Assembly (NCBI GenBank): GCA_016214345.1
Contig: JACROR010000009.1
Coordinates: forward strand, 66,447-130,446
Length of the DNA: 64,000 nt
From: Candidatus Niyogibacteria bacterium
GTDB lineage: Bacteria; Patescibacteriota; Minisyncoccia; JACROR01
Reading direction: 5' to 3'
Shown here: in pieces, positions 1 through 64,000 of the stretch
Layout of the letters: each line of letters starts with the position of its first letter
Position numbering within the stretch: the first letter of the stretch is position 1
Made by a program: the position numbers and the translations under genes
The notes under the pieces: model-generated
Told to the model about the DNA's origin: nothing
What the model saw: only the letters and a program-made list of their open reading frames with translations
Databases searched by the model: none

Positions 1-189
1 GTAGTCGGTAATGCCTTGAATTTTTCTGCCGGAACCAAAATTTATACCTGGAAAAAAGAAGAAGGCAAAATATCGTCCAAAGAATCCTCTCTGCCAAAAG
101 AGTCGCCCGCCGCTCCCAAATTAACCGAACGCAAACTCAAAGAATTATCGTGGAGTTTGGATATTTATAAAAGTTCACCCAAAGCATGA
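1..189 (+). CDS. 3' end of an upstream hypothetical protein (partial); its stop overlaps the next start (ATGA)
   Basis: Open frame running into the window and ending with TGA at 187-189; translational coupling with the VirB4-like N-fragment. Confidence 0.35.
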   Translation, partial: VVGNALNFSAGTKIYTWKKEEGKISSKESSLPKESPAAPKLTERKLKELSWSLDIYKSSPKA

Positions 190-830
190 GCCCATCCACC
201 CAACAAATAATTCCCATATCGGAAATACGAGACGACGTGATCACCCTTAAAGACGGGTCGCTCCGCATGATTCTTATGGCGTCCTCCATAAACTTCGCGT
301 TAAAATCCAAAGACGAACAGACGGCCATAATCTCCCAGTACCAATTTTTTTTAAACACCCTGGACTTCTCCATGCAATTTTTCATACAATCTTCCGAGTT
401 GGACATCAGTCCATATCTGGGATTGCTGAAAACGCAGGAAAAAACGCAAACCAATGAATTACTTAAGGTGCAAACCAGGGAGTACGCGGAATTTATAAAA
501 AATTTCGTGGAAGCTGCGCACATTATGTCCAAAACTTTTTACATTTCCGTCCCTTACACGCCCAACGCCATGAAAGCCGTTAGCGGAGGAATAAGCGGCA
601 TATTCCAAAACTTTATGGGCAAAAATAAAACCTCTGAAAAAATTTCCGGAGAACAATTTACGGAATATAAAAACCAGCTTTGGCAAAGAATGGACATTGT
701 CAGCTCCGGTCTGGCTCGTTGCGGCGTGCATACCGTGCCGCTTAAAACCGAAGAATTGATAGAATTATTTTACGGCATATACAACCCGGGAGAAATTGCT
801 ACGGGGCTTTTACCGGAAATCAAACAATAA
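186..830 (+). CDS. VirB4/PrgJ/TcpF-family ATPase, N-terminal part (split gene or separate N-domain protein)
   Basis: N-terminus IIPISEIRDDVITLKDGSLRMILMASSINFALKSKDEQ resembles the N-domain of Gram-positive VirB4-like conjugative ATPases; it is followed 4 nt later by the ATPase part. Confidence 0.5.
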   Translation: MSPSTQQIIPISEIRDDVITLKDGSLRMILMASSINFALKSKDEQTAIISQYQFFLNTLDFSMQFFIQSSELDISPYLGLLKTQEKTQTNELLKVQTREYAEFIKNFVEAAHIMSKTFYISVPYTPNAMKAVSGGISGIFQNFMGKNKTSEKISGEQFTEYKNQLWQRMDIVSSGLARCGVHTVPLKTEELIELFYGIYNPGEIATGLLPEIKQ

Positions 831-833
831 TTC

Positions 834-2651
834 ATGGCATTCTTAGACTTCTTAAAATCAAAAAAGAAAGGTGGGGAAGAAATTCTACCGGTGTACCCCT
901 CGGAAATATACGAGGCGGGCGCTCTGGAACTGAAAGACATATTGGCGCCTTCCGCTATAGAAGTTACCTCCAACTACATTAAACTGGGAGATAAGATAGC
1001 TAAAACTATATTTGTTTTCTCCTATCCGCGCTATCTATCCACGGATTGGTTTTCTCCGATCATCAACTTGGACCAAGTATTTAACATATCAATTTTCATA
1101 CATCCCATAAGCACGGAAACGGTATTAAAACAATTGCAAAATAAAGTGGCGGAGGTTCAATCGCAAACCAGCATACGCTCCGAAAAAGGTCTGGTGCGCG
1201 ATCCGATATTGGATACGGCGCTTCGCGATCTGGAAGTGCTCCGCGACAAACTGCAACAAGCGGAAGAAAAGCTTTTTAGCGTGGGAATTTATCTTACCAT
1301 ATTCGGGAAAACGCTTGAAGAATTGAACAATAATGAAGCTGAAATACGACACCTCCTGGAATCCAAACTGGTGCGCACCAAACCGGCATTATTCCAGCAA
1401 ATAGAAGGATTGGACAGCGTGCTCCCTTATAACACGGACAAACTTCAAGTTAATAGCAGACTGAATTCCGAACCGCTTTCCAGCATTTTCCCGTTCGTGT
1501 CTTCGGATCTTACTTCGGACAAAGGAATACTCTATGGGATCAACCGCCACAATAACAGTCTTATACTTTTTGATAGATTCAGCCTGGAAAATTACAATTC
1601 CGTTATTTTCGCCAAGTCCGGATCAGGAAAATCCTACACCACCAAGTTGGAAATTTTAAGATCGCTCATGTTCGGCGTAGACGTAATAGTCATAGATCCG
1701 GAACGGGAATACGAATACTTGGCCGAAGCGGTAGACGGGCGGCATATTAATATATCACTGACCTCAAAAAATCATATCAATCCCTTTGATCTTCCGGTGG
1801 CGCGCGAAGACGAATCCCCGGCGGACGTTTTACGGTCCCACATCATAAACCTGATCGGGCTATTCCGCATCATGTTGGGAGGATTAACTCCCCAAGAAGA
1901 CTCCCTCTTGGACCAGGCCATCGCGGAAACTTATGCTTCACGCGACATAACCGTAGAATCGGATTTTTCCAAAGCAACGCCGCCCATACTTTCAGACCTG
2001 GAAATGGTGCTGATGAGTACGGAAGGGGGAGAAAATCTCGCGCAACGGATGAAAAAATACACCATGGGCAGCTGGGCCGGATTTTTGAACCAACCCACTA
2101 ATATAGACATGAATAAAAATTTTATCGTCTTTTCCGTGCGCGACATGGAAGACGAATTAAAGCCCGTAGCCATGTATCTCATCACTCATTATATATGGAA
2201 TGCCGTGCGGTTAAATTTAAAAAAGCGCCTGCTCATCATTGATGAGGCGTGGTGGATGATGAAAACCGAAGACGGCGCGTCATTTCTTTTCGGCATGGCC
2301 AAAAGAGCGCGAAAATATTATCTGGGAGTCGCGACCATAACGCAGGACGTGGAAGATTTTTTAAAATCTCCTTACGGAAAACCCCTCATTACCAACTCCT
2401 CCATGCAACTTTTGCTCCGCCAGTCTCCGGCGGCGATTGATCGCTTGCAAGAAGTGATGAATTTGACCGACGAAGAAAAGTATTTGCTTTTGGAGGCGGA
2501 CATGGGGGAGGGAATATTTTTCGCGGGCTTAAAACATGTCGCCATAAAAGTACTCGCCTCTTATACCGAAGACCAAATTATAACCTCTGACCCGGGCCAG
2601 CTTATGGCCATAAAAAAAGCCAAGGAGGAATTCAAGCAAACGCAAAGCTAA
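834..2651 (+). CDS. VirB4/TraC/TrbE-family type IV secretion ATPase (C-terminal ATPase part)
   Basis: Walker A FAKSGSGKSYTTK, Walker B LLIIDEAWWMM (the DEAW motif typical of VirB4); 605 aa. Confidence 0.75.
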   Translation: MAFLDFLKSKKKGGEEILPVYPSEIYEAGALELKDILAPSAIEVTSNYIKLGDKIAKTIFVFSYPRYLSTDWFSPIINLDQVFNISIFIHPISTETVLKQLQNKVAEVQSQTSIRSEKGLVRDPILDTALRDLEVLRDKLQQAEEKLFSVGIYLTIFGKTLEELNNNEAEIRHLLESKLVRTKPALFQQIEGLDSVLPYNTDKLQVNSRLNSEPLSSIFPFVSSDLTSDKGILYGINRHNNSLILFDRFSLENYNSVIFAKSGSGKSYTTKLEILRSLMFGVDVIVIDPEREYEYLAEAVDGRHINISLTSKNHINPFDLPVAREDESPADVLRSHIINLIGLFRIMLGGLTPQEDSLLDQAIAETYASRDITVESDFSKATPPILSDLEMVLMSTEGGENLAQRMKKYTMGSWAGFLNQPTNIDMNKNFIVFSVRDMEDELKPVAMYLITHYIWNAVRLNLKKRLLIIDEAWWMMKTEDGASFLFGMAKRARKYYLGVATITQDVEDFLKSPYGKPLITNSSMQLLLRQSPAAIDRLQEVMNLTDEEKYLLLEADMGEGIFFAGLKHVAIKVLASYTEDQIITSDPGQLMAIKKAKEEFKQTQS

Positions 2652-2663
2652 AAACGAAAAGCG
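2648..2663. repeat. Left copy of a perfect 16-bp inverted repeat (CTAAAAACGAAAAGCG) bracketing the 2694-3089 gene
   Basis: Its reverse complement CGCTTTTCGTTTTTAG occurs at 3108-3123; degenerate back-to-back copies of the same motif lie at 26600-26672. Confidence 0.7.
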
Positions 2664-2693
2664 CAAAATAATAAAAACTATGATTCAAACGCG

Positions 2694-3089
2694 ATGAACG
2701 AAGAAGAGCAAATATCAACAGAACTACGAGCGGCGCAGCTGCAAAATATGAAAAAGGGTGGCGAGTCGGCAAAAAATCCTATGAAGCCCGTGGTATTTGC
2801 CCTATCTTTCCGTCAAAAAATATTAGAACATAAAATAATACTGATCACGGCGGCATTTTTTGATATCATCGCGATGATTCCCTTTGTAAGCATCGCAACC
2901 AACCCGGCGTTCGGCTTGATTTTATTCTTGTATTTTGGACCAAAAAGCAAGAAAGGGTCGGAATTTTTGAAAATCGCCCTGCCCACCGGCATAGGAACCA
3001 TTGCGGACACCGTAAGTAGCGCGATACCCTTCGCCGACCTTATACCTTTCAATATAGGCGTAGCGCTTATCAGAATAGCGCTTAGTTAA
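2694..3089 (+). CDS. Small integral membrane protein (3 predicted TM segments), hypothetical; part of the T4SS-like cluster
   Basis: Hydrophobic segments ILITAAFFDIIAMIPFVSIA, FGLILFLYFG and IPFNIGVALIRIAL; bracketed exactly by the 16-bp inverted repeats. Confidence 0.5.
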   Translation: MNEEEQISTELRAAQLQNMKKGGESAKNPMKPVVFALSFRQKILEHKIILITAAFFDIIAMIPFVSIATNPAFGLILFLYFGPKSKKGSEFLKIALPTGIGTIADTVSSAIPFADLIPFNIGVALIRIALS

Positions 3090-3107
3090 AAAAATAAATT
3101 GATTTTC

Positions 3108-3123
3108 GCTTTTCGTTTTTAGT
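3108..3123. repeat. Right copy of the 16-bp inverted repeat (CGCTTTTCGTTTTTAG)
   Basis: Perfect reverse complement of 2648-2663. Confidence 0.7.
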
Positions 3124-3167
3124 TATTAGTTTGTTTGGTATAATAATATTGTAAGATCATAAATCCA

Positions 3168-4184
3168 ATGACACTAAAACGCGAGACCATATTTATAATA
3201 TCCGGCGTCCTCCTTATGGCGGCGGGGCCTTTATCGCCAAAACTTATTTACGCTCAAGAAGCCTTGCCGCCATTCACAGGCACGAAACTTTTTTCCATAA
3301 AATTAACCCCGAATTATCCCAAACCAAACACCGCCGTAACGGCAGAAATCCTAACTTACCGCTTTGACGAAGATCGCGCCAATATTATTTGGCAAATAAA
3401 CGGCAAAACCGTAGCCCAAGGATTAGGAGTTAAAACCATAACGTTTCAGAGTCCGGACACGGGAAAAACCCAAAAAATAACCGCCTATGTAACTACGATA
3501 GAAGGCAATCAAGAAAGCCAATTGCTTAATTTAACCATACATGACGTGGATCTTCTCGTAGACGCGCTCACTTATGTTCCGCCCGGATACCGAGGCAAAG
3601 CCTGGCCCACCTTGCAATCCAGCATAAGAATATCGGCAATTCCATATCTTTTCAAAAATGGCAAAAAACTGCCGCCCGAAACCCTGATTTATGAATGGTC
3701 GTTTGATACCAAAAAAAATATACCGGCTTCCGGCGCCAATAAAGATTCTTTTGTGGCACAATTGCCAGACTCCGATGACTACCTCGTAACCTTAAAATTA
3801 TCCGACCAAGCGGACGAAATAAATTTTGAAAAAAGTATTATGTTAACTGCCAGAAAGACTTCCCCTGAAATTATCTTTTATGAAGATAATCCGCTGGAAG
3901 GGCCGATCTATGCCAAAGCGCTTTCCGGCGCCATAAAACTTAGCCAAGGCGCGATTAATCTGCGAGCTGAACCTTTTTATTTCTCTAAAGAAAATATTTC
4001 TGCCCTGACTTATGGGTGGAGCATGAATGACCAGCCGACGCCGACCGAAGAAAAGCCCAATGTTTTAAACTTGCGCGCTCCTGAAAATACTACCGGAGAA
4101 ACGGTAATAAATTTAACCATAAAAAACCTGTCGCGCCTCTTACAATCCGCGGACGCGACACTGCGTGTAATGTTCGGGCAATAA
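3168..4184 (+). CDS. Secreted or cell-surface protein with internal ~90-aa repeats (Ig-like?), hypothetical
   Basis: N-terminal signal/TM segment IFIISGVLLMAAGPL; repeated modules ending in ...LNLTIHD, ...IMLTAR and ...ATLRVMF. Confidence 0.45.
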   Translation: MTLKRETIFIISGVLLMAAGPLSPKLIYAQEALPPFTGTKLFSIKLTPNYPKPNTAVTAEILTYRFDEDRANIIWQINGKTVAQGLGVKTITFQSPDTGKTQKITAYVTTIEGNQESQLLNLTIHDVDLLVDALTYVPPGYRGKAWPTLQSSIRISAIPYLFKNGKKLPPETLIYEWSFDTKKNIPASGANKDSFVAQLPDSDDYLVTLKLSDQADEINFEKSIMLTARKTSPEIIFYEDNPLEGPIYAKALSGAIKLSQGAINLRAEPFYFSKENISALTYGWSMNDQPTPTEEKPNVLNLRAPENTTGETVINLTIKNLSRLLQSADATLRVMFGQ

Positions 4185-4190
4185 AAAAAT

Positions 4191-4940
4191 ATGAAATACT
4201 TTCCAAATAAAATCACGATTTTAACCATTATAGCCGCTGTTTTAGTATTGACGCCAATACTAACCTACGGATATACTTTTTTGGCGCCATTGCCCGGACT
4301 TGAAAAAACAATAGAAGGATCAAGCCTGTTCTCCGCATACCTTTCCGCCCTGTTTCGTTTTGCCATAGTAATAGCCTCCATACTGGCCGTAATAGTTATA
4401 ATAATCGCCGGACTGAAATACATAGGCGCCGCGGGCAATACCGCCGTCGTTAATGACGCCAAAGATCAAATATACTGGGCCGTTTTAGGACTCATTCTCG
4501 CGCTTTCTTCCTGGTTGATTTTAAGTATCATCAATCCTAAACTTTTAGTATTAAAACTGGGAGTAACCTCCACAAAGCTAATTCAAGCCCCAAACGCTGA
4601 AAGCCTGTTTTCCGGCGCTTATTGTGGTCAGTTCACAGAAAACAGCGCGTGCACCGCAGACGCTAGTTGCACCTGTAAATGCCTAGTCGGACAAGCGGCG
4701 GCAACAACTTGCAATAGCCTGAATCAGAGCGATTGCTCAGAAAATGCATATTGCAAATGGTGGTTCGCTTCAAACACATGTAACCCGCTAATAAAAGTTA
4801 AATGCCAATATAAAAATACCACCTTAAACTGCCAAACCGGACCTAAATGCGGCATATTTCCTGAGACAGATACACTGTGTTGTATGGGCTCTGCTGTGAA
4901 ATGTCAGCCATCTTCCGCAATTACCGTAACTCCGCAATAA
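4191..4940 (+). CDS. VirB2/TrbC-like pilin-type membrane protein fused to a cysteine-rich C-terminal extracellular domain
   Basis: Long signal-like N-terminus followed by two further hydrophobic helices (pilin-like topology), then ~110 aa containing 17 Cys (CGQFTENSACTADASCTCKC...). Confidence 0.4.
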   Translation: MKYFPNKITILTIIAAVLVLTPILTYGYTFLAPLPGLEKTIEGSSLFSAYLSALFRFAIVIASILAVIVIIIAGLKYIGAAGNTAVVNDAKDQIYWAVLGLILALSSWLILSIINPKLLVLKLGVTSTKLIQAPNAESLFSGAYCGQFTENSACTADASCTCKCLVGQAAATTCNSLNQSDCSENAYCKWWFASNTCNPLIKVKCQYKNTTLNCQTGPKCGIFPETDTLCCMGSAVKCQPSSAITVTPQ

Positions 4941-4945
4941 ATAAT

Positions 4946-6103
4946 ATGAACCGCAAAAAATTAATTATTATCATATCCGCCGCTTTAATCCTGATTATAT
5001 TGGGAGGGGTTTTAATTTATTATTTTTACATCAGAAGCGTGCCCGTAGCGCAAAGAGGCGTTATCGGCAGACTTTTCCCGACACCGACGGAAAAAATCGG
5101 TCCGTCATCCGCGACATCCGGACAAATTACGCCGCCGACAACCTCGGAAAAGGTAGGACAACTAGTCCACCTGACAGATATCGCGATAGCCGGCATGAAA
5201 GAAATGCCTTTTGGCCGAGCGCGATATATAGAAAAATCCACCGGCCATGTATATGAAATAAGCGGAGACGGATCCGACCGCGTGCGCGTTTCCAATACCA
5301 CCATACCCAAAATCTGGAGCGCTGAATGGTCGCCCAAGGGCGATAAGGCGGTGTTGGGCATTTTTGACGATGCGGGCATTAAGTACTTTTCCGCCATATT
5401 CAATGGCACGAGCACCGAAGGCGTATTTTTACCGGACAACGCCAATTTCGGATCATACGCGCCCAACCAAGATAAAATTCTTTACGCGACAACCTTAAAC
5501 GACAAAACAACTTTAATTACCGCGAATGCCAGCAATACCAAACAGGATAAACTTTATATTGCTCCGCCGGCAGAATTTTTGTTGGACTGGCCGGCAACTG
5601 ATACTGTTTCTCTACTAACCCGTCCCTCCGGAGCAGTCAGCGGTTTTCTTTATAACTTAGATATCAAAACAAAGGCTTTGGAAAAAATTGTTGGCGACAT
5701 CAAAGGATTGGACGCCTTGTGGTCAATCAAGGGCGATAAAATTTTAATCTCCGCGGGCGGAACAAGCCTTTCTTCGCGCGTGGTGTCTCTTACCGGAGAA
5801 ACCTTAGCCGAAGGACGAAAAACTCTTGCCGAAAAATGCGCGTGGAGCGCGTCAAAAGAAAACATTCTTTATTGCGCCATACCCACTCAAATTCCCAACG
5901 GCAATTATCCGGACGATTGGTTCAAGGGCAAAGCGTCTTTCCAAGATTATATTTTAAAAATAGACCTCTTAACGCAAGATATTACATTAATCCTTGCTCG
6001 ATCAACATTTGACATTCAAAAAATGTTAATAGGACAAGATGATAAATATCTTTATTTCATAGACAAAAATGACGGCACGCTTTGGGGGCTGAACATGGAA
6101 TAA
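4946..6103 (+). CDS. Membrane-anchored secreted protein, beta-propeller/TolB-like repeats, hypothetical
   Basis: Start chosen at MNRKKLIIIIS (N-terminal TM anchor); the ORF track opens earlier, at 4877. Confidence 0.45.
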   Translation: MNRKKLIIIISAALILIILGGVLIYYFYIRSVPVAQRGVIGRLFPTPTEKIGPSSATSGQITPPTTSEKVGQLVHLTDIAIAGMKEMPFGRARYIEKSTGHVYEISGDGSDRVRVSNTTIPKIWSAEWSPKGDKAVLGIFDDAGIKYFSAIFNGTSTEGVFLPDNANFGSYAPNQDKILYATTLNDKTTLITANASNTKQDKLYIAPPAEFLLDWPATDTVSLLTRPSGAVSGFLYNLDIKTKALEKIVGDIKGLDALWSIKGDKILISAGGTSLSSRVVSLTGETLAEGRKTLAEKCAWSASKENILYCAIPTQIPNGNYPDDWFKGKASFQDYILKIDLLTQDITLILARSTFDIQKMLIGQDDKYLYFIDKNDGTLWGLNME

Positions 6104-6120
6104 AACGCGATAATAAAAAT

Positions 6121-6150
6121 CTCCCGCTTTTATGGCGGGGAATTTTTATT
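6121..6150 (+). terminator. Rho-independent terminator after the T4SS-like cluster
   Basis: Stem CTCCCGC...GCGGGG followed by a T-run AATTTTTATT. Confidence 0.55.
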
Positions 6151-6162
6151 ATATCCTTTAAT

Positions 6163-6642
6163 TTAAATATATGGCTTAATAACCACGCGCCTTTCTTCTC
6201 CTTCTCCCATGCTTTCCGTAATTATGTCAGGATATTCGGTTAAGGCGCTGTGCACCACCCTCCTGTCATACGCGCTCATGGGTTGCATGACCACGGCTTT
6301 TTTAAAATACCTCACTCTTTGCGCGTGTATTTTTGCCAGATCCTTTAAAGACTCGTTTTTTTGCCGCTGATAATCATTCACATCCAAAAAAAACCGCACA
6401 TCCTCCCCCTCGGCAAGCGAACCGCTTTTTACTATTTTCTTAATCACATGATTCAAGGCCGCGAGTCCCGCCCCCTTATTACCTATAAGCATGCCGCCAT
6501 CTCTTACTCTCACGGCAAACTGGACCTCTTCCGAATGCAAAACGTCATCAACCGTAGCGTCAATTCCCATCTTACCGATGAGCTGTTGGATCGCTGTTTT
6601 TATTTCTTGAATGCGTTGTGATCGTTGATCTGTCTCGCCCAT
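6163..6642 (-). CDS. jag: Jag/KhpB RNA-binding protein (KH + R3H domains)
   Basis: C-terminal R3H motif VVMQPMSAYDRRVVHSAL...ESMGEGEERRVVIKP; conserved position next to yidC. The true start may be the internal MGIDATV (~6570), because the upstream part overlaps the yidC 3' end. Confidence 0.8.
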   Translation of the reverse strand: MGETDQRSQRIQEIKTAIQQLIGKMGIDATVDDVLHSEEVQFAVRVRDGGMLIGNKGAGLAALNHVIKKIVKSGSLAEGEDVRFFLDVNDYQRQKNESLKDLAKIHAQRVRYFKKAVVMQPMSAYDRRVVHSALTEYPDIITESMGEGEERRVVIKPYI

Positions 6643-7390
6643 ATTGTGATCTTAAAATGTTGGCCTGCCTGTCCGGTAGGCGGGCCCGACGCCGAACCGT
6701 ACTTTCATGCACTATAGCAAAAATATTCGTAGTCGTCCAGTACAACGAAACCACGGCAGGAAAGCTCATGGATATAAACGCTATGAATGCCGGCAAAACA
6801 TACGTGGTTTGCAGGCGCATGGCGCGCGAAAAATCAGACTGAAAAGATTTTACTTCTCCCTTTTTTGGCGGCAAAGGGGGTTGCGCGAGGCGCATTTGCA
6901 CAAATTGCGAGATTCCCGCCAACAGCGCGAAAACCAGGCTCGGTTTTTGCAGATCAAGCAATCCGAAAAAATTCATATTTATGGTTTCCGGTCTTGTCAC
7001 AAAAAAATACAACTCATTGGCGGAAAAATCCAAACCGCGCCAAAAAAGATAATAAAGGGCTATGAGGATCGGAAGCTGAACCAAAGCCACCAAGCAACCG
7101 GACAAGGGATTAACACCATGCTCCTTGTAAAGCTCCATGGTGCGCTTAGCCTGCTCTTCTTTATTATCCTTGTACTTATCACGCAGCGCCGCCATGTGCG
7201 GCTCCAATTCTTTCATTTTAACCTGCGCGCGAACGGATTTATGCGTTAACGGAAACAGGGCGATCCTTACCAATACGGTAAGCGCCACAACCGCCAGGCC
7301 CATATCGTGTCCGGGCATGATATCCACCAAAAAAACCAGGGCGTTGAAAAGCGGACGATAAAGAAATTCGTTATAAATAAAATAAAACAT
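6572..7390 (-). CDS. yidC: Membrane protein insertase YidC/Oxa1 family (short form)
   Basis: Conserved YidC TM core (LFPLTHKSVRAQVKMKELEPHMAALRDKYKDN..., PLSGCLVALVQLPILIALYY); the 45-aa C-terminal tail runs through a dispersed palindromic repeat. Confidence 0.85.
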   Translation of the reverse strand: MFYFIYNEFLYRPLFNALVFLVDIMPGHDMGLAVVALTVLVRIALFPLTHKSVRAQVKMKELEPHMAALRDKYKDNKEEQAKRTMELYKEHGVNPLSGCLVALVQLPILIALYYLFWRGLDFSANELYFFVTRPETINMNFFGLLDLQKPSLVFALLAGISQFVQMRLAQPPLPPKKGEVKSFQSDFSRAMRLQTTYVLPAFIAFISMSFPAVVSLYWTTTNIFAIVHESTVRRRARLPDRQANILRSQYGRDRSTITTHSRNKNSDPTAHR

Positions 7391-7393
7391 GGT

Positions 7394-7606
7394 TTATGCC
7401 AAATGATCAATTTGCGGATCCTGCCAGGGATGGCAACGCAAAATGCGCCTGACTCCTAAAAAATTCCCGCGCATTACGCCGTATTTTTGCAGCGCCAACA
7501 AATAATATTCCGAACATGACGGATAAAAAACACAGTGTCCTGGCCATTTTAATATTCCGCGGACGTATTGATAAATTTTCACCCAAAAAATAAAAAAATA
7601 TTTCAT
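7394..7606 (-). CDS. yidD: Membrane protein insertion efficiency factor YidD
   Basis: YidD signature VFYPSCSEYYLLALQKYGVMRGNFLGVRRILRCHPWQ. Confidence 0.85.
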   Translation of the reverse strand: MKYFFIFWVKIYQYVRGILKWPGHCVFYPSCSEYYLLALQKYGVMRGNFLGVRRILRCHPWQDPQIDHLA

Positions 7607-7615
7607 GTTGCAATA

Positions 7616-7969
7616 TTATTGGACGATTGGCGCAGAGGCAAGTCCGGACATTTTAAATAAATCTAAAATGTTTTTTAATAATTGCGCGCGCGACAACTCC
7701 GCGGCTCCGCTTTTAAAAACCAAAATAACGGCGTAACCGTCTTTAATATTGAAAAGGTTTTCCCTAATGATGGAATACGCCCGACGGCGTAACTTATTTC
7801 TCAAAATGGCCCTTTTAGAAACCTTTAAAGAAATTACACAAGCAAACCGACCGGGACCTTTGCTCGGCACAAAAAATAAGTGAATGAAATGACTGAATGT
7901 TCTTTGGCCTGACCGATAAATAACCTCAAAATTTTTTCTGCCGCTGATCTTGCGGCTCTTAGGCAGCAT
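7616..7969 (-). CDS. rnpA: RNase P protein component
   Basis: 117 aa, basic; conserved position between rpmH and yidD; RnpA-like sequence KRAILRNKLRRRAYSIIRE. Confidence 0.85.
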   Translation of the reverse strand: MLPKSRKISGRKNFEVIYRSGQRTFSHFIHLFFVPSKGPGRFACVISLKVSKRAILRNKLRRRAYSIIRENLFNIKDGYAVILVFKSGAAELSRAQLLKNILDLFKMSGLASAPIVQ

Positions 7970-7977
7970 ATTTTTTA

Positions 7978-8112
7978 TTACGCCGCGAGTTTCTTACGTC
8001 CTTTATGGCGTCTTTGTTTCAAAATGGCGCGTCCGTTAGAGGTTTTGCTCCTTTTTAAAAAACCGTGCGTGCGCGCTCGTTTTCTTTTTTTGGGTTGATA
8101 AGTTATAGACAT
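7978..8112 (-). CDS. rpmH: 50S ribosomal protein L34
   Basis: Absent from the ORF track (44 aa). Manual translation [44 protein letters not shown] matches the L34 consensus. Confidence 0.85.
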
Positions 8113-8310
8113 AAAATTTTATTAAAAACTGACGTTTAACGCCGACACCGTAAGGATTTATTTATTATACAACATACAAATTAAAAAACAATATTCACAA
8201 GTAATCCACATATTAGTAACATTCTATTAGGGTTTGGCGTGAAAATGTCTATTTGTGCGAAGACCGTGATGATTAGTATAATAATCCTATATTAATATTT
8301 TAAAAAAATC
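8113..8310. promoter_or_regulatory. AT-rich rpmH/dnaA divergent intergenic region; possible oriC part with degenerate DnaA boxes
   Basis: Near-consensus box TAATCCACA around 8203; AT-rich. Confidence 0.35.
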
Positions 8311-9264
8311 ATGACCAATCAAGAATTATGGAAAGCGGCATTGGGCGAAATTGAACTGGAACTTTCTAAGGCCAACTTCCTGACTTGGTTTAAAAATACG
8401 GCCATAGCGGATCAAAAAGAGGGGGTGATAACCGTAAGCGTGCCGAACACCTTCATAAAAGAATGGATGGAAGATAAATATCATAAATTAATTCTAAAAT
8501 CGCTTCGCAATTATTCCCGAGACATACGCAATATAGAATATAACATCTCATCGGATCTTTTAACGGGCGCGCCAAAAACCAACAAAGCCAAAGATGTCGG
8601 AAAAGAACCGCCCGCTCCGGAAAGCCAGCTTGAATTCAAAGAATTTCAAATAGACAAAGAAACCAACCTTAACCCGCGCTACACTTTTGAAACTTTCATT
8701 GTCGGTGAATTCAATGAAATGGCTCATGCCGCTTCGCTGTCCATAACTAAAAATTTAGGCCGCCTTTATAATCCACTCTTTATTTATGGCGGAGTTGGTT
8801 TGGGCAAAACGCACCTGACCCAGGCGTTAGGCAACGCCATCAAACAAAGCGACCCGGACATCAAAATCAAGTATTTAAGTTCTGAAAAATTCGCCAGCGA
8901 CTTTGTTTCGGCAATGCAAAATGCCGAAATTCCGGAATTCAAAACCAAGCATCGCAAATATGACGTTTTGATACTGGATGACGTGCAATTTTTAGCCAGT
9001 AAAATGAAAGTGCAGGAAGTATTTTTTGATATCTTCAACGAGCTTTATGACAACAATAAACAAATTATCTTATCGGCCGATCGTCCACCCAAGTCATTTA
9101 AAGAACTGGAAGAGCGAATACGGTCCCGCTTTGAAGGGGGGCTTATGGTTCACATCTCGGAACCGGACTACGAATCGCGCCTGGCCATCTTGAAAGCAAA
9201 GGCTGAAGCCAAAAAATTCAACCCGTCCAATGAAATACTTGAATTTATAGCGTCATACATCTAA
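8311..9264 (+). CDS. dnaA: Chromosomal replication initiator DnaA (N-terminal domain plus AAA+ domain), apparently truncated
   Basis: DnaA N-domain and AAA+ motifs GGVGLGKTHL and VLILDDVQF; the ORF stops at 317 aa, immediately after ...ILEFIASYI, before domain IV. Confidence 0.85.
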   Translation: MTNQELWKAALGEIELELSKANFLTWFKNTAIADQKEGVITVSVPNTFIKEWMEDKYHKLILKSLRNYSRDIRNIEYNISSDLLTGAPKTNKAKDVGKEPPAPESQLEFKEFQIDKETNLNPRYTFETFIVGEFNEMAHAASLSITKNLGRLYNPLFIYGGVGLGKTHLTQALGNAIKQSDPDIKIKYLSSEKFASDFVSAMQNAEIPEFKTKHRKYDVLILDDVQFLASKMKVQEVFFDIFNELYDNNKQIILSADRPPKSFKELEERIRSRFEGGLMVHISEPDYESRLAILKAKAEAKKFNPSNEILEFIASYI

Positions 9265-9432
9265 GAGAGGATTTTAACGGATCTTATCCCTACATAGGCC
9301 AAAAATTCGGAGGAAGAGACCACACTACGGCTATTCACTCTTATTTAAAAGTTGCCCAGGATATAAAAAAGGGGGGGAGGGTTGTGGAAGAAATAAAAAC
9401 CATACGAGAAAATCTTTACAATACCGTTTAAT
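9243..9432 (+). other. dnaA: Out-of-frame DnaA C-terminal fragment (domain IV signature helix)
   Basis: Translation in a second frame gives ...DFNGSYPYIGQKFGGRDHTTAIHSYLKVAQDIKKGGRVVEEIK...*, which contains the DnaA signature GGRDHTT. About 95 aa of DnaA (end of domain III plus the HTH start) are missing between the two pieces. Confidence 0.7.
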
Positions 9433-9674
9433 TGTTAATAAGCTCTGAAAAACATATTCATAAAATCTTAATAAAAAATCAAAAAAATCCTTTCAAATTT
9501 ACCACGCCCGAATAATTAACAGTAAACTCATATTTTTTCAACAATTTATTAATTTTAAAAATCACAAAAAGTATTTAAGAGCAACGTATTTGATTCAAAT
9601 ACACTTATTAACACCGCTAATAATAACAATAAATTTTAAATATTTTATAAATACTTATAATTAATTAAAAAAAT
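9433..9674. promoter_or_regulatory. Candidate oriC DNA-unwinding element / dnaN upstream region (very AT-rich)
   Basis: 240 bp that are AT-rich throughout (longest G/C-containing stretch is ACCACGCCCG), lying between dnaA and dnaN in the canonical origin arrangement. Confidence 0.45.
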
Positions 9675-10775
9675 ATGAAAATAACTTGCGTAAAAAATCC
9701 ATTAAAAGAAGTACTTTTTTTGGCGGAAAAAAATGCCGGGAAAATTTTAAATATGCCGATTTTAAACGGAGTTTATCTTAAAACCGAAAATAATTCTTTA
9801 AAAGTAATATCTACTAATTTGGAAACCGGATTTGAAGGAATTATTCCGGCCAAAGTGCAAAAAGAAGGCGAAGTCGTAGTTCCCGTAAAAATATTGGCGC
9901 AACTCGTGGGAGCGTCTTATGAAGATAAAATAACGCTGGAATCGGTAAAAAATAATCTAAATGTTTCTACGGAAAAAGTATCAAGTTTTATAAAGGGTTA
10001 TCCCATTGAAGATTTTCCAAAAATACCGAATATTAAATCAACTAATAAGTTTGATATTTCAGCCAAAGATTTGAGTAACGCGTTAAAATTCGTGCAAAAC
10101 GCGGCTTCCATTTCAATGATGAAACCGGAAATATCCAGTGTGTTTTTTAACGTTCAAAATAAAAATTTCATTAAAATAGTAGCCACGGATTCTTTTCGCT
10201 TAGCTGAAAAAACTTTAGAGTACGCGGTTAAAAACGCGGATTATTTTTTAATTCCGGAAAAAAGCGCGTCTGAATTATCCAGAATCCTGGAGAATAAAGA
10301 AGATAATGTACAAATAGCATTTGATAAAAATCAAATAGGATTTTACGGCGATAGTTTTAAGTTCACCTCGCGTTTGACGGAAGGAAGTTTTCCCAGTTAT
10401 GAATCCGTTATTCCTAAAAAATTTTCCACGGAAGTTTTAATCTCTCGCAACAGATTGATAGACGCGTTTCGTTCAGCCAGCATATTTACCGGAAATTTGA
10501 ATGAAATAAGCCTGCATATAATGCCCGAAGATAATTTATTGGAAATAAGAACAAAGCATAGCGACATAGGAGAACACACTTCGCAAGTTGACGCTAAAAT
10601 AATTGGAGAAAAAATAACCCTTAATTTTAATTACCATTACGTTTTGGATGGACTGCAGAACATGAGTTGTTCAGACGTTATGCTTCGTTTTAGCGGAGAA
10701 AACAGACCTCTTTTGATACAAGAGCCCAATAATTCTCAGGGAGTTTACTTGGTAATGCCGATGAAAAATGCTTAG
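9675..10775 (+). CDS. dnaN: DNA polymerase III beta sliding clamp
   Basis: 366 aa, three-domain clamp architecture, located downstream of dnaA. Confidence 0.9.
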   Translation: MKITCVKNPLKEVLFLAEKNAGKILNMPILNGVYLKTENNSLKVISTNLETGFEGIIPAKVQKEGEVVVPVKILAQLVGASYEDKITLESVKNNLNVSTEKVSSFIKGYPIEDFPKIPNIKSTNKFDISAKDLSNALKFVQNAASISMMKPEISSVFFNVQNKNFIKIVATDSFRLAEKTLEYAVKNADYFLIPEKSASELSRILENKEDNVQIAFDKNQIGFYGDSFKFTSRLTEGSFPSYESVIPKKFSTEVLISRNRLIDAFRSASIFTGNLNEISLHIMPEDNLLEIRTKHSDIGEHTSQVDAKIIGEKITLNFNYHYVLDGLQNMSCSDVMLRFSGENRPLLIQEPNNSQGVYLVMPMKNA

Positions 10776-11046
10776 ATTGAATTTTTGGTTGGAAAAGTTC
10801 AAAGAGCGCATTATTCCATCCCAAGATCTGATAAAAAGCGAATGTTTAAGCGCCATAAAATCGTGCTGTAAGGTTGGTGTTGGATATAAAATTGCTTTCA
10901 GAAAACCGGTAATTTTGATTGAAACGGGCAATGCCGCGTTACGAAACGAAATAATAATGAAGAAGGGCTTGATCTTAGATCAAATCAAAGAAAGAGTTCA
11001 TAAAGACGCCCCTTCTGACATTAAGTTCGTAACTATTTTATCCTAA
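10768..11046 (+). CDS. DUF721/DciA-like small protein
   Basis: 92 aa, overlaps the dnaN stop; DUF721-like core KVGVGYKIAFRKPVILIETGNAALRNEI. Confidence 0.4.
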   Translation: MLRLNFWLEKFKERIIPSQDLIKSECLSAIKSCCKVGVGYKIAFRKPVILIETGNAALRNEIIMKKGLILDQIKERVHKDAPSDIKFVTILS

Positions 11047-11057
11047 GATAAAATAGT

Positions 11058-13616
11058 TTATTGGAAATTTAAGATCTGTTCCAGTTTACCAATGTTGCCT
11101 ACCTCATCATAGGCTTTTATCATCAAGTCTATTTGGTTGGGGATGGAACTTAATTGTGAAAGATTAAAGTTAATTTCGTATGGCGCGATTTTCTTTGAGC
11201 CGATATACGTGTTATCCAGAAAGAAATCAACCTGTCTTATTTTATAAGGGCTAAAAATTTCTACTTTTATGTCCAGGCTTTCAGCGCTGAGAGATAGGGC
11301 GCCGCTCGGTTTGGTAAGGCGGATGTTTGGCGCGTGTTCCGGTTTGTGTATGTTGTCAAAAGTTTTGGGCAGATCGGTTTCGGTCTGTTCAATTATGCCT
11401 TGTTCGGCTGCCCATTTCCGCACCGGCCATTCCCACATGCGAAATTGCGGATCTGAATCCGGATCCGCCGGAGACGGTCCCAGAGGATTATTTTTATCAA
11501 GCCAGTAGAGTATGGAGTGTATTTGAGTCAGAACTTTTTCTTCCGTTAATTCCGGGGGCGTAAAGTCCGTGGCCAGTTTTTTAGATACGGAATCCACAAG
11601 ATAAACCCTTCCTCCCCTCCATTCGCCACGCAATACCGGTTTTGGCGCGAGAGGGTTTTCGGGAGCAATGAAATTTTCCGCCGGCATGCTTTTAAGCGCC
11701 TCTTTAAAAAAAGCATTCCACATGGGCGCCACAATAAAGCCAGCCACCTTTTTTTCCATTTGAGAATTATCGTTATTGCCGGCCCACGCGCCGAGTGCGA
11801 AATTCGGCGTGTATCCTATAATCCAGGCGTCTCGTGAATCATTGGTGGTTCCTGTTTTGGCGGCAACGTCTCTGCCCGGGAAATAAAGAGGAGAGTTTTC
11901 TCCAAATGCCGGTACGCGCGCCCGGTTATCCGAAAGCACGCTGTTTATAAGCCTGGCGATTTGAGGTTCTAAAATCTTTTCTTCCTTTTTTTGGTATTCT
12001 TCTAAAACTTTTCCGTTGGCATCCTCAACTTTTTCTATGAAGGTCGGCGTGGTCCGTACGCCATCATTTCCAAAAACTCCGTATGCTCCCACTATGTCCA
12101 AAAGCTTTACTTCTCCGCCTCCCAGAACCAGGGTTAGTCCGTATCTTTCCGGATCGTTCAAGGTGGTTATGCCCATACTCTTCGCGGTTTTAAGGGTATC
12201 CGTGAATCCGGCCAAATACAACGTTTTTACCGCCGGAACATTTATGGATTGGGCTAAGGCCTCGCGCATGGTTATGGGTCCGCGGAAAACATGGTCGTAA
12301 TTTTCGGGATGATAACATTCGTCTTTGTATTGCGGATTATTTTTTAATTTTTCAGCGGTTTCTTTTTCTTGCGCTTTAAGGTCGGGATTGCACCGGGGGT
12401 TGAATTCCGTTTGTAAGTCAAACAAGGCGGTGTCCGGGGCATAGCCCTTTTTAAGGGCCGTGGCGTAAGCAAAGGGCTTGAAGGCGGAACCGGGCTGTCG
12501 CAACGCGAGCGTAACATTAAAATTACCTTCAAATTTACAGGAAAGCCCTGGAACGCAATTTTCCGGTTCCGGCGGAGCAAAATAGTTTTTGGATCCTGCC
12601 ATAACCAATAATTTTCCGGTTTTGGGATCAGTAGCCACCATCCCGGTGTTGTGGGCGTTAAATTTGTTTAAATTTTCTTCGGCAAATTGGTTGATGGTGA
12701 CCTCGGCTTTTTTTTGTAGATCCCAGTCAAGCGTGGTAGTTACTTTAAGTCCTCCGCTTGCCACCAGGTCTTCGCCGTATTTATTTTCCAAGTAGTCTTT
12801 AACCATCATTACGAAGTGAGGAGCTTTTAAAGTGTTGGCGTCATCTTTGGCGATAAAAACCACGTTTTCTTTTTGGGCGGCTTCTTTTTCCTCTTCGGTT
12901 ATGAATTTCAGATCAGCCATTTTGGCTAAAATAAGATCTTTGCGCGATTTAAGTTCTTTGGCGTGCAGTCCAAAAGGAGAATAGTAGGACGGGGCTTGCG
13001 GTAGCGCGGCCAAATAAGCGGATTCGGCGAGTGTAAGATCTTTGGCGCGCTTATTGAAGAAAGTTTGCGAGGCGGCCTCAATGCCGTAACTGCTTGAACC
13101 GTAAGGTATTTCGTTCAGATATAATTCCAGGATTTTTTCTTTGGAATATTTTTGTTCTATTTTTATCGCCAACACCAGCTCTTTTAATTTACGGGAAAAG
13201 GTTTTTTCCGGAGTTAAGAAGCTGTTTTTTACCAGCTGTTGCGTTATGGTGGAGCCTCCCTGTTTTTTCGCGCCGGTAAAAATATCAGTTAACAGGGCGC
13301 GCAGTATGGAGAACGGCGCTATGCCGCCGTGATAATAAAAATTGTCATCTTCAATGGCTACCGTGGCATTTTTGATTTGTCGTGGCATTTCCGCGAAAGA
13401 TATTACCGTTCGTTTGATGTCTTGATGCACATCATATAAAGACACCTTTCCGGTTTTATCATAAATTTTGGTTGACTGCACTACTTTTCTGTTCAGAAGA
13501 GTGTTAAAGTCGGGTATTTTTACGCTAATTAACAGAACCCAAATACTAAAAACCCCGACCATTAAAATGCCGGATACGGTGGCTATGGGAAATATTTTTT
13601 TTGCAACCGCTTTCAT
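11058..13616 (-). CDS. Class A penicillin-binding protein (transglycosylase + transpeptidase), PBP1A family
   Basis: GT51 motifs (GGSTITQQLVKN), transpeptidase domain, N-terminal TM anchor; ~150-aa C-terminal extension. Confidence 0.9.
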   Translation of the reverse strand: MKAVAKKIFPIATVSGILMVGVFSIWVLLISVKIPDFNTLLNRKVVQSTKIYDKTGKVSLYDVHQDIKRTVISFAEMPRQIKNATVAIEDDNFYYHGGIAPFSILRALLTDIFTGAKKQGGSTITQQLVKNSFLTPEKTFSRKLKELVLAIKIEQKYSKEKILELYLNEIPYGSSSYGIEAASQTFFNKRAKDLTLAESAYLAALPQAPSYYSPFGLHAKELKSRKDLILAKMADLKFITEEEKEAAQKENVVFIAKDDANTLKAPHFVMMVKDYLENKYGEDLVASGGLKVTTTLDWDLQKKAEVTINQFAEENLNKFNAHNTGMVATDPKTGKLLVMAGSKNYFAPPEPENCVPGLSCKFEGNFNVTLALRQPGSAFKPFAYATALKKGYAPDTALFDLQTEFNPRCNPDLKAQEKETAEKLKNNPQYKDECYHPENYDHVFRGPITMREALAQSINVPAVKTLYLAGFTDTLKTAKSMGITTLNDPERYGLTLVLGGGEVKLLDIVGAYGVFGNDGVRTTPTFIEKVEDANGKVLEEYQKKEEKILEPQIARLINSVLSDNRARVPAFGENSPLYFPGRDVAAKTGTTNDSRDAWIIGYTPNFALGAWAGNNDNSQMEKKVAGFIVAPMWNAFFKEALKSMPAENFIAPENPLAPKPVLRGEWRGGRVYLVDSVSKKLATDFTPPELTEEKVLTQIHSILYWLDKNNPLGPSPADPDSDPQFRMWEWPVRKWAAEQGIIEQTETDLPKTFDNIHKPEHAPNIRLTKPSGALSLSAESLDIKVEIFSPYKIRQVDFFLDNTYIGSKKIAPYEINFNLSQLSSIPNQIDLMIKAYDEVGNIGKLEQILNFQ

Positions 13617-13652
13617 TTAACTCTATAATTATAATACCTAAATTTATATAGC

Positions 13653-14843
13653 ATGAAAAAGGATAATGACAAAATAAAAGAATTACTGGACCGGAGAGTG
13701 GTCGGCATCATAGTCAGAGAGGAGTTGGAAAAGAAGCTCAGATCCGGCAAAAAGCTGCGTATTAAGCTGGGGGTTGATGTGGCGCGTCCGGACATACATC
13801 TGGGGCATGCCGTGGCTCTGTGGAAGTTGCGAGAGTTCCAGGATTTGGGACACACGGTCATCTTTTTGATAGGCGACGCCACTACGCGCATAGGCGACCC
13901 TACGGGTCAAGACAGAACCAGGCCGCTTTTAACGGAAGAACAAATCAATAAAAACGCGGAAACCTACATAGAACAAGCCGGTAAAATTTTAGACATTAAT
14001 AAAACGGAAGTTCGCCGCAATTCGGAATGGTTTGATGAGATGGCCATGTTTGATTTTATAAAACTTCTTACCATGGTAACCCATTCGCAATTGATAGCGC
14101 GGGAGGCCTTTCAGGAAAGAATTAAGGCCGGTAAGGAAATTTTAATGCATGAAATAATCTATCCGGTCATGCAGGGGTACGACTCGGTCGTACTGAAGGC
14201 GGATGTGGCCGTACACGCGGACCAGCTTTTTAATGAACATTTCGGCCGGATGTTGCAGGAAAAGTTTGGGCAAGAACCGCAGACGATCATGACGGTGCCC
14301 ATATTGGTGGGCTTGGACGGCAAACATAAAATGTCCAAGTCTTTGGATAATTATGTGGGCGTTGCGGAGAGTCCGGAGAGCATGTACGGAAAAGCAATGT
14401 CTTTACCGGATGAATTAATAATTGATTATTTTAATTTGTGTACTTTTGTTGACGCGGCTGAAATTTCTCAAATGAATGAAGCAATAAAAAATCATAAATT
14501 AAATCCGCGTGATGTGAAAATGAGATTAGCGCGCGAGATTGTTTCTATTTATCATAGTGTCAAAGATGCGGACGGAGCGGAGGAAAATTTTAAAAATATT
14601 TTTCAAAAAGGCGCTTTGCCGTCAGAAGTTCCTTTGCTGATTTTGCGGTCTCCGGGAAAATTATCCGATATTTTATTGGGCGCGAAATTGGTTTCTTCGC
14701 GTTCGGAATTCCGGAGGCTGATCAATGCCCGAGGTATAGATTTTGAGGGCGTTGTGGTGGAAGATCCGCATCGCATTATTAATGAGTCGGGCACAGTACG
14801 AGTGGGCAAACTTAAATTTTTAAAAATAGAGTTTATAAAATAA
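13653..14843 (+). CDS. tyrS: Tyrosyl-tRNA synthetase
   Basis: HIGH motif HLGH, KMSKS motif, C-terminal S4 domain. Confidence 0.85.
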   Translation: MKKDNDKIKELLDRRVVGIIVREELEKKLRSGKKLRIKLGVDVARPDIHLGHAVALWKLREFQDLGHTVIFLIGDATTRIGDPTGQDRTRPLLTEEQINKNAETYIEQAGKILDINKTEVRRNSEWFDEMAMFDFIKLLTMVTHSQLIAREAFQERIKAGKEILMHEIIYPVMQGYDSVVLKADVAVHADQLFNEHFGRMLQEKFGQEPQTIMTVPILVGLDGKHKMSKSLDNYVGVAESPESMYGKAMSLPDELIIDYFNLCTFVDAAEISQMNEAIKNHKLNPRDVKMRLAREIVSIYHSVKDADGAEENFKNIFQKGALPSEVPLLILRSPGKLSDILLGAKLVSSRSEFRRLINARGIDFEGVVVEDPHRIINESGTVRVGKLKFLKIEFIK

Positions 14844-14874
14844 TAATCCCGGCGCAGCCGGGATTATTATTTTA
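14844..14874. terminator. Intrinsic terminator after tyrS
   Basis: AATAATCCCGGC-GCA-GCCGGGATTATT followed by a T-run. Confidence 0.7.
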
Positions 14875-15184
14875 TAGTTCTTCGTTTTCTTCTGTGGGAA
14901 ATGCTTCCTCTGCGAATTCTTCCGGGTCCGTCATTTCTTCCGGGTCATCAATATTCTCCCCGTCGTCCGTATTTAAGATTATATCTTTTGAAATTAAATC
15001 CATGCGTTTTTGTTTAGCTAATTATTACGACCTTGCCCGCCCTTTCGCGGGAAATATTTATAATTCCTACGGAAATTCAAGAAATGCCGCGGCATTTCTT
15101 ATATTTGTACCAAAATTAATATTTTTGTAAAGACCCCGTAATTTTATTGTGGATAACTTGTGAGCAAGGCCTGTATATGGTTAT

Positions 15185-15676
15185 TTATAGCCCTATTTTA
15201 TGGTAAGCAAAGGCAGTTAAGGTGATGGCCAGAGCGTCCGTAGTGTCGTCGTATTTGGGAATTGTTTCCAATTTTAGCAGCATTTTAACCATGGCCTGCA
15301 CTTGTTTTTTATCGGCTTTGCCGTAGCCGCATATGGCGGTTTTTACCTCCAGGGGCGCGAATTCCATGAGCGGTATTTTGTTTTGCGCCGCGAGGTAAAT
15401 GAGTATGCCGCGCGCTTCCGCCACTTTGAACGCGGTTTTTTGGTTTTTAGTGAAGTAAATTTTTTCCAAAGCAATGGCGTCGGGATTTTGTTCGCGAATG
15501 ATTTTTTTAATTCCCGATCCTATGGCCAGCAGCCTCTTTTCATACGCGGTATTGTTATAGGTTTCCAGGCATCCCAGGCATTCCACAATATAATTATTGC
15601 CTTCGCGCGAAATAACGGAATATCCCAAGCGTCCAAAGCCGGGATCAATTCCGAGAATTTTAGTGTGCGCGGCCAT
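15185..15676 (-). CDS. ruvC: Holliday junction resolvase RuvC
   Basis: RuvC catalytic motifs (ILGIDPG...; DALAIA region). Confidence 0.9.
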   Translation of the reverse strand: MAAHTKILGIDPGFGRLGYSVISREGNNYIVECLGCLETYNNTAYEKRLLAIGSGIKKIIREQNPDAIALEKIYFTKNQKTAFKVAEARGILIYLAAQNKIPLMEFAPLEVKTAICGYGKADKKQVQAMVKMLLKLETIPKYDDTTDALAITLTAFAYHKIGL

Positions 15677-16209
15677 TATTCGGCGTTTGAATAAATTTCC
15701 TGTATGTCGTCATGGTTGTCCAGCGCCTCCATAAGTTTGTCAAAAGTTTTCGCGTCTTTTTCATTTAACGCCACGGGCATTTTAGAAAACCATTCATTGC
15801 CTTTTTTTTCAAATGCCCAAGTGACCGATCCGGTTTCCGCCAACTTGGCGTTATGTTCGGATAAAATATGTTTTATTTCCGCGACCGTTCTGTTTTTATT
15901 GTCGGTTACGGCTTCAATGATGATGGCCACCCCTCCCGGACCATAGGCTTCGTATCTTGCGGATTCAAGCGTTGCGCCTCCTGATTTTCCGCCACCTTTT
16001 TTGATGGCGCGTTCAATATTGTCAGCTGGCATATTCGCGGCTTTGGCTTTTTCCACGGCGGCGCGCAGATCCGGATTGGTATTGGGATCTTCTCCTTTAC
16101 GGCTGGCTAACTGTATTATTTTTGCCAGCTTTCCGAAAATCTGCCCTTTTTTAATATCCGTAACGGCTTTTTTATTTTTGATTTGTGACCACTTGCTGTG
16201 TCCCGACAT
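15676..16209 (-). CDS. yebC: YebC/PmpR-family protein (short variant lacking the middle domain)
   Basis: N-terminus [15 protein letters not shown]... and C-terminal [11 protein letters not shown]. Confidence 0.8.
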
Positions 16210-16221
16210 ATTAATTAAATA

Positions 16222-16740
16222 TTATTCGTTCAAATTAGGGCTATTTGAGCCAGTTTTGTTTTTTTGAGCGTATTCCAAAATTATATCTTTAGCGTGGCCG
16301 GCATTGGGTATGTTTTTGGCTATGAACTGCTTTTCTCCCGCGGTTTGCACTATGATGTTTCCGAATTTAAAAACGGTCGCGAAAAAGTCGGGTATTTCCA
16401 CGGTTACATCTTGTACGCGGGACAGCATGAATTCTGAAATTTCCCGGTTGAAAAGTCCGCGTTGTTCAATGCTTATAACCCGTTCATTGGTTATGATCCA
16501 CATATCCAAATAATAATCCACCCACAGGATGAAGCTTATGAGTAAAATAATTAAGATATATATGCTAAGCAAGAAGGCGGCGAGCGTCGTGTAATTTTCC
16601 GGAATATAGGCCGAAGATATTTGCGTTAAGATTACGGCGATCAAAAGCATTATTATAATGACCGTCATTTTGCTGCCGATGACGAACCAGTGCCGGTGCA
16701 CGGCCAAAATTATTTGTTCTCCGGATTTGGTTTCAAACAT
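16222..16740 (-). CDS. Membrane protein with bacterial PH domain (bPH_2/YdbT-like)
   Basis: Two TM helices followed by a PH-like region ERVISIEQRGLFNREISEFMLSRVQDVTVE. Confidence 0.5.
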   Translation of the reverse strand: MFETKSGEQIILAVHRHWFVIGSKMTVIIIMLLIAVILTQISSAYIPENYTTLAAFLLSIYILIILLISFILWVDYYLDMWIITNERVISIEQRGLFNREISEFMLSRVQDVTVEIPDFFATVFKFGNIIVQTAGEKQFIAKNIPNAGHAKDIILEYAQKNKTGSNSPNLNE

Positions 16741-16942
16741 GGAAAATTTGGTCCCACGGCACCGTGAAAAAAAGCGCCGCGGAAATTATTATGAATATTG
16801 CGATGGTTCCCAAAAACACCTTGGTTATCAGGTTGCGTTTGTCGTCGGGCAGCACATATTCTTTTAAATGCCAAAGAATGATCGCGACAAATGCCACATA
16901 AGACAAGATAAACAGGGAATATATTATTAAAGGAATGATCAT
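16733..16942 (-). CDS. Small membrane protein, hypothetical
   Basis: 69 aa with two hydrophobic helices; translationally coupled between ruvB and the PH-domain gene. Confidence 0.4.
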
Positions 16943-17973
16943 AGTAAATGGTTTTGATTTTGGCGCGGAGGGTTTTTGCCCAAGTGTTCAAACGCGCCCG
17001 TGGTTGCCGTTCTTCCTCTTGGCGTTCTTTCTATAAATCCTAATTGCAGGAGGTATGGTTCATACACCTCTTCAATGGTGTCCGGATCTTCGGATAACGC
17101 GGCGGCTATGGTTTTTATACCGACCGGTCCGCCGTTAAATTTACTTATAATGGTGTCCAGTATTTGACGATCATGATTTTCTAGGCCAAGGCGATCAATT
17201 TTTAACATTTCCAGCGCCCTTTCCGTTTCGTTAATGGTTATGATCTCCGCTCTTTGAACTTGCGCGTAGTCTCTGACCCTTTTTAACAGCCGATTGGCCA
17301 CTCGCGGCGTTTGTCTGGAACGCTCGGCTATAATAGTTGCCGCGTCATCGTTTATTTTTATGCGGAGAATTTGTGCGGAACGGAGAATTATTTTTTTAAT
17401 TTCCTGGTTGCTGTAAAAATCCAAACGGAAGCTGCCGCCGGAAAATCTGGACCGGAGCGGGGAAGACAGGAGGGAGATGCGGGTAGTCGCGCCTATTAAG
17501 GTAAAGGCCGGCAGTTCCAATTGTATGGAGCGGGCAGAGGGGCCCTTGCCCAGCACGACATCCAACGTTCTGCTTTCCATGGCCGGATAGAGCACTTCTT
17601 CTATGAGTTTGTTCAGCCGATGTATTTCATCAATAAACAAAATATCTCCGTTGGAAAGATTGGTGAGTATGGATGCCAGATCTCCCACCCGTTCAATGGC
17701 CGGACCGGAAGTGATTTTTATGGGCGCGCCGATTTCATGCGATATAAGATAGGCAAGCGTGGTTTTGCCGAGTCCCGGCGGTCCGTAGAAAAGGAGATGT
17801 TCCACGCATTCGCCGCGTTCTTTCGCTGCCTGGATTAAAATACTTAAATTTTGTTTTACGGTATTTTGCCCTATGTATTCATCCCAGCGTCTGGGACGCA
17901 AAGTAAGGTCAAGATTTTTGTCTTCTCCTTGTTGATTGGGCCCTGTGGCGGATGATAATGGGGGGGTTGACAT
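16939..17973 (-). CDS. ruvB: Holliday junction helicase RuvB
   Basis: Walker [10 protein letters not shown], RuvB-specific [12 protein letters not shown]. Start placed at MSTPP (17973), ~25 aa before the conserved LRP; the ORF track extends to 18150 through a region I interpret as promoter plus ncRNA. Confidence 0.85.
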
Positions 17974-17995
17974 ATTTTTAATTTGGATATATAAT
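17967..17995 (+). promoter_or_regulatory. Perfect sigma70-consensus promoter (TTGACA-N17-TATAAT) on the + strand
   Basis: TTGACA at 17967-17972, 17-nt spacer, TATAAT at 17990-17995. Confidence 0.6.
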
Positions 17996-18001
17996 ACTTC
18001 T

Positions 18002-18190
18002 AAATTTAGAAGCGAGCTTTGCACTTTTAAGTCTCTGGGTGATACCATCGCAAGGTGGCAGGACTTTCTTTTAAGGGCAATCTGGCTCTCCACTTCTTGT
18101 GGCAGAACCGCTGGACCGCTCCTTTGGGAAAGCTCTAAGCTATTGGTCAACTCAATTAGTATATTGCCCGGAGACTTAAAGGTGCTATTC
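18002..18190 (+). ncRNA. Candidate structured small RNA (~185 nt; 6S-like size and closing helix; family unassigned)
   Basis: Predicted TSS ~7 nt after the -10; 5' palindrome CTTCTAAATTTAGAAG; 19-bp long-range helix 18021-18039 with 18167-18185 carrying two U-G pairs that are valid only on the + strand; no coding potential; convergent with pilB. Confidence 0.4.
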
Positions 18191-19855
18191 TCCTAAAACT
18201 CGGCGCATTTCTTCAACACTGGTTTTGCCATCTAAAATTTTTAATGCCGCGTCTTGTTCCATGGTCAGCATATTTTGATGTTTGGCCAATTTTTTGTATT
18301 CGGATTCTGGCGGATTTTCAAGGATAAGACGCTGCGCTTCGTCGTCAATACTAAATGCTTCATATACTCCGATCCTCCCTTTATAGCCCATATTGTTACA
18401 AGCGTCGCATCCTTTTGCTTTCCAAAGTTCAAGTTTATCCAAAGGGGGTTTTTTAATCGTTTCCGGAAGTTCGGCTAACTTTTTTTTCAAAAATTCTATT
18501 TCTTCGGCGGTGGCCTTTTCCTTCTTTTTACATTTTTCGCATAAAACTCTCAATAGCCGCTGCGCCATGGATACGCTTACGGCCGGACCAATAGTGTTGG
18601 GAGTCGCGCCCAGATCAATCAATCTTGGTACTGTGCCAAAAGCATTGTTGGTATGAAGCGTGGAAAAAACCAGATGCCCCGTGAGCGCGGCGTTTAACGC
18701 GGTTTTGGCCGTTGCCAAATCTCTTATTTCGCCCACCAATATAACATCCGGGTCTTGTCTTAGAACCGCTCGCAGAGCATCCGCGAAATCATAATTCTTG
18801 CTAAGATCTATTTGCGATTGATTTATGCCCGCGATATGGTATTCCACGGGGTTTTCTATGGTGATAATTTTTATCTCCGGAGAAAGGATTTTTTTTATAA
18901 AAGCGTAAAGCGTGGTAGTTTTTCCCGATCCGGTAGGTCCGGTGGTAAGGATCATGCCGTTTGGTTTATTTATCGCTTTTTCTATGATTTTGCGCAGGCT
19001 TTCGTGCATGCCCAGATTTTCAAATGAAACATCGATGGCTTTTGGATGAAGCACTCTTAGCACTATGGATTCTCCGTAAGCTCCCGGAAGGCTTGAAGCG
19101 CGCACTTCCACGTCCGTATCATTTATGCGTATGGTGAAGCGTCCGTCTTGCGGGCGGTCGGCGACATTTAACTTCATTTCTCCTATAAGTTTAATGCGGG
19201 ATAAGAGCAGCTTGTAGACGCTGTCGGGGAAATTTATAATGTCATTTAATACGCCGTCCAGGCGAAATCTTAGTTTGGCTTCATTTTCTTGCGGCTCAAT
19301 ATGAATATCGGACGCTTCCAAGGCGTATGCTCCGGCTAAAATCGCTTCCACCATGCTGGATGCCGTGCGAAGTTGCCGCGCGGAGATGATCGGAGCCAAC
19401 AATTCTTTAAAATTATTTATATTGGTTATTTTGGCGATATATCCCGCCAAATGCTCTTTGGAAATACTGATGAGTCCGGCCGCAACCTCTTCAAATTCCG
19501 GAACTTCGCTATAGCGGCTCCAGGCCCGCTGTAAGCTGGTTTCGGAAACCATAAAAATGGTAAGTTCGTATGCCTCGTCTTTCAGGCGAGTTGTGATTTG
19601 TAGGGTTTGCGGCAATTCCGGATTGCGTACGGCAACGCTTATTTTTTTCCCCACTTTTTGGAAAATCGCGATTTCTCCTTCGCGCGCTTCTTTTTCGGGT
19701 AAAATTTTTAAAGCATCCAGCTCTATATTGATCCTGGAAAGATCCAGATAGGGCAGTTTATATTTTTGAGACAATATTTGGGCGAGGTCTTCGGCCTCTT
19801 TTTTTTTGATGCTTTCTATGCGTTCTTCCTGATTTTTTTCGTTAAACTCCGACAT
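18185..19855 (-). CDS. pilB: Type IV pilus assembly ATPase PilB/GspE family
   Basis: Walker [11 protein letters not shown], GspE_N domain, C-terminal Zn-binding CxxC...CxxC. Confidence 0.85.
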
Positions 19856-19869
19856 TCTTCCATGGTAGC

Positions 19870-20955
19870 TTAAAGGGTTGCTTGAAGCAATTGGCGAAGT
19901 TTTCTTTCCGCTTCGGTAAAATTGCCGTAGTCCGGCAAGGGAAGCATATTGTCTTTTGAGATTTTATCCAGCTTGGCGGAAAGGGCGGATAGTATTTTTT
20001 CTTGTTCGGAAAACAGCAATCCTTTTACCGCGCCACCCTTCTCTTTCCAGAGAAATAAATGGCAGTTTTGTTCCGGGGAGATCTTCAAGAATGAGTTAAA
20101 CAACGCGATAAATAAATTTTGTGAAGGAGGCGTGCGGGTTTTTTCAAAATCTTGTTCGGTTAAAAATGTCCATGAAGTTCCGGTATTTTTATCCACATGC
20201 GTTCGGGCGAGCGCCCTTCCCAAGAGTTGCCGGTCAGGAGTTTCCGTGAATTGTATTTTTTTTATCTGGTCGCGATCCGCTCCGTATTCCATCAGTTGAC
20301 TGGCCAGGCTTAAGGCGTCTTTGGATGCGCGTTCCAAAAAATTATTGGTTTCCAAGACCAAGCAGGCGAAAAGCAGAGTAGCCACGGTTTTGTTTTGAAA
20401 TATTTTTTCATCCAAAGTTTTTATGATCTCCGCGACTTTTTCGGCCATCAGGCGTCCTTGCGGCGAGATCGTGGCGATAAATTCTTCTGCCGGCAAGTCA
20501 TAGCGCTCTTTAAGGCGGTCTAGATTATTTTCATCGGAGAAAAAGCAAAATGCCGATTCAATTTTAGGGGGAGCATTTTCTATGATTATTTCGTTCGTAT
20601 TGATCTGTCCGGAAGCCGGAGTTATTAAAAAATTTAAAAACCTATCGTTTTCATCGTAACTCACCTCGGCAATTTTATTTTTTTTCGGAATTTTTATTTT
20701 AAGAACTTGCGGCGCGGCTTGTGTTGGCGGCGTTTTTCGCGCGAGCGCCTCCTCCCATTTTACAAAAAGTCCGTTGGCATCTCCGTCATCCGTAATGTTT
20801 TTGCCAGCCATAACTAAGCCGGTTTTCAGCGCTTCTTTGGCCAAATATCCGGCTTCTTTTGGTTCGGTTCCCGCGAATATACCGATCTCTTTTTTGGCAA
20901 GCAGGGTTTGTATTTTTTGCAGTACTTCTTTGTTCATTATTCTGATATATAACAC
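19870..20955 (-). CDS. Hypothetical protein, possibly a degenerate DHH/DHHA1 phosphoesterase-like
   Basis: Weak DHH-like motif VATLLFACLVLETNNF and KGGAVKGLLFS; no catalytic DHH residues recognised. Confidence 0.3.
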   Translation of the reverse strand: MLYIRIMNKEVLQKIQTLLAKKEIGIFAGTEPKEAGYLAKEALKTGLVMAGKNITDDGDANGLFVKWEEALARKTPPTQAAPQVLKIKIPKKNKIAEVSYDENDRFLNFLITPASGQINTNEIIIENAPPKIESAFCFFSDENNLDRLKERYDLPAEEFIATISPQGRLMAEKVAEIIKTLDEKIFQNKTVATLLFACLVLETNNFLERASKDALSLASQLMEYGADRDQIKKIQFTETPDRQLLGRALARTHVDKNTGTSWTFLTEQDFEKTRTPPSQNLFIALFNSFLKISPEQNCHLFLWKEKGGAVKGLLFSEQEKILSALSAKLDKISKDNMLPLPDYGNFTEAERKLRQLLQATL

Positions 20956-21157
20956 CGATAGCCGAAGATTTCAATCTAGGCTTTAGTCCGCCGACTGGCG
21001 AATAGTTTATAGTTTTTAGAAAAATGTGCGTCACCGAGTCACGCACATTTTGCATACATAACTAAGTTGGAAGTCCGGCTTCCAAGCGTTTCAGGCGCTT
21101 ATTTTGATAGACGCCTTTTTGCTTTCTAGGGCTTGGCAAAAGTGATACCATGATGCT

Positions 21158-21607
21158 ATGGAATCTTTGAAGGTCGTTACTCATAGCGCGAAAGAAACCC
21201 AAAAATTAGGAATGCTTTTGGCTAAGGAATGTTTTAAAATTAAACAAGGCAGGCATGCTTTAGTTATCGGTTTGGAGGGAGATTTGGGTGGCGGCAAGAC
21301 CACGTTTATGCAGGGGTTTGCCCGCGGCTTGGGAATCAAAGAGAATATTACCAGCCCCACTTTTGTTTTACTTAAAATGTTTAAATTGGCGCGGAAAAAT
21401 TTTAGACGTTTGGCGCACATTGACGCTTATCGCCTGAAATCCGCGCGCGGATTGAAGCTTCTGGGGTGGGACGAACTTCTGTCAGACCCCGCCAATATAA
21501 TAGTCGTGGAGTGGGCGGACAAAGTCAGGGCTTTTATGCCGAAAGATCGCGTGCGGATCACCTTTGATTATGGTGATAAAAATGAAAGGAAAATAAATGT
21601 CAGTTAA
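21158..21607 (+). CDS. tsaE: tRNA t6A37 biosynthesis ATPase TsaE (YjeE)
   Basis: GDLGGGKTTFMQGFARGLGI...SPTFVL. Confidence 0.8.
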   Translation: MESLKVVTHSAKETQKLGMLLAKECFKIKQGRHALVIGLEGDLGGGKTTFMQGFARGLGIKENITSPTFVLLKMFKLARKNFRRLAHIDAYRLKSARGLKLLGWDELLSDPANIIVVEWADKVRAFMPKDRVRITFDYGDKNERKINVS

Positions 21608-23954
21608 GACCAACGTAAAAAATAAAAATACGGAACGGATATTGGTGCTTTTGGACGCGCACGCTATTTTACATCGCGCCTTCCATGCTTTGCCGTCTTT
21701 TACTTCTCCGCAGGGGGCGCCCACAGGCGCGCTTTACGGTTTTTCATCCATGCTGATCAAGATTATCCGGGAATTAAAACCGGATTTTATAGTGGCCTGT
21801 TATGAGTTGCCGCAGCCAACTTTCCGGCATGTTGTTTACGAGGCTTATAAAGGTAAGCGGCCTAAAATGGACGAGGGTTTGGCCTTGCAAATAAATAGAT
21901 CCAGAGACATTTTGAAGGCGTTTAATATTCCGAGCTATGACGCTCCGGGATTTGAAGCGGACGACATTATAGGCACCATTGCTTTTAAATCCAAAAAAGA
22001 AAAAAATCTCAAAGTGATCATCGCTTCAGGCGATTTAGACACGCTTCAATTGGTATCGGGCAGCAAGGTTACGGTTTATACTCTTAAAAAAGGCATCCAA
22101 GACACAATTATTTATGATGAGGCCGGAGTAAAAGAGCGTTTTGGTTTTGTTCCGGCGTTATTGCCGGACTTTAAAGGCCTCAAGGGCGATCCTTCGGACA
22201 ATATTATCGGGGTTCCGGGCATAGGCGATAAGAGCGCGACGGAACTCATTTTAAAATTCGGTTCTTTGGAAAATATTTATAAAAATTTAAAAAAAGACCG
22301 CGCTAAATTTTTAAATCTGGGAATAAAACAGCGCATTGCCGCGCTTTTGGAAGAGCATGAAGATGACGCGCTGTTCAGCAAGGAATTGGCCACGATTCGT
22401 TTGGACGCACCCGTGATCTTTCATATAAAAGATACGGAATGGAGCAAGAATTACGATCGCGCAAAAGCGGAAAAATTATTCAGGGAATTGGGTTTTGCGA
22501 GCTTGCTTTCCCGTTTGCCCGGAGAGGCGGAAAGTCCAAAGATTTCGGTTTCCACGATAAATCCCCAAAAAGAAAAAGAGCTCTCGGTGGCTTTTTGGTT
22601 GCTGGATTCGCGCCACATAAATGCTTCGGCGGAAGACATTTTTAGGGCGGTTAACGCCAAAAATACGGAAGAAGCGGAAGCGGCGCTTAACGGCAAGTTG
22701 GCAAAAGAAGGGCTGATTAATTTTTTTGAAGAAACTGAAATACCCCTGATGAGCATATTGAATGAAATGGAGCGGCGCGGTATTTTAATAGACCGGAAAA
22801 TTTTAATGAGATTTTCCAAAAAATATGAAAAAGAAATAGTGACATTGGAAAAGAGGATTTGCCAGTTGGCGGGTGCCAAGTTTAATGTCGCTTCTCCCAA
22901 ACAGTTGTCGGAAATTTTATACGATAAATTAAAAATTTCCACCAAGGGAATAAGAAAAACCGGAGGCGGAGCGCAATCCACAAGTTTTCCCGAATTAAAA
23001 AAACTTTTACATAGCCATCCTATTATTGAGTTGGTGTTAAAATATCGCGAATTGGCGAAGCTAAAATCAACTTATTTGGACACTTTGCCCGGATTGGCCG
23101 ATAAAGATTCGCGTGTTCATACCACTTATAATCAGGCGGGCACGGCAACGGGTCGCTTTTCTTCGCAAAATCCCAATTTGCAAAATATTCCGGTTAAATC
23201 GGAAACCGGGAAAGAAATTCGCAGGGCATTCATAGCTCCTGCCGGTTGGAAGATGCTTTCCGCGGATTATTCTCAAATTGAGCTTCGTGTCGCGGCCATG
23301 TTGTCTGACGATAAGATCATGAAGAGAGCTTTTTTGGAGGGAAAAGACATTCATGGCGCCACGGCTTCGGCGGTGTTTAATGTTTCGGAAGGTGAGGTGA
23401 CCAAAGAAATGCGCCGGCGCGCCAAGGTTATTAATTTTGGCATTTTGTACGGTATGGGGGCGAGGTCGCTTTCAGAAAATTTAGGAGTTTCATTGGATGA
23501 AGCTAAAAAATATTTGGCGGAATATTTTGAAGATTTTTCCGGAATTAAAAAATACATGGATGATACGAAAAATACGGCAAAGAGTTTGGGTTTTGTCAAA
23601 ACCTTGTTCGGCCGTAAGCGTTATTTTCCCGAATTGCGATCCTTGCCCGAATATCTTCATCATGAATTTTTGCGCATGGCGGTTAACGCTCCGATCCAGG
23701 GTACGGCCGCGGATATCATGAAAATAGCCATGGTGCGAGCGCATCGCGCGCTTCAAAAAGATCCAGAAATGGCGCAAAGCGCGCGTATGATTTTGCAGAT
23801 TCACGATGAACTCATTTTTGAAATTAAAGATGAATTTGTGTTAAAGGCCGCGAAGATCATCAAACAAGAAATGGAGAGCGCGTATCAAGATGAGATTCCG
23901 CTCACGGTGGATATAAAAATCGGTCCTAACTGGGCGGACATGGAAAGAATATGA
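21597..23954 (+). CDS. polA: DNA polymerase I (5'-3' exonuclease + family A polymerase domains)
   Basis: N-terminal FEN-like domain, C-terminal Pol A motifs (DYSQIELR, QIHDELIFE). Confidence 0.9.
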   Translation: MSVKTNVKNKNTERILVLLDAHAILHRAFHALPSFTSPQGAPTGALYGFSSMLIKIIRELKPDFIVACYELPQPTFRHVVYEAYKGKRPKMDEGLALQINRSRDILKAFNIPSYDAPGFEADDIIGTIAFKSKKEKNLKVIIASGDLDTLQLVSGSKVTVYTLKKGIQDTIIYDEAGVKERFGFVPALLPDFKGLKGDPSDNIIGVPGIGDKSATELILKFGSLENIYKNLKKDRAKFLNLGIKQRIAALLEEHEDDALFSKELATIRLDAPVIFHIKDTEWSKNYDRAKAEKLFRELGFASLLSRLPGEAESPKISVSTINPQKEKELSVAFWLLDSRHINASAEDIFRAVNAKNTEEAEAALNGKLAKEGLINFFEETEIPLMSILNEMERRGILIDRKILMRFSKKYEKEIVTLEKRICQLAGAKFNVASPKQLSEILYDKLKISTKGIRKTGGGAQSTSFPELKKLLHSHPIIELVLKYRELAKLKSTYLDTLPGLADKDSRVHTTYNQAGTATGRFSSQNPNLQNIPVKSETGKEIRRAFIAPAGWKMLSADYSQIELRVAAMLSDDKIMKRAFLEGKDIHGATASAVFNVSEGEVTKEMRRRAKVINFGILYGMGARSLSENLGVSLDEAKKYLAEYFEDFSGIKKYMDDTKNTAKSLGFVKTLFGRKRYFPELRSLPEYLHHEFLRMAVNAPIQGTAADIMKIAMVRAHRALQKDPEMAQSARMILQIHDELIFEIKDEFVLKAAKIIKQEMESAYQDEIPLTVDIKIGPNWADMERI

Positions 23955-24856
23955 TTTATTTTCTTTATGGGAAAGATACATATAGAAGCCGCCAAAATTT
24001 AGGAGAGATCGTCCGAGGATTTTTGGGCAAGGGGAACGCTTCGCATCATTTTTTCCGCGTGAATACGGATAATTTTGATCCGGATTTTTTCGGAGAATTG
24101 GCGCGGAGCTCGTCTATGTTCGGCGGAAAATATTTAATTTCTACCGAAAGAATATTGTCAGATCCGGGCATAAAAAAGATCGTATTGGATAATTTGGAAA
24201 GCGTAAGGGATTCGGACAATATTTTTATTTTTTGGGAAGAAGACACGGACAAGGAAACGGCCGATAAAATCGCGCGTTATGCTAAAAAGACGCAAGAGTT
24301 TTTGCCGATCTCCGGCGTTAAATTGAAAAATTGGATCCGGACCGAGGCTGATAAACTTAAATTTAATATTTCGGAGGCCGAGCTCTCGCGCGTCGCGCTT
24401 GAGCACGATTCTGATCTGTGGGCGATACGTAAAGAATTGGAGGCGCTCCCCTTGGGGCATATTTCGGATAAAAAAAATAAATTATCCGCGGACGGCGCGG
24501 GGCCCATGTTTGATTTGACAGACGCGGTTTTGTCGCGGAACCGCGAACAAGCCATAGATCTCTTTGAAAAATATAAAAATAAGGGAGTGCCGGCCGAAGA
24601 AATATTATGGCGTCTTTTGTGGCAGGCGAAGACTTTGTTTACCGTAAAAAAATTAGCCGGCAAATCTCCGGCTACGATAAAAAAAATAACCGGCTTGCAC
24701 GAATATGTAATAAAAAAATCTTTGGATGGCGCCGCGCGTTTTAGGATAGAGGAGTTGGACTCGCTTTTTCGGCGTCTACTTGACGCGCGCAATAAATCCA
24801 ATCCGCTGGCCGGCGGATTGGATTATGGAATTTTTTATTTATTACTTAAGCTTTAG
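23951..24856 (+). CDS. holA: DNA polymerase III delta subunit
   Basis: N-terminus IYFLYGKDTY...; C-terminal FDLTDAVLSRNREQAIDLFEKY. Confidence 0.6.
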   Translation: MIYFLYGKDTYRSRQNLGEIVRGFLGKGNASHHFFRVNTDNFDPDFFGELARSSSMFGGKYLISTERILSDPGIKKIVLDNLESVRDSDNIFIFWEEDTDKETADKIARYAKKTQEFLPISGVKLKNWIRTEADKLKFNISEAELSRVALEHDSDLWAIRKELEALPLGHISDKKNKLSADGAGPMFDLTDAVLSRNREQAIDLFEKYKNKGVPAEEILWRLLWQAKTLFTVKKLAGKSPATIKKITGLHEYVIKKSLDGAARFRIEELDSLFRRLLDARNKSNPLAGGLDYGIFYLLLKL

Positions 24857-25112
24857 CTTTATTTAAAAGCATGGTTAGCCTGGATTTCTTGCGGCTTGCC
24901 GTGTTTTGCTCTATAACTTTTCGTTTAGCGGCCTTGTCTATGGCTTGGTAAGCAACGGGAAGAAGTTTTTTCGCGTCTTCTAACTTATGTTCCGCGATCA
25001 AAGAGCGCACTTCTTTTACGGTGTCTTTCATGGCGGTTTTTCTTTTGGCATTTCTCGCTTGCCGCTTAATGGATTGCCTTAGCGCTTTTTTAGCTGATTC
25101 TATGTTTGGCAT
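24846..25112 (-). CDS. rpsT: 30S ribosomal protein S20
   Basis: MPNIESAKKALRQSIKRQARNAKRK... Confidence 0.9.
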   Translation of the reverse strand: MPNIESAKKALRQSIKRQARNAKRKTAMKDTVKEVRSLIAEHKLEDAKKLLPVAYQAIDKAAKRKVIEQNTASRKKSRLTMLLNKAKA

Positions 25113-25192
25113 ATTTACATAAGTTATATCAGATGACGTAAGGCGTCAAGGTGATAAAAATAAAAGCGGCCCCGTAGGACCGCTTTCGTTTG

Positions 25193-25411
25193 TTATTCGT
25201 GGCGTCCGTAATTTTCGCCGCATTTGCAGCGTTCATCGCAGTTTTCCGAATACACGCGCGTATTCGCGTCTTTTTGTTCCGAGGCTAAAAACGCCACCAG
25301 TTTTGGCAGGTACAGCCATACACCCGATACGAACATTTTTCCATGATGCGCGCATATTTTAACTATCCATATGCCTTCGTTCTTGAACGTTGTCCTTTCT
25401 CCGTCTGCCAT
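25193..25411 (-). CDS. Small hypothetical protein (72 aa)
   Basis: Strong SD AAGGAGG upstream; own intrinsic terminator at 25133-25170 (minus strand). Confidence 0.45.
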   Translation of the reverse strand: MADGERTTFKNEGIWIVKICAHHGKMFVSGVWLYLPKLVAFLASEQKDANTRVYSENCDERCKCGENYGRHE

Positions 25412-25511
25412 AATTTCCTCCTTGATGAATTAAGGTGCTTCACGTTGTTTATTTATTTAATACATCATTTTGTTTGCAAAGTCAACGGTATGGTATAATG
25501 AGTTAAATTAT

Positions 25512-26099
25512 ATGATTGGGACACTCAGAGGAAAAGTTATATTTGGTGGAGAAAAATACGTTATTTTGGACGTAGCCGGGGTAGGTTACAAGGTATATGC
25601 CCCGCCCTTTACCATTAAAGCGGCCGCGGCAAAACAAGGGAAAAAAGGCGAAGACACGGTGTTTTGGACGCATCTTTGCGTGCGTGAAAACGCGATAGAT
25701 CTTTACGGGTTTACCGAGAAGGCGGAGGTGGAATTTTTTGAAGCCCTGATCGCTATTTCCGGGATAGGTCCGAAATCGGCGATGGGCGTGATGAGCGTGG
25801 CTCCGTTGGATACTTTAAAAATGGCTATTGCTTCCGGTGAAACCTCGTATCTTTCTAAAGTTTCCGGCGTTGGCAAAAAAACCGCGGAGAAGATCATCGT
25901 GGAGCTGAAGGATAAATTTGGCAGAGGATCGGGCGCGGCGTCTGAAATATTGGGAGGTGACGGAGACGTCATTGGAGCTCTGGAGTCCATGGGTTATTCT
26001 TTGAAAGAAATACGCGAAGCCCTGCAAGAGGTGGGGGCGGACGCTAAGAGCGTGGAACAAAGGATCAAGGCGGCATTAAAAGTCTTAGGTAAACAATAA
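25512..26099 (+). CDS. ruvA: Holliday junction helicase subunit RuvA
   Basis: Begins MIGTLRGKV... and has an HhH domain. An extended -10 promoter TGGTATAAT lies at 25491-25499, so the ORF-track start at 25470 is too early. Confidence 0.85.
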   Translation: MIGTLRGKVIFGGEKYVILDVAGVGYKVYAPPFTIKAAAAKQGKKGEDTVFWTHLCVRENAIDLYGFTEKAEVEFFEALIAISGIGPKSAMGVMSVAPLDTLKMAIASGETSYLSKVSGVGKKTAEKIIVELKDKFGRGSGAASEILGGDGDVIGALESMGYSLKEIREALQEVGADAKSVEQRIKAALKVLGKQ

Positions 26100-26100
26100 T

Positions 26101-26595
26101 ATGACTTGGTTTCAATTAATGATCGACTCTGACGCCGTAGAGGTCGTTCCCAAACATAAAAAGAAAGTAAAAAAAGATTTTTCCATTAAAAAAGAGATGA
26201 CCAAGGCGCTTTTTCAGGAAATGCTGGATGTGTTGTTCTTTTTTCTCGGGATCTTCACTTATTTTTATTTTTTTTCGCTAGCTTGGCTTTATTTTGGCAA
26301 ATCATGGGATGAACATAAATTGTTGGCGTTTTTCGTGAACGCGCTTTCCGAGCCTTATTTGGGCGCGGTGGCTATGTATACCATTTTAAAGGAATATCGC
26401 AAAAAAAGCGGGCGCTTGGAGCACCTGCATAAGGGAGAATTTTTTGTGGCCTGTTGGGCGGTATTTTTGGTTTTGGCTCTTTTATTTACCATTTTTTCGG
26501 ATCAGTATGTAATAGGGCTTCCGCTTAAGATTATAATGACCAATAGCGTGACTGTCGTGCTTATATATGTAGGCAGTATCGTACATAAGCCTTAG
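26101..26595 (+). CDS. Integral membrane protein, hypothetical
   Basis: 164 aa, 4 predicted TM helices. Confidence 0.4.
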   Translation: MTWFQLMIDSDAVEVVPKHKKKVKKDFSIKKEMTKALFQEMLDVLFFFLGIFTYFYFFSLAWLYFGKSWDEHKLLAFFVNALSEPYLGAVAMYTILKEYRKKSGRLEHLHKGEFFVACWAVFLVLALLFTIFSDQYVIGLPLKIIMTNSVTVVLIYVGSIVHKP

Positions 26596-26680
26596 TTAGC
26601 GAAAAGTTAAAAACGAAAAACTAAAAACATTTTTTATTTTTCGCTTTTCATTTTTCATTTTTAGTTTTACGCTGGTATTT

Positions 26681-28048
26681 ATGTTGGAAGACATTTTAAG
26701 AATGGGGAGGAGGTTGATTCCCGGGCGTTTATTTAGCGCGCTTCAGCCGTTTTACCATTGGTTTTTAGGGGTCATGGGCGCGTTTTGGTATGGGTTTCCC
26801 TCGCGGGACATGACGGTTATAGGAGTGACCGGCACCAATGGTAAATCTACGGTGGTTAATTTAATTGACGCGATCTTATGCGAATCCGGAATAAAAACGG
26901 CTTCGGTGTCTTCCATCCGTTTTAAAATAGGAGAGCGTGAATGGCCCAATGAATTAAAAATGACCATGCCCGGGCGCGCGGCTTTACAAAAATTTTTAGC
27001 CCAAGCCAAAAAAGAAAAAGCCACGCATGCCGTTATTGAAGTTACTTCCGAGGGCATAAGGCAATTCCGCCATAAAAATATCAACTGGGAAATTTTGGTC
27101 TTTACCAATATTACACCCGAACATATAGAATCCCATGGCGGCTTTGACGCGTATCGCGCCGCGAAATTAAAATTATTTCAAATGCCGCACCAGTGGAGCG
27201 TAATAAACGCGGATGATCCGAGTGCGGAATTATTTTTTGAAAAATCAATTGCGCCGGCCAAGATAGGTTACGGGATAAAATCTTTTGAAGCCGGTCATAA
27301 AAATAAATTAAAATCCAAGGTTTCGCGATGGGTTGAGGCGTCGGATGTAAAATTGGAAGCCCAACATATTGAATTTAGGGCGGAAAAAGAAAAATTTCTT
27401 TTGCCGCTGGTTGGAGAATTTAATGTTTATAATGCTTTGGTGGCGCTTAGCGTGGCAAAAGCGCTGAATATTTCCGCGGATAAAATAAAACAAGCATTCG
27501 TTAATTTTAAAGCCGTGCCCGGCAGAATGGAATTTATCAATGAAGATCAACCGTTTGGGGTAGTAGTGGATTACGCGCACACTCCGGACTCTTTGGAAAA
27601 AGTATACAAAACGTTAAGAGAAATTGCTCCGTCTTCGGTCGCGCGACCAGCTAAAATGATCTGCGTTTTGGGTTCCGCGGGAGGAGGCAGAGATAAATGG
27701 AAAAGAAATAAGTTTGGCATGATAGCGGCGCAAAATTGCGATACCGTGATCTTGACCAATGAAGACCCTTATGATGAAGATCCGCAAACCATTCTAAATG
27801 AAATAGAAGATGGCTTTCTCCAGGCCATGAGATCGCTTAGTAAAACAGCGCATTTTTATAAGATTTTGGACAGAGGCGAGGCCATTAAAAAAGCTATTTT
27901 TTCAGCGGGAGCCGCGGATACGGTGATCATCACCGGCAAAGGCTCGGAATCCGTAATTATGGGGACGCGAGGATCGCGTATTCCATGGGACGACAGGCGT
28001 GAAGCGCGAAAGGCGCTTTCCGAATTGAGGCAAAGAGAGATTAAATGA
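26681..28048 (+). CDS. murE: UDP-N-acetylmuramoyl-tripeptide ligase (Mur ligase; MurE-like)
   Basis: VIGVTGTNGKST, DYAHTPDSLEKV, NEDPYDEDP (DNPR-like). Confidence 0.7.
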   Translation: MLEDILRMGRRLIPGRLFSALQPFYHWFLGVMGAFWYGFPSRDMTVIGVTGTNGKSTVVNLIDAILCESGIKTASVSSIRFKIGEREWPNELKMTMPGRAALQKFLAQAKKEKATHAVIEVTSEGIRQFRHKNINWEILVFTNITPEHIESHGGFDAYRAAKLKLFQMPHQWSVINADDPSAELFFEKSIAPAKIGYGIKSFEAGHKNKLKSKVSRWVEASDVKLEAQHIEFRAEKEKFLLPLVGEFNVYNALVALSVAKALNISADKIKQAFVNFKAVPGRMEFINEDQPFGVVVDYAHTPDSLEKVYKTLREIAPSSVARPAKMICVLGSAGGGRDKWKRNKFGMIAAQNCDTVILTNEDPYDEDPQTILNEIEDGFLQAMRSLSKTAHFYKILDRGEAIKKAIFSAGAADTVIITGKGSESVIMGTRGSRIPWDDRREARKALSELRQREIK

Positions 28049-28555
28049 TCAGATAGACCCGGTCATTATTTCAAATTCTTTCGCGAATTTATTTCCGTAC
28101 CCCTCCACTCGGAGTTCTATTTTATATTTTCCAGGTACGGAAAAAATAGCGCCCTGCCAGGGCAGATAAGAAGCCCCCCTAAGTTCGTATGGTCGTATGA
28201 TAATATCTTCGGTCGATCTGCAGGGGTTTTTTGTTTGGCCCTTGATGCGTATCCACACATCTTTTTCCAGGCGATAAATATCCAGTGGTTCTTTGGGGCA
28301 TTCATTTTCTATGCGCAGAGTTTGATTGGTTTTGTTCAATACTCCGAAAAATATTTCTTCGCCCAAAACATATTGATTTTTGGAAAAAATTATCTCTAGC
28401 GCGTTGTCGGGAAGGCTTGGACGTATTATTTTGTACAGATAAGAATCATGGTTCGCGCCCTCTTTAGCGAAAAGCACGGCCGCAACCGCGATCAAAGCGA
28501 CCAAAACGATCCATATTATTATTGTTTTATATTTCCTATTTTTTTTGTTTAGCAT
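28049..28555 (-). CDS. Secreted/membrane-anchored hypothetical protein
   Basis: N-terminal TM IIIWIVLVALIAVAAVLFA. Confidence 0.4.
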   Translation of the reverse strand: MLNKKNRKYKTIIIWIVLVALIAVAAVLFAKEGANHDSYLYKIIRPSLPDNALEIIFSKNQYVLGEEIFFGVLNKTNQTLRIENECPKEPLDIYRLEKDVWIRIKGQTKNPCRSTEDIIIRPYELRGASYLPWQGAIFSVPGKYKIELRVEGYGNKFAKEFEIMTGSI

Positions 28556-28557
28556 GT

Positions 28558-29202
28558 TTAAGCGCGGCGTTTAAAAGATAAATAGATTCTATATGTGCTT
28601 AGCATTGCTACCAGCAAGCCCGTTATCCAGTAAAGCCATAACATAAAAGGTATAGAGCTGTCCGTTCCTATCAGAATGCCGTGCAGAAATATAAATACGA
28701 AGATAGGATATGGCAGATAATGCAGCAATCTCCATAAAATGTATGGATTCATGAATAAAAATATTGAACTGAAAATAACCGCTACAAACATATAAAAACC
28801 TATGATGCCCAACGCGACATATAAATTTTTATAATTTGACGCGAATGGCACTAATATTTCATAAAGGCTGAATTTGAGAAAAGGATCCAGCCAAAGCGAG
28901 ATTAAGTGTATGGCTATCGCCGTAGCGGTGGCAATACCCAGATATTTGTGTATGATCCATGCTTGCACGGGGTCTATGAATTTATAAATAAGGCCGGTTT
29001 TAATGCCCAGGCCGGACATGGTCAGGATAAAAAGCAGAATATATCCCACGATGCCCGCGGCTCTGGTAGCGATCCAGGCCCAAGGTAATGATGGGGCGAT
29101 CGGCGCGGGATTCCCGTTCGCGGCGTTAAGCATAAAAGGCGCCGCCCAAAAAATGGTGTTAAAAATAAAAACTATAATGATATTTTGGTTGTTTTTATTC
29201 AT
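28558..29202 (-). CDS. Ferric-reductase-like transmembrane domain protein (haem-binding 6-TM, MsrQ/FRD-like)
   Basis: Multi-TM protein with conserved His in TM helices (IIHKYLG, AIHLISLWLD). Confidence 0.5.
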   Translation of the reverse strand: MNKNNQNIIIVFIFNTIFWAAPFMLNAANGNPAPIAPSLPWAWIATRAAGIVGYILLFILTMSGLGIKTGLIYKFIDPVQAWIIHKYLGIATATAIAIHLISLWLDPFLKFSLYEILVPFASNYKNLYVALGIIGFYMFVAVIFSSIFLFMNPYILWRLLHYLPYPIFVFIFLHGILIGTDSSIPFMLWLYWITGLLVAMLSTYRIYLSFKRRA

Positions 29203-30155
29203 ATTTGCGACAATGCCCGCATATTTTTGGAAAAATATACATGAAGATCGCGATCTATTAAAACCCCTTCGGCATTATCGGTATTATTTATCATGTCCAA
29301 GCCTTCTTCTTTGCCTAATATAAGCGCTGATTTTGCCAAAACGTCGGCTTTTAAGGCGTCGAGAGCCATCACTGTGGCGGCGAGAATGCCATTGTTGGCA
29401 GGCAGACCGGTGCGCGGGTCAATGATATGGTGATATGTTGCGCCATTTTTGCGCCATGTTCTTTTGGTGATGCCCGAAGTGGCTATGGCAGGCATGTTTT
29501 CGGGTATTTCAAGTTCCATTATATCATCTTCATGACAAAGCGGATTTTGCACGCCAACGCGCCATTTTTTCCCGCCATCCGTTCCTGAGAATATCATATC
29601 TCCGCCGGCCGATATCCAGAAATTTTGTGAATATTTTTTAAGTTTGCGCGCGGCCAGGTCTACGACAAAGCCCTTTCCAATCCCACCAAGGTCTATTTCA
29701 GTGTTGGCCGGCATTTTTACGGTGTGAGCCGTTTTATTTATTTTTATACCGGTGAAGGCCTGCCTACCGGACAGGCAGGCGTTATTTTCGGGAGCGAAAA
29801 TTTTGATGGGGGTGTATTGATTTTGTGACTTTTGCTCCAGGTCTTCGAAGTTTTTGTCGTATCCGAGATCTTTTAAAATATTTATCACGGCGGGATCAAA
29901 TATGCCGTTAGTGCGCGCGTGGGCGATCTTTGCTTGTTCCAGCAGTTCCATCATCATGGCGCTGGCGTTAAATTTCCGGCCTCGGGATCGGTTGAGCCGG
30001 CTTAGTTCGCTTGTCGCGCGGAAACGGCTGAATTGTTCTTCAAAATCGCAAAATATTTTTTTAATGTTTTGCAAAATAGCGCGTTCATTTTTTGAAATTT
30101 CCGCGCATATTATTATTTCCGTACCCATCGTTTTGAATTTTTCTATCGAGTTCAT
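29199..30155 (-). CDS. apbE: FAD:protein FMN transferase ApbE family
   Basis: DLGGIGKGFVVD...SAGGDMIFSG; contains an in-frame copy of the GCCTGCCT-ACCGGAC-AGGCAGGC palindrome (encodes ACLSGRQA). Confidence 0.75.
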   Translation of the reverse strand: MNSIEKFKTMGTEIIICAEISKNERAILQNIKKIFCDFEEQFSRFRATSELSRLNRSRGRKFNASAMMMELLEQAKIAHARTNGIFDPAVINILKDLGYDKNFEDLEQKSQNQYTPIKIFAPENNACLSGRQAFTGIKINKTAHTVKMPANTEIDLGGIGKGFVVDLAARKLKKYSQNFWISAGGDMIFSGTDGGKKWRVGVQNPLCHEDDIMELEIPENMPAIATSGITKRTWRKNGATYHHIIDPRTGLPANNGILAATVMALDALKADVLAKSALILGKEEGLDMINNTDNAEGVLIDRDLHVYFSKNMRALSQI

Positions 30156-30172
30156 GTGTGGTTTGTTGTTGC

Positions 30173-31210
30173 TTATGATACCGTGGTGCGCGGCCTGATC
30201 GGCGCTTGGTAATTGATAGCCGGAGTCGGCGGGATATTGTAGATCGGCGCCGGAGCGTTGCTTACCGCGGGAGCCGTGGGCGGTTGGGCGGAAGTTTGCT
30301 CTTGGAACATATTTTTTTGCAATTCCTGTATTTGTTTCAAGCTGTAGATAAGGTTAGTTCTGGCGTAGGTGTTATCCGTAGTTCGCGCGCTTTCAATGTT
30401 GTAGATCCACAAAGTTACAAGGGTCATGAGCGCCGCGAATCCTCCGTAGACCAGCGCCAAATTAGGCAGGTCTTCTTTGAGGGGCAACGCGGGTATCATG
30501 GAGAACGCTTCTGTTTTGATGAATTTTTTTTCGACTCCCAAATTTTCCAGATCATCGGTGATGGATGCCATGAACGGACCCGGCCCGCATAAGAAAAAAG
30601 TTTTTCCGCGCAATTGATTTTTAAGAGCGGCGCTGATGATCTTTGCGCCCAATCTTTCGTTTATCATGCGTTCTGCTCCTTCCGGGATGCCGCTGTCAGT
30701 GACGGCAAAAAATGCTTTAAAATTAGGGTTAGCCGCCTCCAGTTTTTTTATTTCTTCATAGTAAAGTATTTTATCTGTCCAACGGCTGCTGTATAGAAGG
30801 GTTAATTTGTTCGGCAGTTTTTTGTCCGCGGCGTAACGAATAGAGCTTAAGAGCGGCGTGATGCCCACTCCTCCGGCGATAAAGACCGTGTCTCGGTCCA
30901 TGTGCGGATCAAAAATAAAATTGCCGTAAGGTCCGTATACGAATATTTCTTTTCCCGGCGTAAGTTTTGCCAGACTTTGGGTGAATTTACCTTTGATTTT
31001 TATGCCGAACTCGATCAAGGGAACGTTTTCCGGCGAGCTTGCTATGGAAAAGGCGTGCGGACTTACCAATTTTCCGTTTTCGTCATAAAAAGCAAGCATG
31101 GCATATTGTCCTGGAAGGAAATCGATCATTTTTTCTTTTATGGCCGACATCAGGTCTAGGATAATGATGTCTTCGCAGGTTATTTTTATGTTTTGTATAA
31201 GATATTTCAT
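30173..31210 (-). CDS. FNR-like FAD/NAD(P)-binding oxidoreductase with C-terminal TM and Pro-rich tail
   Basis: N-terminal FAD-binding beta-barrel motif HAFSIASSP; NAD(P)-binding GGVGITP. Confidence 0.7.
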   Translation of the reverse strand: MKYLIQNIKITCEDIIILDLMSAIKEKMIDFLPGQYAMLAFYDENGKLVSPHAFSIASSPENVPLIEFGIKIKGKFTQSLAKLTPGKEIFVYGPYGNFIFDPHMDRDTVFIAGGVGITPLLSSIRYAADKKLPNKLTLLYSSRWTDKILYYEEIKKLEAANPNFKAFFAVTDSGIPEGAERMINERLGAKIISAALKNQLRGKTFFLCGPGPFMASITDDLENLGVEKKFIKTEAFSMIPALPLKEDLPNLALVYGGFAALMTLVTLWIYNIESARTTDNTYARTNLIYSLKQIQELQKNMFQEQTSAQPPTAPAVSNAPAPIYNIPPTPAINYQAPIRPRTTVS

Positions 31211-31382
31211 ATTTTTATTGCGTCTAGTGAGGAGCGAAGTGTCCGCTAGCTGGCGGATCGCACTTCGTCCCTGCCTACCGGCAGGCAGGCGAGTGACGAC
31301 GCAACAAAAGGTTTAATACCTTTTATTTTATCATTGTTCGTCATTTGAGTGAAAATAGTGATAAGGGCCTTTTAGGAATATA

Positions 31383-31805
31383 ATGGAAATAATGGGTTTT
31401 ATCATATTGCCTCACACGGCTGATTTGCGTATGCGAGTGGACGGTTTGAGCTTACAAGAGCTTTTTTTAGGCGCTTTTGAGGGCATGATGCGTGTTTTGA
31501 AAGAGCGAAAGCCGTCGCGAGAAGCTGCCAAAATCTTCAAGCGCCGAATTAAAATTTCATCAGCGGACGCGTCGGCGTTGTTAGTGGATTTTTTGAACGA
31601 AGTTTTATACAACGCGTACAGCCATAAGGAAATTTATTTGAGTGTCGCGTTTAAAAACATATCAAATACGGAACTTGAAGCGGAGATCTTCGGCGTGCCG
31701 GTGGAAGATTTTGACGAAGACATTAAAGCCACGACTTATCACGAGGCGGACATAAAAAAGAATAAGAGCGGAAAATGGGAAACCGTGCTGGTATTTGATA
31801 TTTGA
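31383..31805 (+). CDS. Archease (RtcB activator)
   Basis: N-terminal HTADLRMRV motif; sits immediately upstream of rtcB. Confidence 0.8.
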   Translation: MEIMGFIILPHTADLRMRVDGLSLQELFLGAFEGMMRVLKERKPSREAAKIFKRRIKISSADASALLVDFLNEVLYNAYSHKEIYLSVAFKNISNTELEAEIFGVPVEDFDEDIKATTYHEADIKKNKSGKWETVLVFDI

Positions 31806-31808
31806 GCT

Positions 31809-33239
31809 ATGGTTATAAAAGATTTTAAAAAAATAAACGACCATCTTTGGGAGATTTCCCGGTCTTTCCGGGAAGACATGCGTGTTCCGGCGCGAATCTA
31901 CGCTACGGAGAAAATGCTTTTAGATTCTTTGGAAGACAGGTCCGCGGAACAATTGGTCAACGTGGCCACGCTGCCCGGAATTTATAAATACGCTCTTGCC
32001 ATGCCTGATATCCATGAGGGCTATGGCTTTCCGATCGGCGGCGTTGCCGCCATGGACGCCAAGAATGGCGTGATCTCTCCCGGCGGCATAGGCTATGACA
32101 TAAATTGCGGCGTGCGCCTTTTGCGCTCTGATCTGGCGGCGGATGTGATTTTACCGCGCCTAAATGATCTGGGTGGCAGAATTTTTGCCGAAGTTCCGTC
32201 CGGCGCTGGGAGAAGTGGAATTTTAAAATTATCCGGCAAGGATTTGGATCTAGTTTTGAAATGCGGCGCGCGCGGCTTGGTAGCCATGGGTTACGAAGAA
32301 AAAGAAGACTTGGAGTTTATTGAATCGGGAGGAGAATTGCCGGACGCTGATCCCGCGATGGTATCTTCGCGGGCTAAAACGCGCGGACAAGACCAGTTGG
32401 GAACCATGGGCGCGGGAAATCATTTTGTGGAGGTGGGCTTTGTGGAGAAAATTTTTTCTAAAGACGCGGCAGAGGCCTTTGGTCTTTTTTTGGGGCAGGT
32501 TACCGTTTTGATACATACCGGATCGCGCGGATTAGGGCATCAAGTGGCTACCGACCATATTCGTACCATGATGGCGGCCATGCCCAAATACGGCATAAGG
32601 ATTCCGGATCGGGAACTTGCGTGCGCGCCTTTTCGTTCCGAAGAAGGACAGAATTATTTTAAAGCCATGAGTGCTGCCGCGAATTTCGCGTGGGCTAATC
32701 GCCAGTTGATCGCTTGGGAAGTGAGAAAGGCGTGGAAAGATATTTTAGGCGATAGCGGTGGAGAATTAAAAACAGTTTACGATGTCGCGCATAATCTGGC
32801 AAAAATTGAAAAATACGAAAGCTTGGAATTATTGGTGCATCGTAAGGGCGCCACCGGATCTTTTGCCAAGGGAAATTCGGAGATTCCTTCGCGCTATCGG
32901 AACGTGGGCCAGCCGGTGCTTATTCCGGGAAGCATGGGGACGGCTTCTTATATTTTGGCGGGAGCGGAAGGCGCGATGGAAAATACTTTCGGCACGGCGG
33001 CTCACGGCGCGGGACGTTCCATGTCCCGCACCGAAGCGAGAAAACATGTTGAGGCGCGCGCGTTGCGAGAACGATTAGAGGCGGAAGGAATTTATGTGTT
33101 CGCCGGATCCTTGCGGGGGATCGCCGAAGAAGCTCCGGCAGCTTATAAAGACATTGATTCGGTGGTGGACACGGTGGAAGCCGTTGGTATGGCGAAAAAG
33201 GTGGCACGGCTGCGCCCTCTCGCGGTTATCAAGGGTTAG
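31809..33239 (+). CDS. rtcB: RNA-splicing ligase RtcB
   Basis: RtcB metal-binding/His motifs (GAGNHF; HGAGRSMSRTEA). Confidence 0.9.
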   Translation: MVIKDFKKINDHLWEISRSFREDMRVPARIYATEKMLLDSLEDRSAEQLVNVATLPGIYKYALAMPDIHEGYGFPIGGVAAMDAKNGVISPGGIGYDINCGVRLLRSDLAADVILPRLNDLGGRIFAEVPSGAGRSGILKLSGKDLDLVLKCGARGLVAMGYEEKEDLEFIESGGELPDADPAMVSSRAKTRGQDQLGTMGAGNHFVEVGFVEKIFSKDAAEAFGLFLGQVTVLIHTGSRGLGHQVATDHIRTMMAAMPKYGIRIPDRELACAPFRSEEGQNYFKAMSAAANFAWANRQLIAWEVRKAWKDILGDSGGELKTVYDVAHNLAKIEKYESLELLVHRKGATGSFAKGNSEIPSRYRNVGQPVLIPGSMGTASYILAGAEGAMENTFGTAAHGAGRSMSRTEARKHVEARALRERLEAEGIYVFAGSLRGIAEEAPAAYKDIDSVVDTVEAVGMAKKVARLRPLAVIKG

Positions 33240-33274
33240 TGGTTTCTTTTATTTATTTTTGTTAAAATACTTTT

Positions 33275-33442
33275 ATGATAAAAAATAAATTAGCGGCAAG
33301 TGTTAGAAAGCATATACGAGGAGAAAAGCTTCGTTTAAGAAAAGCCGGATTATCGGAAGAGGATCTTAAGAGACAGATCGCGGAACTTTATAAAAAATGG
33401 GAGAAAAAATCAGGCGCGGTCGGGCCTGAAAAAAGCGGGTAA
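33275..33442 (+). CDS. Small basic hypothetical protein (55 aa), not in the ORF track
   Basis: Manual translation MIKNKLAASVRKHIRGEKLRLRKAGLSEEDLKRQIAELYKKWEKKSGAVGPEKSG. Confidence 0.3.
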   Translation: MIKNKLAASVRKHIRGEKLRLRKAGLSEEDLKRQIAELYKKWEKKSGAVGPEKSG

Positions 33443-33472
33443 AAACCGTTAAAGTTAAAAAATAAAAAAACC

Positions 33473-33679
33473 ATGTTAGAAAATCATAATTTTGATCTGG
33501 TCCACGCGTTATCCAAGAAAAATAGCGCGCTTTGGCGTTACGGCGAGCATTACAAGAGAAACGCGGAAGGATGCGAGTTTTGCCAAAAACTCTGGAAGAC
33601 GCTGGAAGCAGACGACGATAAACATGTGGAGATGCTCAAGGCGGAGATCAGGCGGCATATTAATGAAGGCAGGTTTTAA
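33473..33679 (+). CDS. Small hypothetical protein (68 aa)
   Basis: ORF followed by the 15-bp-stem hairpin at 33695-33727. Confidence 0.35.
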   Translation: MLENHNFDLVHALSKKNSALWRYGEHYKRNAEGCEFCQKLWKTLEADDDKHVEMLKAEIRRHINEGRF

Positions 33680-33694
33680 TTTATGTTTTGGAAC

Positions 33695-33727
33695 CGTTTA
33701 CTTGGAAGCTTAGCTTCCAAGTAAACG
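33695..33727. repeat. Palindromic hairpin element CGTTTACTTGGAAGC-TTA-GCTTCCAAGTAAACG (15-bp stem)
   Basis: The 23-nt core ACTTGGAAGCTTAGCTTCCAAGT is repeated at 43782-43804; a variant lies at 21094-21115. Confidence 0.7.
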
Positions 33728-33752
33728 TGGATAAAGCGGTTTATTAAAATTT

Positions 33753-34508
33753 ATGCAAGAAGAAAAACATTTTTTTCATAAAAAAATTTTTATGGGGACG
33801 CTTTCGGTGTTGAGCATCGCGCTCTCTATTTTGGTTTTTGCGAAAATAGTTTCTGAAATTAAGTCCTTATCAATTAAAGGAACACAAATCCCGAGTATCA
33901 CGGTTTCCGGTGAAGGCAAGGTTTTTACCAGGCCGGATATCGGACAAGTGTCTTTGTCCGTGGTGGGCGAAAGTAAAACCGCGGTTGAAGCGCAATCGCT
34001 CGCTACCGCGTCCATAAATAAGGCCACGGATTTTTTAAACAAAAAAGGCGTTGATAAAAAAGACATAAAAACTACCGGCTATTCTATTAATCCGCTTTAT
34101 GATTATAAGGAGGGCGAGAGAATTTTTCGCGGTTATGAAGTGAGACAAAGTTTAGAGGTAAAAATAAGAGATATTGATAAAGCGGGGGAGATTTTAGCGG
34201 GCGTAACATCCGCGGGAATCAATCAGGTGGGGCAGTTATTTTTTACGGTGGAAAATCCGGACAATATAAGGGCGGAAGTTAGAAAACAGGCGATTGATAA
34301 CGCCAAGAGCAAGGCGCGAGCGTTGGCAAAAGACTTAGGCGTCAGATTGGGGGATATTTTGAGTTTTAATGAATCTTACGGCGGAATCCAACCGATATAT
34401 CGGGAAGCGATTTTCGCGCCCATGGGCAAGGGTGGCTCGGCGCCCGAAGTGCCTGTGGGAGAAAATGAGATTGTGGTTACTGTAAGTTTGGTTTACGAAA
34501 TTAAATAA
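33753..34508 (+). CDS. SIMPL/DUF541-domain periplasmic protein
   Basis: TM anchor; the SIMPL domain is a family-level call I cannot verify offline. Confidence 0.6.
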   Translation: MQEEKHFFHKKIFMGTLSVLSIALSILVFAKIVSEIKSLSIKGTQIPSITVSGEGKVFTRPDIGQVSLSVVGESKTAVEAQSLATASINKATDFLNKKGVDKKDIKTTGYSINPLYDYKEGERIFRGYEVRQSLEVKIRDIDKAGEILAGVTSAGINQVGQLFFTVENPDNIRAEVRKQAIDNAKSKARALAKDLGVRLGDILSFNESYGGIQPIYREAIFAPMGKGGSAPEVPVGENEIVVTVSLVYEIK

Positions 34509-35036
34509 ATGGCCCCAAATAATTTATATTTGATCCTGCATAATATCAGGAGCCTTTATAATGTGGGATCGATGTTTAGGACCGCGGATGCGGCCGGAGT
34601 TTCTAAGATATTTTTGACCGGTTATACCGGAGCGCCCCAAGACAGATTGGGCAATGCGCGCAAAGGCATACACAAAGTGGCATTGGGCGCGGAAAATTCC
34701 GTACCCTGGGAGAGGCGCGCTGATCTGCCGAGCTTGATTGAAAAGTTGCGCCGGGAAAAAGTTTTTATTTTGGCGTTGGAGCAATCTCCGAAATCTTTTA
34801 ATTATGAAAAAGCCGAGAGCTATTTGCGTAAAAGAAAAATTGCCAACAAATTTTTCGGCATCGCGCTTCTAGTCGGCAATGAGGTCCGCGGTCTATCGCC
34901 CCAAATTCTTAAAAAATGCGATGCCATTATGGAAATTCCCATGCGCGGCAAAAAAGAATCATTGAATGTGTCAGTTGCGGCGGGAATTGCTATATTTAAA
35001 CTTCGCGAAACGTTATTTACCCTGCTATTGACATAA
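34509..35036 (+). CDS. SpoU/TrmH-family RNA 2'-O-methyltransferase
   Basis: SPOUT motifs GSMFRTADAAG, LVGNEVRGLS, ESLNVSVAAGIAIF. Confidence 0.8.
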   Translation: MAPNNLYLILHNIRSLYNVGSMFRTADAAGVSKIFLTGYTGAPQDRLGNARKGIHKVALGAENSVPWERRADLPSLIEKLRREKVFILALEQSPKSFNYEKAESYLRKRKIANKFFGIALLVGNEVRGLSPQILKKCDAIMEIPMRGKKESLNVSVAAGIAIFKLRETLFTLLLT

Positions 35037-35107
35037 TTAGCTTAATGTGCTAAATTTTTATTTAAGTTAACATGGTACTTTAAAATGCATGGATTGGAGG
35101 TGAGTTT

Positions 35108-35350
35108 ATGGGCATTGATTGGGAGGGTATTATTGGAAGATTATCTTCTGGAAATAGTGCGGGAGAAAGATATGGCGAAGCTCTTATGGCCGCGCAGGAC
35201 GACATACACAGATTGTTTGATCTAGCAAATGAAGAAGAAGCTACGGGAAAGATCTTGATGTCTTCTGAGGATCGTGAACAGCTAGAGGCGTTGAAGCGCC
35301 CACTGTCCATGAAAGCGATTGGCAGGCTGGTAAGGGAAACTGAGGATTAA
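35108..35350 (+). CDS. Small hypothetical protein (80 aa), first of a tandem pair
   Basis: Strong SD GGAGGTGA 7 nt upstream; begins MGIDWEGIIGRL. Confidence 0.45.
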   Translation: MGIDWEGIIGRLSSGNSAGERYGEALMAAQDDIHRLFDLANEEEATGKILMSSEDREQLEALKRPLSMKAIGRLVRETED

Positions 35351-35367
35351 GAAAGGAGCTGATTGGT

Positions 35368-35478
35368 ATGGGCATAATTGAGCGCTTTTTTGGTGGAATG
35401 GTACACCTCTTGGGAGGTACTGATTGGAATGGGAGAGCTGACGAAGAAATTCAGATCCTCGCAAGATACGAGGACTGA
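35368..35478 (+). CDS. Small hypothetical protein (36 aa), second of the tandem pair
   Basis: SD AAGGAG; begins MGIIERFFGG (similar start to the upstream ORF); followed by a terminator. Confidence 0.35.
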   Translation: MGIIERFFGGMVHLLGGTDWNGRADEEIQILARYED

Positions 35479-35481
35479 ATA

Positions 35482-35516
35482 AAAATGGGCGTCTAAAACG
35501 GCGCCCATTTTTTGTT
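35482..35516 (+). terminator. Intrinsic terminator after the small-ORF pair
   Basis: AAAATGGGCG...CGCCCATTTT hairpin plus T-run. Confidence 0.65.
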
Positions 35517-35561
35517 ATATTTTTGCATAATTTATGATAAAAATGGTTTATAATTATAAAT

Positions 35562-36209
35562 ATGATTAAAAAGTTTGAGAATTTTGAAACTAGAGAATAT
35601 TTAGACGCGGGCATTGCCGTAGCGGTGGAGGGCGAGGCGGCTCGGGCGGCTTTGTCTATGGCAGAGGAAATTGCCAAGCGAGCCCCAACGGTTTTTCGTA
35701 TTGATGCCAAGCATCTTCCGCATATTACTTTATTTCAAGGCAGATTTCCCGCGCGCTCGCAAGAAGCGCTAAATGAATATTTTCAAAAAATAACACGGGA
35801 ACAAGGTGTGCCGTTAAGGATTGAAATGGAAGATAGTTTGTTCGCGCGTCCTAATGGCAATATATTTTGGAATGTTAAAAAAACTCCGGAAATTATAGGA
35901 CTCCACAAGGAAATGAATGACATTTTGCGTCCATTGACTGACGGCATGTTAATGCGGCAATTTTCAGACTTGCTTAAAGGCGCGTCTTTAAGCGAAGAAG
36001 ACCGTCATCAAATTGAAAAATATGGCGCATTGTTGGCCGGTGATAAATATATGCCGCACATTACTTTATGCAGATTGGAGCGCGCGAAGGATGTTGATTC
36101 AATTAAGAATATTAAACCTCCGAGCGTTATTTTTTCTGCCGAAAAATTTATAGGAGGCGAGCTTGGCTATTACGGAACAATCGACAAAGTTATTTTTGAG
36201 GAAAAATAA
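35562..36209 (+). CDS. 2H phosphoesterase superfamily protein (LigT/2'-5' RNA ligase-like)
   Basis: Two H-x-T-x motifs (HITLFQG and HITLCRL). Confidence 0.65.
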   Translation: MIKKFENFETREYLDAGIAVAVEGEAARAALSMAEEIAKRAPTVFRIDAKHLPHITLFQGRFPARSQEALNEYFQKITREQGVPLRIEMEDSLFARPNGNIFWNVKKTPEIIGLHKEMNDILRPLTDGMLMRQFSDLLKGASLSEEDRHQIEKYGALLAGDKYMPHITLCRLERAKDVDSIKNIKPPSVIFSAEKFIGGELGYYGTIDKVIFEEK

Positions 36210-36219
36210 GCGATCAAAT

Positions 36220-37095
36220 TTAGTACGAATATTCGCTTACCAAACGACCTTCTTTATCCCAAAGCGTTATTTTTTCGTATTTGTCTTTCCATAATTCCGT
36301 ATCTTTGTCTAAATATATCCGCCATTCTTTGGAGTAAAATTTTTCATTATTTTTTTCGTTCTCCACGCATCCGGCGTAATTAAAATTGGTTTCTATCACG
36401 GCGCGGCAAGTATCTTGGGTCATCAAGGGGACATTTTGCGGCATCACGCAGCGCGGCAAGTTTTCAATATAATTTATGCAGGCATCGTCTTTCATATTAT
36501 ATAGCCCCGGGATATTTTTAGGATAAGGACACTGTTCGGGAAGATTGGGAATAAAATTTTGGAACTGGCTGAAATAGCCGGTACAGGTATTCAGTCGGAA
36601 ATTAGTGGCAATGGGGCTATTGCCGGTGAGTATTATGGCTTTTCCTCCGGGCTCCAGCCGTATGTCTGCTTGGGGATTCACTCTGGCGGAATACGGTAAA
36701 TATGCTCCTTGTCTTATTTTAATGATGGTGCCGGCTTTGTTGGTGAGGGCCCAGTCAGTTATGTTGATGTTCTCCGTATTTCCATAGGACGCGGCGAGAG
36801 TAATGTATTCTTCTTTAGGATTGGTCGCGCGCGCCGCATCCGTTCCAATACTTATTTGGTTCTTGTAAGGAGATTCTCCGGGAGCGCCTGTGTCTTTTTT
36901 GGGTGGAATTGCCGCGGTTTTTTCTTCGCTCGCGGGTGATTGGCTGACGGAGCTTGGGGGCTCCAGAATAATTCCGCCAGTTTCAAATCTGCCTCCCTGC
37001 GAATACCACATTACGGCGAGAATCAGCAAAAATAATATTAGCCATCCATAATCTTGGCTGGTTCCAGAACTCTTAGCTCCATGGCTCTTTTCCAT
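36220..37095 (-). CDS. Secreted hypothetical protein (lamin-tail-domain-like region), Cys-rich C-terminus
   Basis: N-terminal TM WLILFLLILAVMWY; LTD-like stretch ITDWALTNKAGTIIKIRQGAYLPYSARVNPQADIRLEPGGKAIILTG. Confidence 0.4.
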   Translation of the reverse strand: MEKSHGAKSSGTSQDYGWLILFLLILAVMWYSQGGRFETGGIILEPPSSVSQSPASEEKTAAIPPKKDTGAPGESPYKNQISIGTDAARATNPKEEYITLAASYGNTENINITDWALTNKAGTIIKIRQGAYLPYSARVNPQADIRLEPGGKAIILTGNSPIATNFRLNTCTGYFSQFQNFIPNLPEQCPYPKNIPGLYNMKDDACINYIENLPRCVMPQNVPLMTQDTCRAVIETNFNYAGCVENEKNNEKFYSKEWRIYLDKDTELWKDKYEKITLWDKEGRLVSEYSY

Positions 37096-37204
37096 TATTT
37101 AATGGTAGTACAACCACGCGGCGAATAAAAGCGCGCGAATTTCGCAGGTATTTTTGCTATTTATTTCCCGTCTTTTAAATAATAAATAAATTTTTAATAT
37201 ACAG

Positions 37205-37266
37205 TAAAATTCCGCGACCGCGGAAAATAAATGTATATTAAATACAATGAATGTAATATAATAAAT
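37205..37266. repeat. Direct repeat copy 1, upstream of the PaaX-like gene
   Basis: Shares ~45 nt with 37877-37940 (TCCGCGACCGCGGA hairpin core plus AATATAATAAATG). Confidence 0.6.
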
Positions 37267-37268
37267 GT

Positions 37269-37832
37269 ATGGGAAAAATAGAACAACAAATCGCTAAAAA
37301 TCGACGGCGAACGAATATAAAAAAGATAATTCTCGGGTCAGTGGCATTAGTCGGTATTTTAAGTGTTGGCATGGTGGCGCCGAATGTCTTGGGATCGATG
37401 GCGAAGCTCGGTATTTTGCCGCGCCGACGCCAGAAAGAAATTATCAATCAATCGCGCGAGCGATTAGTGCGACAAGGATTACTGCAATATACTAATGGCA
37501 AGCTAAGACTCACCACTAAGGGTGAGACGGTTTTGCGCCGCTTGGAGCTGTCGGAATATAGATTCAAAAAACCTATACGCTGGGACGGTCGTTGGCGGGT
37601 GCTTATTTTTGATATTCCTGAAAAGAGAAAAGGATTGCGTGATAGGGTTCGCGATACCCTGGTCGCCATAGGTTTTGTACACGCACAAGACAGCGTCTGG
37701 ATTTATCCATACGATTGCGAGGATATGGTTACCTTACTTAAGGCGGATTTTAAGATAGGCAAGGATTTACTTTATTTGGTGGTAGAAAAAATGGAGTACG
37801 ATACGGCCTTCAAAGATCATTTCGGTTTATAA
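37269..37832 (+). CDS. PaaX-family-like putative transcriptional regulator (N-terminal TM, wHTH, C-terminal WDGRW...FDIPE domain with a Cas2/VapD-like motif pattern)
   Basis: LTTKGETVLRRLEL wHTH; WDGRWRVLIFDIPEKRKGLRDRVRDTLVAIGFVHAQDSVWIYP. Confidence 0.4.
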   Translation: MGKIEQQIAKNRRRTNIKKIILGSVALVGILSVGMVAPNVLGSMAKLGILPRRRQKEIINQSRERLVRQGLLQYTNGKLRLTTKGETVLRRLELSEYRFKKPIRWDGRWRVLIFDIPEKRKGLRDRVRDTLVAIGFVHAQDSVWIYPYDCEDMVTLLKADFKIGKDLLYLVVEKMEYDTAFKDHFGL

Positions 37833-37876
37833 AAATCTAAATTATTCTGCAAAATATACTTTTTATAGGTAAAGAT

Positions 37877-37940
37877 GTTTCTACATTAAAAATCCGCGAC
37901 CGCGGATTTTTAATGTAAGGAATATAATAAATGGTCTATA
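37877..37940. repeat. Direct repeat copy 2, downstream of the PaaX-like gene
   Basis: AAAAATCCGCGACCGCGGATTTTTAATGTA...AATATAATAAATG; compare copy 1. Confidence 0.6.
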
Positions 37941-38013
37941 TTGTATGTGTGGCATATCATGCGAATATTTGTTAAAATACAACCATTATATTATCAATTA
38001 AAATATTAAAAAT

Positions 38014-38415
38014 ATGTTAAGCGTTTTTCCGCAGTTGTTCGCGTTTCAGATGCTGGCGCCATTTATTTTGCGACTTGTCTTGGGGCTGGTTTTCGTGGCG
38101 CACGGCTATCCGAAATTATTCAAGAATTTTTCGGAAACCGCCGGATTTTTCGGGATGTTGGGTTTAAGGCCGGCGAAGTTTTGGGTTTTGGTGGTTGGCG
38201 TGGTTGAATTTTTTGGAGGGATTTTATTGTTGCTTGGTTTGTTCACGCAGGCGGCGGCGGCATTGATAGCGATAGATATGATCGTCGCCATGTTATTGGT
38301 AAGCCGCAAAAAAGGATTCGTGGGAGGTTATGAATTTGATCTGGCATTGCTCGCCATGGCGCTCTCTTTGCTGGTTTTGGGTTCGGGCACATTCGCGTTC
38401 GACGTCATGTTTTAG
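38014..38415 (+). CDS. DoxX-family membrane protein
   Basis: DoxX-like 4-TM organisation, GLVFVAHGYPKLF. Confidence 0.7.
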   Translation: MLSVFPQLFAFQMLAPFILRLVLGLVFVAHGYPKLFKNFSETAGFFGMLGLRPAKFWVLVVGVVEFFGGILLLLGLFTQAAAALIAIDMIVAMLLVSRKKGFVGGYEFDLALLAMALSLLVLGSGTFAFDVMF

Positions 38416-38478
38416 CGATCGTTCATGTTATTAACAAAAAGCTCGCCAAACGGCGGGTTTTTTGCTATATTGTTTTTG

Positions 38479-39294
38479 ATGAAGGACACGGTCGTATTTG
38501 ATATAGAAACCAAAAAAAGTTTTGATGATGTGGGAGGCAGAGATCACATGGACCTTTTGGGCATATCCGTGCTCTGCGCTTATTCTTATAATAAGGACGC
38601 GTATTTCGCGTTCGAAGAACACGAAGTGAGTGGATTTAAAAAAATGTTGGATGAGGCGGATACTCTGATAGGATTTAACATTAAGGGCTTTGATATTCCG
38701 GTGATGGAGCCGTATATTCCGGCGGCTTCTTACAACTTGGCGGTTTTGGATCTGATGGACGATGTGGTGCGAGGCGCCGGTTTTCGTATCTCTTTGGATA
38801 ATTTGGCGGGCACGACTTTGGGCGTTAAAAAAAGCGCGGACGGTTTACAGGCACTCCAGTGGTATAAAGAAGGCAAAATAGACGAGATTAAAAAATATTG
38901 CACGCAGGATGTGCGGGTTACCAAAGAATTGTACGAGCACGGCAAGGCGCATGGGAACATTTCATTTTTTTCGCGCGATCAGATGAGGAAAATGGCTATT
39001 CCCGTATCTTGGGGAAGTCCGGCGCAAAAAGACGTTTCTTTCGTTTTGCGCGAAGCGCTTGCGGAGCGGCGGAGTGTGGAAATAGATTATGTCACCGGAA
39101 CCGCGTCTTCGTCTTCCGATGAACCGCGCAACACGCGTCTGGTGGACATTTACAAATTGAGCAAGGAAGTTTTTGAAGGGTATTGCCATTTGCGGCGCGC
39201 GCCGCGTATTTTTAAAGTTGACCGCGTCTTATCCGCTAAAATTACCGGAAATCCTTATGTTATAAAAGAGGATATTCAGGACTCTCTTTTTTGA
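38479..39294 (+). CDS. DEDD-type 3'-5' exonuclease fused to a C-terminal WYL-like domain
   Basis: Exo I VVFDIETK, Exo II LIGFNIKGFDIP, Exo III YCTQDVRVTKELY; C-terminal RSVEIDYVTG...RLVDIY...GYCHLRRAPRIFKVDRVLSAKIT (WYL-like). The ORF track opens at 38425; I chose the internal Met. Confidence 0.55.
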   Translation: MKDTVVFDIETKKSFDDVGGRDHMDLLGISVLCAYSYNKDAYFAFEEHEVSGFKKMLDEADTLIGFNIKGFDIPVMEPYIPAASYNLAVLDLMDDVVRGAGFRISLDNLAGTTLGVKKSADGLQALQWYKEGKIDEIKKYCTQDVRVTKELYEHGKAHGNISFFSRDQMRKMAIPVSWGSPAQKDVSFVLREALAERRSVEIDYVTGTASSSSDEPRNTRLVDIYKLSKEVFEGYCHLRRAPRIFKVDRVLSAKITGNPYVIKEDIQDSLF

Positions 39295-39319
39295 AAGAAA
39301 TACTTTAGTATAAAAGCCA

Positions 39320-39802
39320 ATGCATTTTTTATTCCATAATTTGAAACACGATTTTAGTTTCGCCGAGCTGATAGACGCGATAGTTTTTTATATTGACGAG
39401 AATCCGCGCGATCGTTATGAGATAGTGGTGGGTACGGATTCGCGGGCGGCGGAAAAAGTTTGTTTTGTGACCGCGGTCGGCGTTTGGCGCGTGGGGCACG
39501 GCGGCAGATATTTTTGGACCAAGTCTCCGGAATCGGCGTGTCCCATTTTGCGGGATCGTATTTACAAAGAAGCCATGCAATCCATCATGCTGATGCAGGA
39601 ATTAAAAAGCGCGTTGCGGGAACGTTTAGGGGAGGAATTTTTCTGGGATAATAAGATAACCGTACACATTGACGTGGGACAAAATGGCCCGACCCGGGAA
39701 TTCATAGACGGTTTGGTAGGCATGGTGAAAGGCTTCGGTTTTGAGGCCGCGATCAAACCATATTCGTTCGGCGCATCGATTTTGGCGGATCGGCATACTT
39801 AA
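39320..39802 (+). CDS. YkuK/DUF458-family RNase H-like protein
   Basis: IVVGTDSRAAEKVCFVTAVGVWRVGHGGRYF...ITVHIDVGQNGPTREFIDGL. Confidence 0.6.
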   Translation: MHFLFHNLKHDFSFAELIDAIVFYIDENPRDRYEIVVGTDSRAAEKVCFVTAVGVWRVGHGGRYFWTKSPESACPILRDRIYKEAMQSIMLMQELKSALRERLGEEFFWDNKITVHIDVGQNGPTREFIDGLVGMVKGFGFEAAIKPYSFGASILADRHT

Positions 39803-39838
39803 ATCCAGCACCTTTTTGTTACAAAAAGATGCTGGATT
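39802..39838. repeat. Fold-back hairpin AATCCAGCACCTTTTTGT-TAC-AAAAAGATGCTGGATT related to the TIRs of the 57.6-kb MITE-like element
   Basis: 18-bp stem with 1 mismatch; same ATCCAGCACC...TTTTGT motif at 57604 and 57692, decayed copy at 42664. Confidence 0.65.
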
Positions 39839-39922
39839 AAAAAATAATATTTGCATCCATTCAGTTGGAAAGTTATCAGGGCAGAAAGTTTATAAGGTCA
39901 CTAGTAAAATAAATTTAATTAC

Positions 39923-39995
39923 GCACCCATAGCTCAGTTGGTAGAGCAACTCCCTCTTAAGGAGATGGTCGTAGGTTCGAATCCTACTGGGTGCA
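39923..39995 (+). tRNA. tRNA-Lys (anticodon CUU)
   Basis: Manual cloverleaf: 7-bp acceptor GCACCCA/TGGGTGC, D-stem GCTC/GAGC, anticodon loop CU-CUU-AA, T-stem GTAGG/CCTAC with TTCGAAT loop; no encoded CCA. Confidence 0.85.
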
Positions 39996-40202
39996 TAAGA
40001 CAAGAAATTATGTTAAAATAATTGGAATCACATGAATCGAAACCGCAAAAGAACTCGGAGAAAAACATCGGCTCGAACCACATTTTAATTTTGGGGGAAG
40101 AAAATTTTTAATCATATAGCATCGATAACTCATACTAGTCAATTTCACCTACCCGCCAACTTTGTTCCACAGATCTTAAAAGCAACCAGATTTGCCTTTA
40201 AG

Positions 40203-40526
40203 ATGTTTTCGCCAATTATCATTCCAATTGTTGCGGTCGGAATTTTTGGCATTACGCTTAGAATAATTATAAACAGAATTCGTCAACTTCCGCTCGAACC
40301 CGGTGTCGGCTTTTTTGGTCGGCTCGTCAAGCAAAAAAAGTTAATTGCTTTTCTCCTCGCTACTATAAGTGCATTTTCCACTTGGCTTGCCCTACAACCG
40401 CCAGAATTTCAGCAAGCATTCATGTTGCCGATTCAGCTACTAACTGGTTTGGTTGTTTATGATAAGGCTCTTTTTGCACTTGCGACGACCTTGTTCGGAA
40501 TTGCTGTAGCCGCTCTATTTCTTTAA
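40203..40526 (+). CDS. Small membrane protein, hypothetical
   Basis: 107 aa, 3 predicted TM helices. Confidence 0.4.
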   Translation: MFSPIIIPIVAVGIFGITLRIIINRIRQLPLEPGVGFFGRLVKQKKLIAFLLATISAFSTWLALQPPEFQQAFMLPIQLLTGLVVYDKALFALATTLFGIAVAALFL

Positions 40527-40616
40527 AGTTTGCCGTTAAAGAAAAATAAGAATACAGCACCACATAAAAAATCACCCGTCTTGGATGGGTGATTTTTGTT
40601 TGCCGTGTTTTACGGC

Positions 40617-41714
40617 TTATTTTTTCGGAGAAGATTTTGGCGCTTTTTCCGGTTTCGGTTCCGGCTTTTCGTTGAGCCTTACCGTAACGAATTTGGTTTC
40701 GCCTTGGCGCATTATTTCCAAAACCACTTCGGTTCCGGGTTTTTGGAAAGAGATAAGGCGAGTAACGTCAACTATATTGCTCATCATCTGATCGTTCACT
40801 TTCAGGATAATATCGCCCTTTGTCAGGCCGTTTTTTTCCGCCACTCCGCCCGGAATGATAAATAGAGCGAGCGTTCCCGGAACCTTTTCGGGTAGTTTAT
40901 AGGCCTTGAAGTCATTGGACATTGTTTGGAAATTAAGATCGTGCAGAAAGGCGTAGTGCATGCCCAGATTGGCGCGCGTTACTTTGCCGCCCTCCATTAA
41001 TCTCGGTAAAAGTATTTTGAGATCACCGATTGGCACGGCCAGATTAATGCCCGTGATTTCTCCGTTTGTGGACAGGGTCATCATGTCAACTATTCCCACA
41101 ACTTGTCCTTGCCGGCTAATAAGCGGTCCGCCGGAAGAGCCAAAATATATGGGCGCGTCTGTTTGGAGAAAATAAGGATCATTATAATTATCTCCAAAAA
41201 AGAAAGTCGGATTTTTTGATACTATGCCCTCAGTGGCAGTCCACAAAGATCTGTTGGGATGTCCAAGGGCTATAATTTTTTGTCCGACCGGAGGATCTTC
41301 CCCGAGTTGTATGACGGGGAAATCAGTTCCTTGAATTTTAAGCAGGGCAACATCTCTTTGCGGATCAAAACCAATAAGGCTGGCTGGCTGGCAATTTTCG
41401 CGTTCCAAATCGCCATAGCGTTCTACCGCGTTTTCATAGAGGCAGGCTTGTATTGTGGAATCGGCGTGATTTACCACATGCCAGGCAGTTAAGATATATC
41501 CGTCTGTGGTTATTAAGAAACCGCTGCCATGGCCTCTTTCTTGGCTTTTAATGTTCGTAATGCCAATGAAAACTACGGCTTTTTTGGCTTCCGCGATGGT
41601 GCTCACTAATTGTTCATCGGTATTTGGCGCGTTTGCCACAGATGATTTTGGAGCATGCGCGCAGTCAACAAATTGCAATACGCAAATTAACAAGATGGTC
41701 AACAAATATCTCAT
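40617..41714 (-). CDS. htrA: HtrA/DegP-family serine protease with PDZ domain
   Basis: Catalytic triad context TAWHVV, GSSGGPLI; C-terminal PDZ. Confidence 0.85.
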   Translation of the reverse strand: MRYLLTILLICVLQFVDCAHAPKSSVANAPNTDEQLVSTIAEAKKAVVFIGITNIKSQERGHGSGFLITTDGYILTAWHVVNHADSTIQACLYENAVERYGDLERENCQPASLIGFDPQRDVALLKIQGTDFPVIQLGEDPPVGQKIIALGHPNRSLWTATEGIVSKNPTFFFGDNYNDPYFLQTDAPIYFGSSGGPLISRQGQVVGIVDMMTLSTNGEITGINLAVPIGDLKILLPRLMEGGKVTRANLGMHYAFLHDLNFQTMSNDFKAYKLPEKVPGTLALFIIPGGVAEKNGLTKGDIILKVNDQMMSNIVDVTRLISFQKPGTEVVLEIMRQGETKFVTVRLNEKPEPKPEKAPKSSPKK

Positions 41715-42073
41715 TACTTCCTCCTCACCATTCAGTTTTCAAAGTTCTTGTTTAAAAAAAATCCCAAGGCATTGCCCGGGTTTTTTGCATATTCAATTAA
41801 CCCCTTTCAGGATAGAGTCGTTCCCCTTACCCAGAAAGTCATTATTTCAGATAATGTATTGATGGTTATTATTCACACCAATGACATCGGCCAAATAATA
41901 GGCTTTGCCATATCATGCGCGCCCGTAGCGCGCAATGGCTTTCTGGGTGAGGGGTGCCCTTTCCTTCAGGTATTGTTGTTAAGCTTAGCAGGATGCGATT
42001 ATTTTTGTCAATAAGATAGAGTTTGATGCGGCATATGAATTAAAAAACGAATTTTTTGTGATAGAATGTATGT

Positions 42074-42637
42074 ATGGGAGAAATAATAGAGATCGGAAAA
42101 TTATTGGTTAAATTGATTTTGTTGCTGGCGTCGGCGGCGGCGATTTACGCCCTTGCCATGAGTTCAAGCATTATAATTAATCATAAAGAAAATATTATGA
42201 AAATTTCTAGTCCGATTTTTGAAGAAGGGGCGGCGATCCCGGAAAAATACACCTGTGACGGAGATGACGCGAGTCCGGCTTTGGAAATTTCGGGCGTTCC
42301 GGCGGGGACGCAAAGCCTCGCGTTGTTAATGGACGATCCGGATTCGCCTTCCGGCAATTTCGTGCATTGGACGATCTGGAATATTCGCGCGAATGAAACG
42401 GAAATTAAAGAGAATACAAAACCGGAGGGGGCGGTGGAAGGCGTTAACAGTTTCGGTAATATAGGTTACGGAGGACCGTGCCCGCATGCCGGTACTCACC
42501 GCTATTTTTTTCGGCTGTACGCGCTGGATAAGACGCTTGATTTATCATCCGGCGCGGACGTAGTGGCGCTAAAACAATCCATGGAGGGGCATGTATTGGC
42601 TGAAGCGAAATTGATGGGAAATTATACGCGGCGCTAA
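42074..42637 (+). CDS. YbhB/YbcL (PEBP/Raf-kinase-inhibitor-like) family protein
   Basis: DDPDSPSG...HWTIWN...GPCPHAGTHRYFFRLYALD. Confidence 0.75.
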   Translation: MGEIIEIGKLLVKLILLLASAAAIYALAMSSSIIINHKENIMKISSPIFEEGAAIPEKYTCDGDDASPALEISGVPAGTQSLALLMDDPDSPSGNFVHWTIWNIRANETEIKENTKPEGAVEGVNSFGNIGYGGPCPHAGTHRYFFRLYALDKTLDLSSGADVVALKQSMEGHVLAEAKLMGNYTRR

Positions 42638-42698
42638 ATTTTTCCGCTAAATTTTTAATAATAATCCAGCGCCTTTTTGTTACAAAAAATGCCGAATT

Positions 42699-43721
42699 TT
42701 ATTTCAACAACCCTTTTAATTCCAGAAATATCAATATGAACCATCCCAGTTGCAAGACGAAGAAAAGCACTAGCTGGATCACTTCCAACGCGTGATAGCG
42801 CGTAACGCTGAAATTTTCAGATACGATATTATATACATCTTCTATGGATTCCAATTTGTCTTTGATGATCGTCCGCCATTCGTCAAAGCGGAACATTTTG
42901 GCGAACATTTCGTATAATTTGGCGGAGTACCAATCGCCGATCAATTTAATTTCCCGTTCAATGACATCAAATTGCGAAATGGATTGCCCGCGCAAAGCTA
43001 TGACTTCTTTAAAGGCTTTTTCCATATCCTTGGTGCTCCATACCACAAGTCTGGTGTTCGGAGACTTTGCAATTAATTTTGAAGCCTTGGTAAGGCGTTC
43101 GGACAGATCTTGTTCCAAAATGCGGTAGCGAAGCAATTGTAGCGTGGCAATTTGAAATAGCTCTATATCCGATTGATATTCTTCGCCCGGTTCAAACATG
43201 AAAGCTCCGTCCCAGCCGATAATGGTGAGATCGTTTTGCGCGTATTTAATTTGATTTTGCACCGCATATTTTATTTCATATTCGTCCAACGCGATCCTTT
43301 CTGATTTTAAAAACCTTACTATGGCGGGGGACTGGTTGAAAAATTGTTCCGGATTTCCTTGATATCCTGATACCATGGCTACGGCATATTCTTCGCTCAT
43401 TTCAAAACTGCCGCCATGTTCTTTGCTTATTTGTTGGCAGGCATCTATCAATTTTTTCCGTAATTCAAAGGCTTCTATGGAAAAAACATCATCTATTTCA
43501 GTCGCGGCTTCTACCACTAAAATGTCCGGATGATAAGATTTGATGAGAAAATTGATATCTTTGCCGTCAATATTTTTCTTTTTTTGGCCGATGGTGTGTT
43601 GGGGCGGTATGGTGGTGGCAAAATAATGCGGCGCGCTCTGCGGCGGGAGCGTCATTACCAGCTCGCCCTTTTTGAGCTTGGAAGATTCAGCTAAAACAAA
43701 TGATATAAGCTTATGCGACAT
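42699..43721 (-). CDS. Hypothetical protein with C-terminal TM helix
   Basis: 340 aa; no confident family assignment. Confidence 0.3.
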   Translation of the reverse strand: MSHKLISFVLAESSKLKKGELVMTLPPQSAPHYFATTIPPQHTIGQKKKNIDGKDINFLIKSYHPDILVVEAATEIDDVFSIEAFELRKKLIDACQQISKEHGGSFEMSEEYAVAMVSGYQGNPEQFFNQSPAIVRFLKSERIALDEYEIKYAVQNQIKYAQNDLTIIGWDGAFMFEPGEEYQSDIELFQIATLQLLRYRILEQDLSERLTKASKLIAKSPNTRLVVWSTKDMEKAFKEVIALRGQSISQFDVIEREIKLIGDWYSAKLYEMFAKMFRFDEWRTIIKDKLESIEDVYNIVSENFSVTRYHALEVIQLVLFFVLQLGWFILIFLELKGLLK

Positions 43722-43772
43722 ATATCCTTATTTTAGCAAAATTCGGCCATTTTTGGAATTTTTAACACGGCG

Positions 43773-43813
43773 AAAACCAGCACTTGGAAGCTTAGCTTCC
43801 AAGTGCTGGTTTT
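43773..43813 (-). terminator. Strong hairpin (19-bp stem) acting as the rpmB terminator; member of the ACTTGGAAGCTTAGCTTCCAAGT repeat family
   Basis: AAAACCAGCACTTGGAAGC-TTA-GCTTCCAAGTGCTGGTTTT. Confidence 0.65.
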
Positions 43814-43928
43814 GGGAGTTTTATTCAATTCGGGCTGCGGAGAATCGGACTCCGTCCTCACCCACCCCAAGGGTGTGCGCTGCCGTTACGCTACAGCCCG
43901 TAAAACCTTGCTTGTTTAAAAAGCGCGG

Positions 43929-44153
43929 TTATTTTGCCGCCTGCCTACCGGACAGGCGGGCGCTTTTGATGTTCATTTGAAGATTTTTCTTTAAGCAACG
44001 CGTGCAGATCTTAATGCGTCCTCCCGAGGGAAGGCGAGCCCATTGCAAGTTGGGATATTTTCTTTTGTGCGGCGTGGGATTGTACTTTCCGCGTAGAAGA
44101 TTTCTTTTGCCTCCCATGCGGGAGCCTTTTTCACAAATGGCGCATTTAGTCAT
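43929..44153 (-). CDS. rpmB: 50S ribosomal protein L28
   Basis: MTKCAICEKGSRMGGKR...PNLQWARL...KICTRCLKK. The C-terminal tail (...SARLSGRQAAK) is encoded by a copy of the GCCTGCCT...AGGCAGGC palindrome. Confidence 0.75.
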   Translation of the reverse strand: MTKCAICEKGSRMGGKRNLLRGKYNPTPHKRKYPNLQWARLPSGGRIKICTRCLKKNLQMNIKSARLSGRQAAK

Positions 44154-44236
44154 AATGGAATTCAAATATTGCTAATAGATAGATATTTTATTATATGTAT
44201 TATATTATTTGTATACTGTATAATAATTCAAAATAA

Positions 44237-44872
44237 TTGTCTATGACTTCAGGTTTTGATTTTGTTTTTTCCGTAGCGGTGCTCATAATGTCCGTGGTGG
44301 TGCATGAAGTGTCGCACGGTTATGTCGCTTACCGGTTGGGAGACATGACGGCTAAATACGCGGGGAGATTGACGCTCAATCCGTTGCAACATTTGGATTT
44401 TTTGGGATCTTTTATCGTTCCCGCGGTGACTTATTTGATAGGAGGATTTATTTTCGGCTGGGCCAAGCCCGTGCCGTATAATCCTTATAATTTGAGCAAT
44501 CAAAAATGGGGACCGGCCTTGGTCGCTTTGGGCGGCCCCGCGGCGAATCTCTCCATTGCTTTGGTTTTCGGGTTGTTCGTGCGGTTTACTTTGCATAGCG
44601 CGTGGATCGTTTTGCCGACAGCTTTCATTCAGATAGTAACTTTGATCGTATTCATCAATATACTTTTGGCGGTGTTTAATTTGGTACCCATTCCGCCGTT
44701 AGATGGCTCTAAAATTCTTTTCGCGCTCATCCCTCACCGTTTACAATATATCACGGCATTTTTGGAGCAATACGGAATGTTTTTGCTGTTGCTCTTTATT
44801 TTCTTTTTTTGGAGCATGGTTTTGCCTGTGGTATTTTTCATTTTTCGCCTCTTGACCGGCATGGGGATTTAG
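44237..44872 (+). CDS. Site-2 protease / M50-family membrane metalloprotease (paralog 1)
   Basis: HEVSHGYVAYRLGD (HExxH); multi-TM. Confidence 0.75.
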   Translation: MSMTSGFDFVFSVAVLIMSVVVHEVSHGYVAYRLGDMTAKYAGRLTLNPLQHLDFLGSFIVPAVTYLIGGFIFGWAKPVPYNPYNLSNQKWGPALVALGGPAANLSIALVFGLFVRFTLHSAWIVLPTAFIQIVTLIVFINILLAVFNLVPIPPLDGSKILFALIPHRLQYITAFLEQYGMFLLLLFIFFFWSMVLPVVFFIFRLLTGMGI

Positions 44873-44950
44873 ATTGGCGATTGACGCGAAGCGAAATATT
44901 TCGTACAATACACCATAATTTAAGTTGACCTTTTACAATAAGGAGGATGA

Positions 44951-45604
44951 ATGTCGGTGACTGTATGCGTTATTTTCCTGGTTTTTATGTCTATTGTGGC
45001 GCACGAAGTGGCGCATGGATATGTTGCTTATCGGCTGGGCGATCCAACCGCTAAAATGCACGGACGCCTGACTATGAATCCATTGGCACATGTGGATTTG
45101 GTTGGCACGATTATTTTGCCGCTCTTCATGTATTTTACTTCCGGATTTATTTTCGGTTGGGCGAAGCCGGTGCCTGTTAATCCGCGTAATTTCAAAAATC
45201 CGGTGCGCGATTTCGGCATTGTAGGAGCGGCGGGTCCAGCGGCAAATATCGCCATAGCGGTGGCCTTGGGGATTTTTGCCAGATCCGTATTATTCTTTGG
45301 TTTGATGCCCCTAGGCACTGAAAGCCTGGCCGCAACGGCAATTGAAATAGCCTTTTATGTGGCCATGATTAATATTTTGTTGGCTTTGTTTAACCTAATT
45401 CCCCTTCCACCGTTGGACGGATCCAGAATACTTTTTGCCGTATTGCCGCAAAAATGGCAAAGCGCGCAGGATGTGCTGGAAAAATTCGGCATAGTCGGCA
45501 TGTTTCTTGCCTTCGGGATTATTTATTACTACTTTGAAGTTTTCCGATACGCAACTTACGAAATAGCAAGATTAATTTTCGGCTTCTACAGCTTTCATAT
45601 TTAG
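44951..45604 (+). CDS. Site-2 protease / M50-family membrane metalloprotease (paralog 2)
   Basis: HEVAHGYVAYRLGDPTA; ~45% identical to the upstream paralog. Confidence 0.75.
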   Translation: MSVTVCVIFLVFMSIVAHEVAHGYVAYRLGDPTAKMHGRLTMNPLAHVDLVGTIILPLFMYFTSGFIFGWAKPVPVNPRNFKNPVRDFGIVGAAGPAANIAIAVALGIFARSVLFFGLMPLGTESLAATAIEIAFYVAMINILLALFNLIPLPPLDGSRILFAVLPQKWQSAQDVLEKFGIVGMFLAFGIIYYYFEVFRYATYEIARLIFGFYSFHI

Positions 45605-45722
45605 TAACCTGATAAGATTTAAAACCCCCGTATCGGGGTTTTTCTTTTTGATTAATTTTACAGTATAAGGTTAACTGTACATAGAGTTGACGCTATTTTT
45701 TTATTTTGATAGAGTGGTTCGT

Positions 45723-46139
45723 ATGCCTACGATAAATCAGCTGTGTAAAACTAAACGGCAAGAAGTCAGGAAGAAGCCCAAAGCGGTGGCGCTTTTGCGC
45801 AGTTTTAATTTGTTGAAGAACCGGCCGAATTTTTACGCTTCGCCTTTCAAGCGCGGAGTATGCGTCAATGTAAAAACCGTAACTCCGAAAAAACCGAACT
45901 CCGCTTTGCGAAAAGTGGCGAGAGTGCGGTTGACCAATGGCATGGAAGTAACCGCTTATATTCCGGGAGAAGGGCATAATTTGCAGGAGCATTCCATTGT
46001 GATGATAAGAGGCGGCAGGGTTAAAGACTTGCCCGGAGTGAGGTATCATATCGTGCGCGGCGTTTTGGATGCCACGGGCGTGGAGAAAAGACGCCAAGGC
46101 AGATCTCGCTACGGCGCGAAGAGGCCTAAGAGTAAATAA
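45723..46139 (+). CDS. rpsL: 30S ribosomal protein S12
   Basis: MPTINQL...[19 protein letters not shown]...[17 protein letters not shown]. Confidence 0.95.
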
Positions 46140-46145
46140 AAAATC

Positions 46146-46616
46146 ATGCGAAGAAAAATAAAAAATAAAAGAATGTTGGCCGCGGATCCGGTTTACGATT
46201 CCGAGTTGGCAGCCAAATTCATAAATATTTTAATGTGGGACGGCAAGAAATCAGTGGCGCGCCGCGCTTTTTATAATGCGCTGGAAGAAGTTAAAAAAAC
46301 CACCAAATTGGACAATCCCATGGCGATCATGGAGGAGGCCATCAAAAATGTTTCCCCTTCGCTTGAAGTTCGTTCGCGGCGAGTGGGCGGCGCCAATTAT
46401 CAGGTGCCTCGCGAAGTGAGGCGAGAGCGGGCGCAAACGCTCGCTTTCCGCTGGATCATCGGCGCGGCGCGTTCCCGCAAGGGCAAATCCATAGCTAACA
46501 AATTGGCGGAAGAATTTATTTTGGCCTCCAAAAACGAAGGCACGGCCATTAAAAAGAAAGAGGATACGCACCGCATGGCCGAAGCCAACCGGGCTTTCGC
46601 GCATTTTGCCTGGTAA
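46146..46616 (+). CDS. rpsG: 30S ribosomal protein S7
   Basis: Conserved S7 sequence and order. Confidence 0.95.
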   Translation: MRRKIKNKRMLAADPVYDSELAAKFINILMWDGKKSVARRAFYNALEEVKKTTKLDNPMAIMEEAIKNVSPSLEVRSRRVGGANYQVPREVRRERAQTLAFRWIIGAARSRKGKSIANKLAEEFILASKNEGTAIKKKEDTHRMAEANRAFAHFAW

Positions 46617-46654
46617 AAATTACTCAATATTTAATATAGGCGGCTTTATTATTC

Positions 46655-48757
46655 ATGGCAGAGGATTATCCCATAAGTAAAATTCGCGATATAGGCATTA
46701 TCGCCCATATTGACGCGGGCAAGACCACGGTCTCCGAGCGCGTGCTTTTTTATACGGGAGTTTCTTATAAAATAGGCGAGGTGCATGAAGGCGAAGCGGT
46801 GATGGATTGGATGGAACAGGAACAGGAACGCGGCATCACCATTACTTCCGCGGCAACCACTTGTTTTTGGACGCCGACTTACGTCAAAGGAGATAAAGAA
46901 CAAGAGTATCGCATAAATATCATAGACACGCCCGGGCACGTGGATTTTACGGTAGAGGTGGAGAGATCGCTTCGCGTGTTGGACGGCGGAGTCGTGGTTT
47001 TTGACGGTGTGGCCGGAGTGGAGCCGCAGTCCGAGACAGTGTGGAGGCAGGCGGATAAATACAAAGTTCCGCGCATTTGTTTTGTGAACAAATTGGATCG
47101 CATGGGAGCGAATTTTGAAAAATCTTATAATTCCATTTTGGAACGCTTGACGCCGAATGCCATTCCCGTAACGCTGCCTATCGGCGCGGAGGAAAATTTT
47201 GCAGGCATTATTAATTTGCTGGATATGCAGGCTTATTATTTTGAAGGCGAACACGGAGAAAATGTGATAAAGAAAGCCATTCCCGATGATCTGAAAGCCG
47301 AAGCGGACAAGTGGCGAGCCAAATTGGTGGAAAAAGCGGCGGAGTGCGACGACGAGTCAATGAATAAATATTTGGAAGGCAAAGAAATTTCCGATCCAGA
47401 ATTAAAAGCGGCGATTCGCAAGGGCTGTCTGGCTTATACGCTTATACCGGTATTTTGCGGTTCGGCCTTGAAAAATAAAGCGGTTCAGTTCATGTTGGAC
47501 GGCGTGGTGGATTTTTTACCTTCTCCTTTGGATGTTCCTCCCATTAAAGGCTTGAATCCGAATACGGAAGAAACCATAGAGCTGGTGGCGGACGACAAAG
47601 CTCCGTTCACGGCGCTCGCTTTTAAATTGCAAAACGATCCTTTCGTGGGCCAGCTGACCTATTTTCGCGTTTATTCCGGAGTGTTGAAGCCGAGTTCTTA
47701 TGTGCTTAATTCCACCACCGGAGAAAGAGAGCGCATAGGCAGGATACTTCGCATGCATGCCAATCACCGGGAAGAGGTGGAAGAAATCAGCGCCGGCGGT
47801 ATCGGGGCCATCATAGGACTTAAAAATACCAAGACCGGAGACACGCTTTGCGATGAGAATCGTCCCGTGGTTTTGGAAGCGATAGAATTCCCGGAACCGG
47901 TGGTGTCTTTGCGTATTGAGCCGAAAACCAAAGCGGATCAGGAAAAATTGGGATTGGCCATACGGCGGCTTGCCATGGAAGATCCGACTTTTAAGGTAAA
48001 GTCCGATCCCGATACCCTGGAAACCATTATTTCCGGCATGGGTGAATTGCATTTGGAAGTTTTGGTGGACAGGATGAGGCGGGAATTTAAAGTGGAAGCC
48101 AATACCGGCAAGCCGCAGGTGGCTTATAAAGAAACCGTCAAGAAGACGGCGGAGGCCGAAGGCAAGTACATCAAGCAATCCGGCGGCCGCGGCCAATACG
48201 GCCATGTGAGGCTGCGCATTGAAGCGTTGCCGCGCGGGACTGGTTTTGAATTTGAAAACGAGATTAAGGGAGGATCGGTGCCGCAAGAATTCATTCCAGC
48301 GATTGAAAAAGGGGTGCGCGAAGCGCTAGATCGCGGCGTTTTGTCCGGACATCCATTAGTGGATATACGGATCGCGCTCTACGACGGGTCTTACCACGAA
48401 GTGGATTCTTCCGAGGCCGCTTTCAAAATTGCGGCGTCCATGGCTTTGCAAGAGGTGGCAAAACGGGCTTCTCCTATTATATTAGAGCCCATCATGAAGG
48501 TGGAGGTGGTGACCCCGGAAAAATTTTTAGGCGACATTACGGGAAGTTTGAGTTCCAAGCGGGGGCGTATTGAAAATATGAGCGACAGATATAATACCAA
48601 AGTTATAGACGCGCAGGTGCCGCTTTCTGAAATGTTCGGCTATGTTACGGCGCTTCGTTCCATGAGCGAAGGACGGGCCACTTATACCATGGAGTTTTTG
48701 CGTTATGACGAGGTGCCGCAAAGCGTTGCCGCGCTTATTATAGAAGGTAAAAAATAA
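46655..48757 (+). CDS. fusA: Elongation factor G
   Basis: GTPase motifs [17 protein letters not shown]; 700 aa. Confidence 0.97.
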
Positions 48758-48996
48758 TTTATGAAGAATGAAGATTTGCCTGCCGGTGAGGCAGGAAAAA
48801 GCGTATCTGAAGAATTGTTGGCTGATGATTTGGAGTTTGACTCTGATTTGTCCAGCTTGCCCGTATAATTAAAAGCGAAAAACTACACGGGGTTGACGAA
48901 AAATTTTATTTGTATAGAATAGAGCATAGTTGCAATTTTGCAATATTTTATTTATTATAAAGTGTAATTATTAAATAGTAATTAAAGTTAAATAAT

Positions 48997-50190
48997 ATGG
49001 CAGAAAAATTTGAACGCACTAAGCCGCATGTCAACGTAGGAACTATCGGTCACGTTGATCACGGCAAAACCACTCTTACGGCGGCTATTTTGCACGTCCT
49101 TAATTTGGCGGGCAATAAAGTTAAGTTGGAAAAAATTGAGGATATTGATAAAGCTCCGGAAGAAAGACAGCGCGGCATTACCATTTCTTTGCATCATTCC
49201 GAATATGAAACCGCCAAGAGGCATTACGCGCACATTGATGCCCCGGGGCACGCCGATTATATAAAGAACATGATCACCGGAGCCGCTCAGATGGACGGCG
49301 CCGTTCTCGTGGTTTCCGCCGCTGACGGTCCCATGCCTCAAACCAGAGAGCACATTTTGCTCGCTCGTCAGGTTGGCGTTCCTTCCATTGTCGTATTTTT
49401 GAATAAAGTTGACATGGTGGACGATCCGGAATTGATCGATCTGGTTGAGTCCGAAGTGAGAGAGTTGTTGAACAAATATAAATTCCCCGGAGACAAAACT
49501 CCTATTATCAGAGGATCCGCTTTGAAGGCGTTGGAATCCAAGTCGGTTGACGACGAATACGCCAAGGGCATTTTGGAATTGGTAAAACAGTTGGACGAAT
49601 ATATACCCGAACCGGTCAGAGATATTGATAAGCCGTTTTTGATGCCCATTGAAGACATTTTCTCCATTGAAGGACGCGGCACTGTGGTTACGGGCAGGAT
49701 TGAGCGAGGTAAAGTTAAAGTTAATGAAGAGGTGGAGATCGTGGGATTGAAAGATACCGCGAAGACCGTGGTTACCGGAATTGAAATGTTCAATAAATCT
49801 TTGGATGAAGGATTGGCCGGAGATAACGCGGGCATTTTGTTGCGAGGTTTGAAGAAAGAAGACGTGGAAAGAGGCCAGGTTGTGGCGCACGTCGGTTCCA
49901 TTACTCCTCATACGGAATTTGATACCGAGGTTTATATTTTGACCAAAGAAGAGGGAGGCCGACACACCCCGTTTTTCAGCGGTTACAAGCCGCAATTCTA
50001 TATACGAACCACGGATGTAACGGGAGACGCGGCTTTGCCTGAAGGCATGGAGATGGTTATGCCCGGAGATACGGTTAATTTGCGCGTGAAATTGATCGCG
50101 CCGGTCGCGTTGGAGGAAAAACAGAGGTTTGCCATCCGCGAAGGAGGTAGGACGGTGGGTGCCGGAGTGGTAACGAAGATACTGAAATAA
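48997..50190 (+). CDS. tuf: Elongation factor Tu
   Basis: [18 protein letters not shown]; 397 aa. Confidence 0.97.
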
Positions 50191-50263
50191 TTTTGCGAAT
50201 AAAGGCCGCCAGTCTCGCTTCGGATCGGCGGCTTAGTTCTTAGAAAAAGAAGCAATTAAAAAA

Positions 50264-50605
50264 ATGAGCAAGGTTGCATCTAAAAAGAATGAAGTCGCGA
50301 ATCAGAAGCTTCGCATAAGAGTGCGGGCTTATGATCACAAGATTTTGGACAAAGGGGTGAAACAGATCGTTGACGCCGCGCTTCGTTACGGAGCGGAGAT
50401 CACCGGTCCTGTCCCGTTGCCGACCGAGATCAGAAAATACACGGTCAACCGTTCTACTTTCGTGCACAAGAATGCGAGGGAACAGTTTGAAATGCGCGTG
50501 TACAAGCGGTTGGTGGATATTTTGAGTCCGTCTTCCAAGATCATTGACGCGCTAACGGACTTGAGTCTGCCGGCGGGAGTGGATATAGATGTAAAGATGA
50601 TGTAG
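50264..50605 (+). CDS. rpsJ: 30S ribosomal protein S10
   Basis: KLRIRVRAYDHKILD... Confidence 0.95.
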   Translation: MSKVASKKNEVANQKLRIRVRAYDHKILDKGVKQIVDAALRYGAEITGPVPLPTEIRKYTVNRSTFVHKNAREQFEMRVYKRLVDILSPSSKIIDALTDLSLPAGVDIDVKMM

Positions 50606-50626
50606 AAGTTGGAAGAGGATACTTTA

Positions 50627-50656
50627 AAAGCCCCGGGTATCCCCGGGGCTTTTTTA
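50627..50656 (+). terminator. Strong intrinsic terminator/attenuator between rpsJ and rplC
   Basis: AAAAGCCCCGGG-TATC-CCCGGGGCTTTT plus T-run. Confidence 0.65.
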
Positions 50657-50670
50657 AATAAATTAAGCAT

Positions 50671-51291
50671 ATGGCGTTCATTTTAGGATTAAAGAAAGAT
50701 ACATTGCAGATATTTGATGAAGAAGGCATGGCTATGCCGGCTACTTTGGTTGAAGCGGGACCCGTGGTAGTGAGCCAGTTGCGCACTAAAGAGCGGGATG
50801 GCTATAAGGCCGTGCAGGTAGGTTTTGGCACTAAAAAACATTTAAACAAGCCCCAACGCTCGCAGTATAAAGATCTGGGAAGTTTTCGGTATGTTAAGGA
50901 GTTCAGGACGGGCGATACGGACAAAGCTGATTTTAATTTGGGCGATAAGATAACGGTGGAAGCGTTTAAGGAGGGCGACAAGGTAAATGTTGCCGGAACG
51001 GTCAAAGGCAGGGGGTTCCAAGGCGTGGTCAAAAGGCATGGTTTTCACGGAGGCCCGCGAACTCACGGTCAGAAACATTCGGAGCGCGAACCGGGTTCCA
51101 TCAGCGGAGGCGGAGGAAGGCCGGGAGGAAGAGTGGCCAAAGGCATGCGCATGGCTGGACGCATGGGCGGGAACCGCATTACCGTTAAAAATTTAAAAAT
51201 ATTGCAGATCGATACGAAAAATAATTTCTTCGTGATTTCCGGCGCGGTGCCGGGCGCGCGAGGTTCATTGTTAGAGATACGGACTAAATAA
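50671..51291 (+). CDS. rplC: 50S ribosomal protein L3
   Basis: Conserved L3 sequence. Confidence 0.95.
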   Translation: MAFILGLKKDTLQIFDEEGMAMPATLVEAGPVVVSQLRTKERDGYKAVQVGFGTKKHLNKPQRSQYKDLGSFRYVKEFRTGDTDKADFNLGDKITVEAFKEGDKVNVAGTVKGRGFQGVVKRHGFHGGPRTHGQKHSEREPGSISGGGGRPGGRVAKGMRMAGRMGGNRITVKNLKILQIDTKNNFFVISGAVPGARGSLLEIRTK

Positions 51292-51303
51292 TAATAGAAC
51301 ATC

Positions 51304-51954
51304 ATGAAAGCCACTGTTTACAGCCAAAAAGGAGAAAAAACCGGAAGCCTGGAATTGCCGAAAGAAGTTTTCGGTTTGAATTGGAACGCGAATTTGATCC
51401 ATCAAGTGGTTTTGGCTCTTCAGGCAAACCAGAGAGTGGTTATCGCGCATGCCAAGGGGAGAGGCGAGGTGAGAGGCGGAGGCAGAAAACCATGGAAGCA
51501 GAAAGGCACTGGCCGCGCTCGCCATGGTTCCACGCGTTCGCCCATTTGGGTGGGAGGAGGCGTTACGCACGGTCCGGTAAAAGAAAAGATCTACGCGCAG
51601 AAGCTGAACAAGAAAATGAAAGCCAAAGCTTTTTTGGTATCACTTTCTCGAAAATTCAAAGACAATGAGATTGTTTTTTTGGATTCTTTTAAAACCGGCC
51701 CCAAAACCAAAGAAGCCGTCGCGGTTTTTAAGGATTTGAGAAAAATAGAGGGTTTGAATAAACTGGGCAAGCAAGGCGGAAGAGCGCTGGTTTTATTGCC
51801 GCAACGCGAATCGGATACGGTCATGGCCATGCATAACTTGCCCTTTGCGGATGTGGCCGCGGCGCGTAATTTAAGTATTCTGGACATATTGACTTATAAA
51901 TATTTAATTTTGTCCGCGGAGGCCGTAACGGCTTTGCCAACGGGAAAAAAATAA
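51304..51954 (+). CDS. rplD: 50S ribosomal protein L4
   Basis: Conserved L4 sequence. Confidence 0.95.
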   Translation: MKATVYSQKGEKTGSLELPKEVFGLNWNANLIHQVVLALQANQRVVIAHAKGRGEVRGGGRKPWKQKGTGRARHGSTRSPIWVGGGVTHGPVKEKIYAQKLNKKMKAKAFLVSLSRKFKDNEIVFLDSFKTGPKTKEAVAVFKDLRKIEGLNKLGKQGGRALVLLPQRESDTVMAMHNLPFADVAAARNLSILDILTYKYLILSAEAVTALPTGKK

Positions 51955-51963
51955 ATTATTACC

Positions 51964-52416
51964 ATGAGCTTGTTAAATTTATTCAAAGACAAAGAAAAAA
52001 AAGAGAAGAAGCGGTATACCGAACGAGCCAAGGGTAAGACTATTGCCGCGGAAAAAACAGCCACTTCAGAAAAGAAAGAAGGAGCGGATTCAGGCAGGCC
52101 GCTTATTAAAGAAGGGCGGCAGGCCGTGGGCGTAATTTATGCTCCGCATATCACGGAAAAGGCCACTTATTTGAGCGAGTCCTTGCCTCGCGGAGAAAAT
52201 GCCGGAGGACATTATGTTTTTACGGTAAATAATGACGCTAATAAGCAAATGGTGAAACAGGCGGTGGAAGGAATGTACGGAGTTTCCGTGGAGAAAGTAA
52301 GAATTTTGGCTAAGCGGTCAAAGTTAAGATTAAAGCGGGGAACCTATGGTTATAAATCAGGCAGTAAAAAGGCCATAAAAAAAAAAAAAAAAGGTGATAA
52401 AATTGAATTCGTATAA
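51964..52416 (+). CDS. rplW: 50S ribosomal protein L23 (with Lys-rich N- and C-terminal extensions)
   Basis: Core VIYAPHITEKAT...; 150 aa, against the usual ~95. Confidence 0.85.
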   Translation: MSLLNLFKDKEKKEKKRYTERAKGKTIAAEKTATSEKKEGADSGRPLIKEGRQAVGVIYAPHITEKATYLSESLPRGENAGGHYVFTVNNDANKQMVKQAVEGMYGVSVEKVRILAKRSKLRLKRGTYGYKSGSKKAIKKKKKGDKIEFV

Positions 52417-52419
52417 ATT

Positions 52420-53262
52420 ATGGCAATAAAGACTTACAAACCAACCACGCCGTCACGCAGGCAAATGAGCGGAATTTTATACCGCGGCGTTTTAAGCAAG
52501 AACGGGCCGGAAAAAAGCCTGGTTTCGGGGTTTAAGCGCCACGTGGGAAGAAATGCCGACGGGCGCATAACCGTCCGCCATAAAGGCGGAGGGCATAAAC
52601 GGCTTTGGAGAATGGTGGATTTCAAGTTGGACAAAAAAGACATGCCGGCCCGGATAAAAAGTCTGGAATACGATCCTAACCGTACCGCGTTCATCGCTTT
52701 GGTGGTTTATCAGGATGGCGAGAAGCGATACATGGTTGTGCCCGAAGGAGTGAAGGAAGGAGATAAGCTGACGGCGTCTTCCAAAGCCGAGGTTGTTCCG
52801 GGCAATCGTATGCCGTTGGGCAACATTCCGGTAGGCACGCAGGTTTATAATATAGAATTGAAACCGAATACCGGCGCGCGCATGGTGAGATCCGCCGGCA
52901 GCGCGGCTATTATTTTGGCGCACGATGAAGGACTCACGCAGATCAAATTGCCTTCGCGGGAAGTGCGAAAGATCAATTCGCTCTCTTGGGCGAGCATAGG
53001 CCAAGTTTCCAATTTCGGACATAACTTGGTGGTATTGGGCAAAGCGGGAAGATCGCGCTGGAAAGGCGTCCGTCCCACGGTGCGAGGCTCGGCCATGAAT
53101 CCGGTTGATCATCCCTATGGAGGTGGAGAAGGCCGCCAAGGAGCGGGAATGGCGAGAACCAGGAATCTTTGGGGCAAGGGCACCCGAGGAGTCAAAACCA
53201 GGCATCCGAAAAAATATTCCAATTTATTCATAATCAGCCGCAGGCAATCAAAATCTAAATAA
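52420..53262 (+). CDS. rplB: 50S ribosomal protein L2
   Basis: Conserved L2 sequence. Confidence 0.95.
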   Translation: MAIKTYKPTTPSRRQMSGILYRGVLSKNGPEKSLVSGFKRHVGRNADGRITVRHKGGGHKRLWRMVDFKLDKKDMPARIKSLEYDPNRTAFIALVVYQDGEKRYMVVPEGVKEGDKLTASSKAEVVPGNRMPLGNIPVGTQVYNIELKPNTGARMVRSAGSAAIILAHDEGLTQIKLPSREVRKINSLSWASIGQVSNFGHNLVVLGKAGRSRWKGVRPTVRGSAMNPVDHPYGGGEGRQGAGMARTRNLWGKGTRGVKTRHPKKYSNLFIISRRQSKSK

Positions 53263-53265
53263 AAC

Positions 53266-53586
53266 ATGACCAGATCATCCAAAAAAGGTCCTTATATGGA
53301 CGCTAAATTGATGAAGAAAGTAAGCAAGGCGGTACGCGGCAAGCCTATTAAGACTTGGGCGAGAAATTCCACGATCTCTCCGGAGATGGTGGGGTATGCT
53401 TTCGCGGTGCATAATGGAAAAGATTTTATTGAAGTGCAGATCGCCGAAGAAATGGTCGGACATGTATTGGGTGAATTCAGTCCCACCAAGAAATTTACGC
53501 GGCACGGAGGAAAGATGCAGAAAGAGATAGAGGCAAAAGCCAAAGTTGCCGAAATGGAAAAGGCCAAGGCGGCTAAAGCCGCGTAA
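53266..53586 (+). CDS. rpsS: 30S ribosomal protein S19
   Basis: Conserved S19 core; Ala/Lys-rich C-terminal extension. Confidence 0.95.
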
Positions 53587-53597
53587 TTATTGCAAAT

Positions 53598-53948
53598 ATG
53601 ACGGAAATAACCGCAAAATTAAAACATTTGCGCATAGCACCGAGAAAGGCGCGCAAAATAGCGGACATTATTCGCGGAAAGAACGCGAAGGCTTCTTTGA
53701 GGCAATTGGGGTTCGTAACCCAGCGTTCCGCGGCGCCTTTGAAAAAGTTGTTGTCTTCCGCCATGGCCAACGCCAAAAATAATTTCAGTATTAAGGACGA
53801 CGCGGGGCTTTATGTGAAAGAAATCAGAGTAGATGAAGGTCCGGTTTTGAAAAGGTCTATGCCGCGCGCTTTCGGACGCGCCACGGTCTTGAGAAAAAGA
53901 ACTTCCCATATTTCGCTTGTTTTGGCGGATAAGCCGGATAAAAAATAA
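53598..53948 (+). CDS. rplV: 50S ribosomal protein L22
   Basis: Conserved L22 sequence. Confidence 0.95.
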   Translation: MTEITAKLKHLRIAPRKARKIADIIRGKNAKASLRQLGFVTQRSAAPLKKLLSSAMANAKNNFSIKDDAGLYVKEIRVDEGPVLKRSMPRAFGRATVLRKRTSHISLVLADKPDKK

Positions 53949-53956
53949 ATATTTAT

Positions 53957-54631
53957 ATGACACATACAGTTCATCCATATGCATACCGGCTTCAAACCAT
54001 ACGCGACTGGAAATCGCGCTGGGGCCGCACCAAGCAATACAAGCAATTCTTAAAAGCGAGCGTGGTTGTCCGGGAGTGGCTGGAAACGAGATTGCGCGGA
54101 ATGTTCGTAGACGAAATAGACATAGAATGCTCGCCCAACCTTTTCAGTCTGGCCATAAGGACTTCCCGTCCGGGAGTTATTATCGGCAAGGGCGGAGAGG
54201 GTATTGAGAAATTGAAAAAAGAGCTCGCCAAGAAGCTGGCACGTTTGAAATTGGGAGAGTTTAAAGAGATAAGGGTGGCGGTGGAAGAAGCAAAATTCCC
54301 GGAATCCCGATCCAGGATTATAGCGCAGATGGTGGCGGAGAGCCTGGAAAAACGTCTGCCTTTCCGGCGCGTTATGAAGCAGGTAATTGAAAGAAGTATG
54401 GCGTCCCGGGAGGTGAAGGGCATCAAAGTCGCGTTAAATGGCCGGTTAGGAGGAGCGGATATGAGCCGATCGGAGTGGTTGCGCGAAGGACAGATCCCTT
54501 TGCAGACTTTGCGCGCGGATATTGATTTTGCCAAAGAGAAAGCGCACATGCCATACGGCGATATCGGCATAAAGGTTTGGATATACCGAGGCGAGGTGTT
54601 TTCCGATAATCAAGGAGCGCAGCGACTATAA
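53957..54631 (+). CDS. rpsC: 30S ribosomal protein S3
   Basis: KH + S3-C domains. Confidence 0.95.
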   Translation: MTHTVHPYAYRLQTIRDWKSRWGRTKQYKQFLKASVVVREWLETRLRGMFVDEIDIECSPNLFSLAIRTSRPGVIIGKGGEGIEKLKKELAKKLARLKLGEFKEIRVAVEEAKFPESRSRIIAQMVAESLEKRLPFRRVMKQVIERSMASREVKGIKVALNGRLGGADMSRSEWLREGQIPLQTLRADIDFAKEKAHMPYGDIGIKVWIYRGEVFSDNQGAQRL

Positions 54632-54639
54632 TTATCGAG

Positions 54640-54737
54640 AACCCCGCCCTCTATGGGCGGTCGGTGGATGGCAAATAAAAACAGATCAGTTTTCAAATTA
54701 AGATTAGTTTATAAATAGCAATTTTGAGGGCGGGGTG
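54640..54737. mobile_element. ~98-bp MITE-like insertion or structured spacer between rpsC and rplP
   Basis: 11-bp terminal inverted repeats AACCCCGCCCTC / GAGGGCGGGGT flank a 74-nt AT-rich core; rpsC and rplP are normally adjacent. Confidence 0.4.
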
Positions 54738-54778
54738 ATGATTTTCCAAATCTCGCCTTGCTCGATAAGAAAATCAAG

Positions 54779-55192
54779 CATATGTTGTTACCCAAAAAAG
54801 TTAAACATCGCAAATGGCAGAGAATGAGAAATTTTTCCCGCAAAATAGCCAGCCGGGGAACGACTGTTGCTTTTGGAAGTTTCGGTCTTAAAACCGATGA
54901 CGCGTACGAAATTTCTTCCCGGCAGATAGAGGCGGCCCGTAAAACCATCACCCGTTATGTGCAGAAAACCGGCAGAATGTGGATCCGCATTTTTCCCGAT
55001 AAGCCTTTAACCAGCAAACCGAATGTGCGCATGGGCAAGGGCAAGGGGGATCCGGTAGGATATGTCGCCGTGGTTCAGCCCGGGCAAGTTTTGTTTGAAA
55101 TAGATGGAATTTCAATAGAGCTGGCCAAAGAAGCGCTTCGTAAGGCGGGAAGCAAGCTTCCGGTAAAAACTAAGTTCGTGGTACGAGTATGA
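54779..55192 (+). CDS. rplP: 50S ribosomal protein L16
   Basis: Start at [11 protein letters not shown]; the ORF track begins 21 nt earlier, inside the inserted element. Confidence 0.93.
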
Positions 55193-55425
55193 AAATAAAA
55201 GAATTACGGCAAAAATCCGAAGCGGAGCTTCAAAATCTGCTGGACAAATCAAGGGATCGGCTGATACAATTCAAATTTAACGTTTCTTTGGGCAAAGAAA
55301 AGAATGTTAAAGAAGCCAGGACGCTGCGAAGAGATATCGCGCGTATTTTTACCCTGTTAAATCCGCCAAAGGCGGTGCGGAGCAATTTAACAGGGTTAAC
55401 CATTATTAATCAATCCGAAAAATAA
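55189..55425 (+). CDS. rpmC: 50S ribosomal protein L29
   Basis: [18 protein letters not shown]... Confidence 0.9.
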
Positions 55426-55427
55426 CC

Positions 55428-55670
55428 ATGTTGCATTTGGGAGCAAAAACTTTAAAAGGCGAAGTAGTGTCCGCGTCTATGAAAAAAACGGTAGTGGTTT
55501 CTGTGGGAAGATACGTGCAGCATCCGAAATACAAGAAGTACATGAGGACAACCAAGCGTTACAAGGCGCATGACGAAAAAGGCGAGTATAAAGTTGGCGA
55601 TAAAGTTTTGATCCGAGAATGCAGACCGCTTTCCAAGGAAAAACGTTTTGTAGTTATCGGTAAATATTAA
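55428..55670 (+). CDS. rpsQ: 30S ribosomal protein S17
   Basis: Conserved S17 sequence. Confidence 0.93.
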
Positions 55671-55672
55671 TT

Positions 55673-56041
55673 ATGATACAGCCGAGATCAATGTTAAACG
55701 TAGCTGATAATACCGGCGCCAAGCTGGTGGCGTGTATTAAGGTATTGGGAGGAACGCGCAGACGTTACGCTCGCTTGGGCGATATAGTGGTGGTTTCCGT
55801 AAAAAGCGCCGAGCCGCGTAAGATCGCCAAGAAAAAGGAAGTTTTGAAAGCGGTGGTGGTGCGCCAACGCAGCCCGTACCGAAGAAAAGACGGTTCAGTC
55901 ATTCGTTTTGACGATAACGCGGTGGTTATCATTGATAACAACAAAGAACCGAAAGGCGGGCGTATTTTCGGCCCGGTGCCAAGAGAACTCCGCGAAAGAG
56001 GTTTTGCCAAAATTATATCCTTAGCCTCCGAAGTAATATGA
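55673..56041 (+). CDS. rplN: 50S ribosomal protein L14
   Basis: [17 protein letters not shown]... Confidence 0.95.
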
Positions 56042-56352
56042 TCAAAGGATTGAAAAAAAATGATACCGTATTTGTGTTGGCCGGCAAAGACAGGGGAAAG
56101 TCCGGAAAAATCACACACGTGTTTCCTAAATTGGAGAAAATAATCGTGGATGGTGTAAACACGGTGCGCAAGCATAGGCGCCCCAAACGTTCCGGAGAGA
56201 AAGGAAGCGTAGTGCAAGTAGCCATGCCGTTGCGGGCGTCCAACGTGATGTTGAAATGCGCGAAATGCGGAGCGGCAACGCGCATCGCTTGGAAAGTCGT
56301 GGAAGGATCCGCCAAAGCCAGAATTTGTAAAAAATGCGACCATGAATTTTAA
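56038..56352 (+). CDS. rplX: 50S ribosomal protein L24 (with C-terminal Zn-ribbon)
   Basis: KOW motif; CAKCGAAT...CKKCDHEF. Confidence 0.9.
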
Positions 56353-56878
56353 AGAAAATTTCCAAAAAGAAATAGTTCCCGCCATGATGAAAAAGTTTAG
56401 TTATAAAAACAAACTGGCAGTTCCGCGTTTGATGAAGATTACGGTTAATACGGGCATCGGCCGTTTTAGCGACAATGCCCAGCGGCTGGATATCAAGAAG
56501 ATGTTGGAAAAGATAGTCGGTCAGAAGATTGTGGAAAGAGGAGCCAAGCAAGCCATAGCGTCTTTTAAGACGAGACAGGGGAGCATAGTCGGATATTCCG
56601 CCACTTTGCGCGGCAAGCGGATGCAGGATTTCTTTGAGCGTACTGTCGGATACGCCATACCCAGAATAAGAGACTTTCGCGGCATTAATACAAAATCCGT
56701 GGATCAGGGGGGCAATTTGAGTTTGGGATTCAAGGAGAGTCTTGTTTTTCCGGAGATTATCGGCGAAGATGTAAAGACTATATTCGGTTTGGAGGTCACT
56801 TTCGTGACCAATGCCAAAAGTCGGGAAGAGGCGTTGGAATTGTTCAGGCTCATGGGCGTTCCGCTTATTAAGGGTTAA
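56342..56878 (+). CDS. rplE: 50S ribosomal protein L5
   Basis: Conserved L5 sequence. Confidence 0.95.
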   Translation: MNFKENFQKEIVPAMMKKFSYKNKLAVPRLMKITVNTGIGRFSDNAQRLDIKKMLEKIVGQKIVERGAKQAIASFKTRQGSIVGYSATLRGKRMQDFFERTVGYAIPRIRDFRGINTKSVDQGGNLSLGFKESLVFPEIIGEDVKTIFGLEVTFVTNAKSREEALELFRLMGVPLIKG

Positions 56879-56955
56879 TCCCGTTAAATTGTCCGGCAAG
56901 GACAGACACCGGCTTCGCCGGATTTAACAGGGTGAAAATATTTTAATAAATTAGC

Positions 56956-57141
56956 ATGGCTAAAACATCAGTCGTAGAAAGAGCAAAAAAGAAACCGAAA
57001 TATTCCACGCGCATAGTGCGTCGTTGTTTTCGTTGCGGACGCAAACACGGATTTTTGCGCGATTTTGATTTGTGCAGGATTTGTTTTCGGGAGTTGGCCA
57101 ATGAAGGATTATTGCCGGGGATCAAGAAATCCAGCTGGTAA
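56956..57141 (+). CDS. rpsZ: 30S ribosomal protein S14 type Z (Zn-ribbon)
   Basis: 61 aa; [23 protein letters not shown]. Confidence 0.93.
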
Positions 57142-57150
57142 TTAAAATTT

Positions 57151-57540
57151 ATGGATACCATATCTGACATGTTAATAAGGATCAAGAACGCGCAAGCCGT
57201 CAAAAAAGACAGCGTGGAAGTTCCGCATTCCAAATTAAGAATGGAAATAGCCAAAATTTTGCAAACCCGCGGCTTCATAGGAGAAATAGCCAAACGCGGC
57301 AAAAAATTGCGCAAAAGCATCAGCATTAATTTGGCGTACGGCGAGGATGGAGCGGGTAAAATAAACGGATTACGCCGTTTATCCAAATTGTCAAAGCGAG
57401 TTTATAAATCAGCGCGTGAATTGCGTCCCGTGCGTAATGGTACCGGCATGGCTATAATTTCCACTTCTAAGGGTTTGGTGACCGATGACGAGGCGCGTAA
57501 GAAGCACTTGGGAGGCGAGGTATTTTTTGAAATTTGGTAA
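57151..57540 (+). CDS. rpsH: 30S ribosomal protein S8
   Basis: Conserved S8 sequence. Confidence 0.95.
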   Translation: MDTISDMLIRIKNAQAVKKDSVEVPHSKLRMEIAKILQTRGFIGEIAKRGKKLRKSISINLAYGEDGAGKINGLRRLSKLSKRVYKSARELRPVRNGTGMAIISTSKGLVTDDEARKKHLGGEVFFEIW

Positions 57541-57603
57541 TGGCTTGGCTCATCATTTTTGTTCCGCTTTTGAGCGAGGCAAAAATGACGATTGCCAAAC
57601 ATT

Positions 57604-57709
57604 ATCCAGCACCACTTTTGTATAGTGGCGCGAAGTAGTAAAATATTGATTTAAAGTCAGAATTAAAGTAAATTTAAGTAATTATTATTTAACAAAAGTG
57701 GTGCTGGAT
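57604..57709. mobile_element. ~106-bp MITE-like element inserted between rpsH and rplF
   Basis: Perfect 18-bp terminal inverted repeats ATCCAGCACCACTTTTGT / ACAAAAGTGGTGCTGGAT flank a 70-nt AT-rich core; related fold-back copies at 39802-39838 and 42664-42700. Confidence 0.5.
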
Positions 57710-57752
57710 GCGCGATTTTCAAAGTCTCGCTCCGCTCGCTAAGAAAATCGGC

Positions 57753-58295
57753 ATGAGCAGAATAGGCAAAAAACCAATAACCATTCCAAGCGGCGTCACG
57801 GTTGCCGTAGAGGACGGCATGGTGCGAGTGAAGGGTCCGAAAGGAAATCTGTCCCGGCAATTTAAAGATGACATAAATATCGCGGTTGCGGACAAGGAAG
57901 TTGTTTGCAGCGTGCGAAAAGATTCCAAGTTGTCTTTTATTTTGTGGGGCACCTACGCTTCGCATATTAAAAATATGATAGAAGGCGTTGCCAACGGTTT
58001 TGAAAAAAAATTGGAAATAGAGGGCATCGGATACAAGGCAAAAGAGGAGAACGGTAAATTAATTTTGAATCTTGGATTTTCGCATCCCGTGGAAGTGGCA
58101 GCTCCGGCGGGAATAAAATTTACGGTGGTAAAAAATCTTATTACGGTTTCCGGAATTGACAAAGAGCTGGTGGGAGAAATGGCTGCGAAAATTCGCGCCC
58201 ACAAAAAGCCCGACCCGTATAAAGGCAAAGGAATCCATTATTTAGGCGAAGTTATCAGAAGGAAGGCCGGCAAGAAAGCCGCGGCATCCGCGTAA
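57753..58295 (+). CDS. rplF: 50S ribosomal protein L6
   Basis: Start at MSRIGKKPITIP; the ORF-track start (57708) runs into the inserted element. Confidence 0.93.
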   Translation: MSRIGKKPITIPSGVTVAVEDGMVRVKGPKGNLSRQFKDDINIAVADKEVVCSVRKDSKLSFILWGTYASHIKNMIEGVANGFEKKLEIEGIGYKAKEENGKLILNLGFSHPVEVAAPAGIKFTVVKNLITVSGIDKELVGEMAAKIRAHKKPDPYKGKGIHYLGEVIRRKAGKKAAASA

Positions 58296-58299
58296 ATTT

Positions 58300-58674
58300 A
58301 TGAAAGCGACCAAACAAGCCATGAGAATAAGGCGCCATAGGCGCGTGCGAGGCAAAGTAAGGGGATCAAAAGGCTGTCTGCGTTTTTCGGTTTTTCGGTC
58401 AAATAAGCACATTTTTTTGCAGTTGATTGACGACGATGCTAAAAAAACCGTTTTAGGTGTTGGCGATTTTGAAAAGGCAGGAAAAAAGAAAGAAGAAAAA
58501 TCCGCTAAAAAAATGACTAAAACGGATGCGGCGCGTGTGTTGGGCAAGACTTTTGCCGAAATGGCGATCCAAAAAGGCGTTAAAAAAGTGGTATTTGACC
58601 GTGGCGGTTTTGCTTATCATGGTAGAATTAAGGCTGTGGCCGAGGGAGCTCGTGAAGGAGGATTAGCGTTTTAA
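58300..58674 (+). CDS. rplR: 50S ribosomal protein L18
   Basis: Conserved L18 sequence. Confidence 0.93.
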   Translation: MKATKQAMRIRRHRRVRGKVRGSKGCLRFSVFRSNKHIFLQLIDDDAKKTVLGVGDFEKAGKKKEEKSAKKMTKTDAARVLGKTFAEMAIQKGVKKVVFDRGGFAYHGRIKAVAEGAREGGLAF

Positions 58675-58684
58675 TTCATTATAT

Positions 58685-59209
58685 ATGGCGTTTGAGGGAA
58701 AAAAATCAAAAAATCGTTTTGCGGCGAAAGATGGCGCGAAATTCACGGAGTTTGACCAAAAGATGATAGATCTGCGGAGAGTGGCGAGAGTCGTGTCCGG
58801 AGGAAGGCGTTTTAATTTCCGAGCCACGCTGATAATCGGAGACCGTCACGGCCGTGTCGGTTTAGGCATGGGCAAGGGCGCGGATACGGCAATATCCATA
58901 GACAAGGCCTTTCGAGACGCCAAAAAACATTTAATTTCCATTCCGATCACGAAAGACGGCTCCATCCCTCATGAGGTGTCTGCCAAATTCGGGCCGGGAC
59001 ATATTTTGATGCGTCCGGCGGTGGAGGGAAGAGGTATCGTGGCGGGAAGCGCGGTACGCGTGATATGCGACTTGGGAGGGATAAGGAACATAACCGCCAA
59101 AGTTTTATCCCATACCAAAAATAAGATCAATAATGCAAAGGCCACGATAGAAGCGTTAAAAAAATTTAAATATGCAACTGCACGAACTGCGTCCAACAAC
59201 AAAAAATAA
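58685..59209 (+). CDS. rpsE: 30S ribosomal protein S5
   Basis: Conserved S5 sequence. Confidence 0.95.
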   Translation: MAFEGKKSKNRFAAKDGAKFTEFDQKMIDLRRVARVVSGGRRFNFRATLIIGDRHGRVGLGMGKGADTAISIDKAFRDAKKHLISIPITKDGSIPHEVSAKFGPGHILMRPAVEGRGIVAGSAVRVICDLGGIRNITAKVLSHTKNKINNAKATIEALKKFKYATARTASNNKK

Positions 59210-59606
59210 GTCTAAGAAACGCGTAGGCCGCGGCGGGAAACGCGGTACTTTTTCGGGGCGCGGCACTAAAGGCCAAAAAGCCAGAGCCGGTCATAGAATG
59301 CGTCCGGAATTACGCGATATTTTAAAGAAATTACCCAAAAAGCGCGGTTATCGCACTCCCTCCATTCAGGACAAGCCCGCGGTGATCAACTTGCAGGTTT
59401 TAAATCAGCATTATAAGGATTCTGAAACGGTGAGCCCGAAGACTTTGGATGAAAAAGGATTGTTAAAATTAGTAGGGGGAAGGCGCCAATCGGTTAAAAT
59501 TTTGGGATCAGGAGAACTGTCTAAAAAATTATTGGTGTCTAAATGCCAGATTTCCAAATCAGCGAAAGCGGCCGTTGAAAAAGCCGGAGGCAGTGTTAGG
59601 TCATAG
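59172..59606 (+). CDS. rplO: 50S ribosomal protein L15 (no L30 gene precedes it)
   Basis: Conserved L15 N-terminus; overlaps the rpsE 3' end by 38 nt. Confidence 0.9.
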   Translation: MQLHELRPTTKNKSKKRVGRGGKRGTFSGRGTKGQKARAGHRMRPELRDILKKLPKKRGYRTPSIQDKPAVINLQVLNQHYKDSETVSPKTLDEKGLLKLVGGRRQSVKILGSGELSKKLLVSKCQISKSAKAAVEKAGGSVRS

Positions 59607-59654
59607 GTTTTAGTCCGCCAGCTGGCGGATAGGTTATAGATAGATTTATATTTC

Positions 59655-60920
59655 ATGTTTGAGAAACTTCGCATAATTTTTAAAGATTCCGATCTCCGCA
59701 AAAAGATCTTGTTTGTTTTGGGGATCTTGGTGATCTTTCGGCTGGGAGCGGCCATTCCCATCCCCGGCGTGGATATCATAAGATTGAAATCATTTTTTGC
59801 CGGTAATCAATTTTTCGGACTTTTAAATATTTTTTCCGGAGGCGCTTTGGATAACTTATCCATAGTAATGTTGGGTGTCGGTCCTTATATCACCTCTTCC
59901 ATTATTATGCAGCTTTTGACCATGATTTTTCCGAAGTTGAAGGAGCTTTATCATGAAGAGGGCGAGGCGGGAAGGCAGAAGTTCAATCAATATTCCCGTA
60001 TTTTTACTTTGCCTTTGGCGGTGCTTCAGGGTTTCGCGCTGCTTTCTTTACTGGAACGGCAGGGAGTTTTGATTAATCTTACGCTGGTGAATAGGCTGAC
60101 CAATGTGGTGGTTATTACCGCCGGCGCGTTGTTTTTAATGTGGTTGGGTGAGCTTATTTCGGAATATGGCATAGGCAACGGTGTTTCCATAATGATCTTT
60201 GCCGGTATAGTTTCCGCTATTCCACGAGCCATACGCCAAGCCTTGTTTGCTTTTACTCCCTCCATGATACCAATGCTGGTGGGATTTTTGATAGCCGCGG
60301 TGGCGACGGTAGTTGCCGTGGTGGTTATAACCGAAGGAGAGCGTCCATTGCCGGTTTCGTACGCGAAGAAGGTTCGTGGTATGAGAGTTTATGGCGGCAT
60401 GTCTACTTATTTGCCGTTAAAAGTAAATCAAGCCGGAGTCATTCCTATTATTTTCGCGTTATCTATTCTGCTGTTCCCCCAAATGATCGCCACCGCGTTA
60501 TCCGGAGTTGGTGGTTCTGCGACGCAAGCTATTTTTGGAGCCATTTTTAATTTTTTCAATAATCCTTGGATTTACGCCACGCTTTATTTTGTTTTGGTGT
60601 TTCTTTTCACTTATTTTTATACCGCGGTGACTTTTGATCCGCACGCTATTTCGGAAAATCTGCAGAAAAGCGGAGCTTTTGTTCCGGGAATCCGTCCCGG
60701 CCATTCCACCGCCGAATTTATAGAAAAAATATTGAGCCGCATTACCCTTATAGGCGCGATTTTTTTGGGGCTCATAGCGGTTTTGCCTTTGGCGGTAAGG
60801 GCTATTACCGGTCTGGCGGCATTGACCATCGGAGGCACCGCGCTTTTGATCGTGGTGTCGGTGGTCTTGGATACGGTCAAAAAAATAGAAGCGCAGGCGG
60901 TGATGAGGGAGTACGATTAA
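59655..60920 (+). CDS. secY: Preprotein translocase SecY
   Basis: 10-TM SecY. Confidence 0.95.
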   Translation: MFEKLRIIFKDSDLRKKILFVLGILVIFRLGAAIPIPGVDIIRLKSFFAGNQFFGLLNIFSGGALDNLSIVMLGVGPYITSSIIMQLLTMIFPKLKELYHEEGEAGRQKFNQYSRIFTLPLAVLQGFALLSLLERQGVLINLTLVNRLTNVVVITAGALFLMWLGELISEYGIGNGVSIMIFAGIVSAIPRAIRQALFAFTPSMIPMLVGFLIAAVATVVAVVVITEGERPLPVSYAKKVRGMRVYGGMSTYLPLKVNQAGVIPIIFALSILLFPQMIATALSGVGGSATQAIFGAIFNFFNNPWIYATLYFVLVFLFTYFYTAVTFDPHAISENLQKSGAFVPGIRPGHSTAEFIEKILSRITLIGAIFLGLIAVLPLAVRAITGLAALTIGGTALLIVVSVVLDTVKKIEAQAVMREYD

Positions 60921-60928
60921 AGTTACTT

Positions 60929-60968
60929 TTTGGATTAAAGCAAAATCATGCTCCTGCCAGAGCATTAT
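60929..60968 (+). terminator. Hairpin plus T-run after secY
   Basis: ATGCTC-CTGCCA-GAGCAT followed by TTATTTTTTT. Confidence 0.5.
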
Positions 60969-61178
60969 TTTTTTATGCGCGTAAATGATATAATATATTT
61001 TATGGATATTGAATTACAAAACTCTTATGCTCCAAAATTGATTTTTTCATCAAGCAAGGGGGAGCATTTACAACCCCCCTATTTTAGAAAGGTCGCTATC
61101 GCGACCCAAATAGAAACCCCCTTGATTGCTGAAAAAATTAATTTCTCCGCATTTAACGGAGTTTTATAATTCAAAATT

Positions 61179-61790
61179 ATGGATAAGCCTATTAATGTAA
61201 TTTTCATAGGGCGTTCGGGTTGCGGCAAGGGCACGCAAGCCGATCTTTTGAAAAAATATTTGGAAAAACAAACCGGCGAAGGCAGCGTTTTTTATATTTA
61301 TACCGGAGACGGATTGCGTGCGTTAACCAAGCGCCAAGATCTTTTGACGGCAAGGCTGGTTGACGAGAAAGTCATGAAGGCGGGCGCCAAGGCGCCGGAT
61401 TTCGTGGCAGTATGGGTGTGGGCGGGCAAGTTTGTGGAGGGAATGGATGAAAAGAAATATGTGATTTTGGACGGCTCGCCTCGCACCGTAATTGAGGCAA
61501 AATTATTGGACGAAGCCTTTAATTTTTATGGAAGAAACGCAATTTTTCCTATCTGGTTAGATGTAAGCGCCGAGGAAGTGGCTTTTCGCATGAAGAATCG
61601 CGGAAGAGCCGATGATACCGACGGCCAGATAAAAAATCGGCTGGCTTATTATGAGGAATATGTGGTGCCGGCCGTAAATTATTACGGACAGGAAAGTAAA
61701 AATAAGCTTATTCATATAGACGGCAATGTTCGCGATCCGCAATTGATCCATAAAAATATTTTGATCGCTTTGGATTTGGAAAAAGCATGA
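61179..61790 (+). CDS. adk: Adenylate kinase
   Basis: P-loop GRSGCGKGTQ. Confidence 0.9.
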   Translation: MDKPINVIFIGRSGCGKGTQADLLKKYLEKQTGEGSVFYIYTGDGLRALTKRQDLLTARLVDEKVMKAGAKAPDFVAVWVWAGKFVEGMDEKKYVILDGSPRTVIEAKLLDEAFNFYGRNAIFPIWLDVSAEEVAFRMKNRGRADDTDGQIKNRLAYYEEYVVPAVNYYGQESKNKLIHIDGNVRDPQLIHKNILIALDLEKA

Positions 61791-62545
61791 AGATCAAAAC
61801 AGAAAATGAACTTCGTATTTTGCGGGAAGGCGGCAAACGGCTGGCCCTGATTTTGCAAAAAATTTCGGAAAAAGTGGCGCCGGGAATTTTGACCGTGGAA
61901 TTAGATCAATACGCCGAAGAGCTGGTGCTGGCGTCCGGCGGCATTCCGTCTTTTAAGGGTTATCGTACCGGTGGAGCGCGTTTTCCATATCCGGCGGTTC
62001 TCTGCACTTCCATAAACGATGAAATAGTGCATGCCATTCCGGGACCCCGCGCATTGCAAAGCGGCGATATTATAGGTTTGGACATAGGCATGTGTTGGGA
62101 AGGATTATACACGGATACCGCGATAACCGTTCCGGTTGGCGTAATTGATTCCGAATCCCAGAAATTAATCGCGGTTACGCAGAAGTCCTTAATTAAGGGG
62201 ATTGACGCGCTATGCGCGGGATGTCATTTGGGAGATGCGGGCAATGCTATACATTCGTATGTTAAGGCTCATGGATTGGATGTGGTGCGGGAATTGGTGG
62301 GACACGGCGTGGGCAGAGCGGTGCACGAAGATCCGGAAGTCCCCAATTGGGGGCGGAGCGGTTTCGGAGAATTGATTGAAGAAGGCGCGGTATTGGCGTT
62401 AGAGCCGATGGTAGTGTTGGGCGATCCTAAAATAAAATTAGGCAAGGACGGCTGGGCGTGGTTGACGGCGGATGGTTTGCGCTCGGCTCATTTTGAACAT
62501 ACGGTGGTGGTGACCAAAAAAGGAGCGGAGATATTAACGCAATAA
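61787..62545 (+). CDS. map: Methionine aminopeptidase type I
   Basis: Conserved metal-ligand residues; usual position after adk. Confidence 0.9.
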   Translation: MKIKTENELRILREGGKRLALILQKISEKVAPGILTVELDQYAEELVLASGGIPSFKGYRTGGARFPYPAVLCTSINDEIVHAIPGPRALQSGDIIGLDIGMCWEGLYTDTAITVPVGVIDSESQKLIAVTQKSLIKGIDALCAGCHLGDAGNAIHSYVKAHGLDVVRELVGHGVGRAVHEDPEVPNWGRSGFGELIEEGAVLALEPMVVLGDPKIKLGKDGWAWLTADGLRSAHFEHTVVVTKKGAEILTQ

Positions 62546-62612
62546 TTTTCAATGATCAATTTACAATTTTCATTAAATTTTCAATATTTCAATTTTTAAA
62601 TTATTACCGTAA

Positions 62613-62999
62613 TTGAAAATTATGCGCTACCTAGGTATTGATTATGGAGAAAAAAGAATAGGTGTGGCTCTGACCGATGAGGGCGGACGCATGGCTTTTC
62701 CTTATGGGATAATAAGCCATGACGCCAAAATTTTTAGACGAATGCGCGAACTCTGCGAAAAAGAAGCGGTGGGCAAGATCGTTTTGGGGTTGCCCTTGGA
62801 TTTACAAGGTAGAGAAACCGCGATGACCAAACAAGCGCGCGATTTCGGCCATAAATTGCGTGAAGAGACGGGTTTGGAAATAATTTTGCAGAACGAAATG
62901 CTTTCCACCAAAGAAGCGGAACATTTTCAGGGGCATCATGCCAAAATTGACGCTTCCGCCGCCGCGCTTATTTTGGATAGCTATCTCAAAAAGGGGTGA
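62613..62999 (+). CDS. ruvX: YqgF/RuvX putative pre-16S rRNA nuclease (Holliday-junction-resolvase-like)
   Basis: LGIDYGEKRIGVALTD. Confidence 0.8.
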   Translation: MKIMRYLGIDYGEKRIGVALTDEGGRMAFPYGIISHDAKIFRRMRELCEKEAVGKIVLGLPLDLQGRETAMTKQARDFGHKLREETGLEIILQNEMLSTKEAEHFQGHHAKIDASAAALILDSYLKKG

Positions 63000-63012
63000 T
63001 ATAATAAATAAT

Positions 63013-63756
63013 ATGAACAGCGGAGAGATCTTTTTGTCGGTAATTATTCCGGCTTATAACGAAGAGCGGCGCATAGGCAAAACCTTGGAAAAAATATCCG
63101 CGCATCTTTCGCGCCAGACTTATACTTATGAGATCATGGTAGTTTGCGATGGTTCCAAAGATAAAACGGCGGATGTGGCGCGCGGCATGGCGGGAAGAAT
63201 TTTTAATTTGTCGGTGATTGATCGCAAGGAGAATCGCGGTAAGGGTTATACGGTAAGGGAAGGCATGATAGCTAGTCGCGGCAGAATAAGACTTTTTACG
63301 GACGCGGATAATTCCACGGATATTTCTCATTTTGATAAAATGCGTCCGTTATTTGACGGAGGTTGTGATGTGGTTATCGCTTCCCGGAACCCGCGCGATG
63401 CGGTGGAGGCGCGCCAAGACGTGCCGCAAGGCGCGTTAAAGCGCCTGTTGGGGCATATGGGTAATATTTTCATACAAATGGTCGCGGTGCGCGGCATTTG
63501 GGATACGCAGTGCGGATTCAAAGCTTTTCGCGATCACGCGGCGAAAGCCATATTTTCTAAAAGCCAAATTGACCGCTGGGGTTTTGATATTGAGGCATTG
63601 GCCTTGGCGCGCCAACTGCGTTATAAAATAGGCATTATTCCCGCTTTTTGGCAGAACGATCCGGAAAGTCATGTAAAAATGTCCGCTTATTTTCAGGTAC
63701 TTTGGGAAACGGTCCGCGTAAGATGGTATATTATGAGCGGCAAATACAATTTATAA
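63013..63756 (+). CDS. Family 2 glycosyltransferase (polyprenol-phosphate sugar synthase-like)
   Basis: LSVIIPAYNEE...; DXD region TDADNS. Confidence 0.75.
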   Translation: MNSGEIFLSVIIPAYNEERRIGKTLEKISAHLSRQTYTYEIMVVCDGSKDKTADVARGMAGRIFNLSVIDRKENRGKGYTVREGMIASRGRIRLFTDADNSTDISHFDKMRPLFDGGCDVVIASRNPRDAVEARQDVPQGALKRLLGHMGNIFIQMVAVRGIWDTQCGFKAFRDHAAKAIFSKSQIDRWGFDIEALALARQLRYKIGIIPAFWQNDPESHVKMSAYFQVLWETVRVRWYIMSGKYNL

Positions 63757-63762
63757 AATCGC

Positions 63763-64000
63763 ATGAAAAAGTTAATTTCGGAATTTAGACAGGACATGGT
63801 AAGCGGTGATTGGATACTGGCGGCTTCGCGCCGCGGCAGAAGACCTAATGTTTTTGATCACAAGAAACACGTTTTTAGGAAATCAGTTCCTAAAAGAAAT
63901 TGTCCTTTTGACGATCCCCAAAAAGGTGGCAATTCAGCTCCGGTTTTATGGTACGGCTCGGATCATTTAGCGGCCGGAACGAAAAAACGTGGTTTCAAAG
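63763..64000 (+). CDS. Galactose-1-phosphate uridylyltransferase-like (GalT/HIT-like) protein, 5' partial (continues beyond the window)
   Basis: N-terminus ...DWILAASRRGRRP matches the GalT N-terminal region. Confidence 0.45.
   Translation, partial: MKKLISEFRQDMVSGDWILAASRRGRRPNVFDHKKHVFRKSVPKRNCPFDDPQKGGNSAPVLWYGSDHLAAGTKKRGFK

What the first reader, a model, noticed from the sequence alone, without database searches (positions are those of the whole stretch)
186..6150. T4SS/conjugation-like cluster: split VirB4 ATPase plus pilin-like protein carrying a Cys-rich ectodomain, next to the origin
The VirB4-family ATPase (Walker A/B, DEAW) is encoded as two adjacent ORFs of 214 aa and 605 aa, separated by 4 nt. 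Downstream lie a small 3-TM protein, a secreted repeat protein, a VirB2/TrbC-like three-helix membrane protein fused to a ~110-aa domain with 17 cysteines, and a membrane-anchored beta-propeller protein. The cluster ends in a terminator. No VirD4, relaxase or VirB6 is visible in the window, so this is not an obvious conjugative element. It may be a surface filament or host-attachment apparatus of the kind proposed for episymbiotic CPR bacteria. A pilin with a disulfide-rich tip-like domain is unusual.
Basis: partly seen in the sequence, partly recalled or inferred. Interest (0 to 1): 0.55.

Follow-up and report, generated by a model that had tools for sequence, protein, structure and literature searches.

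The report
Origin-proximal CPR type IV secretion operon
This is the chromosomal type IV secretion-like gene cluster that ultra-small CPR/Patescibacteria keep next to their replication origin, a system already described in 2023-2025 papers; its one locally unusual feature is a very fast-evolving, cysteine-rich outer domain on the pilin-like protein.

Summary
Window 1-6103 (+) holds the 3' two-thirds of a conserved 11-gene operon: PrgI/VirB3 (cut by the window start), a 214-aa TrsD-like protein, a 605-aa VirB4 ATPase, a small membrane protein, a secreted 3-repeat protein, a VirB2-like pilin (PF18895) with a 125-aa tail carrying 15 Cys, and a membrane-anchored beta-propeller protein. A hairpin terminator and jag-yidC-yidD-rnpA-rpmH|dnaA follow.

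A VirB6 homologue lies just upstream of the window. The cluster sits beside yidC/dnaA in 47/49 species, so it is vertically inherited and not a mobile element.

All of this matches the Patescibacteria T4SS of Quinonero-Coronel 2025 and Wang 2023, so the system itself is known.

I did not find the pilin tail described. It is a sharply bounded hypervariable cassette, 36% identical where VirB4 is 95.5% identical, and an orphan in 1.84 billion proteins. Across species it is replaced by unrelated modules, including a VanY peptidase. Function is inferred, not shown.

The parts
1..189 (+). 3' end (62 codons) of a PrgI/VirB3-like small membrane protein gene; its start lies upstream of the window
   Evidence: The frame-1 ORF ends at TGA 187-189 and overlaps ATG 186. 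The full 134-aa gene in L001, a contig with an identical 214-aa protein, hits Pfam PrgI PF12666. The L002 orthologue scores 40.1 bits against a cut-off of 27.
186..830 (+). TrsD-like protein (Pfam PF26593 'TraC-like'): the VirB4 N-terminal region encoded as a separate 214-aa protein
834..2651 (+). VirB4-family T4SS ATPase (605 aa; remainder of the N-terminal region plus the P-loop ATPase domain)
   Evidence: NCBIfam CD1110 family 382.9 bits (cut-off 325), query residues 30-570 on profile positions 184-733 of 752. Pfam P-loop_TraG 95.8 bits. PDB 4ag5 E 1.7e-45 and TrwK E 1.7e-6. Walker A and B motifs are in the sequence.
2694..3089 (+). Small membrane protein with 2-3 hydrophobic segments, family unknown
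   Evidence: Hydrophobic segments at about residues 43-82 and 115-130. No Pfam or NCBIfam hit. Most related loci carry an ORF of about 110-400 aa (mostly 130-250) with 2-5 hydrophobic segments in the same slot, although only 26 match by HMM.
3168..4184 (+). Secreted or membrane-anchored protein with three ~100-aa repeats, probably Ig-like beta-sandwiches
   Evidence: N-terminal hydrophobic segment. The family is present in 79 loci. One invariant Trp per repeat (W75, W177, W284). The profile gives only weak PDB hits, all to Ig-like domains (Hoc E 0.002).
4191..4565 (+). VirB2-like pilin core: signal peptide plus two membrane helices
   Evidence: Pfam T4SS_pilin PF18895 32.7 bits (cut-off 26.6), residues 51-114. 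NCBIfam Mbov_0395 pilin-like E 3.1e-6. 53 of 67 syntenic orthologues hit PF18895.
4566..4940 (+). Hypervariable C-terminal tail of the pilin: about 125 aa with 15 Cys; predicted to lie outside the cell
   Evidence: Cys positions 145-238. Only 3 hits in 1.84 billion representative proteins, one of them the protein itself. Segment 4567-4948 is the only break in an otherwise collinear ~80% nucleotide match to L002. Tail 35.6% identical against 71.8% for the core and 95.5% for VirB4.
4946..6103 (+). Membrane-anchored beta-propeller protein (385 aa)
   Evidence: AF2 model pLDDT 81: helix 3-31, disordered 31-70, all-beta 73-385. Foldseek PDB hits are WD40, TolB and Lp49 propellers at E 1e-8 to 5e-10. 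The family is present in 67 loci, always at the 3' end of the operon.
6122..6140 (.). Terminator-like GC-rich hairpin with T-runs on both strands, between the convergent operon and jag
   Evidence: Pattern scan: 2 sites found against 0.6 +/- 0.8 in shuffles. This is a consensus match only.

Best explanation
The region is the downstream part of the chromosomal, vertically inherited Patescibacteria-type type IV secretion system. This system derives from the monoderm MPF_FATA conjugation machinery. The host genome is a Paceibacteria member; the identical 214-aa protein is filed under Candidatus Niyogibacteria.

Shown:
- The full operon in relatives is u312, u1070 (a large variable surface protein), VirB6-like, u223, PrgI/VirB3, TrsD, VirB4, a small membrane protein, a 3-repeat secreted protein, a VirB2-like pilin with a variable tail, and a TM+beta-propeller protein.
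- The operon lies beside jag-yidC-yidD-rnpA-rpmH | dnaA-dnaN.
- The two-ORF VirB4 is the conserved TrsD + short-VirB4 arrangement, as in pGO1-type Gram-positive systems.

Inferred mechanism:
- VirB3 and TrsD dock the VirB4 hexamer at the membrane on a VirB6 platform.
- VirB4 extracts the Sec-inserted pilin from the membrane and polymerises it into a tube or short conduit through the cell wall toward the host cell.
- The pilin's C-terminal tail, here a disulfide-rich 125-aa domain, sits on the outside of that structure. There it acts as a fast-evolving contact, specificity or protective module.
- The machine is not used for conjugation. It supports the host-dependent lifestyle through export of effectors and/or uptake of host macromolecules. 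The substrate is unknown.
For: Identity of the parts:
- VirB4.
- TrsD as the VirB4 N-terminal region: collinear profile matches, full-length hhalign to S. aureus TrsD (E 0.003), and fold matches to TrwK.
- PrgI.
- Pilin.
- VirB6: 12 of 37 members of the upstream family hit Pfam TrbL/VirB6, best E 8.6e-8.
- Propeller.

Conservation and vertical inheritance:
- Near-invariant gene order in 80 species.
- TrsD and VirB4 are separate ORFs in 80/80 species.
- yidC and dnaA are adjacent in 47/49 loci with enough downstream DNA.
- The VirB6-like gene is present in 52/52 loci with enough upstream DNA.

No conjugation genes: no relaxase or T4CP among the large ORFs of the 64-kb window.

Same order in pGO1-type plasmids: small CagC-family (annotated T4SS pilin-like) protein, an unnamed ORF in the TrsC position, TrsD, a 670-aa DUF87 (TrsE-like) ATPase.

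Literature:
- PMC12102498 describes this clade, including TrsD next to VirB4, VirB2-like pilins, absence of a relaxase, and proximity to dnaA, dnaN, rnpA, ksgA and rpmH in Paceibacteria.
- The T4SS and its pilins are essential for epibiotic growth of S. epibionticum (PMC10633639).
- Tubular structures that may be T4SS pili were seen at a parasite-host interface (bioRxiv 10.64898/2026.06.21.733656).

Surface exposure of the tail:
- The topology (signal peptide, then a two-helix hairpin) puts the C-terminus outside the cell.
- There are 15 Cys in the tail, against 0 in VirB4, p131 and p338 and 1 in TrsD.
- Divergence rises from cytoplasmic to extracytoplasmic parts and is greatest in the tail.
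Against: - No experiment exists for any Paceibacteria T4SS. Essentiality and pili are known only from Saccharimonadia and from one preprint.
- Polymerisation of a pilin carrying a tail of 125 aa (up to about 460 aa in relatives) is unproven. The protein could be a membrane-anchored display protein instead.
- No VirB8-like or VirB1-like component was recognised in the operon by sequence.
- A T4CP elsewhere in the genome cannot be excluded, because only 64 kb were seen.
- The matches of the 214-aa piece to TrsD and VirB4 profiles are all below curated cut-offs. hhalign probabilities against single sequences are low. The assignment rests on the fold match, the collinearity and the gene position taken together.
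- The fold searches do not report which part of TrwK was aligned, so 'N-terminal' comes from the sequence profiles, not from the structure comparison.
Confidence: 0.8

Rival explanations
1. The machine is primarily an import device. It would be a VirB4-driven conduit that takes up host DNA, RNA or nucleotides, like the archaeal Ced/Ted systems or H. pylori ComB, rather than exporting anything. This rival concerns direction and substrate, not what the parts are.
For: - There are weak matches of the ATPase to the Ced DNA-import ATPases CedB (E 1.3e-10) and CedD (E 7.4e-5).
- No T4CP or relaxase is nearby.
- Patescibacteria lack nucleotide synthesis, and a 2026 preprint links VirB4 to macromolecule transfer in an RNA-feeding parasite.
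- PMC12102498 reports that 37 patescibacterial VirB4s group with archaeal homologues and that the T4SS sits with competence genes in the ABY1 class.
Against: - The CedB and CedD scores are far below their cut-offs (40.6 against 700, 21.6 against 600). The best family by far is the conjugative CD1110 type.
- No CedA-like channel protein was recognised.
- In S. epibionticum, ComEC-dependent DNA uptake is dispensable while the T4SS is essential, which separates the two functions without identifying the T4SS substrate (PMC12857230).
Confidence: 0.2
2. The pilin-like protein does not polymerise. Its VirB2-like hairpin would be only a membrane anchor that displays a variable ectodomain (adhesin, enzyme or shield) on the cell surface, and the T4SS would have no pilus, like ordinary Gram-positive systems.
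For: - Tails reach about 460 aa and include an enzyme domain (VanY, E 4e-12, in L078) and coiled-coil-like regions, which are hard to fit on every subunit of a helical pilus.
- Gram-positive MPF_FATA systems generally lack pili (PMC12102498).
Against: - The core passes the Pfam pilin model in 53 of 67 species and sits at a fixed place in the T4SS operon.
- 11 of 71 orthologues have almost no tail (under 40 aa), so they look like plain pilins.
- Pilins are essential in the Saccharibacteria system, and tubes have been seen at a host interface.
- As far as I recall from the F-pilus literature, the C-terminus of F-type pilin is at the outer surface and tolerates added peptides. This rests on my own knowledge and was not checked here.
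Confidence: 0.25
3. The cluster is the transfer module of an integrated conjugative element, or a decaying remnant of one, and the two-ORF VirB4 is a frameshifted pseudogene.
For: The best-scoring families are conjugative ones (CD1110 family, mycoplasma ICE VirB4 and pilin-like protein). The closest plasmid hits are conjugative plasmids.
Against: - The same 11-gene order lies beside yidC/dnaA in 47/49 species, spanning several candidate orders.
- The 214-aa protein has 3058 homologues; the 120 best-scoring listed are all about the same length, and it is 89% identical to its nearest relative.
- TrsD and VirB4 are separate ORFs in 80/80 species.
- No relaxase, T4CP or integrase was found among the large ORFs of the window.
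- VirB4 is 95.5% identical between the two closest genomes, which indicates strong purifying selection.
Confidence: 0.03

Closest known systems
Patescibacteria-clade T4SS (Quinonero-Coronel et al. 2025, PMC12102498; S. epibionticum SEML1_0006-0019, Wang et al. 2023, PMC10633639)
   Same: - VirB4 of MPF_FATA type.
- A separate TrsD next to virB4.
- PrgI/VirB3 and VirB6.
- A VirB2-like PF18895 pilin inside the cluster.
- No relaxase nearby.
- Chromosomal position beside dnaA, dnaN, rnpA, rpmH and ksgA, which that paper reports for Paceibacteria.
   Different: - There is one pilin here, not an array of 2-11 divergent pilins as in Saccharimonadia and Microgenomatia.
- Variation seems to be concentrated in a C-terminal tail of that single pilin. 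The papers I read do not mention such a tail.
- The conserved partners p338, p385, u312, u1070 and u223 are unnamed there, as far as I could see.
Trs/Tra transfer system of staphylococcal pGO1/pSK41-type plasmids (MPF_FATA subclass)
   Same: The order is the same: a small VirB3-position protein, then TrsD (224 aa), then a short VirB4 (670 aa). A small CagC-family pilin-like gene lies upstream. hhalign aligns the CPR protein to TrsD over nearly its full length (E 0.003).
   Different: - pGO1 is a conjugative plasmid with a relaxase, a T4CP and a CHAP hydrolase (TrsG).
- Here none of these is recognisable, and the cluster is a fixed chromosomal operon.
- The similarity to TrsD is weak (24.2 bits against a cut-off of 200).
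- No similarity was found between p338 and the ORF downstream of the ATPase in L087 (TrsF position), or between the CPR pilin and the staphylococcal CagC-like protein.
VirB2/TraA/TrbC conjugative pilins of Gram-negative T4SSs (T-pilus, F-pilus)
   Same: Signal peptide followed by a hydrophobic helical hairpin. The gene lies in a T4SS cluster with VirB3, VirB4 and VirB6. 2 of 67 orthologues also hit Pfam TrbC/VirB2.
   Different: Classical pilins are short and carry no folded extra domain. This one has a 125-aa tail with 15 Cys, and its relatives have tails from about 0 to 460 aa. The organism is a monoderm with no VirB7, VirB9 or VirB10 outer-membrane core.
Archaeal Ced/Ted DNA-import systems
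   Same: A VirB4-family ATPase used outside conjugation, with pilus-like filaments and no relaxase. Weak CedB and CedD profile matches.
   Different: The scores are far below the family cut-offs. No CedA-type component was found. The direction of transport here is unknown.

Membership tests
VirB4/TraC family T4SS ATPase (NCBIfam NF045971 CD1110 type; MPF_FATA) | Profile score above the curated cut-off | tested here: met
   382.9 bits against a cut-off of 325; query 30-570 on profile 184-733 of 752. Pfam P-loop_TraG 95.8 bits against 25.8.
VirB4/TraC family T4SS ATPase (NCBIfam NF045971 CD1110 type; MPF_FATA) | Walker A and Walker B motifs, and homology to a solved VirB4 ATPase domain | tested here: met
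   KSGSGKSY and LLIIDEAW are in the sequence. PDB 4ag5 E 1.7e-45; TrwK E 1.7e-6.
VirB4/TraC family T4SS ATPase (NCBIfam NF045971 CD1110 type; MPF_FATA) | N-terminal region and ATPase domain in one ~750-800-aa polypeptide | tested here: not met
   The first ~130-180 profile positions are encoded by the separate 214-aa ORF. This is so in 80/80 related species.
VirB4/TraC family T4SS ATPase (NCBIfam NF045971 CD1110 type; MPF_FATA) | Hexameric ATPase that binds VirB3 and energises assembly | not testable with these tools
   Needs biochemistry or a multimer prediction.
TrsD/TraD family (NCBIfam NF041427) / Pfam PF26593 TraC-like | Profile score above the curated cut-off | tested here: inconclusive
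   NF041427 scores only 24.2 bits against a cut-off of 200. The protein database's precomputed Pfam annotation gives PF26593 for this protein and all 120 listed homologues. PF26593 gave no hit in the Pfam scan I ran, possibly because it is absent from that copy.
TrsD/TraD family (NCBIfam NF041427) / Pfam PF26593 TraC-like | ~200-aa protein encoded between a VirB3-like gene and a short VirB4 | tested here: met
   PrgI, 214-aa ORF, VirB4 in the window and in 80 species. The same order is seen in S. aureus pUSA08-1.
TrsD/TraD family (NCBIfam NF041427) / Pfam PF26593 TraC-like | Structural resemblance to VirB4 (N-terminal region) | tested here: met
T4SS pilin, VirB2-like (Pfam PF18895) | Score above the Pfam gathering threshold | tested here: met
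   32.7 bits against 26.6, residues 51-114.
T4SS pilin, VirB2-like (Pfam PF18895) | Signal peptide plus two hydrophobic helices; gene inside a T4SS cluster | tested here: met
   Hydrophobic segments at 3-32, 44-87 and 93-121. The gene has a fixed position in the operon.
T4SS pilin, VirB2-like (Pfam PF18895) | Small protein consisting essentially of the hairpin | tested here: not met
   A 125-aa Cys-rich tail follows the core. The median tail in 71 syntenic pilins is 172 aa.
T4SS pilin, VirB2-like (Pfam PF18895) | Polymerises into an extracellular filament | not testable with these tools
   Needs EM or biochemistry.
Patescibacteria-clade T4SS (PMC12102498) | VirB4 inside the monophyletic Patescibacteria clade nested in MPF_FATA | not tested
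   No tree was built. Indirect support: the best profile families are MPF_FATA types, and the named sources of the TrsD homologues and related loci are almost all CPR/Patescibacteria.
Patescibacteria-clade T4SS (PMC12102498) | TrsD, VirB3/PrgI, VirB6 and a VirB2-like pilin near virB4 | tested here: met
   VirB6 and the start of PrgI lie upstream of the window and were seen in relatives and in L001.
Patescibacteria-clade T4SS (PMC12102498) | No relaxase or T4CP in the neighbourhood; position near dnaA in Paceibacteria | tested here: met
   Only the ten largest other ORFs of the 64-kb window were scanned, so small or distant genes are not excluded.
Conjugative element (ICE or plasmid transfer module) | Relaxase, T4CP and a variable or mobile genomic location | tested here: not met
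   None was found. The location is fixed beside yidC/dnaA in 47/49 species.

The most novel reading that the evidence does not exclude
The single pilin of the Paceibacteria T4SS may be a modular 'carrier'. It would have a conserved VirB2-like core that builds the filament, and a freely exchangeable C-terminal cassette displayed on its surface. The cassette seen here is a 15-Cys orphan domain. Elsewhere it is coiled-coil-like, proline-rich, a VanY peptidase or a weak CHAP-like match. On this reading the cassette decides which host envelope the epibiont can bind or breach. That would be a one-gene alternative to the multi-pilin arrays of Saccharibacteria, and a pilin that carries its own cell-wall enzyme or adhesin. 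I did not find this described for T4SS pilins in the library searched.
Probability: 0.3. Interest if true: 0.6.

Novelty: new member of a known kind. Interest (0 to 1): 0.3.

Why it matters
The cluster itself adds nothing new. It is one more instance of the Patescibacteria T4SS, whose composition, lack of a relaxase and origin-proximal position were published in 2025, and whose essentiality was shown in 2023.

Two things could matter.

First, there is now a concrete 11-gene parts list for the largest CPR class. It includes five conserved proteins with no family assignment: a 3-repeat secreted protein, a TM+propeller protein, a large variable surface protein, a Ca-repeat membrane protein and a proline-rich cytoplasmic protein.

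Second, nearly all rapid change is concentrated in one sharply bounded cassette at the pilin's C-terminus. If that cassette sets host range, it gives a sequence marker for host specificity in uncultured Paceibacteria. It also gives a direct handle for experiments, such as swapping tails or raising antibodies to them.

Tried and rejected
- **Frameshift explanation of the split VirB4.** Rejected: the split is conserved in 80/80 species, and the best 120 of 3058 homologues are all about 210-240 aa.
- **FtsK/HerA-type ATPase instead of VirB4.** Rejected by the profile and PDB results.
- **Word-indexed homology search with the Cys-rich tail.** It found nothing. The exhaustive HMMER search found only the protein itself and two others.
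- **Concatenated p338+p385 query**, meant to save a search. As a result p338, the pilin and the tail could not be modelled with an alignment.
- **Diversity-generating retroelement as the source of tail variation.** There is no copy of the tail elsewhere in the window, and no reverse transcriptase (the only YxDD ORF is DNA polymerase I). The tails also differ in length and kind, which does not fit DGR action. A PF05635 four-helix-bundle gene (the family that, to my knowledge, includes DGR Avd proteins) lies just upstream in L001, a contig with an identical 214-aa protein, but with no template repeat.
- **Metagenome scan for close relatives of the pilin core**, to see strain-level tail swapping. 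The best hit was only 54% identical.
- **Profile searches of the u312 and VirB6-like families against the PDB.** These gave only a Ca-binding repeat and coiled-coil noise.
- **hhalign of p338 against the ORF downstream of the ATPase in L087 (TrsF position), and of the pilin family against the staphylococcal CagC-like protein.** No signal.
- **Exact-sequence look-up of the 605-aa VirB4.** Not on record. Upstream context had to come from L001 and from relatives.

Full report
**1. What is in the sequence**

- 186-830 (214 aa)
- 834-2651 (605 aa)
- 2694-3089 (131 aa)
- 3168-4184 (338 aa)
- 4191-4940 (249 aa)
- 4877-6103, which most probably starts at ATG 4946 and is 385 aa, as in its relatives

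Small corrections are needed:
- The two VirB4-related ORFs are 3 nt apart, not 4.
- The pilin-like protein has 15 Cys, not 17, all in residues 145-238.
- A further gene runs off the left edge of the window. It ends at 189 and overlaps the 214-aa ORF by ATGA.

Downstream on the minus strand lie jag, yidC, yidD, rnpA and rpmH, followed by dnaA and dnaN on the plus strand. The GC skew changes sign at about 8-10 kb. The cluster therefore does abut the replication origin. A GC-rich hairpin with T-runs on both strands lies at 6122-6140, between the convergent operon and jag. This is a pattern match only.

**2. Identity of the ATPase and the "split"**

The 605-aa protein is a VirB4:
- It scores 382.9 bits on NCBIfam NF045971 (VirB4-like, CD1110 family; cut-off 325), matching profile positions 184-733 of 752.
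- It hits Pfam P-loop_TraG, AAA_10 and DUF87.
- It matches the solved VirB4 ATPase domain 4ag5 at E 1.7e-45 and R388 TrwK at 1.7e-6.
- Walker A and Walker B motifs are present.

The 214-aa protein matches only weakly, but collinearly, the N-terminal ends of VirB4 models:
- CD1110 profile positions 1-131, E 9.7e-6
- mycoplasma ICE VirB4 positions 103-276, E 2.9e-7
- the TrsD/TraD family, E 2.5e-5

All three are below the curated cut-offs. On Pfam TraC_F_IV the two ORFs cover positions 19-173 and 272-372 respectively.

The 214-aa protein has 3058 homologues. The best 120 are all 209-239 aa and all carry Pfam PF26593 "TraC-like".

In 80 of 80 related species the two proteins are separate ORFs. 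The same arrangement occurs in a staphylococcal pGO1-type plasmid: a small ORF in the VirB3/TrsC position, TrsD of 224 aa, then a 670-aa VirB4-like ATPase.

So the split is an old, conserved gene organisation and not a frameshift. It is already described. [quoted passage not shown]

**3. The rest of the operon and its context**

A contig with an identical 214-aa protein (L001) shows that the gene cut by the window start is a 134-aa PrgI/VirB3-family protein.

I fetched the neighbourhood in the closest relative (L002), in Giovannonibacteria (L004-L006), and in 80 further species (L007-L086). I mapped families with iterated HMMs. The order is almost invariant:

u312, u1070, u632, u223, PrgI, TrsD, VirB4, (small membrane protein), p338, pilin, p385, then (jag) yidC ... 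dnaA.

Supporting counts:
- 47 of 49 loci with enough downstream DNA carry yidC and dnaA.
- 52 of 52 loci with enough upstream DNA carry u632.

The individual families:
- **u632** is polytopic, and 12 of its 37 sampled members hit Pfam TrbL/VirB6 (best E 8.6e-8). VirB6 is therefore present but lies just outside the window.
- **u1070** has a conserved ~320-aa N-terminal domain. Its C-terminal parts vary and carry Ig-like, discoidin and chitobiase-C domains in some species.
- **u312** has one membrane helix and a Ca-binding TSP3-type repeat.
- **u223** is a proline-rich protein with no hydrophobic segment.
- **p338** has three ~100-aa repeats, each with an invariant Trp. Its only PDB profile hits are weak and are all to Ig-like domains.
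- **p385** is modelled with pLDDT 81 as a membrane helix, a disordered linker and a beta-propeller.
- **The slot after VirB4** holds an ORF of about 110-400 aa (mostly 130-250) with 2-5 hydrophobic segments in most species, though its sequence diverges fast.

No VirD4-type coupling protein or relaxase is among the ten largest other ORFs of the window. Those are PilB-like T2SSE, Pol I, EF-G, EF-Tu, RtcB, a Mur ligase, SecY, RuvB, a class I (Trp/Tyr-type) tRNA synthetase and a PBP.

A fixed position beside the origin across many species excludes a mobile element.

**4. Comparison with what is known**

The literature search found that the system has been described.

Quinonero-Coronel et al. 2025 (PMC12102498) report the following:
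- VirB4 in 2,417 of 3,035 Patescibacteria genomes, forming a clade nested in MPF_FATA
- TrsD, PrgI/VirB3, VirB6 and VirB2-like pilins (PF18895, PF04956) near virB4
- almost no relaxases
- T4CP genes mostly elsewhere in the genome
- in Paceibacteria, proximity to dnaA, dnaN, rnpA, ksgA and rpmH

Wang et al. 2023 (PMC10633639) showed by Tn-seq that the T4SS genes and their pilins are essential for epibiotic growth of S. epibionticum. A 2025 review calls these systems unique among monoderms for that essentiality and for their pilins (PMC12857230). A 2026 preprint shows tubular structures that may be T4SS pili at a parasite-host interface.

**5. The pilin tail**

The core, residues ~28-125, passes Pfam T4SS_pilin (32.7 bits against 26.6). 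The topology is a signal peptide followed by a helical hairpin, which should place the C-terminal tail outside the cell.

The tail stands out in four ways:
1. It has 15 Cys in 94 residues, while VirB4, p131 and p338 have none and TrsD has one.
2. It is an orphan. The word-indexed search found nothing. Exhaustive HMMER over 1.84 billion representatives found only the protein itself, one 298-aa pilin with a 39%-identical tail, and one weak 145-aa hit. These share a C-x5-C-x-W-x5-6-C motif.
3. Protein identities to the closest genome, L002, fall steeply toward the tail:

   | Protein | Identity to L002 |
   |---|---|
   | VirB4 | 95.5% |
   | TrsD | 88.8% |
   | YidC | 86.8% |
   | p131 | 77.9% |
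   | p338 | 74.6% |
   | p385 | 71.6% |
   | pilin core | 71.8% |
   | pilin tail | 35.6% |

   At the DNA level the two genomes align collinearly at ~80% over 2-4566 and 4949-8999. The only break is 4567-4948, which is exactly the tail.
4. Across the 71 syntenic pilins analysed, tail length ranges from about 0 to about 460 aa, with a median of 172. 24 tails are Cys-rich. The 60 tails of at least 40 aa fall into 47 BLASTP clusters, 41 of them singletons. One tail is a VanY D-Ala-D-Ala carboxypeptidase domain (L078, E 4e-12), and another has a weak CHAP match.

The papers I read do not mention these tails. I found no sign of a diversity-generating retroelement and no closer relatives in the metagenome collection.

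**6. Mechanism**

Shown: the identities, order and conservation of the parts.

Inferred from the established R388 and F-type architecture:
- VirB3 and TrsD tether the VirB4 hexamer to the membrane on VirB6.
- VirB4 extracts the pilin from the membrane and polymerises it.
- The tail decorates the outer surface. The divergence gradient suggests it is the part under strongest diversifying pressure, whether from host recognition, from evasion, or, where it is an enzyme, from action on a cell wall.

Substrate and direction are unknown. Export of effectors and import of host macromolecules both remain open. Whether a pilin with such a tail polymerises at all is also untested.

**7. Verdict**

Interest is modest and rests on the hypervariable pilin cassette and on the unnamed conserved partners.

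Noticed in passing
window 8311-9430: dnaA looks broken. The ORF is only 317 aa. Compared with the 456-aa DnaA of L002, about 254 nt (codons ~318-401) are missing, and the C-terminal domain IV remnant continues in another frame. This is either a MAG assembly error or a real lesion in an essential gene.
   Followed up: partly
L078 13595-14734; L061 15106-16092; L076 and L080 pilin genes: In some species the operon's VirB2-like pilin core is fused to a cell-wall enzyme domain. L078 has VanY, a D-Ala-D-Ala carboxypeptidase (E 4e-12). L061 has a weak CHAP match (E 0.003). The L076 and L080 tails carry an SxHxxGxAxD-like motif that I read by eye as peptidase-M15-like, but they have no Pfam hit.
   Followed up: partly
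L001 242-619 (a contig with an identical 214-aa protein, about 250 nt upstream of window position 1): A 125-aa four-helix-bundle gene (Pfam 23S_rRNA_IVP, PF05635) is inserted between u223 and PrgI; it is absent at that place in L002. Members of the same family sit at various positions in or near the operon in L010, L020, L027, L045, L052, L071, L075 and L080. It looks like a sporadically inserted small gene. No DGR-type template repeat was seen.
   Followed up: partly
L002 3737-6946 and orthologues (upstream of the window): The large secreted operon protein u1070 has a conserved ~320-aa N-terminal domain with invariant cysteines. Its C-terminal part varies between species and carries Ig-like, F5/8 type C and chitobiase-C domains in a few of them. 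Two members hit DUF4141. It is a second variable surface component of the same system.
   Followed up: partly
window 1-6103 relative to the origin at about 9.3-9.7 kb: The whole T4SS operon is on the plus strand left of the skew switch, so it is transcribed toward the origin. That makes it head-on to the replication fork, whereas jag-yidC-rnpA-rpmH are co-directional. The orientation relative to yidC and dnaA is the same in all related loci. The published idea of a gene-dosage benefit does not address this.
   Followed up: no
window 18185-19855 (-) and 19870-20955 (-): A PilB/GspE-type T2SSE ATPase (389 bits, with an MshEN domain) lies next to a 360-aa ORF with no Pfam hit. This may be part of a type IV pilus system, a second surface-filament machine, within 12 kb of the T4SS operon.
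   Followed up: partly
window 4566-4940; P0128; P0129: The Cys-rich tail and its only two relatives share a repeated ~22-aa motif, C-x5-C-x-W-x5-6-C. P0128 also carries one copy inserted just after the pilin's signal peptide. No Pfam family covers it.
   Followed up: partly

Follow-up and report, generated by a model that had tools for sequence, protein, structure and literature searches.

The dnaA gene in the window, by which we mean the whole 64-kb stretch of DNA analysed here, lacks 250 nt of its coding sequence, and this deletion appears to be confined to the deposited contig of a Candidatus Niyogibacteria MAG; the population that the MAG represents carries an intact, syntenic dnaA of 456 aa at its origin. 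Comparison with a near-identical contig from an independent assembly suggests that the disruption is probably a local assembly or scaffold-join error, and we would treat the finding as a flaw in a single database entry.

Truncated dnaA and its out-of-frame remnant

The 5′ part of dnaA forms an ORF of 317 aa, in which codon 317 is changed from ATG (Met) to ATC (Ile) and the premature TAA (9262-9264) follows directly, so that the product ends in ...NEILEFIASYI. Both the ORF list and the translation confirm this end, which the preliminary description had given as ...ILEFIASYI. Domain I, the linker, the AAA+ core and the start of the lid are encoded by this part (Table 1). In the Pfam search, the 317-aa product matched DnaA_N (PF11638; E = 6e-15, residues 4-66) for domain I and the full profile of Bac_DnaA (PF00308; E = 8e-66, residues 120-280) for the AAA+ core, and it contains the Walker A motif GGVGLGKTH. 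The sensor-II lid motif (N-I/V-RELEGAL), found as QTNIRELEGAL in the intact allele, and a complete in-frame domain IV (Bac_DnaA_C) are missing. GenBank holds the identical 317-aa protein as MBI5045597.1, from a 133,307-nt contig of the Candidatus Niyogibacteria MAG (locus tag HZC14). As written, the window copy is predicted to be unable to give a functional initiator, with the block lost and the rest of domain IV out of frame, and by established knowledge of DnaA its 317-aa product could not bind DnaA boxes.

Table 1. Coordinates of the features discussed, as positions in the window
Feature	Position	Strand	Description	Evidence
Second blunt deletion	4675..4676		96 nt (32 codons), in frame, in the T4SS-pilin-like ORF 4191..4940	Comparison with Logan contig L008
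rpmH-dnaA intergenic region	8113..8310		74% A+T	GC-skew sign change in the region
dnaA 5′ part	8311..9264	+	Codons 1-316 intact	ORF list, Pfam, NCBI protein, Logan contig identity
Deletion junction	9260..9261			blastn breakpoints, end sequences, alignment with relatives L001-L004
dnaA 3′ remnant	9261..9431	+	Codons 401-456 and native stop 9429-9431	Translation, Pfam, intact-allele identity
A6G7 homopolymer	9365..9377	+	Inside the remnant	Unchanged in Logan contig L008, equal length in relative L004
dnaA-dnaN intergenic region	9432..9674		81% A+T	Near the cumulative GC-skew minimum
dnaN (beta clamp)	9675..10775	+	Intact; MAG-private Ser190Tyr substitution (C to A) at 10243	

Relative to the near-identical contig, exactly 250 nt are missing at the junction (GCAAACCAAC...CATGTATTTG), and the DNA alignment with relatives likewise shows one internal block absent from the window. 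The block comprises the third base of codon 317 and codons 318-400 (83 codons plus 1 nt), which is less than the ~95 aa or ~285 nt initially estimated. The lost residues, QTNIRELEGALNSIIAREKF...VVQPRQIAMYL, make up the lid motif with the sensor-II arginine, the linker and the first helices of domain IV; the earlier reading that the end of the lid and the first half of domain IV are gone is thus borne out, as the block holds both NIRELEGAL and PRQIAMYL. A frameshift and a separate loss had been proposed, but a single event accounts for both, because loss of the 250 nt displaces the reading frame by one base and at the same time generates the stop codon (AT/C TAA). Comparison of the sequences at both ends showed that the junction is blunt, shares 0 nt of microhomology and is not flanked by a repeat, which ruled out a microhomology- or repeat-mediated deletion. 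The suggested deletion between SY-I and SYPYI did not hold up either: the junction lies 21 nt upstream of SYPYI, and the resemblance is coincidental. Exact runs shared with relatives at the deletion limits might account for breaks in the assembly graph, but none of unusual length was found to end at gene positions 950 or 1200 against the relatives L001 or L004.

The 3′ remnant translates to LREDFNGSYPYIGQKFGGRDHTTAIHSYLKVAQDIKKGGRVVEEIKTIRENLYNTV followed by the native stop, one base out of frame with the 5′ part. Its frame is open from 9243, in agreement with the preliminary description, which had placed the beginning of a second frame ~20 nt upstream of the premature stop; the end of the feature, previously set at 9432, moves to the last base of the native stop. 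Of the 69 positions of the Bac_DnaA_C profile, the remnant matched only 44-69 (26 positions). It keeps the DnaA signature GGRDHTTAIH out of frame only, and according to the translation and the ORF list no ATG, GTG or TTG start precedes it in its frame. It shows 0 differences from the intact allele, as does the whole gene, and differs from the relatives by 17-23 codons with synonymous changes only versus 1-2 amino-acid changes. The remnant therefore appears to have been under strong purifying selection until effectively the present, with no decay; together with the absence of substitutions, this means that any real deletion would have to be extremely recent. The homopolymer inside the remnant, earlier given as A7G7, is A6G7 and is read through as the conserved DIKKGGRVVEE. 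It is uninvolved in the disruption: the intact allele carries the identical run and a relative one of equal length, by which a homopolymer error was ruled out.

The GenBank accession numbers run from MBI5045597 (DnaA) to MBI5045599 (DnaN), with one number between them unaccounted for. Because the numbering skips one, NCBI probably annotated one more CDS between dnaA and dnaN (9243-9674), and this CDS is possibly the out-of-frame domain IV remnant read from a rare start codon.

Intact allele in an independent assembly

A Logan contig of run SRR12113407 (SRR12113407_651706, 13,323 nt; L005/L008) was found via the exact RnpA and YidC proteins. It is identical to the window at 2553/2554 nt over 2122-4675, at all 4585 nt over 4676-9260 and at 5837/5838 nt over 9261-15098, and it carries 250 extra nt at the dnaA junction, which restore a full DnaA of 456 aa. 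The restored protein contains all Pfam domains, including Bac_DnaA_C at positions 2-69 (E = 5e-26), and could be aligned end to end with the B. subtilis DnaA of PDB 8BTG (E = 2e-107, residues 4-451). Compared with the relatives, the 250-nt block shows 20-25 synonymous versus 5-6 amino-acid-changing codons, matching its flanks; since its divergence equals that of the rest of the gene, the block appears to be the strain's own sequence. A second Logan contig is identical to the window over 31300-37917 (6618/6618), and Logan has exact copies of six out of 10 other proteins of the window. The preliminary description had held that the disruption, if real, leaves the only dnaA next to the oriC non-functional; for the organism this is not supported, as the SRR12113407 assembly encodes the 456-aa DnaA between the same flanks. 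Reads with additional sequence at this site had been named there as the mark of a misassembly, and the 250 extra nt in an assembly of this public run are in substance just that.

Searches for other copies within the 64-kb window gave none. The missing 250 nt were not found elsewhere by blastn, and for a second dnaA, which the preliminary description had advised looking for, tblastn with the full-length DnaA recovered the known locus only. An exact-pattern scan for the 24-mer across the deletion junction returned 0 matches in public genome contigs and 0 in public metagenome contigs. With the intact right junction as the pattern, there were 0 matches in public genome contigs and one in public metagenome contigs (L006, JAERMT010000423.1, 1676-1699); this contig was rejected as relevant, because the exact 24-nt match is due to chance or an unrelated sequence and nothing else in it is similar to the window. 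It cautions that 24-mers of conserved helix-turn-helix coding sequence can recur. Neither the 317-aa DnaA nor the 249-aa pilin had a match in the gene-position index of other assemblies, and in the protein collection both gave the NCBI record only. A lookup of the DnaN Ser190Tyr variant and the 338-aa ORF brought no independent contig carrying the deletion on record.

Full length is also the rule among the homologues, 116 of the 120 best of which are 450-479 aa long and contain Bac_DnaA_C. The two closest are of 456 aa (94% and 93% amino-acid identity) and lie in the same rnpA-dnaA-dnaN context, which speaks against the alternative raised earlier that relatives share the short architecture; no homologue with this architecture in a continuous frame was found among the 120 best. 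Synonymous changes far outnumber non-synonymous ones against the relatives in every segment of dnaA.

The DnaA of another MAG (P0017, MHA1747423.1; 60% identical) is labelled 'partial', has 316 aa and ends in ...ILEYIASSI, exactly at the codon homologous to the truncation point in the window, and a further homologue (P0015, 307 aa) ends 10 residues earlier. These two ends may mean that assemblies tend to break directly ahead of the conserved NIRELEGAL segment.

Origin locus around dnaA

The gene lies between rpmH-rnpA-yidD-yidC on the minus strand and dnaN, which is the standard gene order and the position expected for an origin. The GC skew changes sign at the locus, with the cumulative GC-skew minimum at ~8-10 kb. 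A near-consensus DnaA box, TAATCCACA, was found at 8202-8210 in the rpmH-dnaA intergenic region; it is the one site with at most one mismatch in the flanking intergenic regions, in which E. coli-type boxes are sparse. It is thus gene order and GC skew that carry the origin call, because E. coli-type boxes are not enriched. Of the canonical oriC proposed in the preliminary description, the location is supported by the GC-skew switch and the gene order, and the canonical boxes are reduced to this single site. The dnaA-dnaN intergenic region is a candidate DNA-unwinding region of the origin.

Two neighbouring features are worth recording. A 92-aa ORF (10768..11046, plus strand) overlaps the end of dnaN and is conserved in all relatives; its similarity to DciA, an ancestral helicase-loader family (PF05258), is sub-threshold (E = 0.0087, 16.7 bits versus a cutoff of 24). 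Directly upstream of the origin locus, at ~1-6100 on the plus strand, lies a T4SS-like cluster with a VirB4/TraG-like DUF87 ATPase (834..2651), a T4SS pilin (4191..4940) and unknown membrane proteins, and the syntenic relative L009 has PrgI and TraC-like genes in addition in this cluster.

Other differences private to the MAG

A second blunt deletion, 4.6 kb from the dnaA junction, is likewise absent from the Logan contig. It is out of register with the Cys repeats and lowers the Cys count of the pilin-like protein from 18 to 15. The corresponding protein of L009 (243 aa) also lacks this stretch, and the pilin C-terminus is hypervariable; the 96-nt deletion could thus be natural variation, because it is in frame, falls in a hypervariable C-terminus and is matched by the absence of the stretch in a relative.

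At the DNA level, only two substitutions separate the MAG from Logan in 19.9 kb, namely C to A at 3184 (A6E in ORF 3168..4184) and C to A at 10243, where the Ser of DnaN that became Tyr is kept in all relatives. No synonymous or intergenic difference was found in this 19.9-kb comparison. Two further differences, D70E and E256D, lie in polA (21804-21806 and 22362-22364). A common mutational signature of the private substitutions was considered and rejected: 3184 and 10243 are C to A, and the two polA differences are not both so.

Origin of the disruption

We regard the assembly or scaffold-join error as the probable origin of the truncated dnaA. Two contig ends would have been joined directly, with the short intervening stretch left out, and the join would have generated an artificial frameshift and stop codon; replication of the organism would be initiated by an ordinary DnaA. 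A blunt junction without repeats is as expected for abutted contig ends, and the defect is absent from the independent assembly of the same population; we infer that the junction is a product of the assembly and not of a change in the DNA. The preliminary description had also considered an assembly collapse. An assembly artefact is indeed favoured, but it would not be the collapse of a repeat, because no repeat flanks the junction. Uncurated short-read MAGs are documented to contain gene-corrupting local assembly errors: Chen et al. (2020, Genome Res, PMC7111523) describe 13 in a single CPR genome of 1.13 Mb, about a dozen per Mb. A candidate source study assembled with MEGAHIT, scaffolded with IDBA-UD and has a Niyogibacteria bin of 44% GC in its list (PMC7906910); the window has 44.1% GC, and the link to the MAG is only a candidate one.

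The error has to be squared with a contiguous sequence that has no Ns and was annotated by NCBI unchanged. Reads must be the source of every junction k-mer in a de Bruijn contig, so that an error could have entered only at a scaffolding, gap-closing or editing step. The same features are what one would expect of a genuine recent 250-nt deletion allele, held by a minority or specific to one sample and followed by the assembler, an explanation that we consider the main rival, possible but less likely. Cells with such an allele would persist only briefly, or would be complemented within polyploid cells or by their neighbours. The MAG seems to be a slightly different haplotype or consensus, because it differs from the Logan contigs by few substitutions (two in 13.3 kb and the two in polA), and both deletions may be part of this haplotype; the neighbouring in-frame deletion, situated in a hypervariable surface protein, fits this as well. 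However, nearly all bacteria depend on dnaA, and a null allele should therefore stay below consensus frequency; the allele assembled from SRR12113407 is the intact one, and the products of both deletions are absent from all other indexed assemblies. A blunt junction without microhomology also argues against a genuine deletion. So does the look of the four changes private to the MAG in this 7-kb stretch, none of which seems to have passed through selection: they are two non-synonymous C-to-A substitutions, one of them at a Ser conserved in relatives, and two blunt deletions. It seems highly improbable that one or more samples contain the deletion as a genuine and common allele, which would mean a natural Niyogibacteria (CPR) population with viable cells whose only dnaA is null. 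If true, such cells would have to start replication independently of DnaA, or genome copies or cells of an episymbiont would have to complement one another.

Two readings take the truncated gene as a property of the lineage or of its DnaA. A decaying pseudogene in a lineage that replicates without DnaA, as some obligate endosymbionts do, would agree with the truncated deposited copy and with a 64-kb window that holds neither a second dnaA nor the 250 nt elsewhere. Such a loss should be shared, and the lesion is common neither to the independent assembly, where an intact allele has identical flanks, nor to the relatives, all close ones of which are full length and syntenic; with 0 substitutions in either remnant and purifying selection across the whole gene against the relatives, this reading becomes extremely improbable, and loss of dnaA by the lineage is practically ruled out. 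A functional short or split DnaA, with the 317 aa acting alone, together with a separate C-terminal piece, or after recoding that restores the frame, could draw on the two open frames and on the accession gap that hints at an extra CDS. It founders on the 83 codons that are physically absent, with the NIRELEGAL sensor-II segment and the PRQIAMYL half of the helix-turn-helix, because of which recoding could not restore DnaA either; the remnant covers 26 of the 69 Bac_DnaA_C positions without an upstream ATG, GTG or TTG start in its frame, and no homologue has that architecture in a continuous frame, which leaves hardly any probability for it.

Taken at face value, a CPR bacterium with an inactivated origin-linked dnaA would bear on how replication starts in ultra-small symbionts. 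The evidence shows instead a normal dnaA in the population, and the practical use of the result lies in quality control: MBI5045597.1 (317 aa) is a truncated product and is unfit to serve as a DnaA architecture or to be counted as a gene loss. Caution extends to other gene models of this MAG, because at least one further private deletion lies on this contig.

Comparison with known systems

The intact allele resembles an ordinary bacterial DnaA origin locus, such as that of B. subtilis, in its domains, gene order and position of the GC-skew switch; the window copy differs in lacking codons 318-400 and in being frameshifted. Loss of dnaA is known in obligate insect endosymbionts, and DnaA-independent replication occurs in some cyanobacteria. 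The case considered here is similar in that a small-genome, symbiont-like bacterium has an apparently non-functional dnaA. There, however, whole lineages lack the gene or have it in degraded form, whereas here there is an intact allele in the same population, purifying selection in the relatives and a remnant without decay. Domain IV is required for DnaA-box binding, and laboratory mutants of E. coli DnaA without domain IV exist. The predicted 317-aa product is comparable with them, since it would consist of domains I-III minus sensor II without the DNA-binding domain; those mutants are laboratory constructs, and the truncated protein is a predicted product. Among the assembly errors of PMC7111523, the classes described are unsupported consensus, Ns despite overlap and wrong repeat number, and a clean 250-nt omission without Ns is not explicit among them. 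On the other hand, the dnaA disruption shares with those errors that it corrupts a gene, occurs in one assembly only, is absent from an independent assembly, and has a junction without a biological signature.

Follow-up and report, generated by a model that had tools for sequence, protein, structure and literature searches.

The region analysed here lies between ruvB and pilB in a 64-kb window, by which we mean the whole stretch of DNA that was studied. The genes and the features of the RNA element between them are arranged as follows.

16939-17973, − strand: ruvB, 344 aa from the Met at 17973, heading ruvB-bPH-yebC-ruvC
17967-17972, + strand: −35 hexamer TTGACA, overlapping the ruvB start codon (CAT at 17971-17973 on +)
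17990-17995, + strand: −10 hexamer TATAAT, after a 17-nt spacer from TTGACA
17997-18012, no strand assigned: 16-nt perfect palindrome CTTCTAAATTTAGAAG in the short leader, spanning the predicted start, not conserved
18021-18044, + strand: 5′ arm of the 24-bp closing helix P1
18045-18058, + strand: P2 hairpin, 5 bp with a GCAA tetraloop, optional in the family
18061-18136, + strand: P3, a long irregular arm with the most conserved sequence (AAGGGCAAUCUGG ... GCUGGACCGCUCCUU)
18139-18160, + strand: P4 hairpin, directly adjoining the 3′ arm of P1
18162-18185, + strand: 3′ arm of P1, ending at the pilB stop codon, without a U-tail in the window
18185-19855, − strand: pilB (T2SSE ATPase), convergent with the RNA gene

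An earlier note on this DNA had described a perfect TTGACA-N17-TATAAT promoter on the + strand at 17967-17995, pointing at a noncoding region that runs convergently into the pilB stop; the promoter is present and conserved in relatives, and the 3′ arm of P1 indeed adjoins the stop codon at 18185-18187. The promoter has the highest promoter-like score in the whole window and is the only site there within one mismatch of the consensus, although 0.62 such sites are expected by chance and the count alone is therefore not significant. Across homologous loci, TTGACA is perfect at 121/130, TATAAT is perfect in the window and in loci L202, L204 and L207, and relatives use an extended −10 element (TRTGnTAnnnT; 128/130 loci). 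Transcription is predicted to start at about 18002 (+), which leaves a leader of ~20 nt in the window. Leaders range from 20 to 146 nt across loci and are highly variable in sequence; a terminator-like hairpin occurs within them in only 41/130 loci and is thus not a core feature. The perfect palindrome that the same note had placed at the RNA 5′ end does exist, but it straddles the predicted start and so is not simply that end; it is degenerate even in the closest relative, L202, whose RuvB is 94% identical, and in L204 and L207 it is missing or changed. The palindrome is probably incidental, judging from these comparisons.

The ruvB ATG (17971-17973) falls inside the −35 hexamer of the RNA gene, and an in-frame ruvB ATG overlaps TTGACA in 89/128 loci. 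RuvB homologues are 332-351 aa long and align from residue 1 of the protein that begins at Met-17973; the gene-called RuvB (P0001) has 384 aa and is extended across the RNA gene. On this alignment the N-terminal extension is a gene-calling artefact, in line with the earlier suspicion that it is not translated, and the RuvB start at 18150 that had been entertained is not real. No Pfam match was obtained for the 86-aa + strand ORF or the 59-aa RuvB extension, and indels of 1, 2 and 4 nt separate close relatives at the RNA locus, which excludes coding and agrees with the proposed lack of coding potential.

Fold and covariation of the RNA

The RNA core (18021-18185, +) is ~165 nt long, to which the leader adds ~20 nt. 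The proposed 19-bp closing helix between 18021-18039 and 18167-18185 was confirmed, with two mismatches that are both U-G on the + strand (0.02 such helices expected by chance), and its full length proved to be 24 bp (18021-18044 with 18162-18185), 4 G-U pairs included. Folding gave a stable + strand structure of −83.1 kcal/mol (z = −6.5), compared with −70.3 kcal/mol (z = −5.8) for the − strand. The fold is a compact four-way junction of P1-P4, which becomes three-way in the short variants from which P2 is missing (L008, L019 and L039).

P3 forms 29 pairs in the window, and its family consensus, AGGACGUnYUGG ... CUGGnnYUAUCCU, is joined by G-U-rich pairing. The base of P3 is paired in 94/114 single-sequence folds; AGGAC/AUCCU anchoring and a column search on alignment A3 both failed to find a common register because internal-loop sizes differ between clades, and the P3 base therefore rests on single-sequence folds only. 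P4 was recovered independently by RNAalifold and is present in 113/114 single-sequence folds. Hairpin tips are variable (GCAA in P2 of the window, UUCG in P3 of L018), and conserved residues sit in the internal loops of P3 and near the junction. Both the four-way junction and the promoter overlap with the ruvB start codon had been overlooked in the earlier note.

A check for compensatory substitutions in the homologous loci revealed that all four helices covary, with 35 of 46 pairs altered on both sides: 17/23 in P1, where 95% of cells are paired, 5/5 in P2, 7 of the 11 modelled pairs in P3, where column pair 92/124 is U-G in 57/80 sequences, and 6/7 in P4. Paired cells reach 91.4%, against 79.0% in shuffled alignments (0/500 shuffles reach 91.4%) and at most 51% in slid controls, and the covariation score is 0.422, against at most 0.128 in slid controls. 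At the level of sequence comparison, selection on the closing helix is supported. The earlier argument for a + strand RNA, made from the U-G positions of one helix, was borne out across relatives, in which G-U/U-G pairs fill 366 cells and A-C/C-A combinations 84. In most loci the RNA strand has the more favourable fold energy (in L018, −83.0 vs −58.5 kcal/mol), and a U-run follows P1 in 80/130 loci. Given the G-U excess, the conserved promoter and the U-tails after P1, the + strand is the RNA strand. No terminator-like site was found on the + strand at 18185-18700, and the window RNA, whose P1 lacks a U-tail, may run antisense into pilB.

Homologues and gene neighbourhood

Exact-protein look-ups of the window RuvB and PilB returned nothing on record, so that a homology search was needed to reach even the 94% relative. 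Single-sequence nhmmer and blastn searches against RuvB loci gave one marginal match, L018, which became the seed for all later homologue searches. A model, R1, was built from 13 loci, which score 87-150 bits on the RNA strand and 23-57 bits on the reverse strand. Window positions 18020-18191 (+) match R1 with 111.2 bits (E = 2e-21), the − strand with 23 bits, and L202 scores 104 bits. Homologues were found in the same place in ~24 Patescibacteria (CPR) genome loci reached via RuvB, and in at least 120 metagenome contigs identified by an RNA-first scan (67-137 bits). Several of the loci, L203 among them, originate from Hainich groundwater. In the metagenome set, sequence conservation of inner P1 was imposed by the search pattern and is for that reason unusable as evidence for protein recognition. 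R1 found no homologues in Chloroflexota or Bacillota loci, and a P1-arm pattern search of viral contigs gave no match.

Among the loci scanned and the matches listed, exactly one copy is present per locus, always beside ruvB. The divergent arrangement with ruvB, within 600 nt, holds for 103/103 contigs with enough upstream sequence among the matches listed, and pilB is convergent within 500 nt in 69/89 metagenome loci, again among the matches listed. A MITE or dispersed repeat was rejected, the arm sequence being single in 64 kb and R1 finding one significant copy in the window. The RNA leader contains a ruvB-sense TGnTAnnnT in 69/130 loci, against 23 expected, and 30 of these 69 read TGCTATAAT; no more than about half of the loci have a clear promoter facing ruvB, and in the clade of the window none stands out. 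CPR relatives without the RNA retain the ancestral ruvA-ruvB operon. The idea of the RNA as a replacement for RuvA was ruled out by ruvA itself, which the window encodes at 25512-26096. When a ruvB-divergent junction RNA family of Minisyncoccia is delimited as R1 matches opposite the ruvB strand, downstream of a TTGACA/TAnnnT promoter and with P1, P3 and P4, the window element belongs to it.

Known RNAs and competing explanations

Rfam 15 scans of the window and of 20 homologous loci gave no match, in keeping with the earlier failure to assign a family; SRP RNA, RNase P RNA, tmRNA, tRNA, 5S rRNA and Y RNA were all without an Rfam 15 match, and ARAGORN found no tRNA or tmRNA in 17800-18400. The resemblance to 6S RNA (ssrS; RF00013 and relatives) that the earlier note had pointed out is one of outline: ~165-185 nt, a strong sigma-70 promoter of its own, 5′ and 3′ ends joined by a long closing stem that faces a long apical one, and, 3′ of the centre, a small hairpin. 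Closing and apical stems around a centre define the 6S rod shape (PMC8876501), and P1 (24 bp) and P3 (29 pairs) flank the centre in this manner. An open template strand is a defining 6S feature, and 6S RNAs of the B. subtilis type have a hairpin 3′ of the centre (PMC8876501). Here, in contrast, the folds inspected have two covarying hairpins with very short linkers at the site of the central bubble; its 5′ side is occupied by P2, or shrinks to 1-3 nt in L008 and L039, so that no open template strand is left. Moreover, P1 is an almost perfectly paired, uninterrupted helix, the junction is tight (four-way, or three-way in short variants), and the gene is locked to ruvB. Model searches failed in both directions: no Rfam 6S match at E ≤ 10 was obtained in 17800-18350 or in the 20 homologous loci, none at the Rfam gathering threshold in the whole window, and R1 run with filters off gave no significant match at the E. 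coli ssrS locus (L201), where the top-scoring position (3.9 bits) falls outside the gene. Similarity between the 5′ end of E. coli 6S (UCUCUGAGA) and P1 (UCUCUAAG) was dismissed as a positional coincidence. It is therefore highly doubtful that the element is 6S RNA or a functional analogue, in which P1 would stand in for downstream DNA and P3 for the upstream −35 side, and the P2/P4 region would act as an open bubble where sigma-70 RNA polymerase binds and pRNA is templated, even though the size, the two stems, the 3′-side hairpin and the very strong promoter fit, one copy is detectable in the 64-kb window, and no canonical 6S was found there.

Other known systems share single traits with the element. 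Ms1 RNA of Actinobacteria, a 6S-like RNA of ~300 nt that binds core RNA polymerase, is likewise lineage-restricted, highly structured and missed by generic models; it is much longer, and the comparison here consisted of the negative Rfam scan. Ms1 is reported to be structurally related to 6S RNA, and its genes were traced by conserved gene neighbourhood (PMC9130861). In pneumococcus, too, sRNA genes lie upstream of ruvB, where the csRNAs ccnA and ccnB are encoded in the intergenic region (PMC9764711). These RNAs represent an unrelated family from another phylum, and the RNA described here has variable tips and nothing that suggests a seed region. ccnA and ccnB are short, CiaR-dependent base-pairing regulators. 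The coliphage 186 promoters pR and pL form a face-to-face pair that causes transcriptional interference, and the present layout is alike in that a strong promoter opposes a weaker one at a distance of tens of bases, so that each transcript crosses the other promoter; it differs in that one partner makes a large structured RNA, and the interference here is deduced from sequence only.

In a rival reading, the locus is primarily a cis-antisense or transcription-interference device for ruvB. Function would then lie in the promoter and 5′ leader, which oppose the promoter and 5′ UTR of ruvB, and the junction would be no more than a 3′ domain for stability, termination and insulation from pilB read-through. 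Such a device would account for a ruvB linkage that is absolute among the matches listed, for the −35 lying over the ruvB ATG in 89/128 loci, for face-to-face promoters in 69/130 loci (in the clade of the window, no extended −10 facing ruvB is apparent in the leader) and for the ruvA-ruvB operon kept by RNA-less CPR relatives. We nevertheless consider it unlikely, though with some real chance of being right: four covarying helices and conserved internal-loop residues in a 165-nt junction far exceed a stabiliser's needs, and the leader, only ~20 nt in the window, varies widely in length (20-146 nt) and sequence. A ligand-binding or catalytic RNA, that is, an orphan aptamer or ribozyme with the P3 loops and junction as its active pocket, appears improbable; the compact multi-helix junction and a handful of invariant positions that are unpaired or non-canonical (C87 and U130-A131 of A3, tandem G-U) would suit it, but the conserved unpaired residues are few, Rfam ribozyme and riboswitch models do not match, and there is neither an expression platform nor a downstream gene on the same strand. 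Least credible, to the point of being nearly negligible, is the group comprising a − strand element (5′ leader or riboswitch of ruvB, or terminator region of pilB), a DNA inverted repeat (a MITE or protein-binding palindrome) and a longer RuvB. The − strand also folds well (z = −5.8), the region sits between pilB and ruvB on their strand, and gene calling carries RuvB on across it (P0001, 384 aa). Against the − strand stand the G-U excess (366 vs 84), the fold energies in most loci, the R1 scores of the 13 building loci, and the promoter and U-tails on the + equivalent strand; a repeat is opposed by the single copy in the window, and a longer RuvB by the non-triplet indels and the missing Pfam match. 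A riboswitch or 5′ leader of ruvB was rejected outright, as the structure lies on the strand opposite ruvB by pair counts, R1, promoter and U-tails alike.

Proposed role and significance

We judge it somewhat better than an even chance that 18021-18185 (+) is the core of an independent structured sRNA gene, representing a family of the CPR class Minisyncoccia (Paceibacteria) not catalogued before, with the protein partner and ruvB interlock set out below; literature searches found no description of the ruvB-adjacent RNA. The gene would be read from its consensus sigma-70 type promoter on the + strand, away from ruvB, and the transcript would fold into a four-way junction with a small optional P2, a long P3 and P4 stacked on P1, the latter acting as a 24-bp clamp that may shield both RNA ends and double as a terminator hairpin in most relatives. 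The variable tips, together with the conserved P3 internal loops and junction, suggest a protein-recognised scaffold. The RNA would thus be a stable scaffold bound by a putative protein partner, forming an RNP that acts in trans and not as a base-pairing regulator.

In cis, the strong RNA promoter would be physically interlocked with ruvB. With the −35 over the ruvB ATG and, in about half of the relatives, a ruvB-facing extended −10 in the leader, RNA synthesis and transcription of ruvB-bPH-yebC-ruvC probably interfere with one another, and we propose that the RNA and ruvB are never separated because their promoters are interlocked. Counting against this cis interlock, housekeeping RNAs without a cis role also show conserved synteny. 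A further tie to Holliday-junction processing, in which ruvB-yebC-ruvC expression would be reciprocal to RNA synthesis and the junction would serve as a decoy or regulator for RuvA/RuvC, replacing the ancestral ruvA-ruvB operon class-wide, seems quite improbable.

A sizeable part of bacterial diversity falls within the CPR/Patescibacteria, whose genomes are tiny, and to our knowledge almost nothing is known of their non-coding RNAs. For RNA biologists the family is a concrete new orphan class, and for annotators model R1 offers a means of removing a recurrent error, in which gene calls carry RuvB on through the RNA gene and make it 40-60 residues too long. With its constant head-to-head placement relative to ruvB, the gene allows promoter interlock to be tested in a minimal genome, and an RNA so strongly promoted and so heavily covarying across a class of streamlined genomes is unlikely to be dispensable.

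Fold and genomic setting of the RNA element

The earlier note had read a perfect TTGACA-N17-TATAAT promoter on the + strand upstream of a structured region, and this promoter was indeed present (17967-17995). Folding predicted that the region behind it is a four-way junction and no simple rod, built from helices P1-P4.

Features of the RNA gene and its surroundings
15185-17973, -: ruvB-bPH-yebC-ruvC cluster, ruvB at its head
17967-17972, +: -35 hexamer TTGACA, from the sequence
17990-17995, +: -10 hexamer TATAAT, after a 17-nt spacer
17997-18012: 16-nt palindrome, spanning the predicted start site
18021-18044 with 18162-18185, +: P1 closing helix, 24 bp, predicted by folding
18045-18058, +: P2, 5 bp with a GCAA loop, predicted by folding
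18061-18136, +: P3, long irregular arm, predicted by folding
18139-18160, +: P4 hairpin abutting the P1 3' arm, predicted by folding
18185-18187, -: pilB stop codon, abutting the helix 3' arm
25512-26096, +: ruvA, unlinked from ruvB in this genome

The 19-nt arm at 18021-18039 has a single reverse-complement recurrence, at 18167-18185, with two mismatches that are both U-G on the + strand (0.02 expected); the pairing thus stands as originally described, but folding lengthens the helix from 19 to 24 bp. Over the 200 nt behind the promoter, the folding energy is -83.1 kcal/mol for the + strand (z = -6.5) and -70.3 kcal/mol for the - strand, and no U-tail or near + strand terminator was recognised at the window copy. 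The palindrome, previously placed at the RNA 5' end, exists but straddles the predicted start; it is degenerate in L202, the closest relative (RuvB 94% identical), and absent from the homologous loci L204 and L207, and is regarded as incidental. No other site in the 64-kb window comes within one mismatch of TTGACA-N17-TATAAT, a count that is not significant by itself (0.62 expected by chance); the RNA promoter is also the top-scoring promoter-like site there. Two further good promoter-like sites, at 35028 (+) and 42011 (-), combine TTGACA with a TG-extended -10.

The - strand carries both flanking genes, in the order unknown 361-aa protein, pilB, the RNA gene (on +), ruvB, bPH-domain protein, yebC and ruvC, and the non-coding region converges with the pilB stop codon, as had been noted. 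RuvB read from the ATG at 17973, inside the -35 hexamer, begins MSTPP and has 344 aa. The extension to 18150 gave no family match, and RuvB homologues (332-351 aa) align from residue 1, in agreement with the earlier view that it is untranslated. The same over-extension artefact appears in the window's ORF track, reaching 18150, and in public gene calls, which make RuvB 384 aa (L202 2501-3655; protein record P0001), about 40 residues too long and crossing the RNA gene.

Relatives, covariation and strand

A RuvB protein scan of one genome per species placed the window in the CPR (Patescibacteria), with a best match of 68% identity in a Ryanbacteria genome. At L018, the locus that seeded the homologue search, a weak nhmmer match upstream of ruvB displayed the window's architecture and strand bias (-83.0 vs -58.5 kcal/mol), followed by a textbook terminator on the RNA strand. 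Matches of this type gave a two-sequence profile, followed by a covariance model of 13 sequences (R1), and with these the element was located next to ruvB in about 24 CPR loci, directly upstream of the gene and antisense to it. The labels of these loci include Ryan-, Sungii-, Nomura-, Zambryski-, Kaiser-, Niyogi- and Moranbacteria and Minisyncoccia; none of the Chloroflexota, Bacillota or other non-CPR RuvB loci searched gave a match. NCBI taxonomy puts the orders Ryanbacterales and Moranbacterales in class Minisyncoccia. An RNA-first scan of metagenome contigs, using a pattern from both P1 arms, returned at least 120 stretches, and all 120 listed score 67-137 bits with R1; genomes and metagenomes together hold at least 140 copies, at least 134 of them distinct. 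Among the matches listed, all 103 metagenome loci that extend 500 nt or more upstream of the RNA have a divergent ruvB within 600 nt, and a convergent pilB lies no more than 500 nt away in 69 of 89 loci. In three CPR loci that lack the RNA, other genes occupy its place upstream of ruvB and leave no space for it: ruvA adjoins ruvB in L012, ruvA is separated from ruvB by a single small nuclease gene in L021, and L020 has an unrelated gene. A weak R1 match in the window (25 bits, 14835-14880, +), directly after the tyrosyl-tRNA synthetase gene, spans only 46 nt, hence at most a small fraction of the model's 167 positions, and is probably spurious.

Because the metagenome set was chosen by P1 sequence, it is biased to one P1 type, and the near-invariance of inner P1 there reflects how the set was sampled; in divergent members reached via RuvB, P1 still pairs although its sequence is quite different. 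Three short variants of 130-147 nt (L008 2706-2835, L019 2645-2785, L039 2793-2939) form a three-way junction without P2, which is therefore dispensable.

Covariation in 82 aligned sequences (80 distinct rows); the alignment was fitted to R1, so that counts tilt somewhat to modelled pairs
Standard-pair cells: 91.4% observed; 79.0% shuffled (0/500 shuffles reach observed); 50.8% best slid control
Pairs changed on both sides: 35/46 observed; 25.0 shuffled; 25 best slid control
Covariation score: 0.422 observed; 0.187 shuffled; 0.128 best slid control
Both-side changes by helix: P1 17/23; P2 5/5; P3 7/11; P4 6/7

P4 and two more P3 pairs came from an independent RNAalifold prediction. The compensatory substitutions sought in related spacers were found in all four helices. 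In 114 single-sequence folds, P1 was recovered independently every time, P4 113 times, P2 106 times and the P3 core 99 times. The strand proposed earlier was borne out: paired columns hold 366 G-U/U-G cells vs 84 A-C/C-A, R1 scores 111 bits on the + strand of the window and 23 on the -, and the conserved promoter and the U-runs after P1 (80/130 loci among the matches listed) lie on the same strand. Against the closest relative, P1 exchanges U-G for C-G and G-C for G-U, and spacer indels of 1, 2 and 4 nt exclude coding, consistent with the original reading.

Conserved promoter and its overlap with ruvB

Among the matches listed, 121/130 loci have a perfect TTGACA upstream of the RNA and 128/130 a TG-extended -10 (consensus cTTGACAT-N-TATGCTAnacT), with 20-146 nt between -10 and P1 (median 65; 24 in the window). 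The -35 overlaps an in-frame ruvB ATG, as ATGTCAA, in 89/128 listed loci. In 69/130 listed loci, vs 23 expected from shuffling, the RNA leader contains an extended -10 (TGnTAnnnT) in ruvB sense; its median distance to the ruvB ATG is 54 nt, and it reads TGCTATAAT in 30 of the listed loci. No clear one was recognised in the window's own clade, which has a shorter leader. Since each transcript must cross the opposite promoter where the two face each other, interference between them is plausible from the sequence.

Six leaders (L099, L118, L112, L135, L109, L142) hold a perfect extended -10, AAATGCTATAAT, facing ruvB, and the motif UUUAUCAACA recurs in many of this group, about 20 nt past the RNA's -10. 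Some long leaders (L003, L004, L005, L013, L018; 41/130 overall among the matches listed) contain a terminator-like hairpin and U-run between promoter and P1, which might act as an attenuator or belong to a short transcript of its own.

Relation to known RNAs and possible function

As in the earlier note, no family could be assigned: Rfam 15 gave nothing relevant at E<=10 in the window region (one spurious 13-bit match), two tRNAs only across the window at gathering thresholds, and no match on the element in 20 homologous loci; ARAGORN found no tRNA or tmRNA in 17800-18400, and the literature searched contained no description of this RNA. In Streptococcus pneumoniae, the intergenic region upstream of ruvB likewise contains small RNA genes, ccnA and ccnB (PMC9764711); their family is unrelated to the present RNA, and chance probably accounts for the parallel.

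The suggested resemblance to 6S RNA did not survive. What defines 6S RNA is a rod shape interrupted by an unstructured central bubble, whose open 5' strand serves as template (PMC8876501). The present RNA shares two arms with 6S and a central 3'-side hairpin with the Bacillus type. Its 5' side, though, forms a covarying hairpin joined by very short linkers and shrinks to 1-3 nt in L008 and L039, and R1 found no significant match at the annotated E. coli ssrS. Family membership is rejected on these grounds, a 6S-like mechanism is unlikely, and a 6S analogue would be a decidedly improbable reading. An aptamer or ribozyme is only slightly less doubtful. A mainly cis-antisense device is the least improbable alternative, though still unlikely. 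A - strand, DNA-level or coding element is very hard to reconcile with the G-U excess, the R1 scores and the indels.

The element is a strand-specific, promoter-equipped, covarying junction RNA, fixed beside ruvB and kept across a bacterial class, and the sequence evidence makes it very probable that a genuine RNA gene exists here. We lean, by a modest degree, towards an RNA clamped at its ends, in which P1 would protect both ends and often double as terminator, and a protein would recognise the RNA to form a stable, trans-acting RNP. Such recognition is suggested by the G-U-rich segment conserved in P3 and by the junction, whereas the hairpin tips seen are variable (P2 GCAA in the window, P3 UUCG in L018). 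Its promoter, interlocked with the ruvB operon, would couple RNA synthesis inversely to that operon, and this interlock may be why RNA and ruvB have remained in unbroken synteny.

Follow-up and report, generated by a model that had tools for sequence, protein, structure and literature searches.

What does a proofreading-type exonuclease that ends in a WYL domain do beside a YkuK/DUF458 protein and a tRNA gene? Within the window, the 64,000-nucleotide stretch of Patescibacteria DNA analysed here, a fusion gene for a DEDDy 3'-5' exonuclease and a WYL domain (gene A; 38479-39294, + strand, 271 aa) is followed after 25 nt by a gene for a YkuK/DUF458 RNase-H-fold protein (gene B; 39320-39802, + strand, 160 aa) and then by tRNA-Lys(CTT) (39923-39995, + strand), which has no encoded CCA and is a syntenic operon neighbour in this clade. 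A preliminary description of the DNA took the pair for a candidate defence or nucleic-acid surveillance module on an accessory island. We propose instead, giving the idea an even chance, that the two genes form a vertically inherited, bicistronic operon in the core genome of Paceibacteria-type Patescibacteria, and that it encodes two housekeeping nucleases most likely acting on DNA in repair or replication-associated strand processing.

Domains and catalytic residues of the two proteins

The exonuclease domain of gene A (38479-39012, + strand; residues 1-178) is of the PolB-proofreading or MrfA-fused type and matches the Pfam families RNase_H_2 (PF13482, 1.5e-10), DNA_pol_B_exo2 (PF10108, 9.9e-9) and DNA_pol_A_exo1 (PF01612, 5e-6). 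The start at 38479 agrees with the homologues. All three exonuclease motifs are intact, as first described, and on the + strand comprise D8/E10 of Exo I (codons at 38500 and 38506), N67..F71-D72 of Exo II (D72 at 38692) and Y140-x3-D144 of Exo III (38896 and 38908); these residues are invariant in 24 homologues and also in a broader 16-sequence set. Motif III reads YCxxD in 142 of 145 family representatives, and because Exo III carries a tyrosine (Y140), the exonuclease belongs to the DEDDy type. The RNase-H-like alpha/beta fold of proofreading exonucleases is present (AlphaFold model, pLDDT 87.7), and the nearest structural neighbours are the proofreading domains of PolB, Pol epsilon and T7, together with ExoI. 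Judged by its sequence, gene A is a DEDDy member of the DEDD (DnaQ-like) superfamily (PF13482/PF10108) with intact catalytic residues and predicted activity. It would use the same two-metal DEDD chemistry as the proofreading domains of family B and A DNA polymerases and E. coli ExoI/ExoX, but whereas proofreading domains are part of a polymerase, gene A stands alone without a polymerase domain. The PolA encoded in the window has no 3'-5' exonuclease domain, and it is conceivable that gene A proofreads for it in trans. The DEDDy RNases and dinucleases RNase D, NrnC and diDNase are far weaker sequence relatives than the helicase-fused domains discussed below, and the HRDC domain of RNase D is absent from gene A.

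The C-terminal part of gene A (39019-39255, + strand; about residues 181-259) is an Sm-like beta-barrel of the WYL type. The fusion, too, had been recognised beforehand, and it holds in a Pfam check: PF13280 scores 33.8 bits over residues 189-254, against a gathering score of 21.8. The WYL groove has been defined by a cysteine and four basic residues on an Sm-like SH3 beta-barrel (Makarova et al. 2014, PMC4012209); barrel, cysteine and four basic residues are all found here, with C236 invariant and R197, R220, R239, R243 and Y235 kept in at least 90% of sequences. Profile matches in the PDB comprise PafBC, PafC, a chain of 7tb5 and a WYL-bearing AAA ATPase, and the profile search aligns the domain with the PafBC stretch 'YCH..R.FR', which contains arginines that PafBC needs in order to bind ssDNA (PMC11804915). 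An above-threshold WYL domain with the cysteine and the basic groove is likewise shared with DriD, CapW, BrxR and the WYL of Pif1/SF1 helicases. PafBC, DriD, CapW and BrxR, however, are HTH-WYL-WCX regulators, whereas the WYL domain of gene A is joined straight to a nuclease: neither an HTH nor a WCX domain was matched, the N-terminus being the exonuclease and only about 12 residues following the barrel. Lacking both the HTH and the WCX dimerisation domain, gene A does not qualify as a transcription factor. The WYL domains that have been characterised bind nucleic acid in single-stranded form (PMC11804915, PMC9186387, PMC11662680), and those of the PafBC type respond to ssDNA and show no response to ssRNA (PMC11804915). 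A substrate-binding or allosteric role on ssDNA therefore fits gene A better than the small-molecule, ligand-sensing role in defence suggested at first. The basic groove with which PafBC and DriD bind ssDNA is retained in the domain, which may bind ssDNA itself.

Gene B is, as anticipated, a DUF458 protein of RNase-H fold. It matches PF04308 (RNaseH_like/DUF458) at 7.9e-43 and 146 bits, and its D-E-D-D tetrad is complete, D40, E84, D118 and D157 being invariant. Profile, fold and acidic tetrad are those of YkuK/DUF458 (PF04308, COG1978; predicted RNase-H1-like), down to the glutamate of helix alpha1 (PMC3985635). Closest in fold are RNase H enzymes and PIWI domains, whose substrates are duplexes that contain RNA. 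The family has no assigned function, and here it is tied in an operon to a DNA-type exonuclease and a tRNA gene, a context of which we found no description in the literature. On DUF458/YkuK and the exonuclease-WYL fusion in Patescibacteria, we found no more than predictions of the fold (PMC3985635) and a single line that lists a WYL-'exoRNase' fusion (PMC4012209). In a marine phage clade, a YkuK homologue has a DnaG-like primase and an Mre11/Rad50-like protein as neighbours; the context of one divergent phage homologue differs from this.

DNA or RNA as the substrate

The relatives of the exonuclease domain lead to DNA repair by two routes. The first is fusion. MrfA(YprA)-type helicases of DEAD-Helicase_C-MZB architecture carry a C-terminal exonuclease 41-45% identical to that of gene A; the domain of P0322 is 41% identical (E = 7e-44) and that of P0299 45%, and both proteins end exactly where the WYL domain begins in gene A. 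In 12 of the best 150 family representatives, the exonuclease domain is preceded by at least 600 residues. Exonuclease-associated YprA helicases have been placed in a DNA-repair branch (10.1101/2025.09.15.676423), and the fusion genes have ordinary metabolic and regulatory neighbours, with no DUF458. The second route is neighbourhood: in 15 Komeilibacteria-like loci, which represent a different lineage of Patescibacteria, a PcrA/UvrD helicase is encoded on the same strand at most three genes upstream, and it is directly adjacent in 8 of them (gaps of 29-139 nt). While domains 41-45% identical are elsewhere fused to MrfA/YprA-type helicases, no such helicase stands next to the exonuclease in the window, nor in any of the 74 related loci, out of 80, that have a mappable exonuclease ORF and neighbours.

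A close point of comparison is MrfB (YprB), the 3'-5' DNA exonuclease that acts with a helicase in the excision-type MrfAB mitomycin-C repair of Bacillus subtilis. The PF13482 core is common to both proteins, and MrfB has the same structural neighbours as gene A, namely archaeal PolB, Pol epsilon, POLA1 and NrnC (PMC11194089). In place of Y140, however, MrfB has the histidine of a DEDDh enzyme (H258; PMC11194089), its C-terminal domain is a TPR and not a WYL, and its partner is the MrfA helicase, whereas gene A is partnered by YkuK. Strict membership in the MrfB group was rejected on the catalytic residue, on the C-terminal domain and on the structure and profile searches with gene A, which did not recover B. 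subtilis MrfB (PDB 8UN9).

We propose the following model. Gene A would be a stand-alone, proofreading-type DEDDy 3'-5' exonuclease from a domain family that is elsewhere fused C-terminally to DNA-repair helicases of the MrfA/YprA family, its helicase having been replaced by the C-terminal WYL barrel. This barrel may bind a single-stranded 3' tail, tethering the exonuclease or allosterically activating it on ssDNA. Gene B would contribute the endonucleolytic step by nicking or cutting an RNA:DNA hybrid or a flap, and its cut would create or clear the substrate that gene A resects. The substrate is presumably DNA rather than RNA, and a single transcript probably covers the operon and the tRNA behind it. 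It is possible, if doubtful, that the two proteins constitute a compact strand-excision system typical of Paceibacteria that does without a dedicated MrfA-type helicase, with YkuK opening the hybrid or flap and a WYL-gated or WYL-tethered MrfA-type exonuclease resecting the strand.

Could the pair serve RNA instead? In an RNA-processing or repair operon, the exonuclease would trim RNA 3' ends, the WYL domain would bind ssRNA as in WYL1 or Hfq, and YkuK would be an endoribonuclease; tRNA 3' trailers suggest themselves as an example substrate, since the tRNA genes here have no encoded CCA. The neighbourhood lends this idea some colour and counts against a role in DNA repair: many lineages have a tRNA gene immediately after the pair, sometimes abutting or overlapping the stop codon, and on the upstream side there are genes for archease, RtcB, a LigT-like protein and a SpoU methylase. 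Opposite-strand and unrelated genes, however, stand between RtcB/SpoU and the pair, and the identity of the tRNA varies, Arg-CCG or Lys-CTT, by simple deletion. In five loci of Omnitrophota and Planctomycetes, the exonuclease-WYL gene is followed by one for an RNase-Z-like MBL protein, but the one scanned, at 139 bits, falls far short of the RNase Z cutoff of 293, and a cyclic-nucleotide phosphodiesterase model fits it equally well. RNase D and NrnC/diDNase do appear among the structural and profile matches of the exonuclease; yet in structure it best matches ExoI and the proofreading domains of DNA polymerases, its closest sequence relatives are fused to DNA-repair helicases, and the WYL domains of the PafBC type answer to ssDNA and not to ssRNA (PMC11804915). 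The kinship of the DUF458 fold to RNase H and PIWI, and the listing of the fusion in 2014 as a '3'->5' exoRNase'-WYL protein (Makarova et al., PMC4012209), favour RNA and, like the divergent phage context of YkuK, weigh against repair. We regard an RNA-directed operon as rather unlikely. Two further observations weigh against the DNA-repair reading: the window and the Paceibacteria-type loci have neither an MrfA- nor a UvrD-type helicase next to the pair, and the UvrD adjacency comes from one related genome set, where it could be plain synteny.

Conservation and genomic setting of the pair

We found 1407 homologues of gene A; nearly all of the best 120 are about 270 aa long with 97-100% query coverage, and the few of these that have source names are mostly named Patescibacteria. 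The exonuclease family extends to at least 573 species genomes, most of them Patescibacteria. Of the 74 loci with enough flank, 35 have DUF458 as the next gene downstream in the same orientation, and this pair is found in 25 of the 29 whose exonuclease domain is at least 50% identical; the gap has a median of 25 nt (range -17 to 199). The pair is kept although the upstream genes vary (DoxX, DUF192-S9, Mur ligase, SpoU and others), and the exonuclease identity among pair-bearing loci drops to about 41%. Such same-strand adjacency across deeply diverged genomes, with changing flanks, makes genes A and B look like one module, and in this the preliminary description was right. The WYL domain is lost in 10 loci that still carry the pair, so it is dispensable in some lineages.

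Might the two genes nevertheless be unrelated housekeeping genes, kept side by side by lineage synteny and genome compaction with no joint mechanism? Pairing is confined to one large lineage, the compact genomes of Patescibacteria preserve gene order for long, and 27 loci (Komeilibacteria-like, Omnitrophota and Planctomycetes) have the exonuclease-WYL gene without an adjacent DUF458. On the other hand, adjacency, strand and short spacing outlast both reshuffled flanks and the loss of the WYL domain, in loci that have diverged to the low exonuclease identity given above; and since both proteins are nucleases of the RNase-H superfamily, a random neighbour is unlikely. We therefore think mere synteny quite improbable.

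The wider setting is that of a core locus. Upstream of the pair, the window encodes TsaE, PolA, holA, RuvA, Mur ligase, archease, RtcB, SIMPL, SpoU, LTD and DoxX, collinear with five relatives (L162, L163, L001, L002 and L040), and downstream M50 peptidases, rpsL, fusA and tuf, a block matched in L002 and L040 only. A PaaX-like gene (37269-37832; Pfam) flanked by 36-nt palindromic repeats (37200-37235 and 37882-37917) and the DoxX gene (38014-38415; Pfam) do lie upstream, as first reported. The accessory character ascribed to the 35-40 kb region is not borne out: compared with a relative whose exonuclease is 93% identical, only two small insertions differ (about 35080-36209 and 37150-37945), and the rest is collinear core genome. 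The nearest relatives stem from groundwater of the Hainich aquifer. DoxX is followed by an intrinsic-terminator-like hairpin and U-tract (38435-38464, + strand; a 13-bp stem, then a T-run; -18.5 kcal/mol, z = -5.3), which stays outside gene A when translation starts at 38479 and, as a putative terminator, sets DoxX apart from the nuclease operon. Overlapping this hairpin is a weak promoter-like site (38443-38471).

At the other end, the fold-back repeat and tRNA gene noted earlier are both present. The fold-back spans the DUF458 stop codon (39799-39841, + strand; arms 39799-39819 and 39821-39841, 21 nt each and 90% complementary) at -17.6 kcal/mol and z = -6.1, and no U-tract follows. Its standing as a conserved element is unsupported, since the tRNA of L163 begins 16 nt past the DUF458 stop, too close for a hairpin to fit in between. 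An Rfam scan of 36.0-44.5 kb gave only two tRNAs as credible. Relatives have tRNA-Arg(CCG) directly against the DUF458 stop codon or overlapping it, and because one relative (L028) carries both tRNA-Arg(CCG) and tRNA-Lys(CTT), the switch between them is explained by simple deletion. To judge from these gene orders, the adjacency of a tRNA is ancestral synteny.

Nothing in the locus resembles an integration site or a mobile element. GC content (0.41-0.45) is that of the surroundings, a Pfam scan of ORFs at 40-44 kb revealed no integrase, and the 3' end of tRNA-Lys occurs once in the window, with no att-like repeat; we accordingly discard the proposed tRNA-Lys integration hotspot. A mobile or phage origin was rejected as well: the fusion has no match in the plasmid collection, and the matches in phage and viral collections are limited to remote exonuclease domains, at most 35% identical and none with a WYL. 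Rather than the patchy distribution of variable islands or mobile elements, we see core synteny that is collinear between genomes and conservation throughout the lineage. Its lineage has conserved the pair by vertical inheritance, an outcome that the preliminary description itself had set against its proposal. In PADLOC, gene A matches generic WYL signalling models (best 4.9e-7) and, marginally, RTasWYL-YodC (3.7e-4) and AbiEii (7.5e-3), while gene B has no match at all; neither protein matches a component of any defence-system model in PADLOC-DB. An anti-phage or surveillance module, in which the WYL domain would sense an infection signal and gate the exonuclease, with the RNase-H-like protein as second effector, is thus very improbable and largely refuted by synteny already, for all that WYL domains are frequent in defence regulators such as CapW and BrxR (PMC4012209, PMC11662680), that some branches of the YprA helicase family serve in defence (10.1101/2025.09.15.676423), the exonuclease-associated branch being one of repair, and that the stretch past the tRNA (40.0-43.9 kb) is lineage-specific.

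Significance for the lineage and the protein families

One false lead can be removed: the defence-island reading does not apply to this locus, and the presence of a WYL domain next to a tRNA gene is by itself no sign of such an island. Patescibacteria genomes are very small, so that genes conserved and linked in them likely do essential maintenance. The locus joins three poorly understood pieces, a stand-alone exonuclease of the type fused to MrfA, a WYL domain attached to an enzyme and the function-less YkuK/DUF458. If the DNA-repair reading is true, it would provide a testable function for DUF458 and a simple system for the effect of ssDNA, through a WYL domain, on catalysis. Should the two proteins indeed form a strand-excision system, this would be the first function for the DUF458 family and the first WYL domain to control a nuclease directly and not via transcription.

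Domain composition of the exonuclease and its YkuK partner

The source genome of the window belongs to the Patescibacteria (CPR), of the Parcubacteria/Paceibacteria type, and the named best homologues of gene A, a DEDDy 3'-5' exonuclease::WYL fusion of 271 aa (38479-39294, plus strand), come from Niyogibacteria, Giovannonibacteria or the "Patescibacteria group". The alignment places the start of gene A homologues at the position matching 38479; an alternative longer reading frame from 38425 would include a terminator-like hairpin (38435-38464, -18.5 kcal/mol, with a U-tract after it). Residues 6-154 match the Pfam families RNase_H_2 (PF13482, 1.5e-10), DNA_pol_B_exo2 (PF10108, 9.9e-9) and DNA_pol_A_exo1 (PF01612, 5e-6). 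Because the catalytic residues are invariant in 24 aligned homologues with 44-93% identity to gene A (D8, E10, N67, F71, D72, Y140, C141 and D144), the Exo I-III motifs are, judged by sequence, intact and of the DEDDy type. At E <= 1e-3 there are 1407 homologues, and almost every one of the best 120 is ~270 aa long with full query coverage. Sampling one genome for each GTDB species, a scan located the family in at least 573 loci, mainly in Patescibacteria, with some in Omnitrophota, Planctomycetes, Aerophobetes and Nitrospiria.

The C-terminal domain (residues 189-254) scores as WYL (PF13280; 33.8 bits, gathering score 21.8). Conserved across the family, its C236, R197, R220, R239 and R243 match the "four basic residues and a cysteine" that define the WYL groove (PMC4012209), and the segment Y235-C-H...R243-x-F-K246 lines up with "YCH..R.FR" of PafBC, where single-stranded DNA binding needs two conserved arginines and the motif tyrosine and single-stranded RNA gave no activation (PMC11804915). 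We infer the correspondence to M. smegmatis PafBC numbering from this line-up. Since gene A has neither an HTH nor a WCX domain, we read its WYL domain as a putative single-strand-binding or allosteric enzyme module rather than a regulator. The fusion as such is not new, since the architecture catalogue of Makarova et al. 2014 already holds WYL fused to "3'->5' exoRNase" (PMC4012209); no characterisation of it was found in the literature searched.

Gene B (39320-39802, plus strand, 160 aa) starts 25 nt past gene A and matches PF04308 (RNaseH_like, formerly DUF458/YkuK) in Pfam at 7.9e-43, with D40, E84, D118 and D157 invariant among 22 sequences whose identity to it extends down to 38%. One independent context for DUF458 was found, in a clade of marine (Tara/GOV) phages whose YkuK homologue (PF04308, 5.7e-31) belongs to a replication module (L161 4381-9471; L171 5492-10540); it has a small ORF on one side and, on the other, a DnaG-like primase and then a fused Mre11/Rad50-like protein. 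A more divergent phage member is located in a different context.

Conservation and surroundings of the pair

We analysed the 80 best loci of gene A relatives; these are contigs from MAGs, and their NCBI labels may mislead. Downstream flank reaches 700 nt or more in 74 of them, and in 35 of these a DUF458 gene lies immediately downstream on the same strand. The share depends on the identity of the exonuclease domain to that of gene A: 25 of 29 at 50% or above, 7 of 19 between 46% and 50%, and 3 of 26 under 46%. The intergenic gap has a median of 25 nt (range -17 to 199). The pair is kept despite a changing upstream neighbour (DoxX, a DUF192-peptidase S9 protein, a Mur ligase, SpoU and others), and also in ten loci whose exonuclease has lost the WYL domain.

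Upstream in the window lie core genes for TsaE, PolA, holA, RuvA, a Mur ligase, archease, RtcB, SIMPL, a SpoU methylase, an LTD protein and DoxX; downstream are two M50 peptidases, rpsL and two ORFs matching the EF-G/EF-Tu region of related loci L002 and L040, after which comes a ribosomal-protein cluster. The upstream block is collinear with the closest relatives, L162 (exonuclease 93% identical) and L163 (66%), the window shows no step in GC content, and only two small insertions distinguish it from L162: one at ~35080-36209, with an 80-aa ORF and a LigT-like 2H phosphoesterase, and one at ~37150-37945, with a PaaX-like gene and 36-nt palindromic repeats on either side. The 35-40 kb stretch, to which the preliminary description ascribed an accessory-island flavour, is thus no island but core genome carrying two small inserts.

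The first insertion lies between the SpoU and LTD genes, and its LigT-like gene resembles an RNA 2',3'-cyclic phosphodiesterase, below cutoff; in L163 a LigT-like gene instead lies between archease and RtcB. The second, of ~0.8 kb, is inside the LTD-DoxX intergenic region and missing from L162. Its PaaX-like gene (37269-37832) encodes a winged HTH and a Cas2-like PaaX_M domain with a hydrophobic N-terminus, and the flanking palindromes (37200-37235 and 37882-37917) are 83% identical, with no other copy in the window; the insertion has the look of a small cassette, or of a terminator that has been duplicated. Between tRNA-Lys (+) and tRNA-Pro(GGG) (-), window 40000-43900 has almost no counterpart in related loci, which have other genes. 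It encodes a 107-aa ORF and a 340-aa protein, both without a family match, an HtrA-like protease and a PEBP-family protein; neither an integrase nor an att repeat was seen there, and the segment may have been rearranged or be variable.

Elsewhere in the window, at 8311-9680, the dnaA reading frame ends at 9264 with most of domain IV missing, and the C-terminal "IGQKFGGRDHTTAIHS..." segment is encoded in a different frame right after the stop, which suggests an internal deletion or frameshift, whether pseudogene or assembly error. Some 250 nt of AT-rich, stop-dense sequence then lead up to dnaN. GC skew changes sign at ~9 kb, and the window therefore spans the replication origin. The window opens with a cluster (186-6103), beside rnpA-yidC-dnaA, that may represent a module for type IV secretion or a conjugation-like process; along with several proteins lacking a family match, it includes a TraG/VirB4-like P-loop ATPase (834-2651).

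A hairpin with 21-nt arms (39799-39841, -17.6 kcal/mol, z = -6.1, no U-tract after it) overlaps the gene B stop codon, and tRNA-Lys(CTT) follows at 39923-39995; on domain matches, motifs, fold-back and tRNA, the preliminary description was accurate. A same-strand tRNA lies within 200 nt of the DUF458 end in 15 DUF458-bearing loci and within 1 kb in 7 further ones, mostly tRNA-Arg(CCG), with tRNA-Lys(CTT) in the window's own clade (L163, L004). L028 carries both, Arg (11084-11158) at the DUF458 stop codon and Lys 736 nt beyond, so the window's arrangement could have arisen if the Arg gene was lost together with the intervening DNA. The tRNA-Arg starts 0-4 nt from the stop in L028 and likewise in L033, L048, L077, L026, L002 and L003; in L028 the G of the TAG stop doubles as its first base, L033 and L048 have an identical offset, and in L077 it abuts the stop. 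These arrangements argue for co-transcription and long-standing synteny, and against an integration site. The 3' end of tRNA-Lys is repeated nowhere in the window and no integrase lies nearby; given this and the ancestral synteny, we reject the suggested integration hotspot. Where tRNA-Arg and stop overlap, RNase P processing would cut into the stop codon, reminiscent of mitochondrial-style "tRNA punctuation" of mRNA.

Helicase-linked relatives of the exonuclease domain

A full HMMER search with the exonuclease-family profile against 1.84 billion cluster representatives returned 4242 proteins at E <= 1e-3, 450 of them at E <= 1e-30. Among the best 150 of the 4242, 145 have a near-full-length exonuclease domain: 56 are stand-alone (~190 aa), 36 continue C-terminally for 60 aa or more, which is the size range of WYL fusions, 21 and 20 have N-terminal extensions of 40-99 and 100-599 aa, and 12 have at least 600 aa ahead of the domain. 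These domains are of the DEDDy type, YCxxD occurring in 142 of the 145. Pfam scans covered representatives of the N-terminally extended classes. All five full-length proteins scanned (P0307, P0322, P0327, P0333, P0342) are helicases with DEAD, Helicase_C and MZB (MrfA Zn-binding) domains, four of them also with WHD_HRQ1; P0350 has the same architecture with only the DEAD match missing, and MZB precedes the exonuclease domain in P0320 (with WHD_HRQ1), P0372 and P0299. Gene A residues 2-178 share 41% identity with the C-terminal domain of P0322 (E = 7e-44), and residues 5-178 share 45% with P0299; both proteins stop at a "PVxW" motif, the exact start of the WYL domain in gene A.

Unlike gene A (DEDDy plus WYL), B. 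subtilis MrfB combines a DEDDh exonuclease with a TPR tail; its structure (PDB 8UN9) was unrecovered by a family profile at E <= 10 and absent from the listed top fold matches, and we reject it as a close relative.

Two further conserved contexts each come from one related set of genomes. Fifteen Komeilibacteria-like loci have a PcrA/UvrD helicase (TIGR01073, 2.4e-141 in the one representative scanned) upstream of the exonuclease on the same strand. In eight it is directly adjacent, with gaps of 29-139 nt, as part of a conserved block YchF(-), PcrA-UvrD(+), exo-WYL(+), FolD(-), GlyA(-); this block, around 7500-10800, is kept in L054, L057, L058, L060, L062, L068, L070-L072, L074, L075 and L080. 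With helicase and exonuclease side by side, it may be the two-gene counterpart of the MrfA::exonuclease fusions. In five Omnitrophota/Planctomycetes loci an MBL-fold protein follows the exonuclease, the one scanned scoring well under the RNase Z cutoff.

Proposed role of the pair

From homology and context, it is highly probable that the pair serves a housekeeping function and not defence. DNA repair or strand processing is the most likely such function, with about an even chance, and a DNA rather than an RNA substrate is somewhat favoured. We propose the following model. YkuK would make or clear an entry point, such as a nick, flap or RNA:DNA hybrid. The 3' single strand left exposed would be held by the WYL domain, and its 3'->5' resection would fall to the DEDDy domain, the same job this domain would do on MrfA-type helicases, perhaps alongside PcrA/UvrD. 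PolA in the window (21597-23954) has 5'-3' exonuclease and polymerase domains with ~65-115 residues between them and no 3'-5' exonuclease match, leaving the genome's PolA without a proofreading domain; given this, a trans-acting proofreading or end-cleaning role for gene A is conceivable.

RNA or tRNA processing by the pair is unlikely; support for it comes from the tRNA downstream, the archease-RtcB-LigT-SpoU neighbours, an RNase-Z-like neighbour in other phyla and the resemblance to RNase D/NrnC. Mere synteny of the two genes with no joint function is less likely still. The defence module proposed in the preliminary description is very improbable, and we rate it far below a housekeeping function for this conserved core operon.

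What is new in this locus? The domains are known, the fusion is catalogued and the locus is an ordinary conserved core operon. Three features appear undescribed in the literature searched: the lineage-wide exo(-WYL)->YkuK->tRNA operon, the near-orthology of this stand-alone exonuclease to exonuclease domains fused to MrfA helicases, and WYL in place of a helicase or TPR partner. The exonuclease-YkuK operon provides a functional hint for DUF458, one that likewise appears undescribed in the literature searched.
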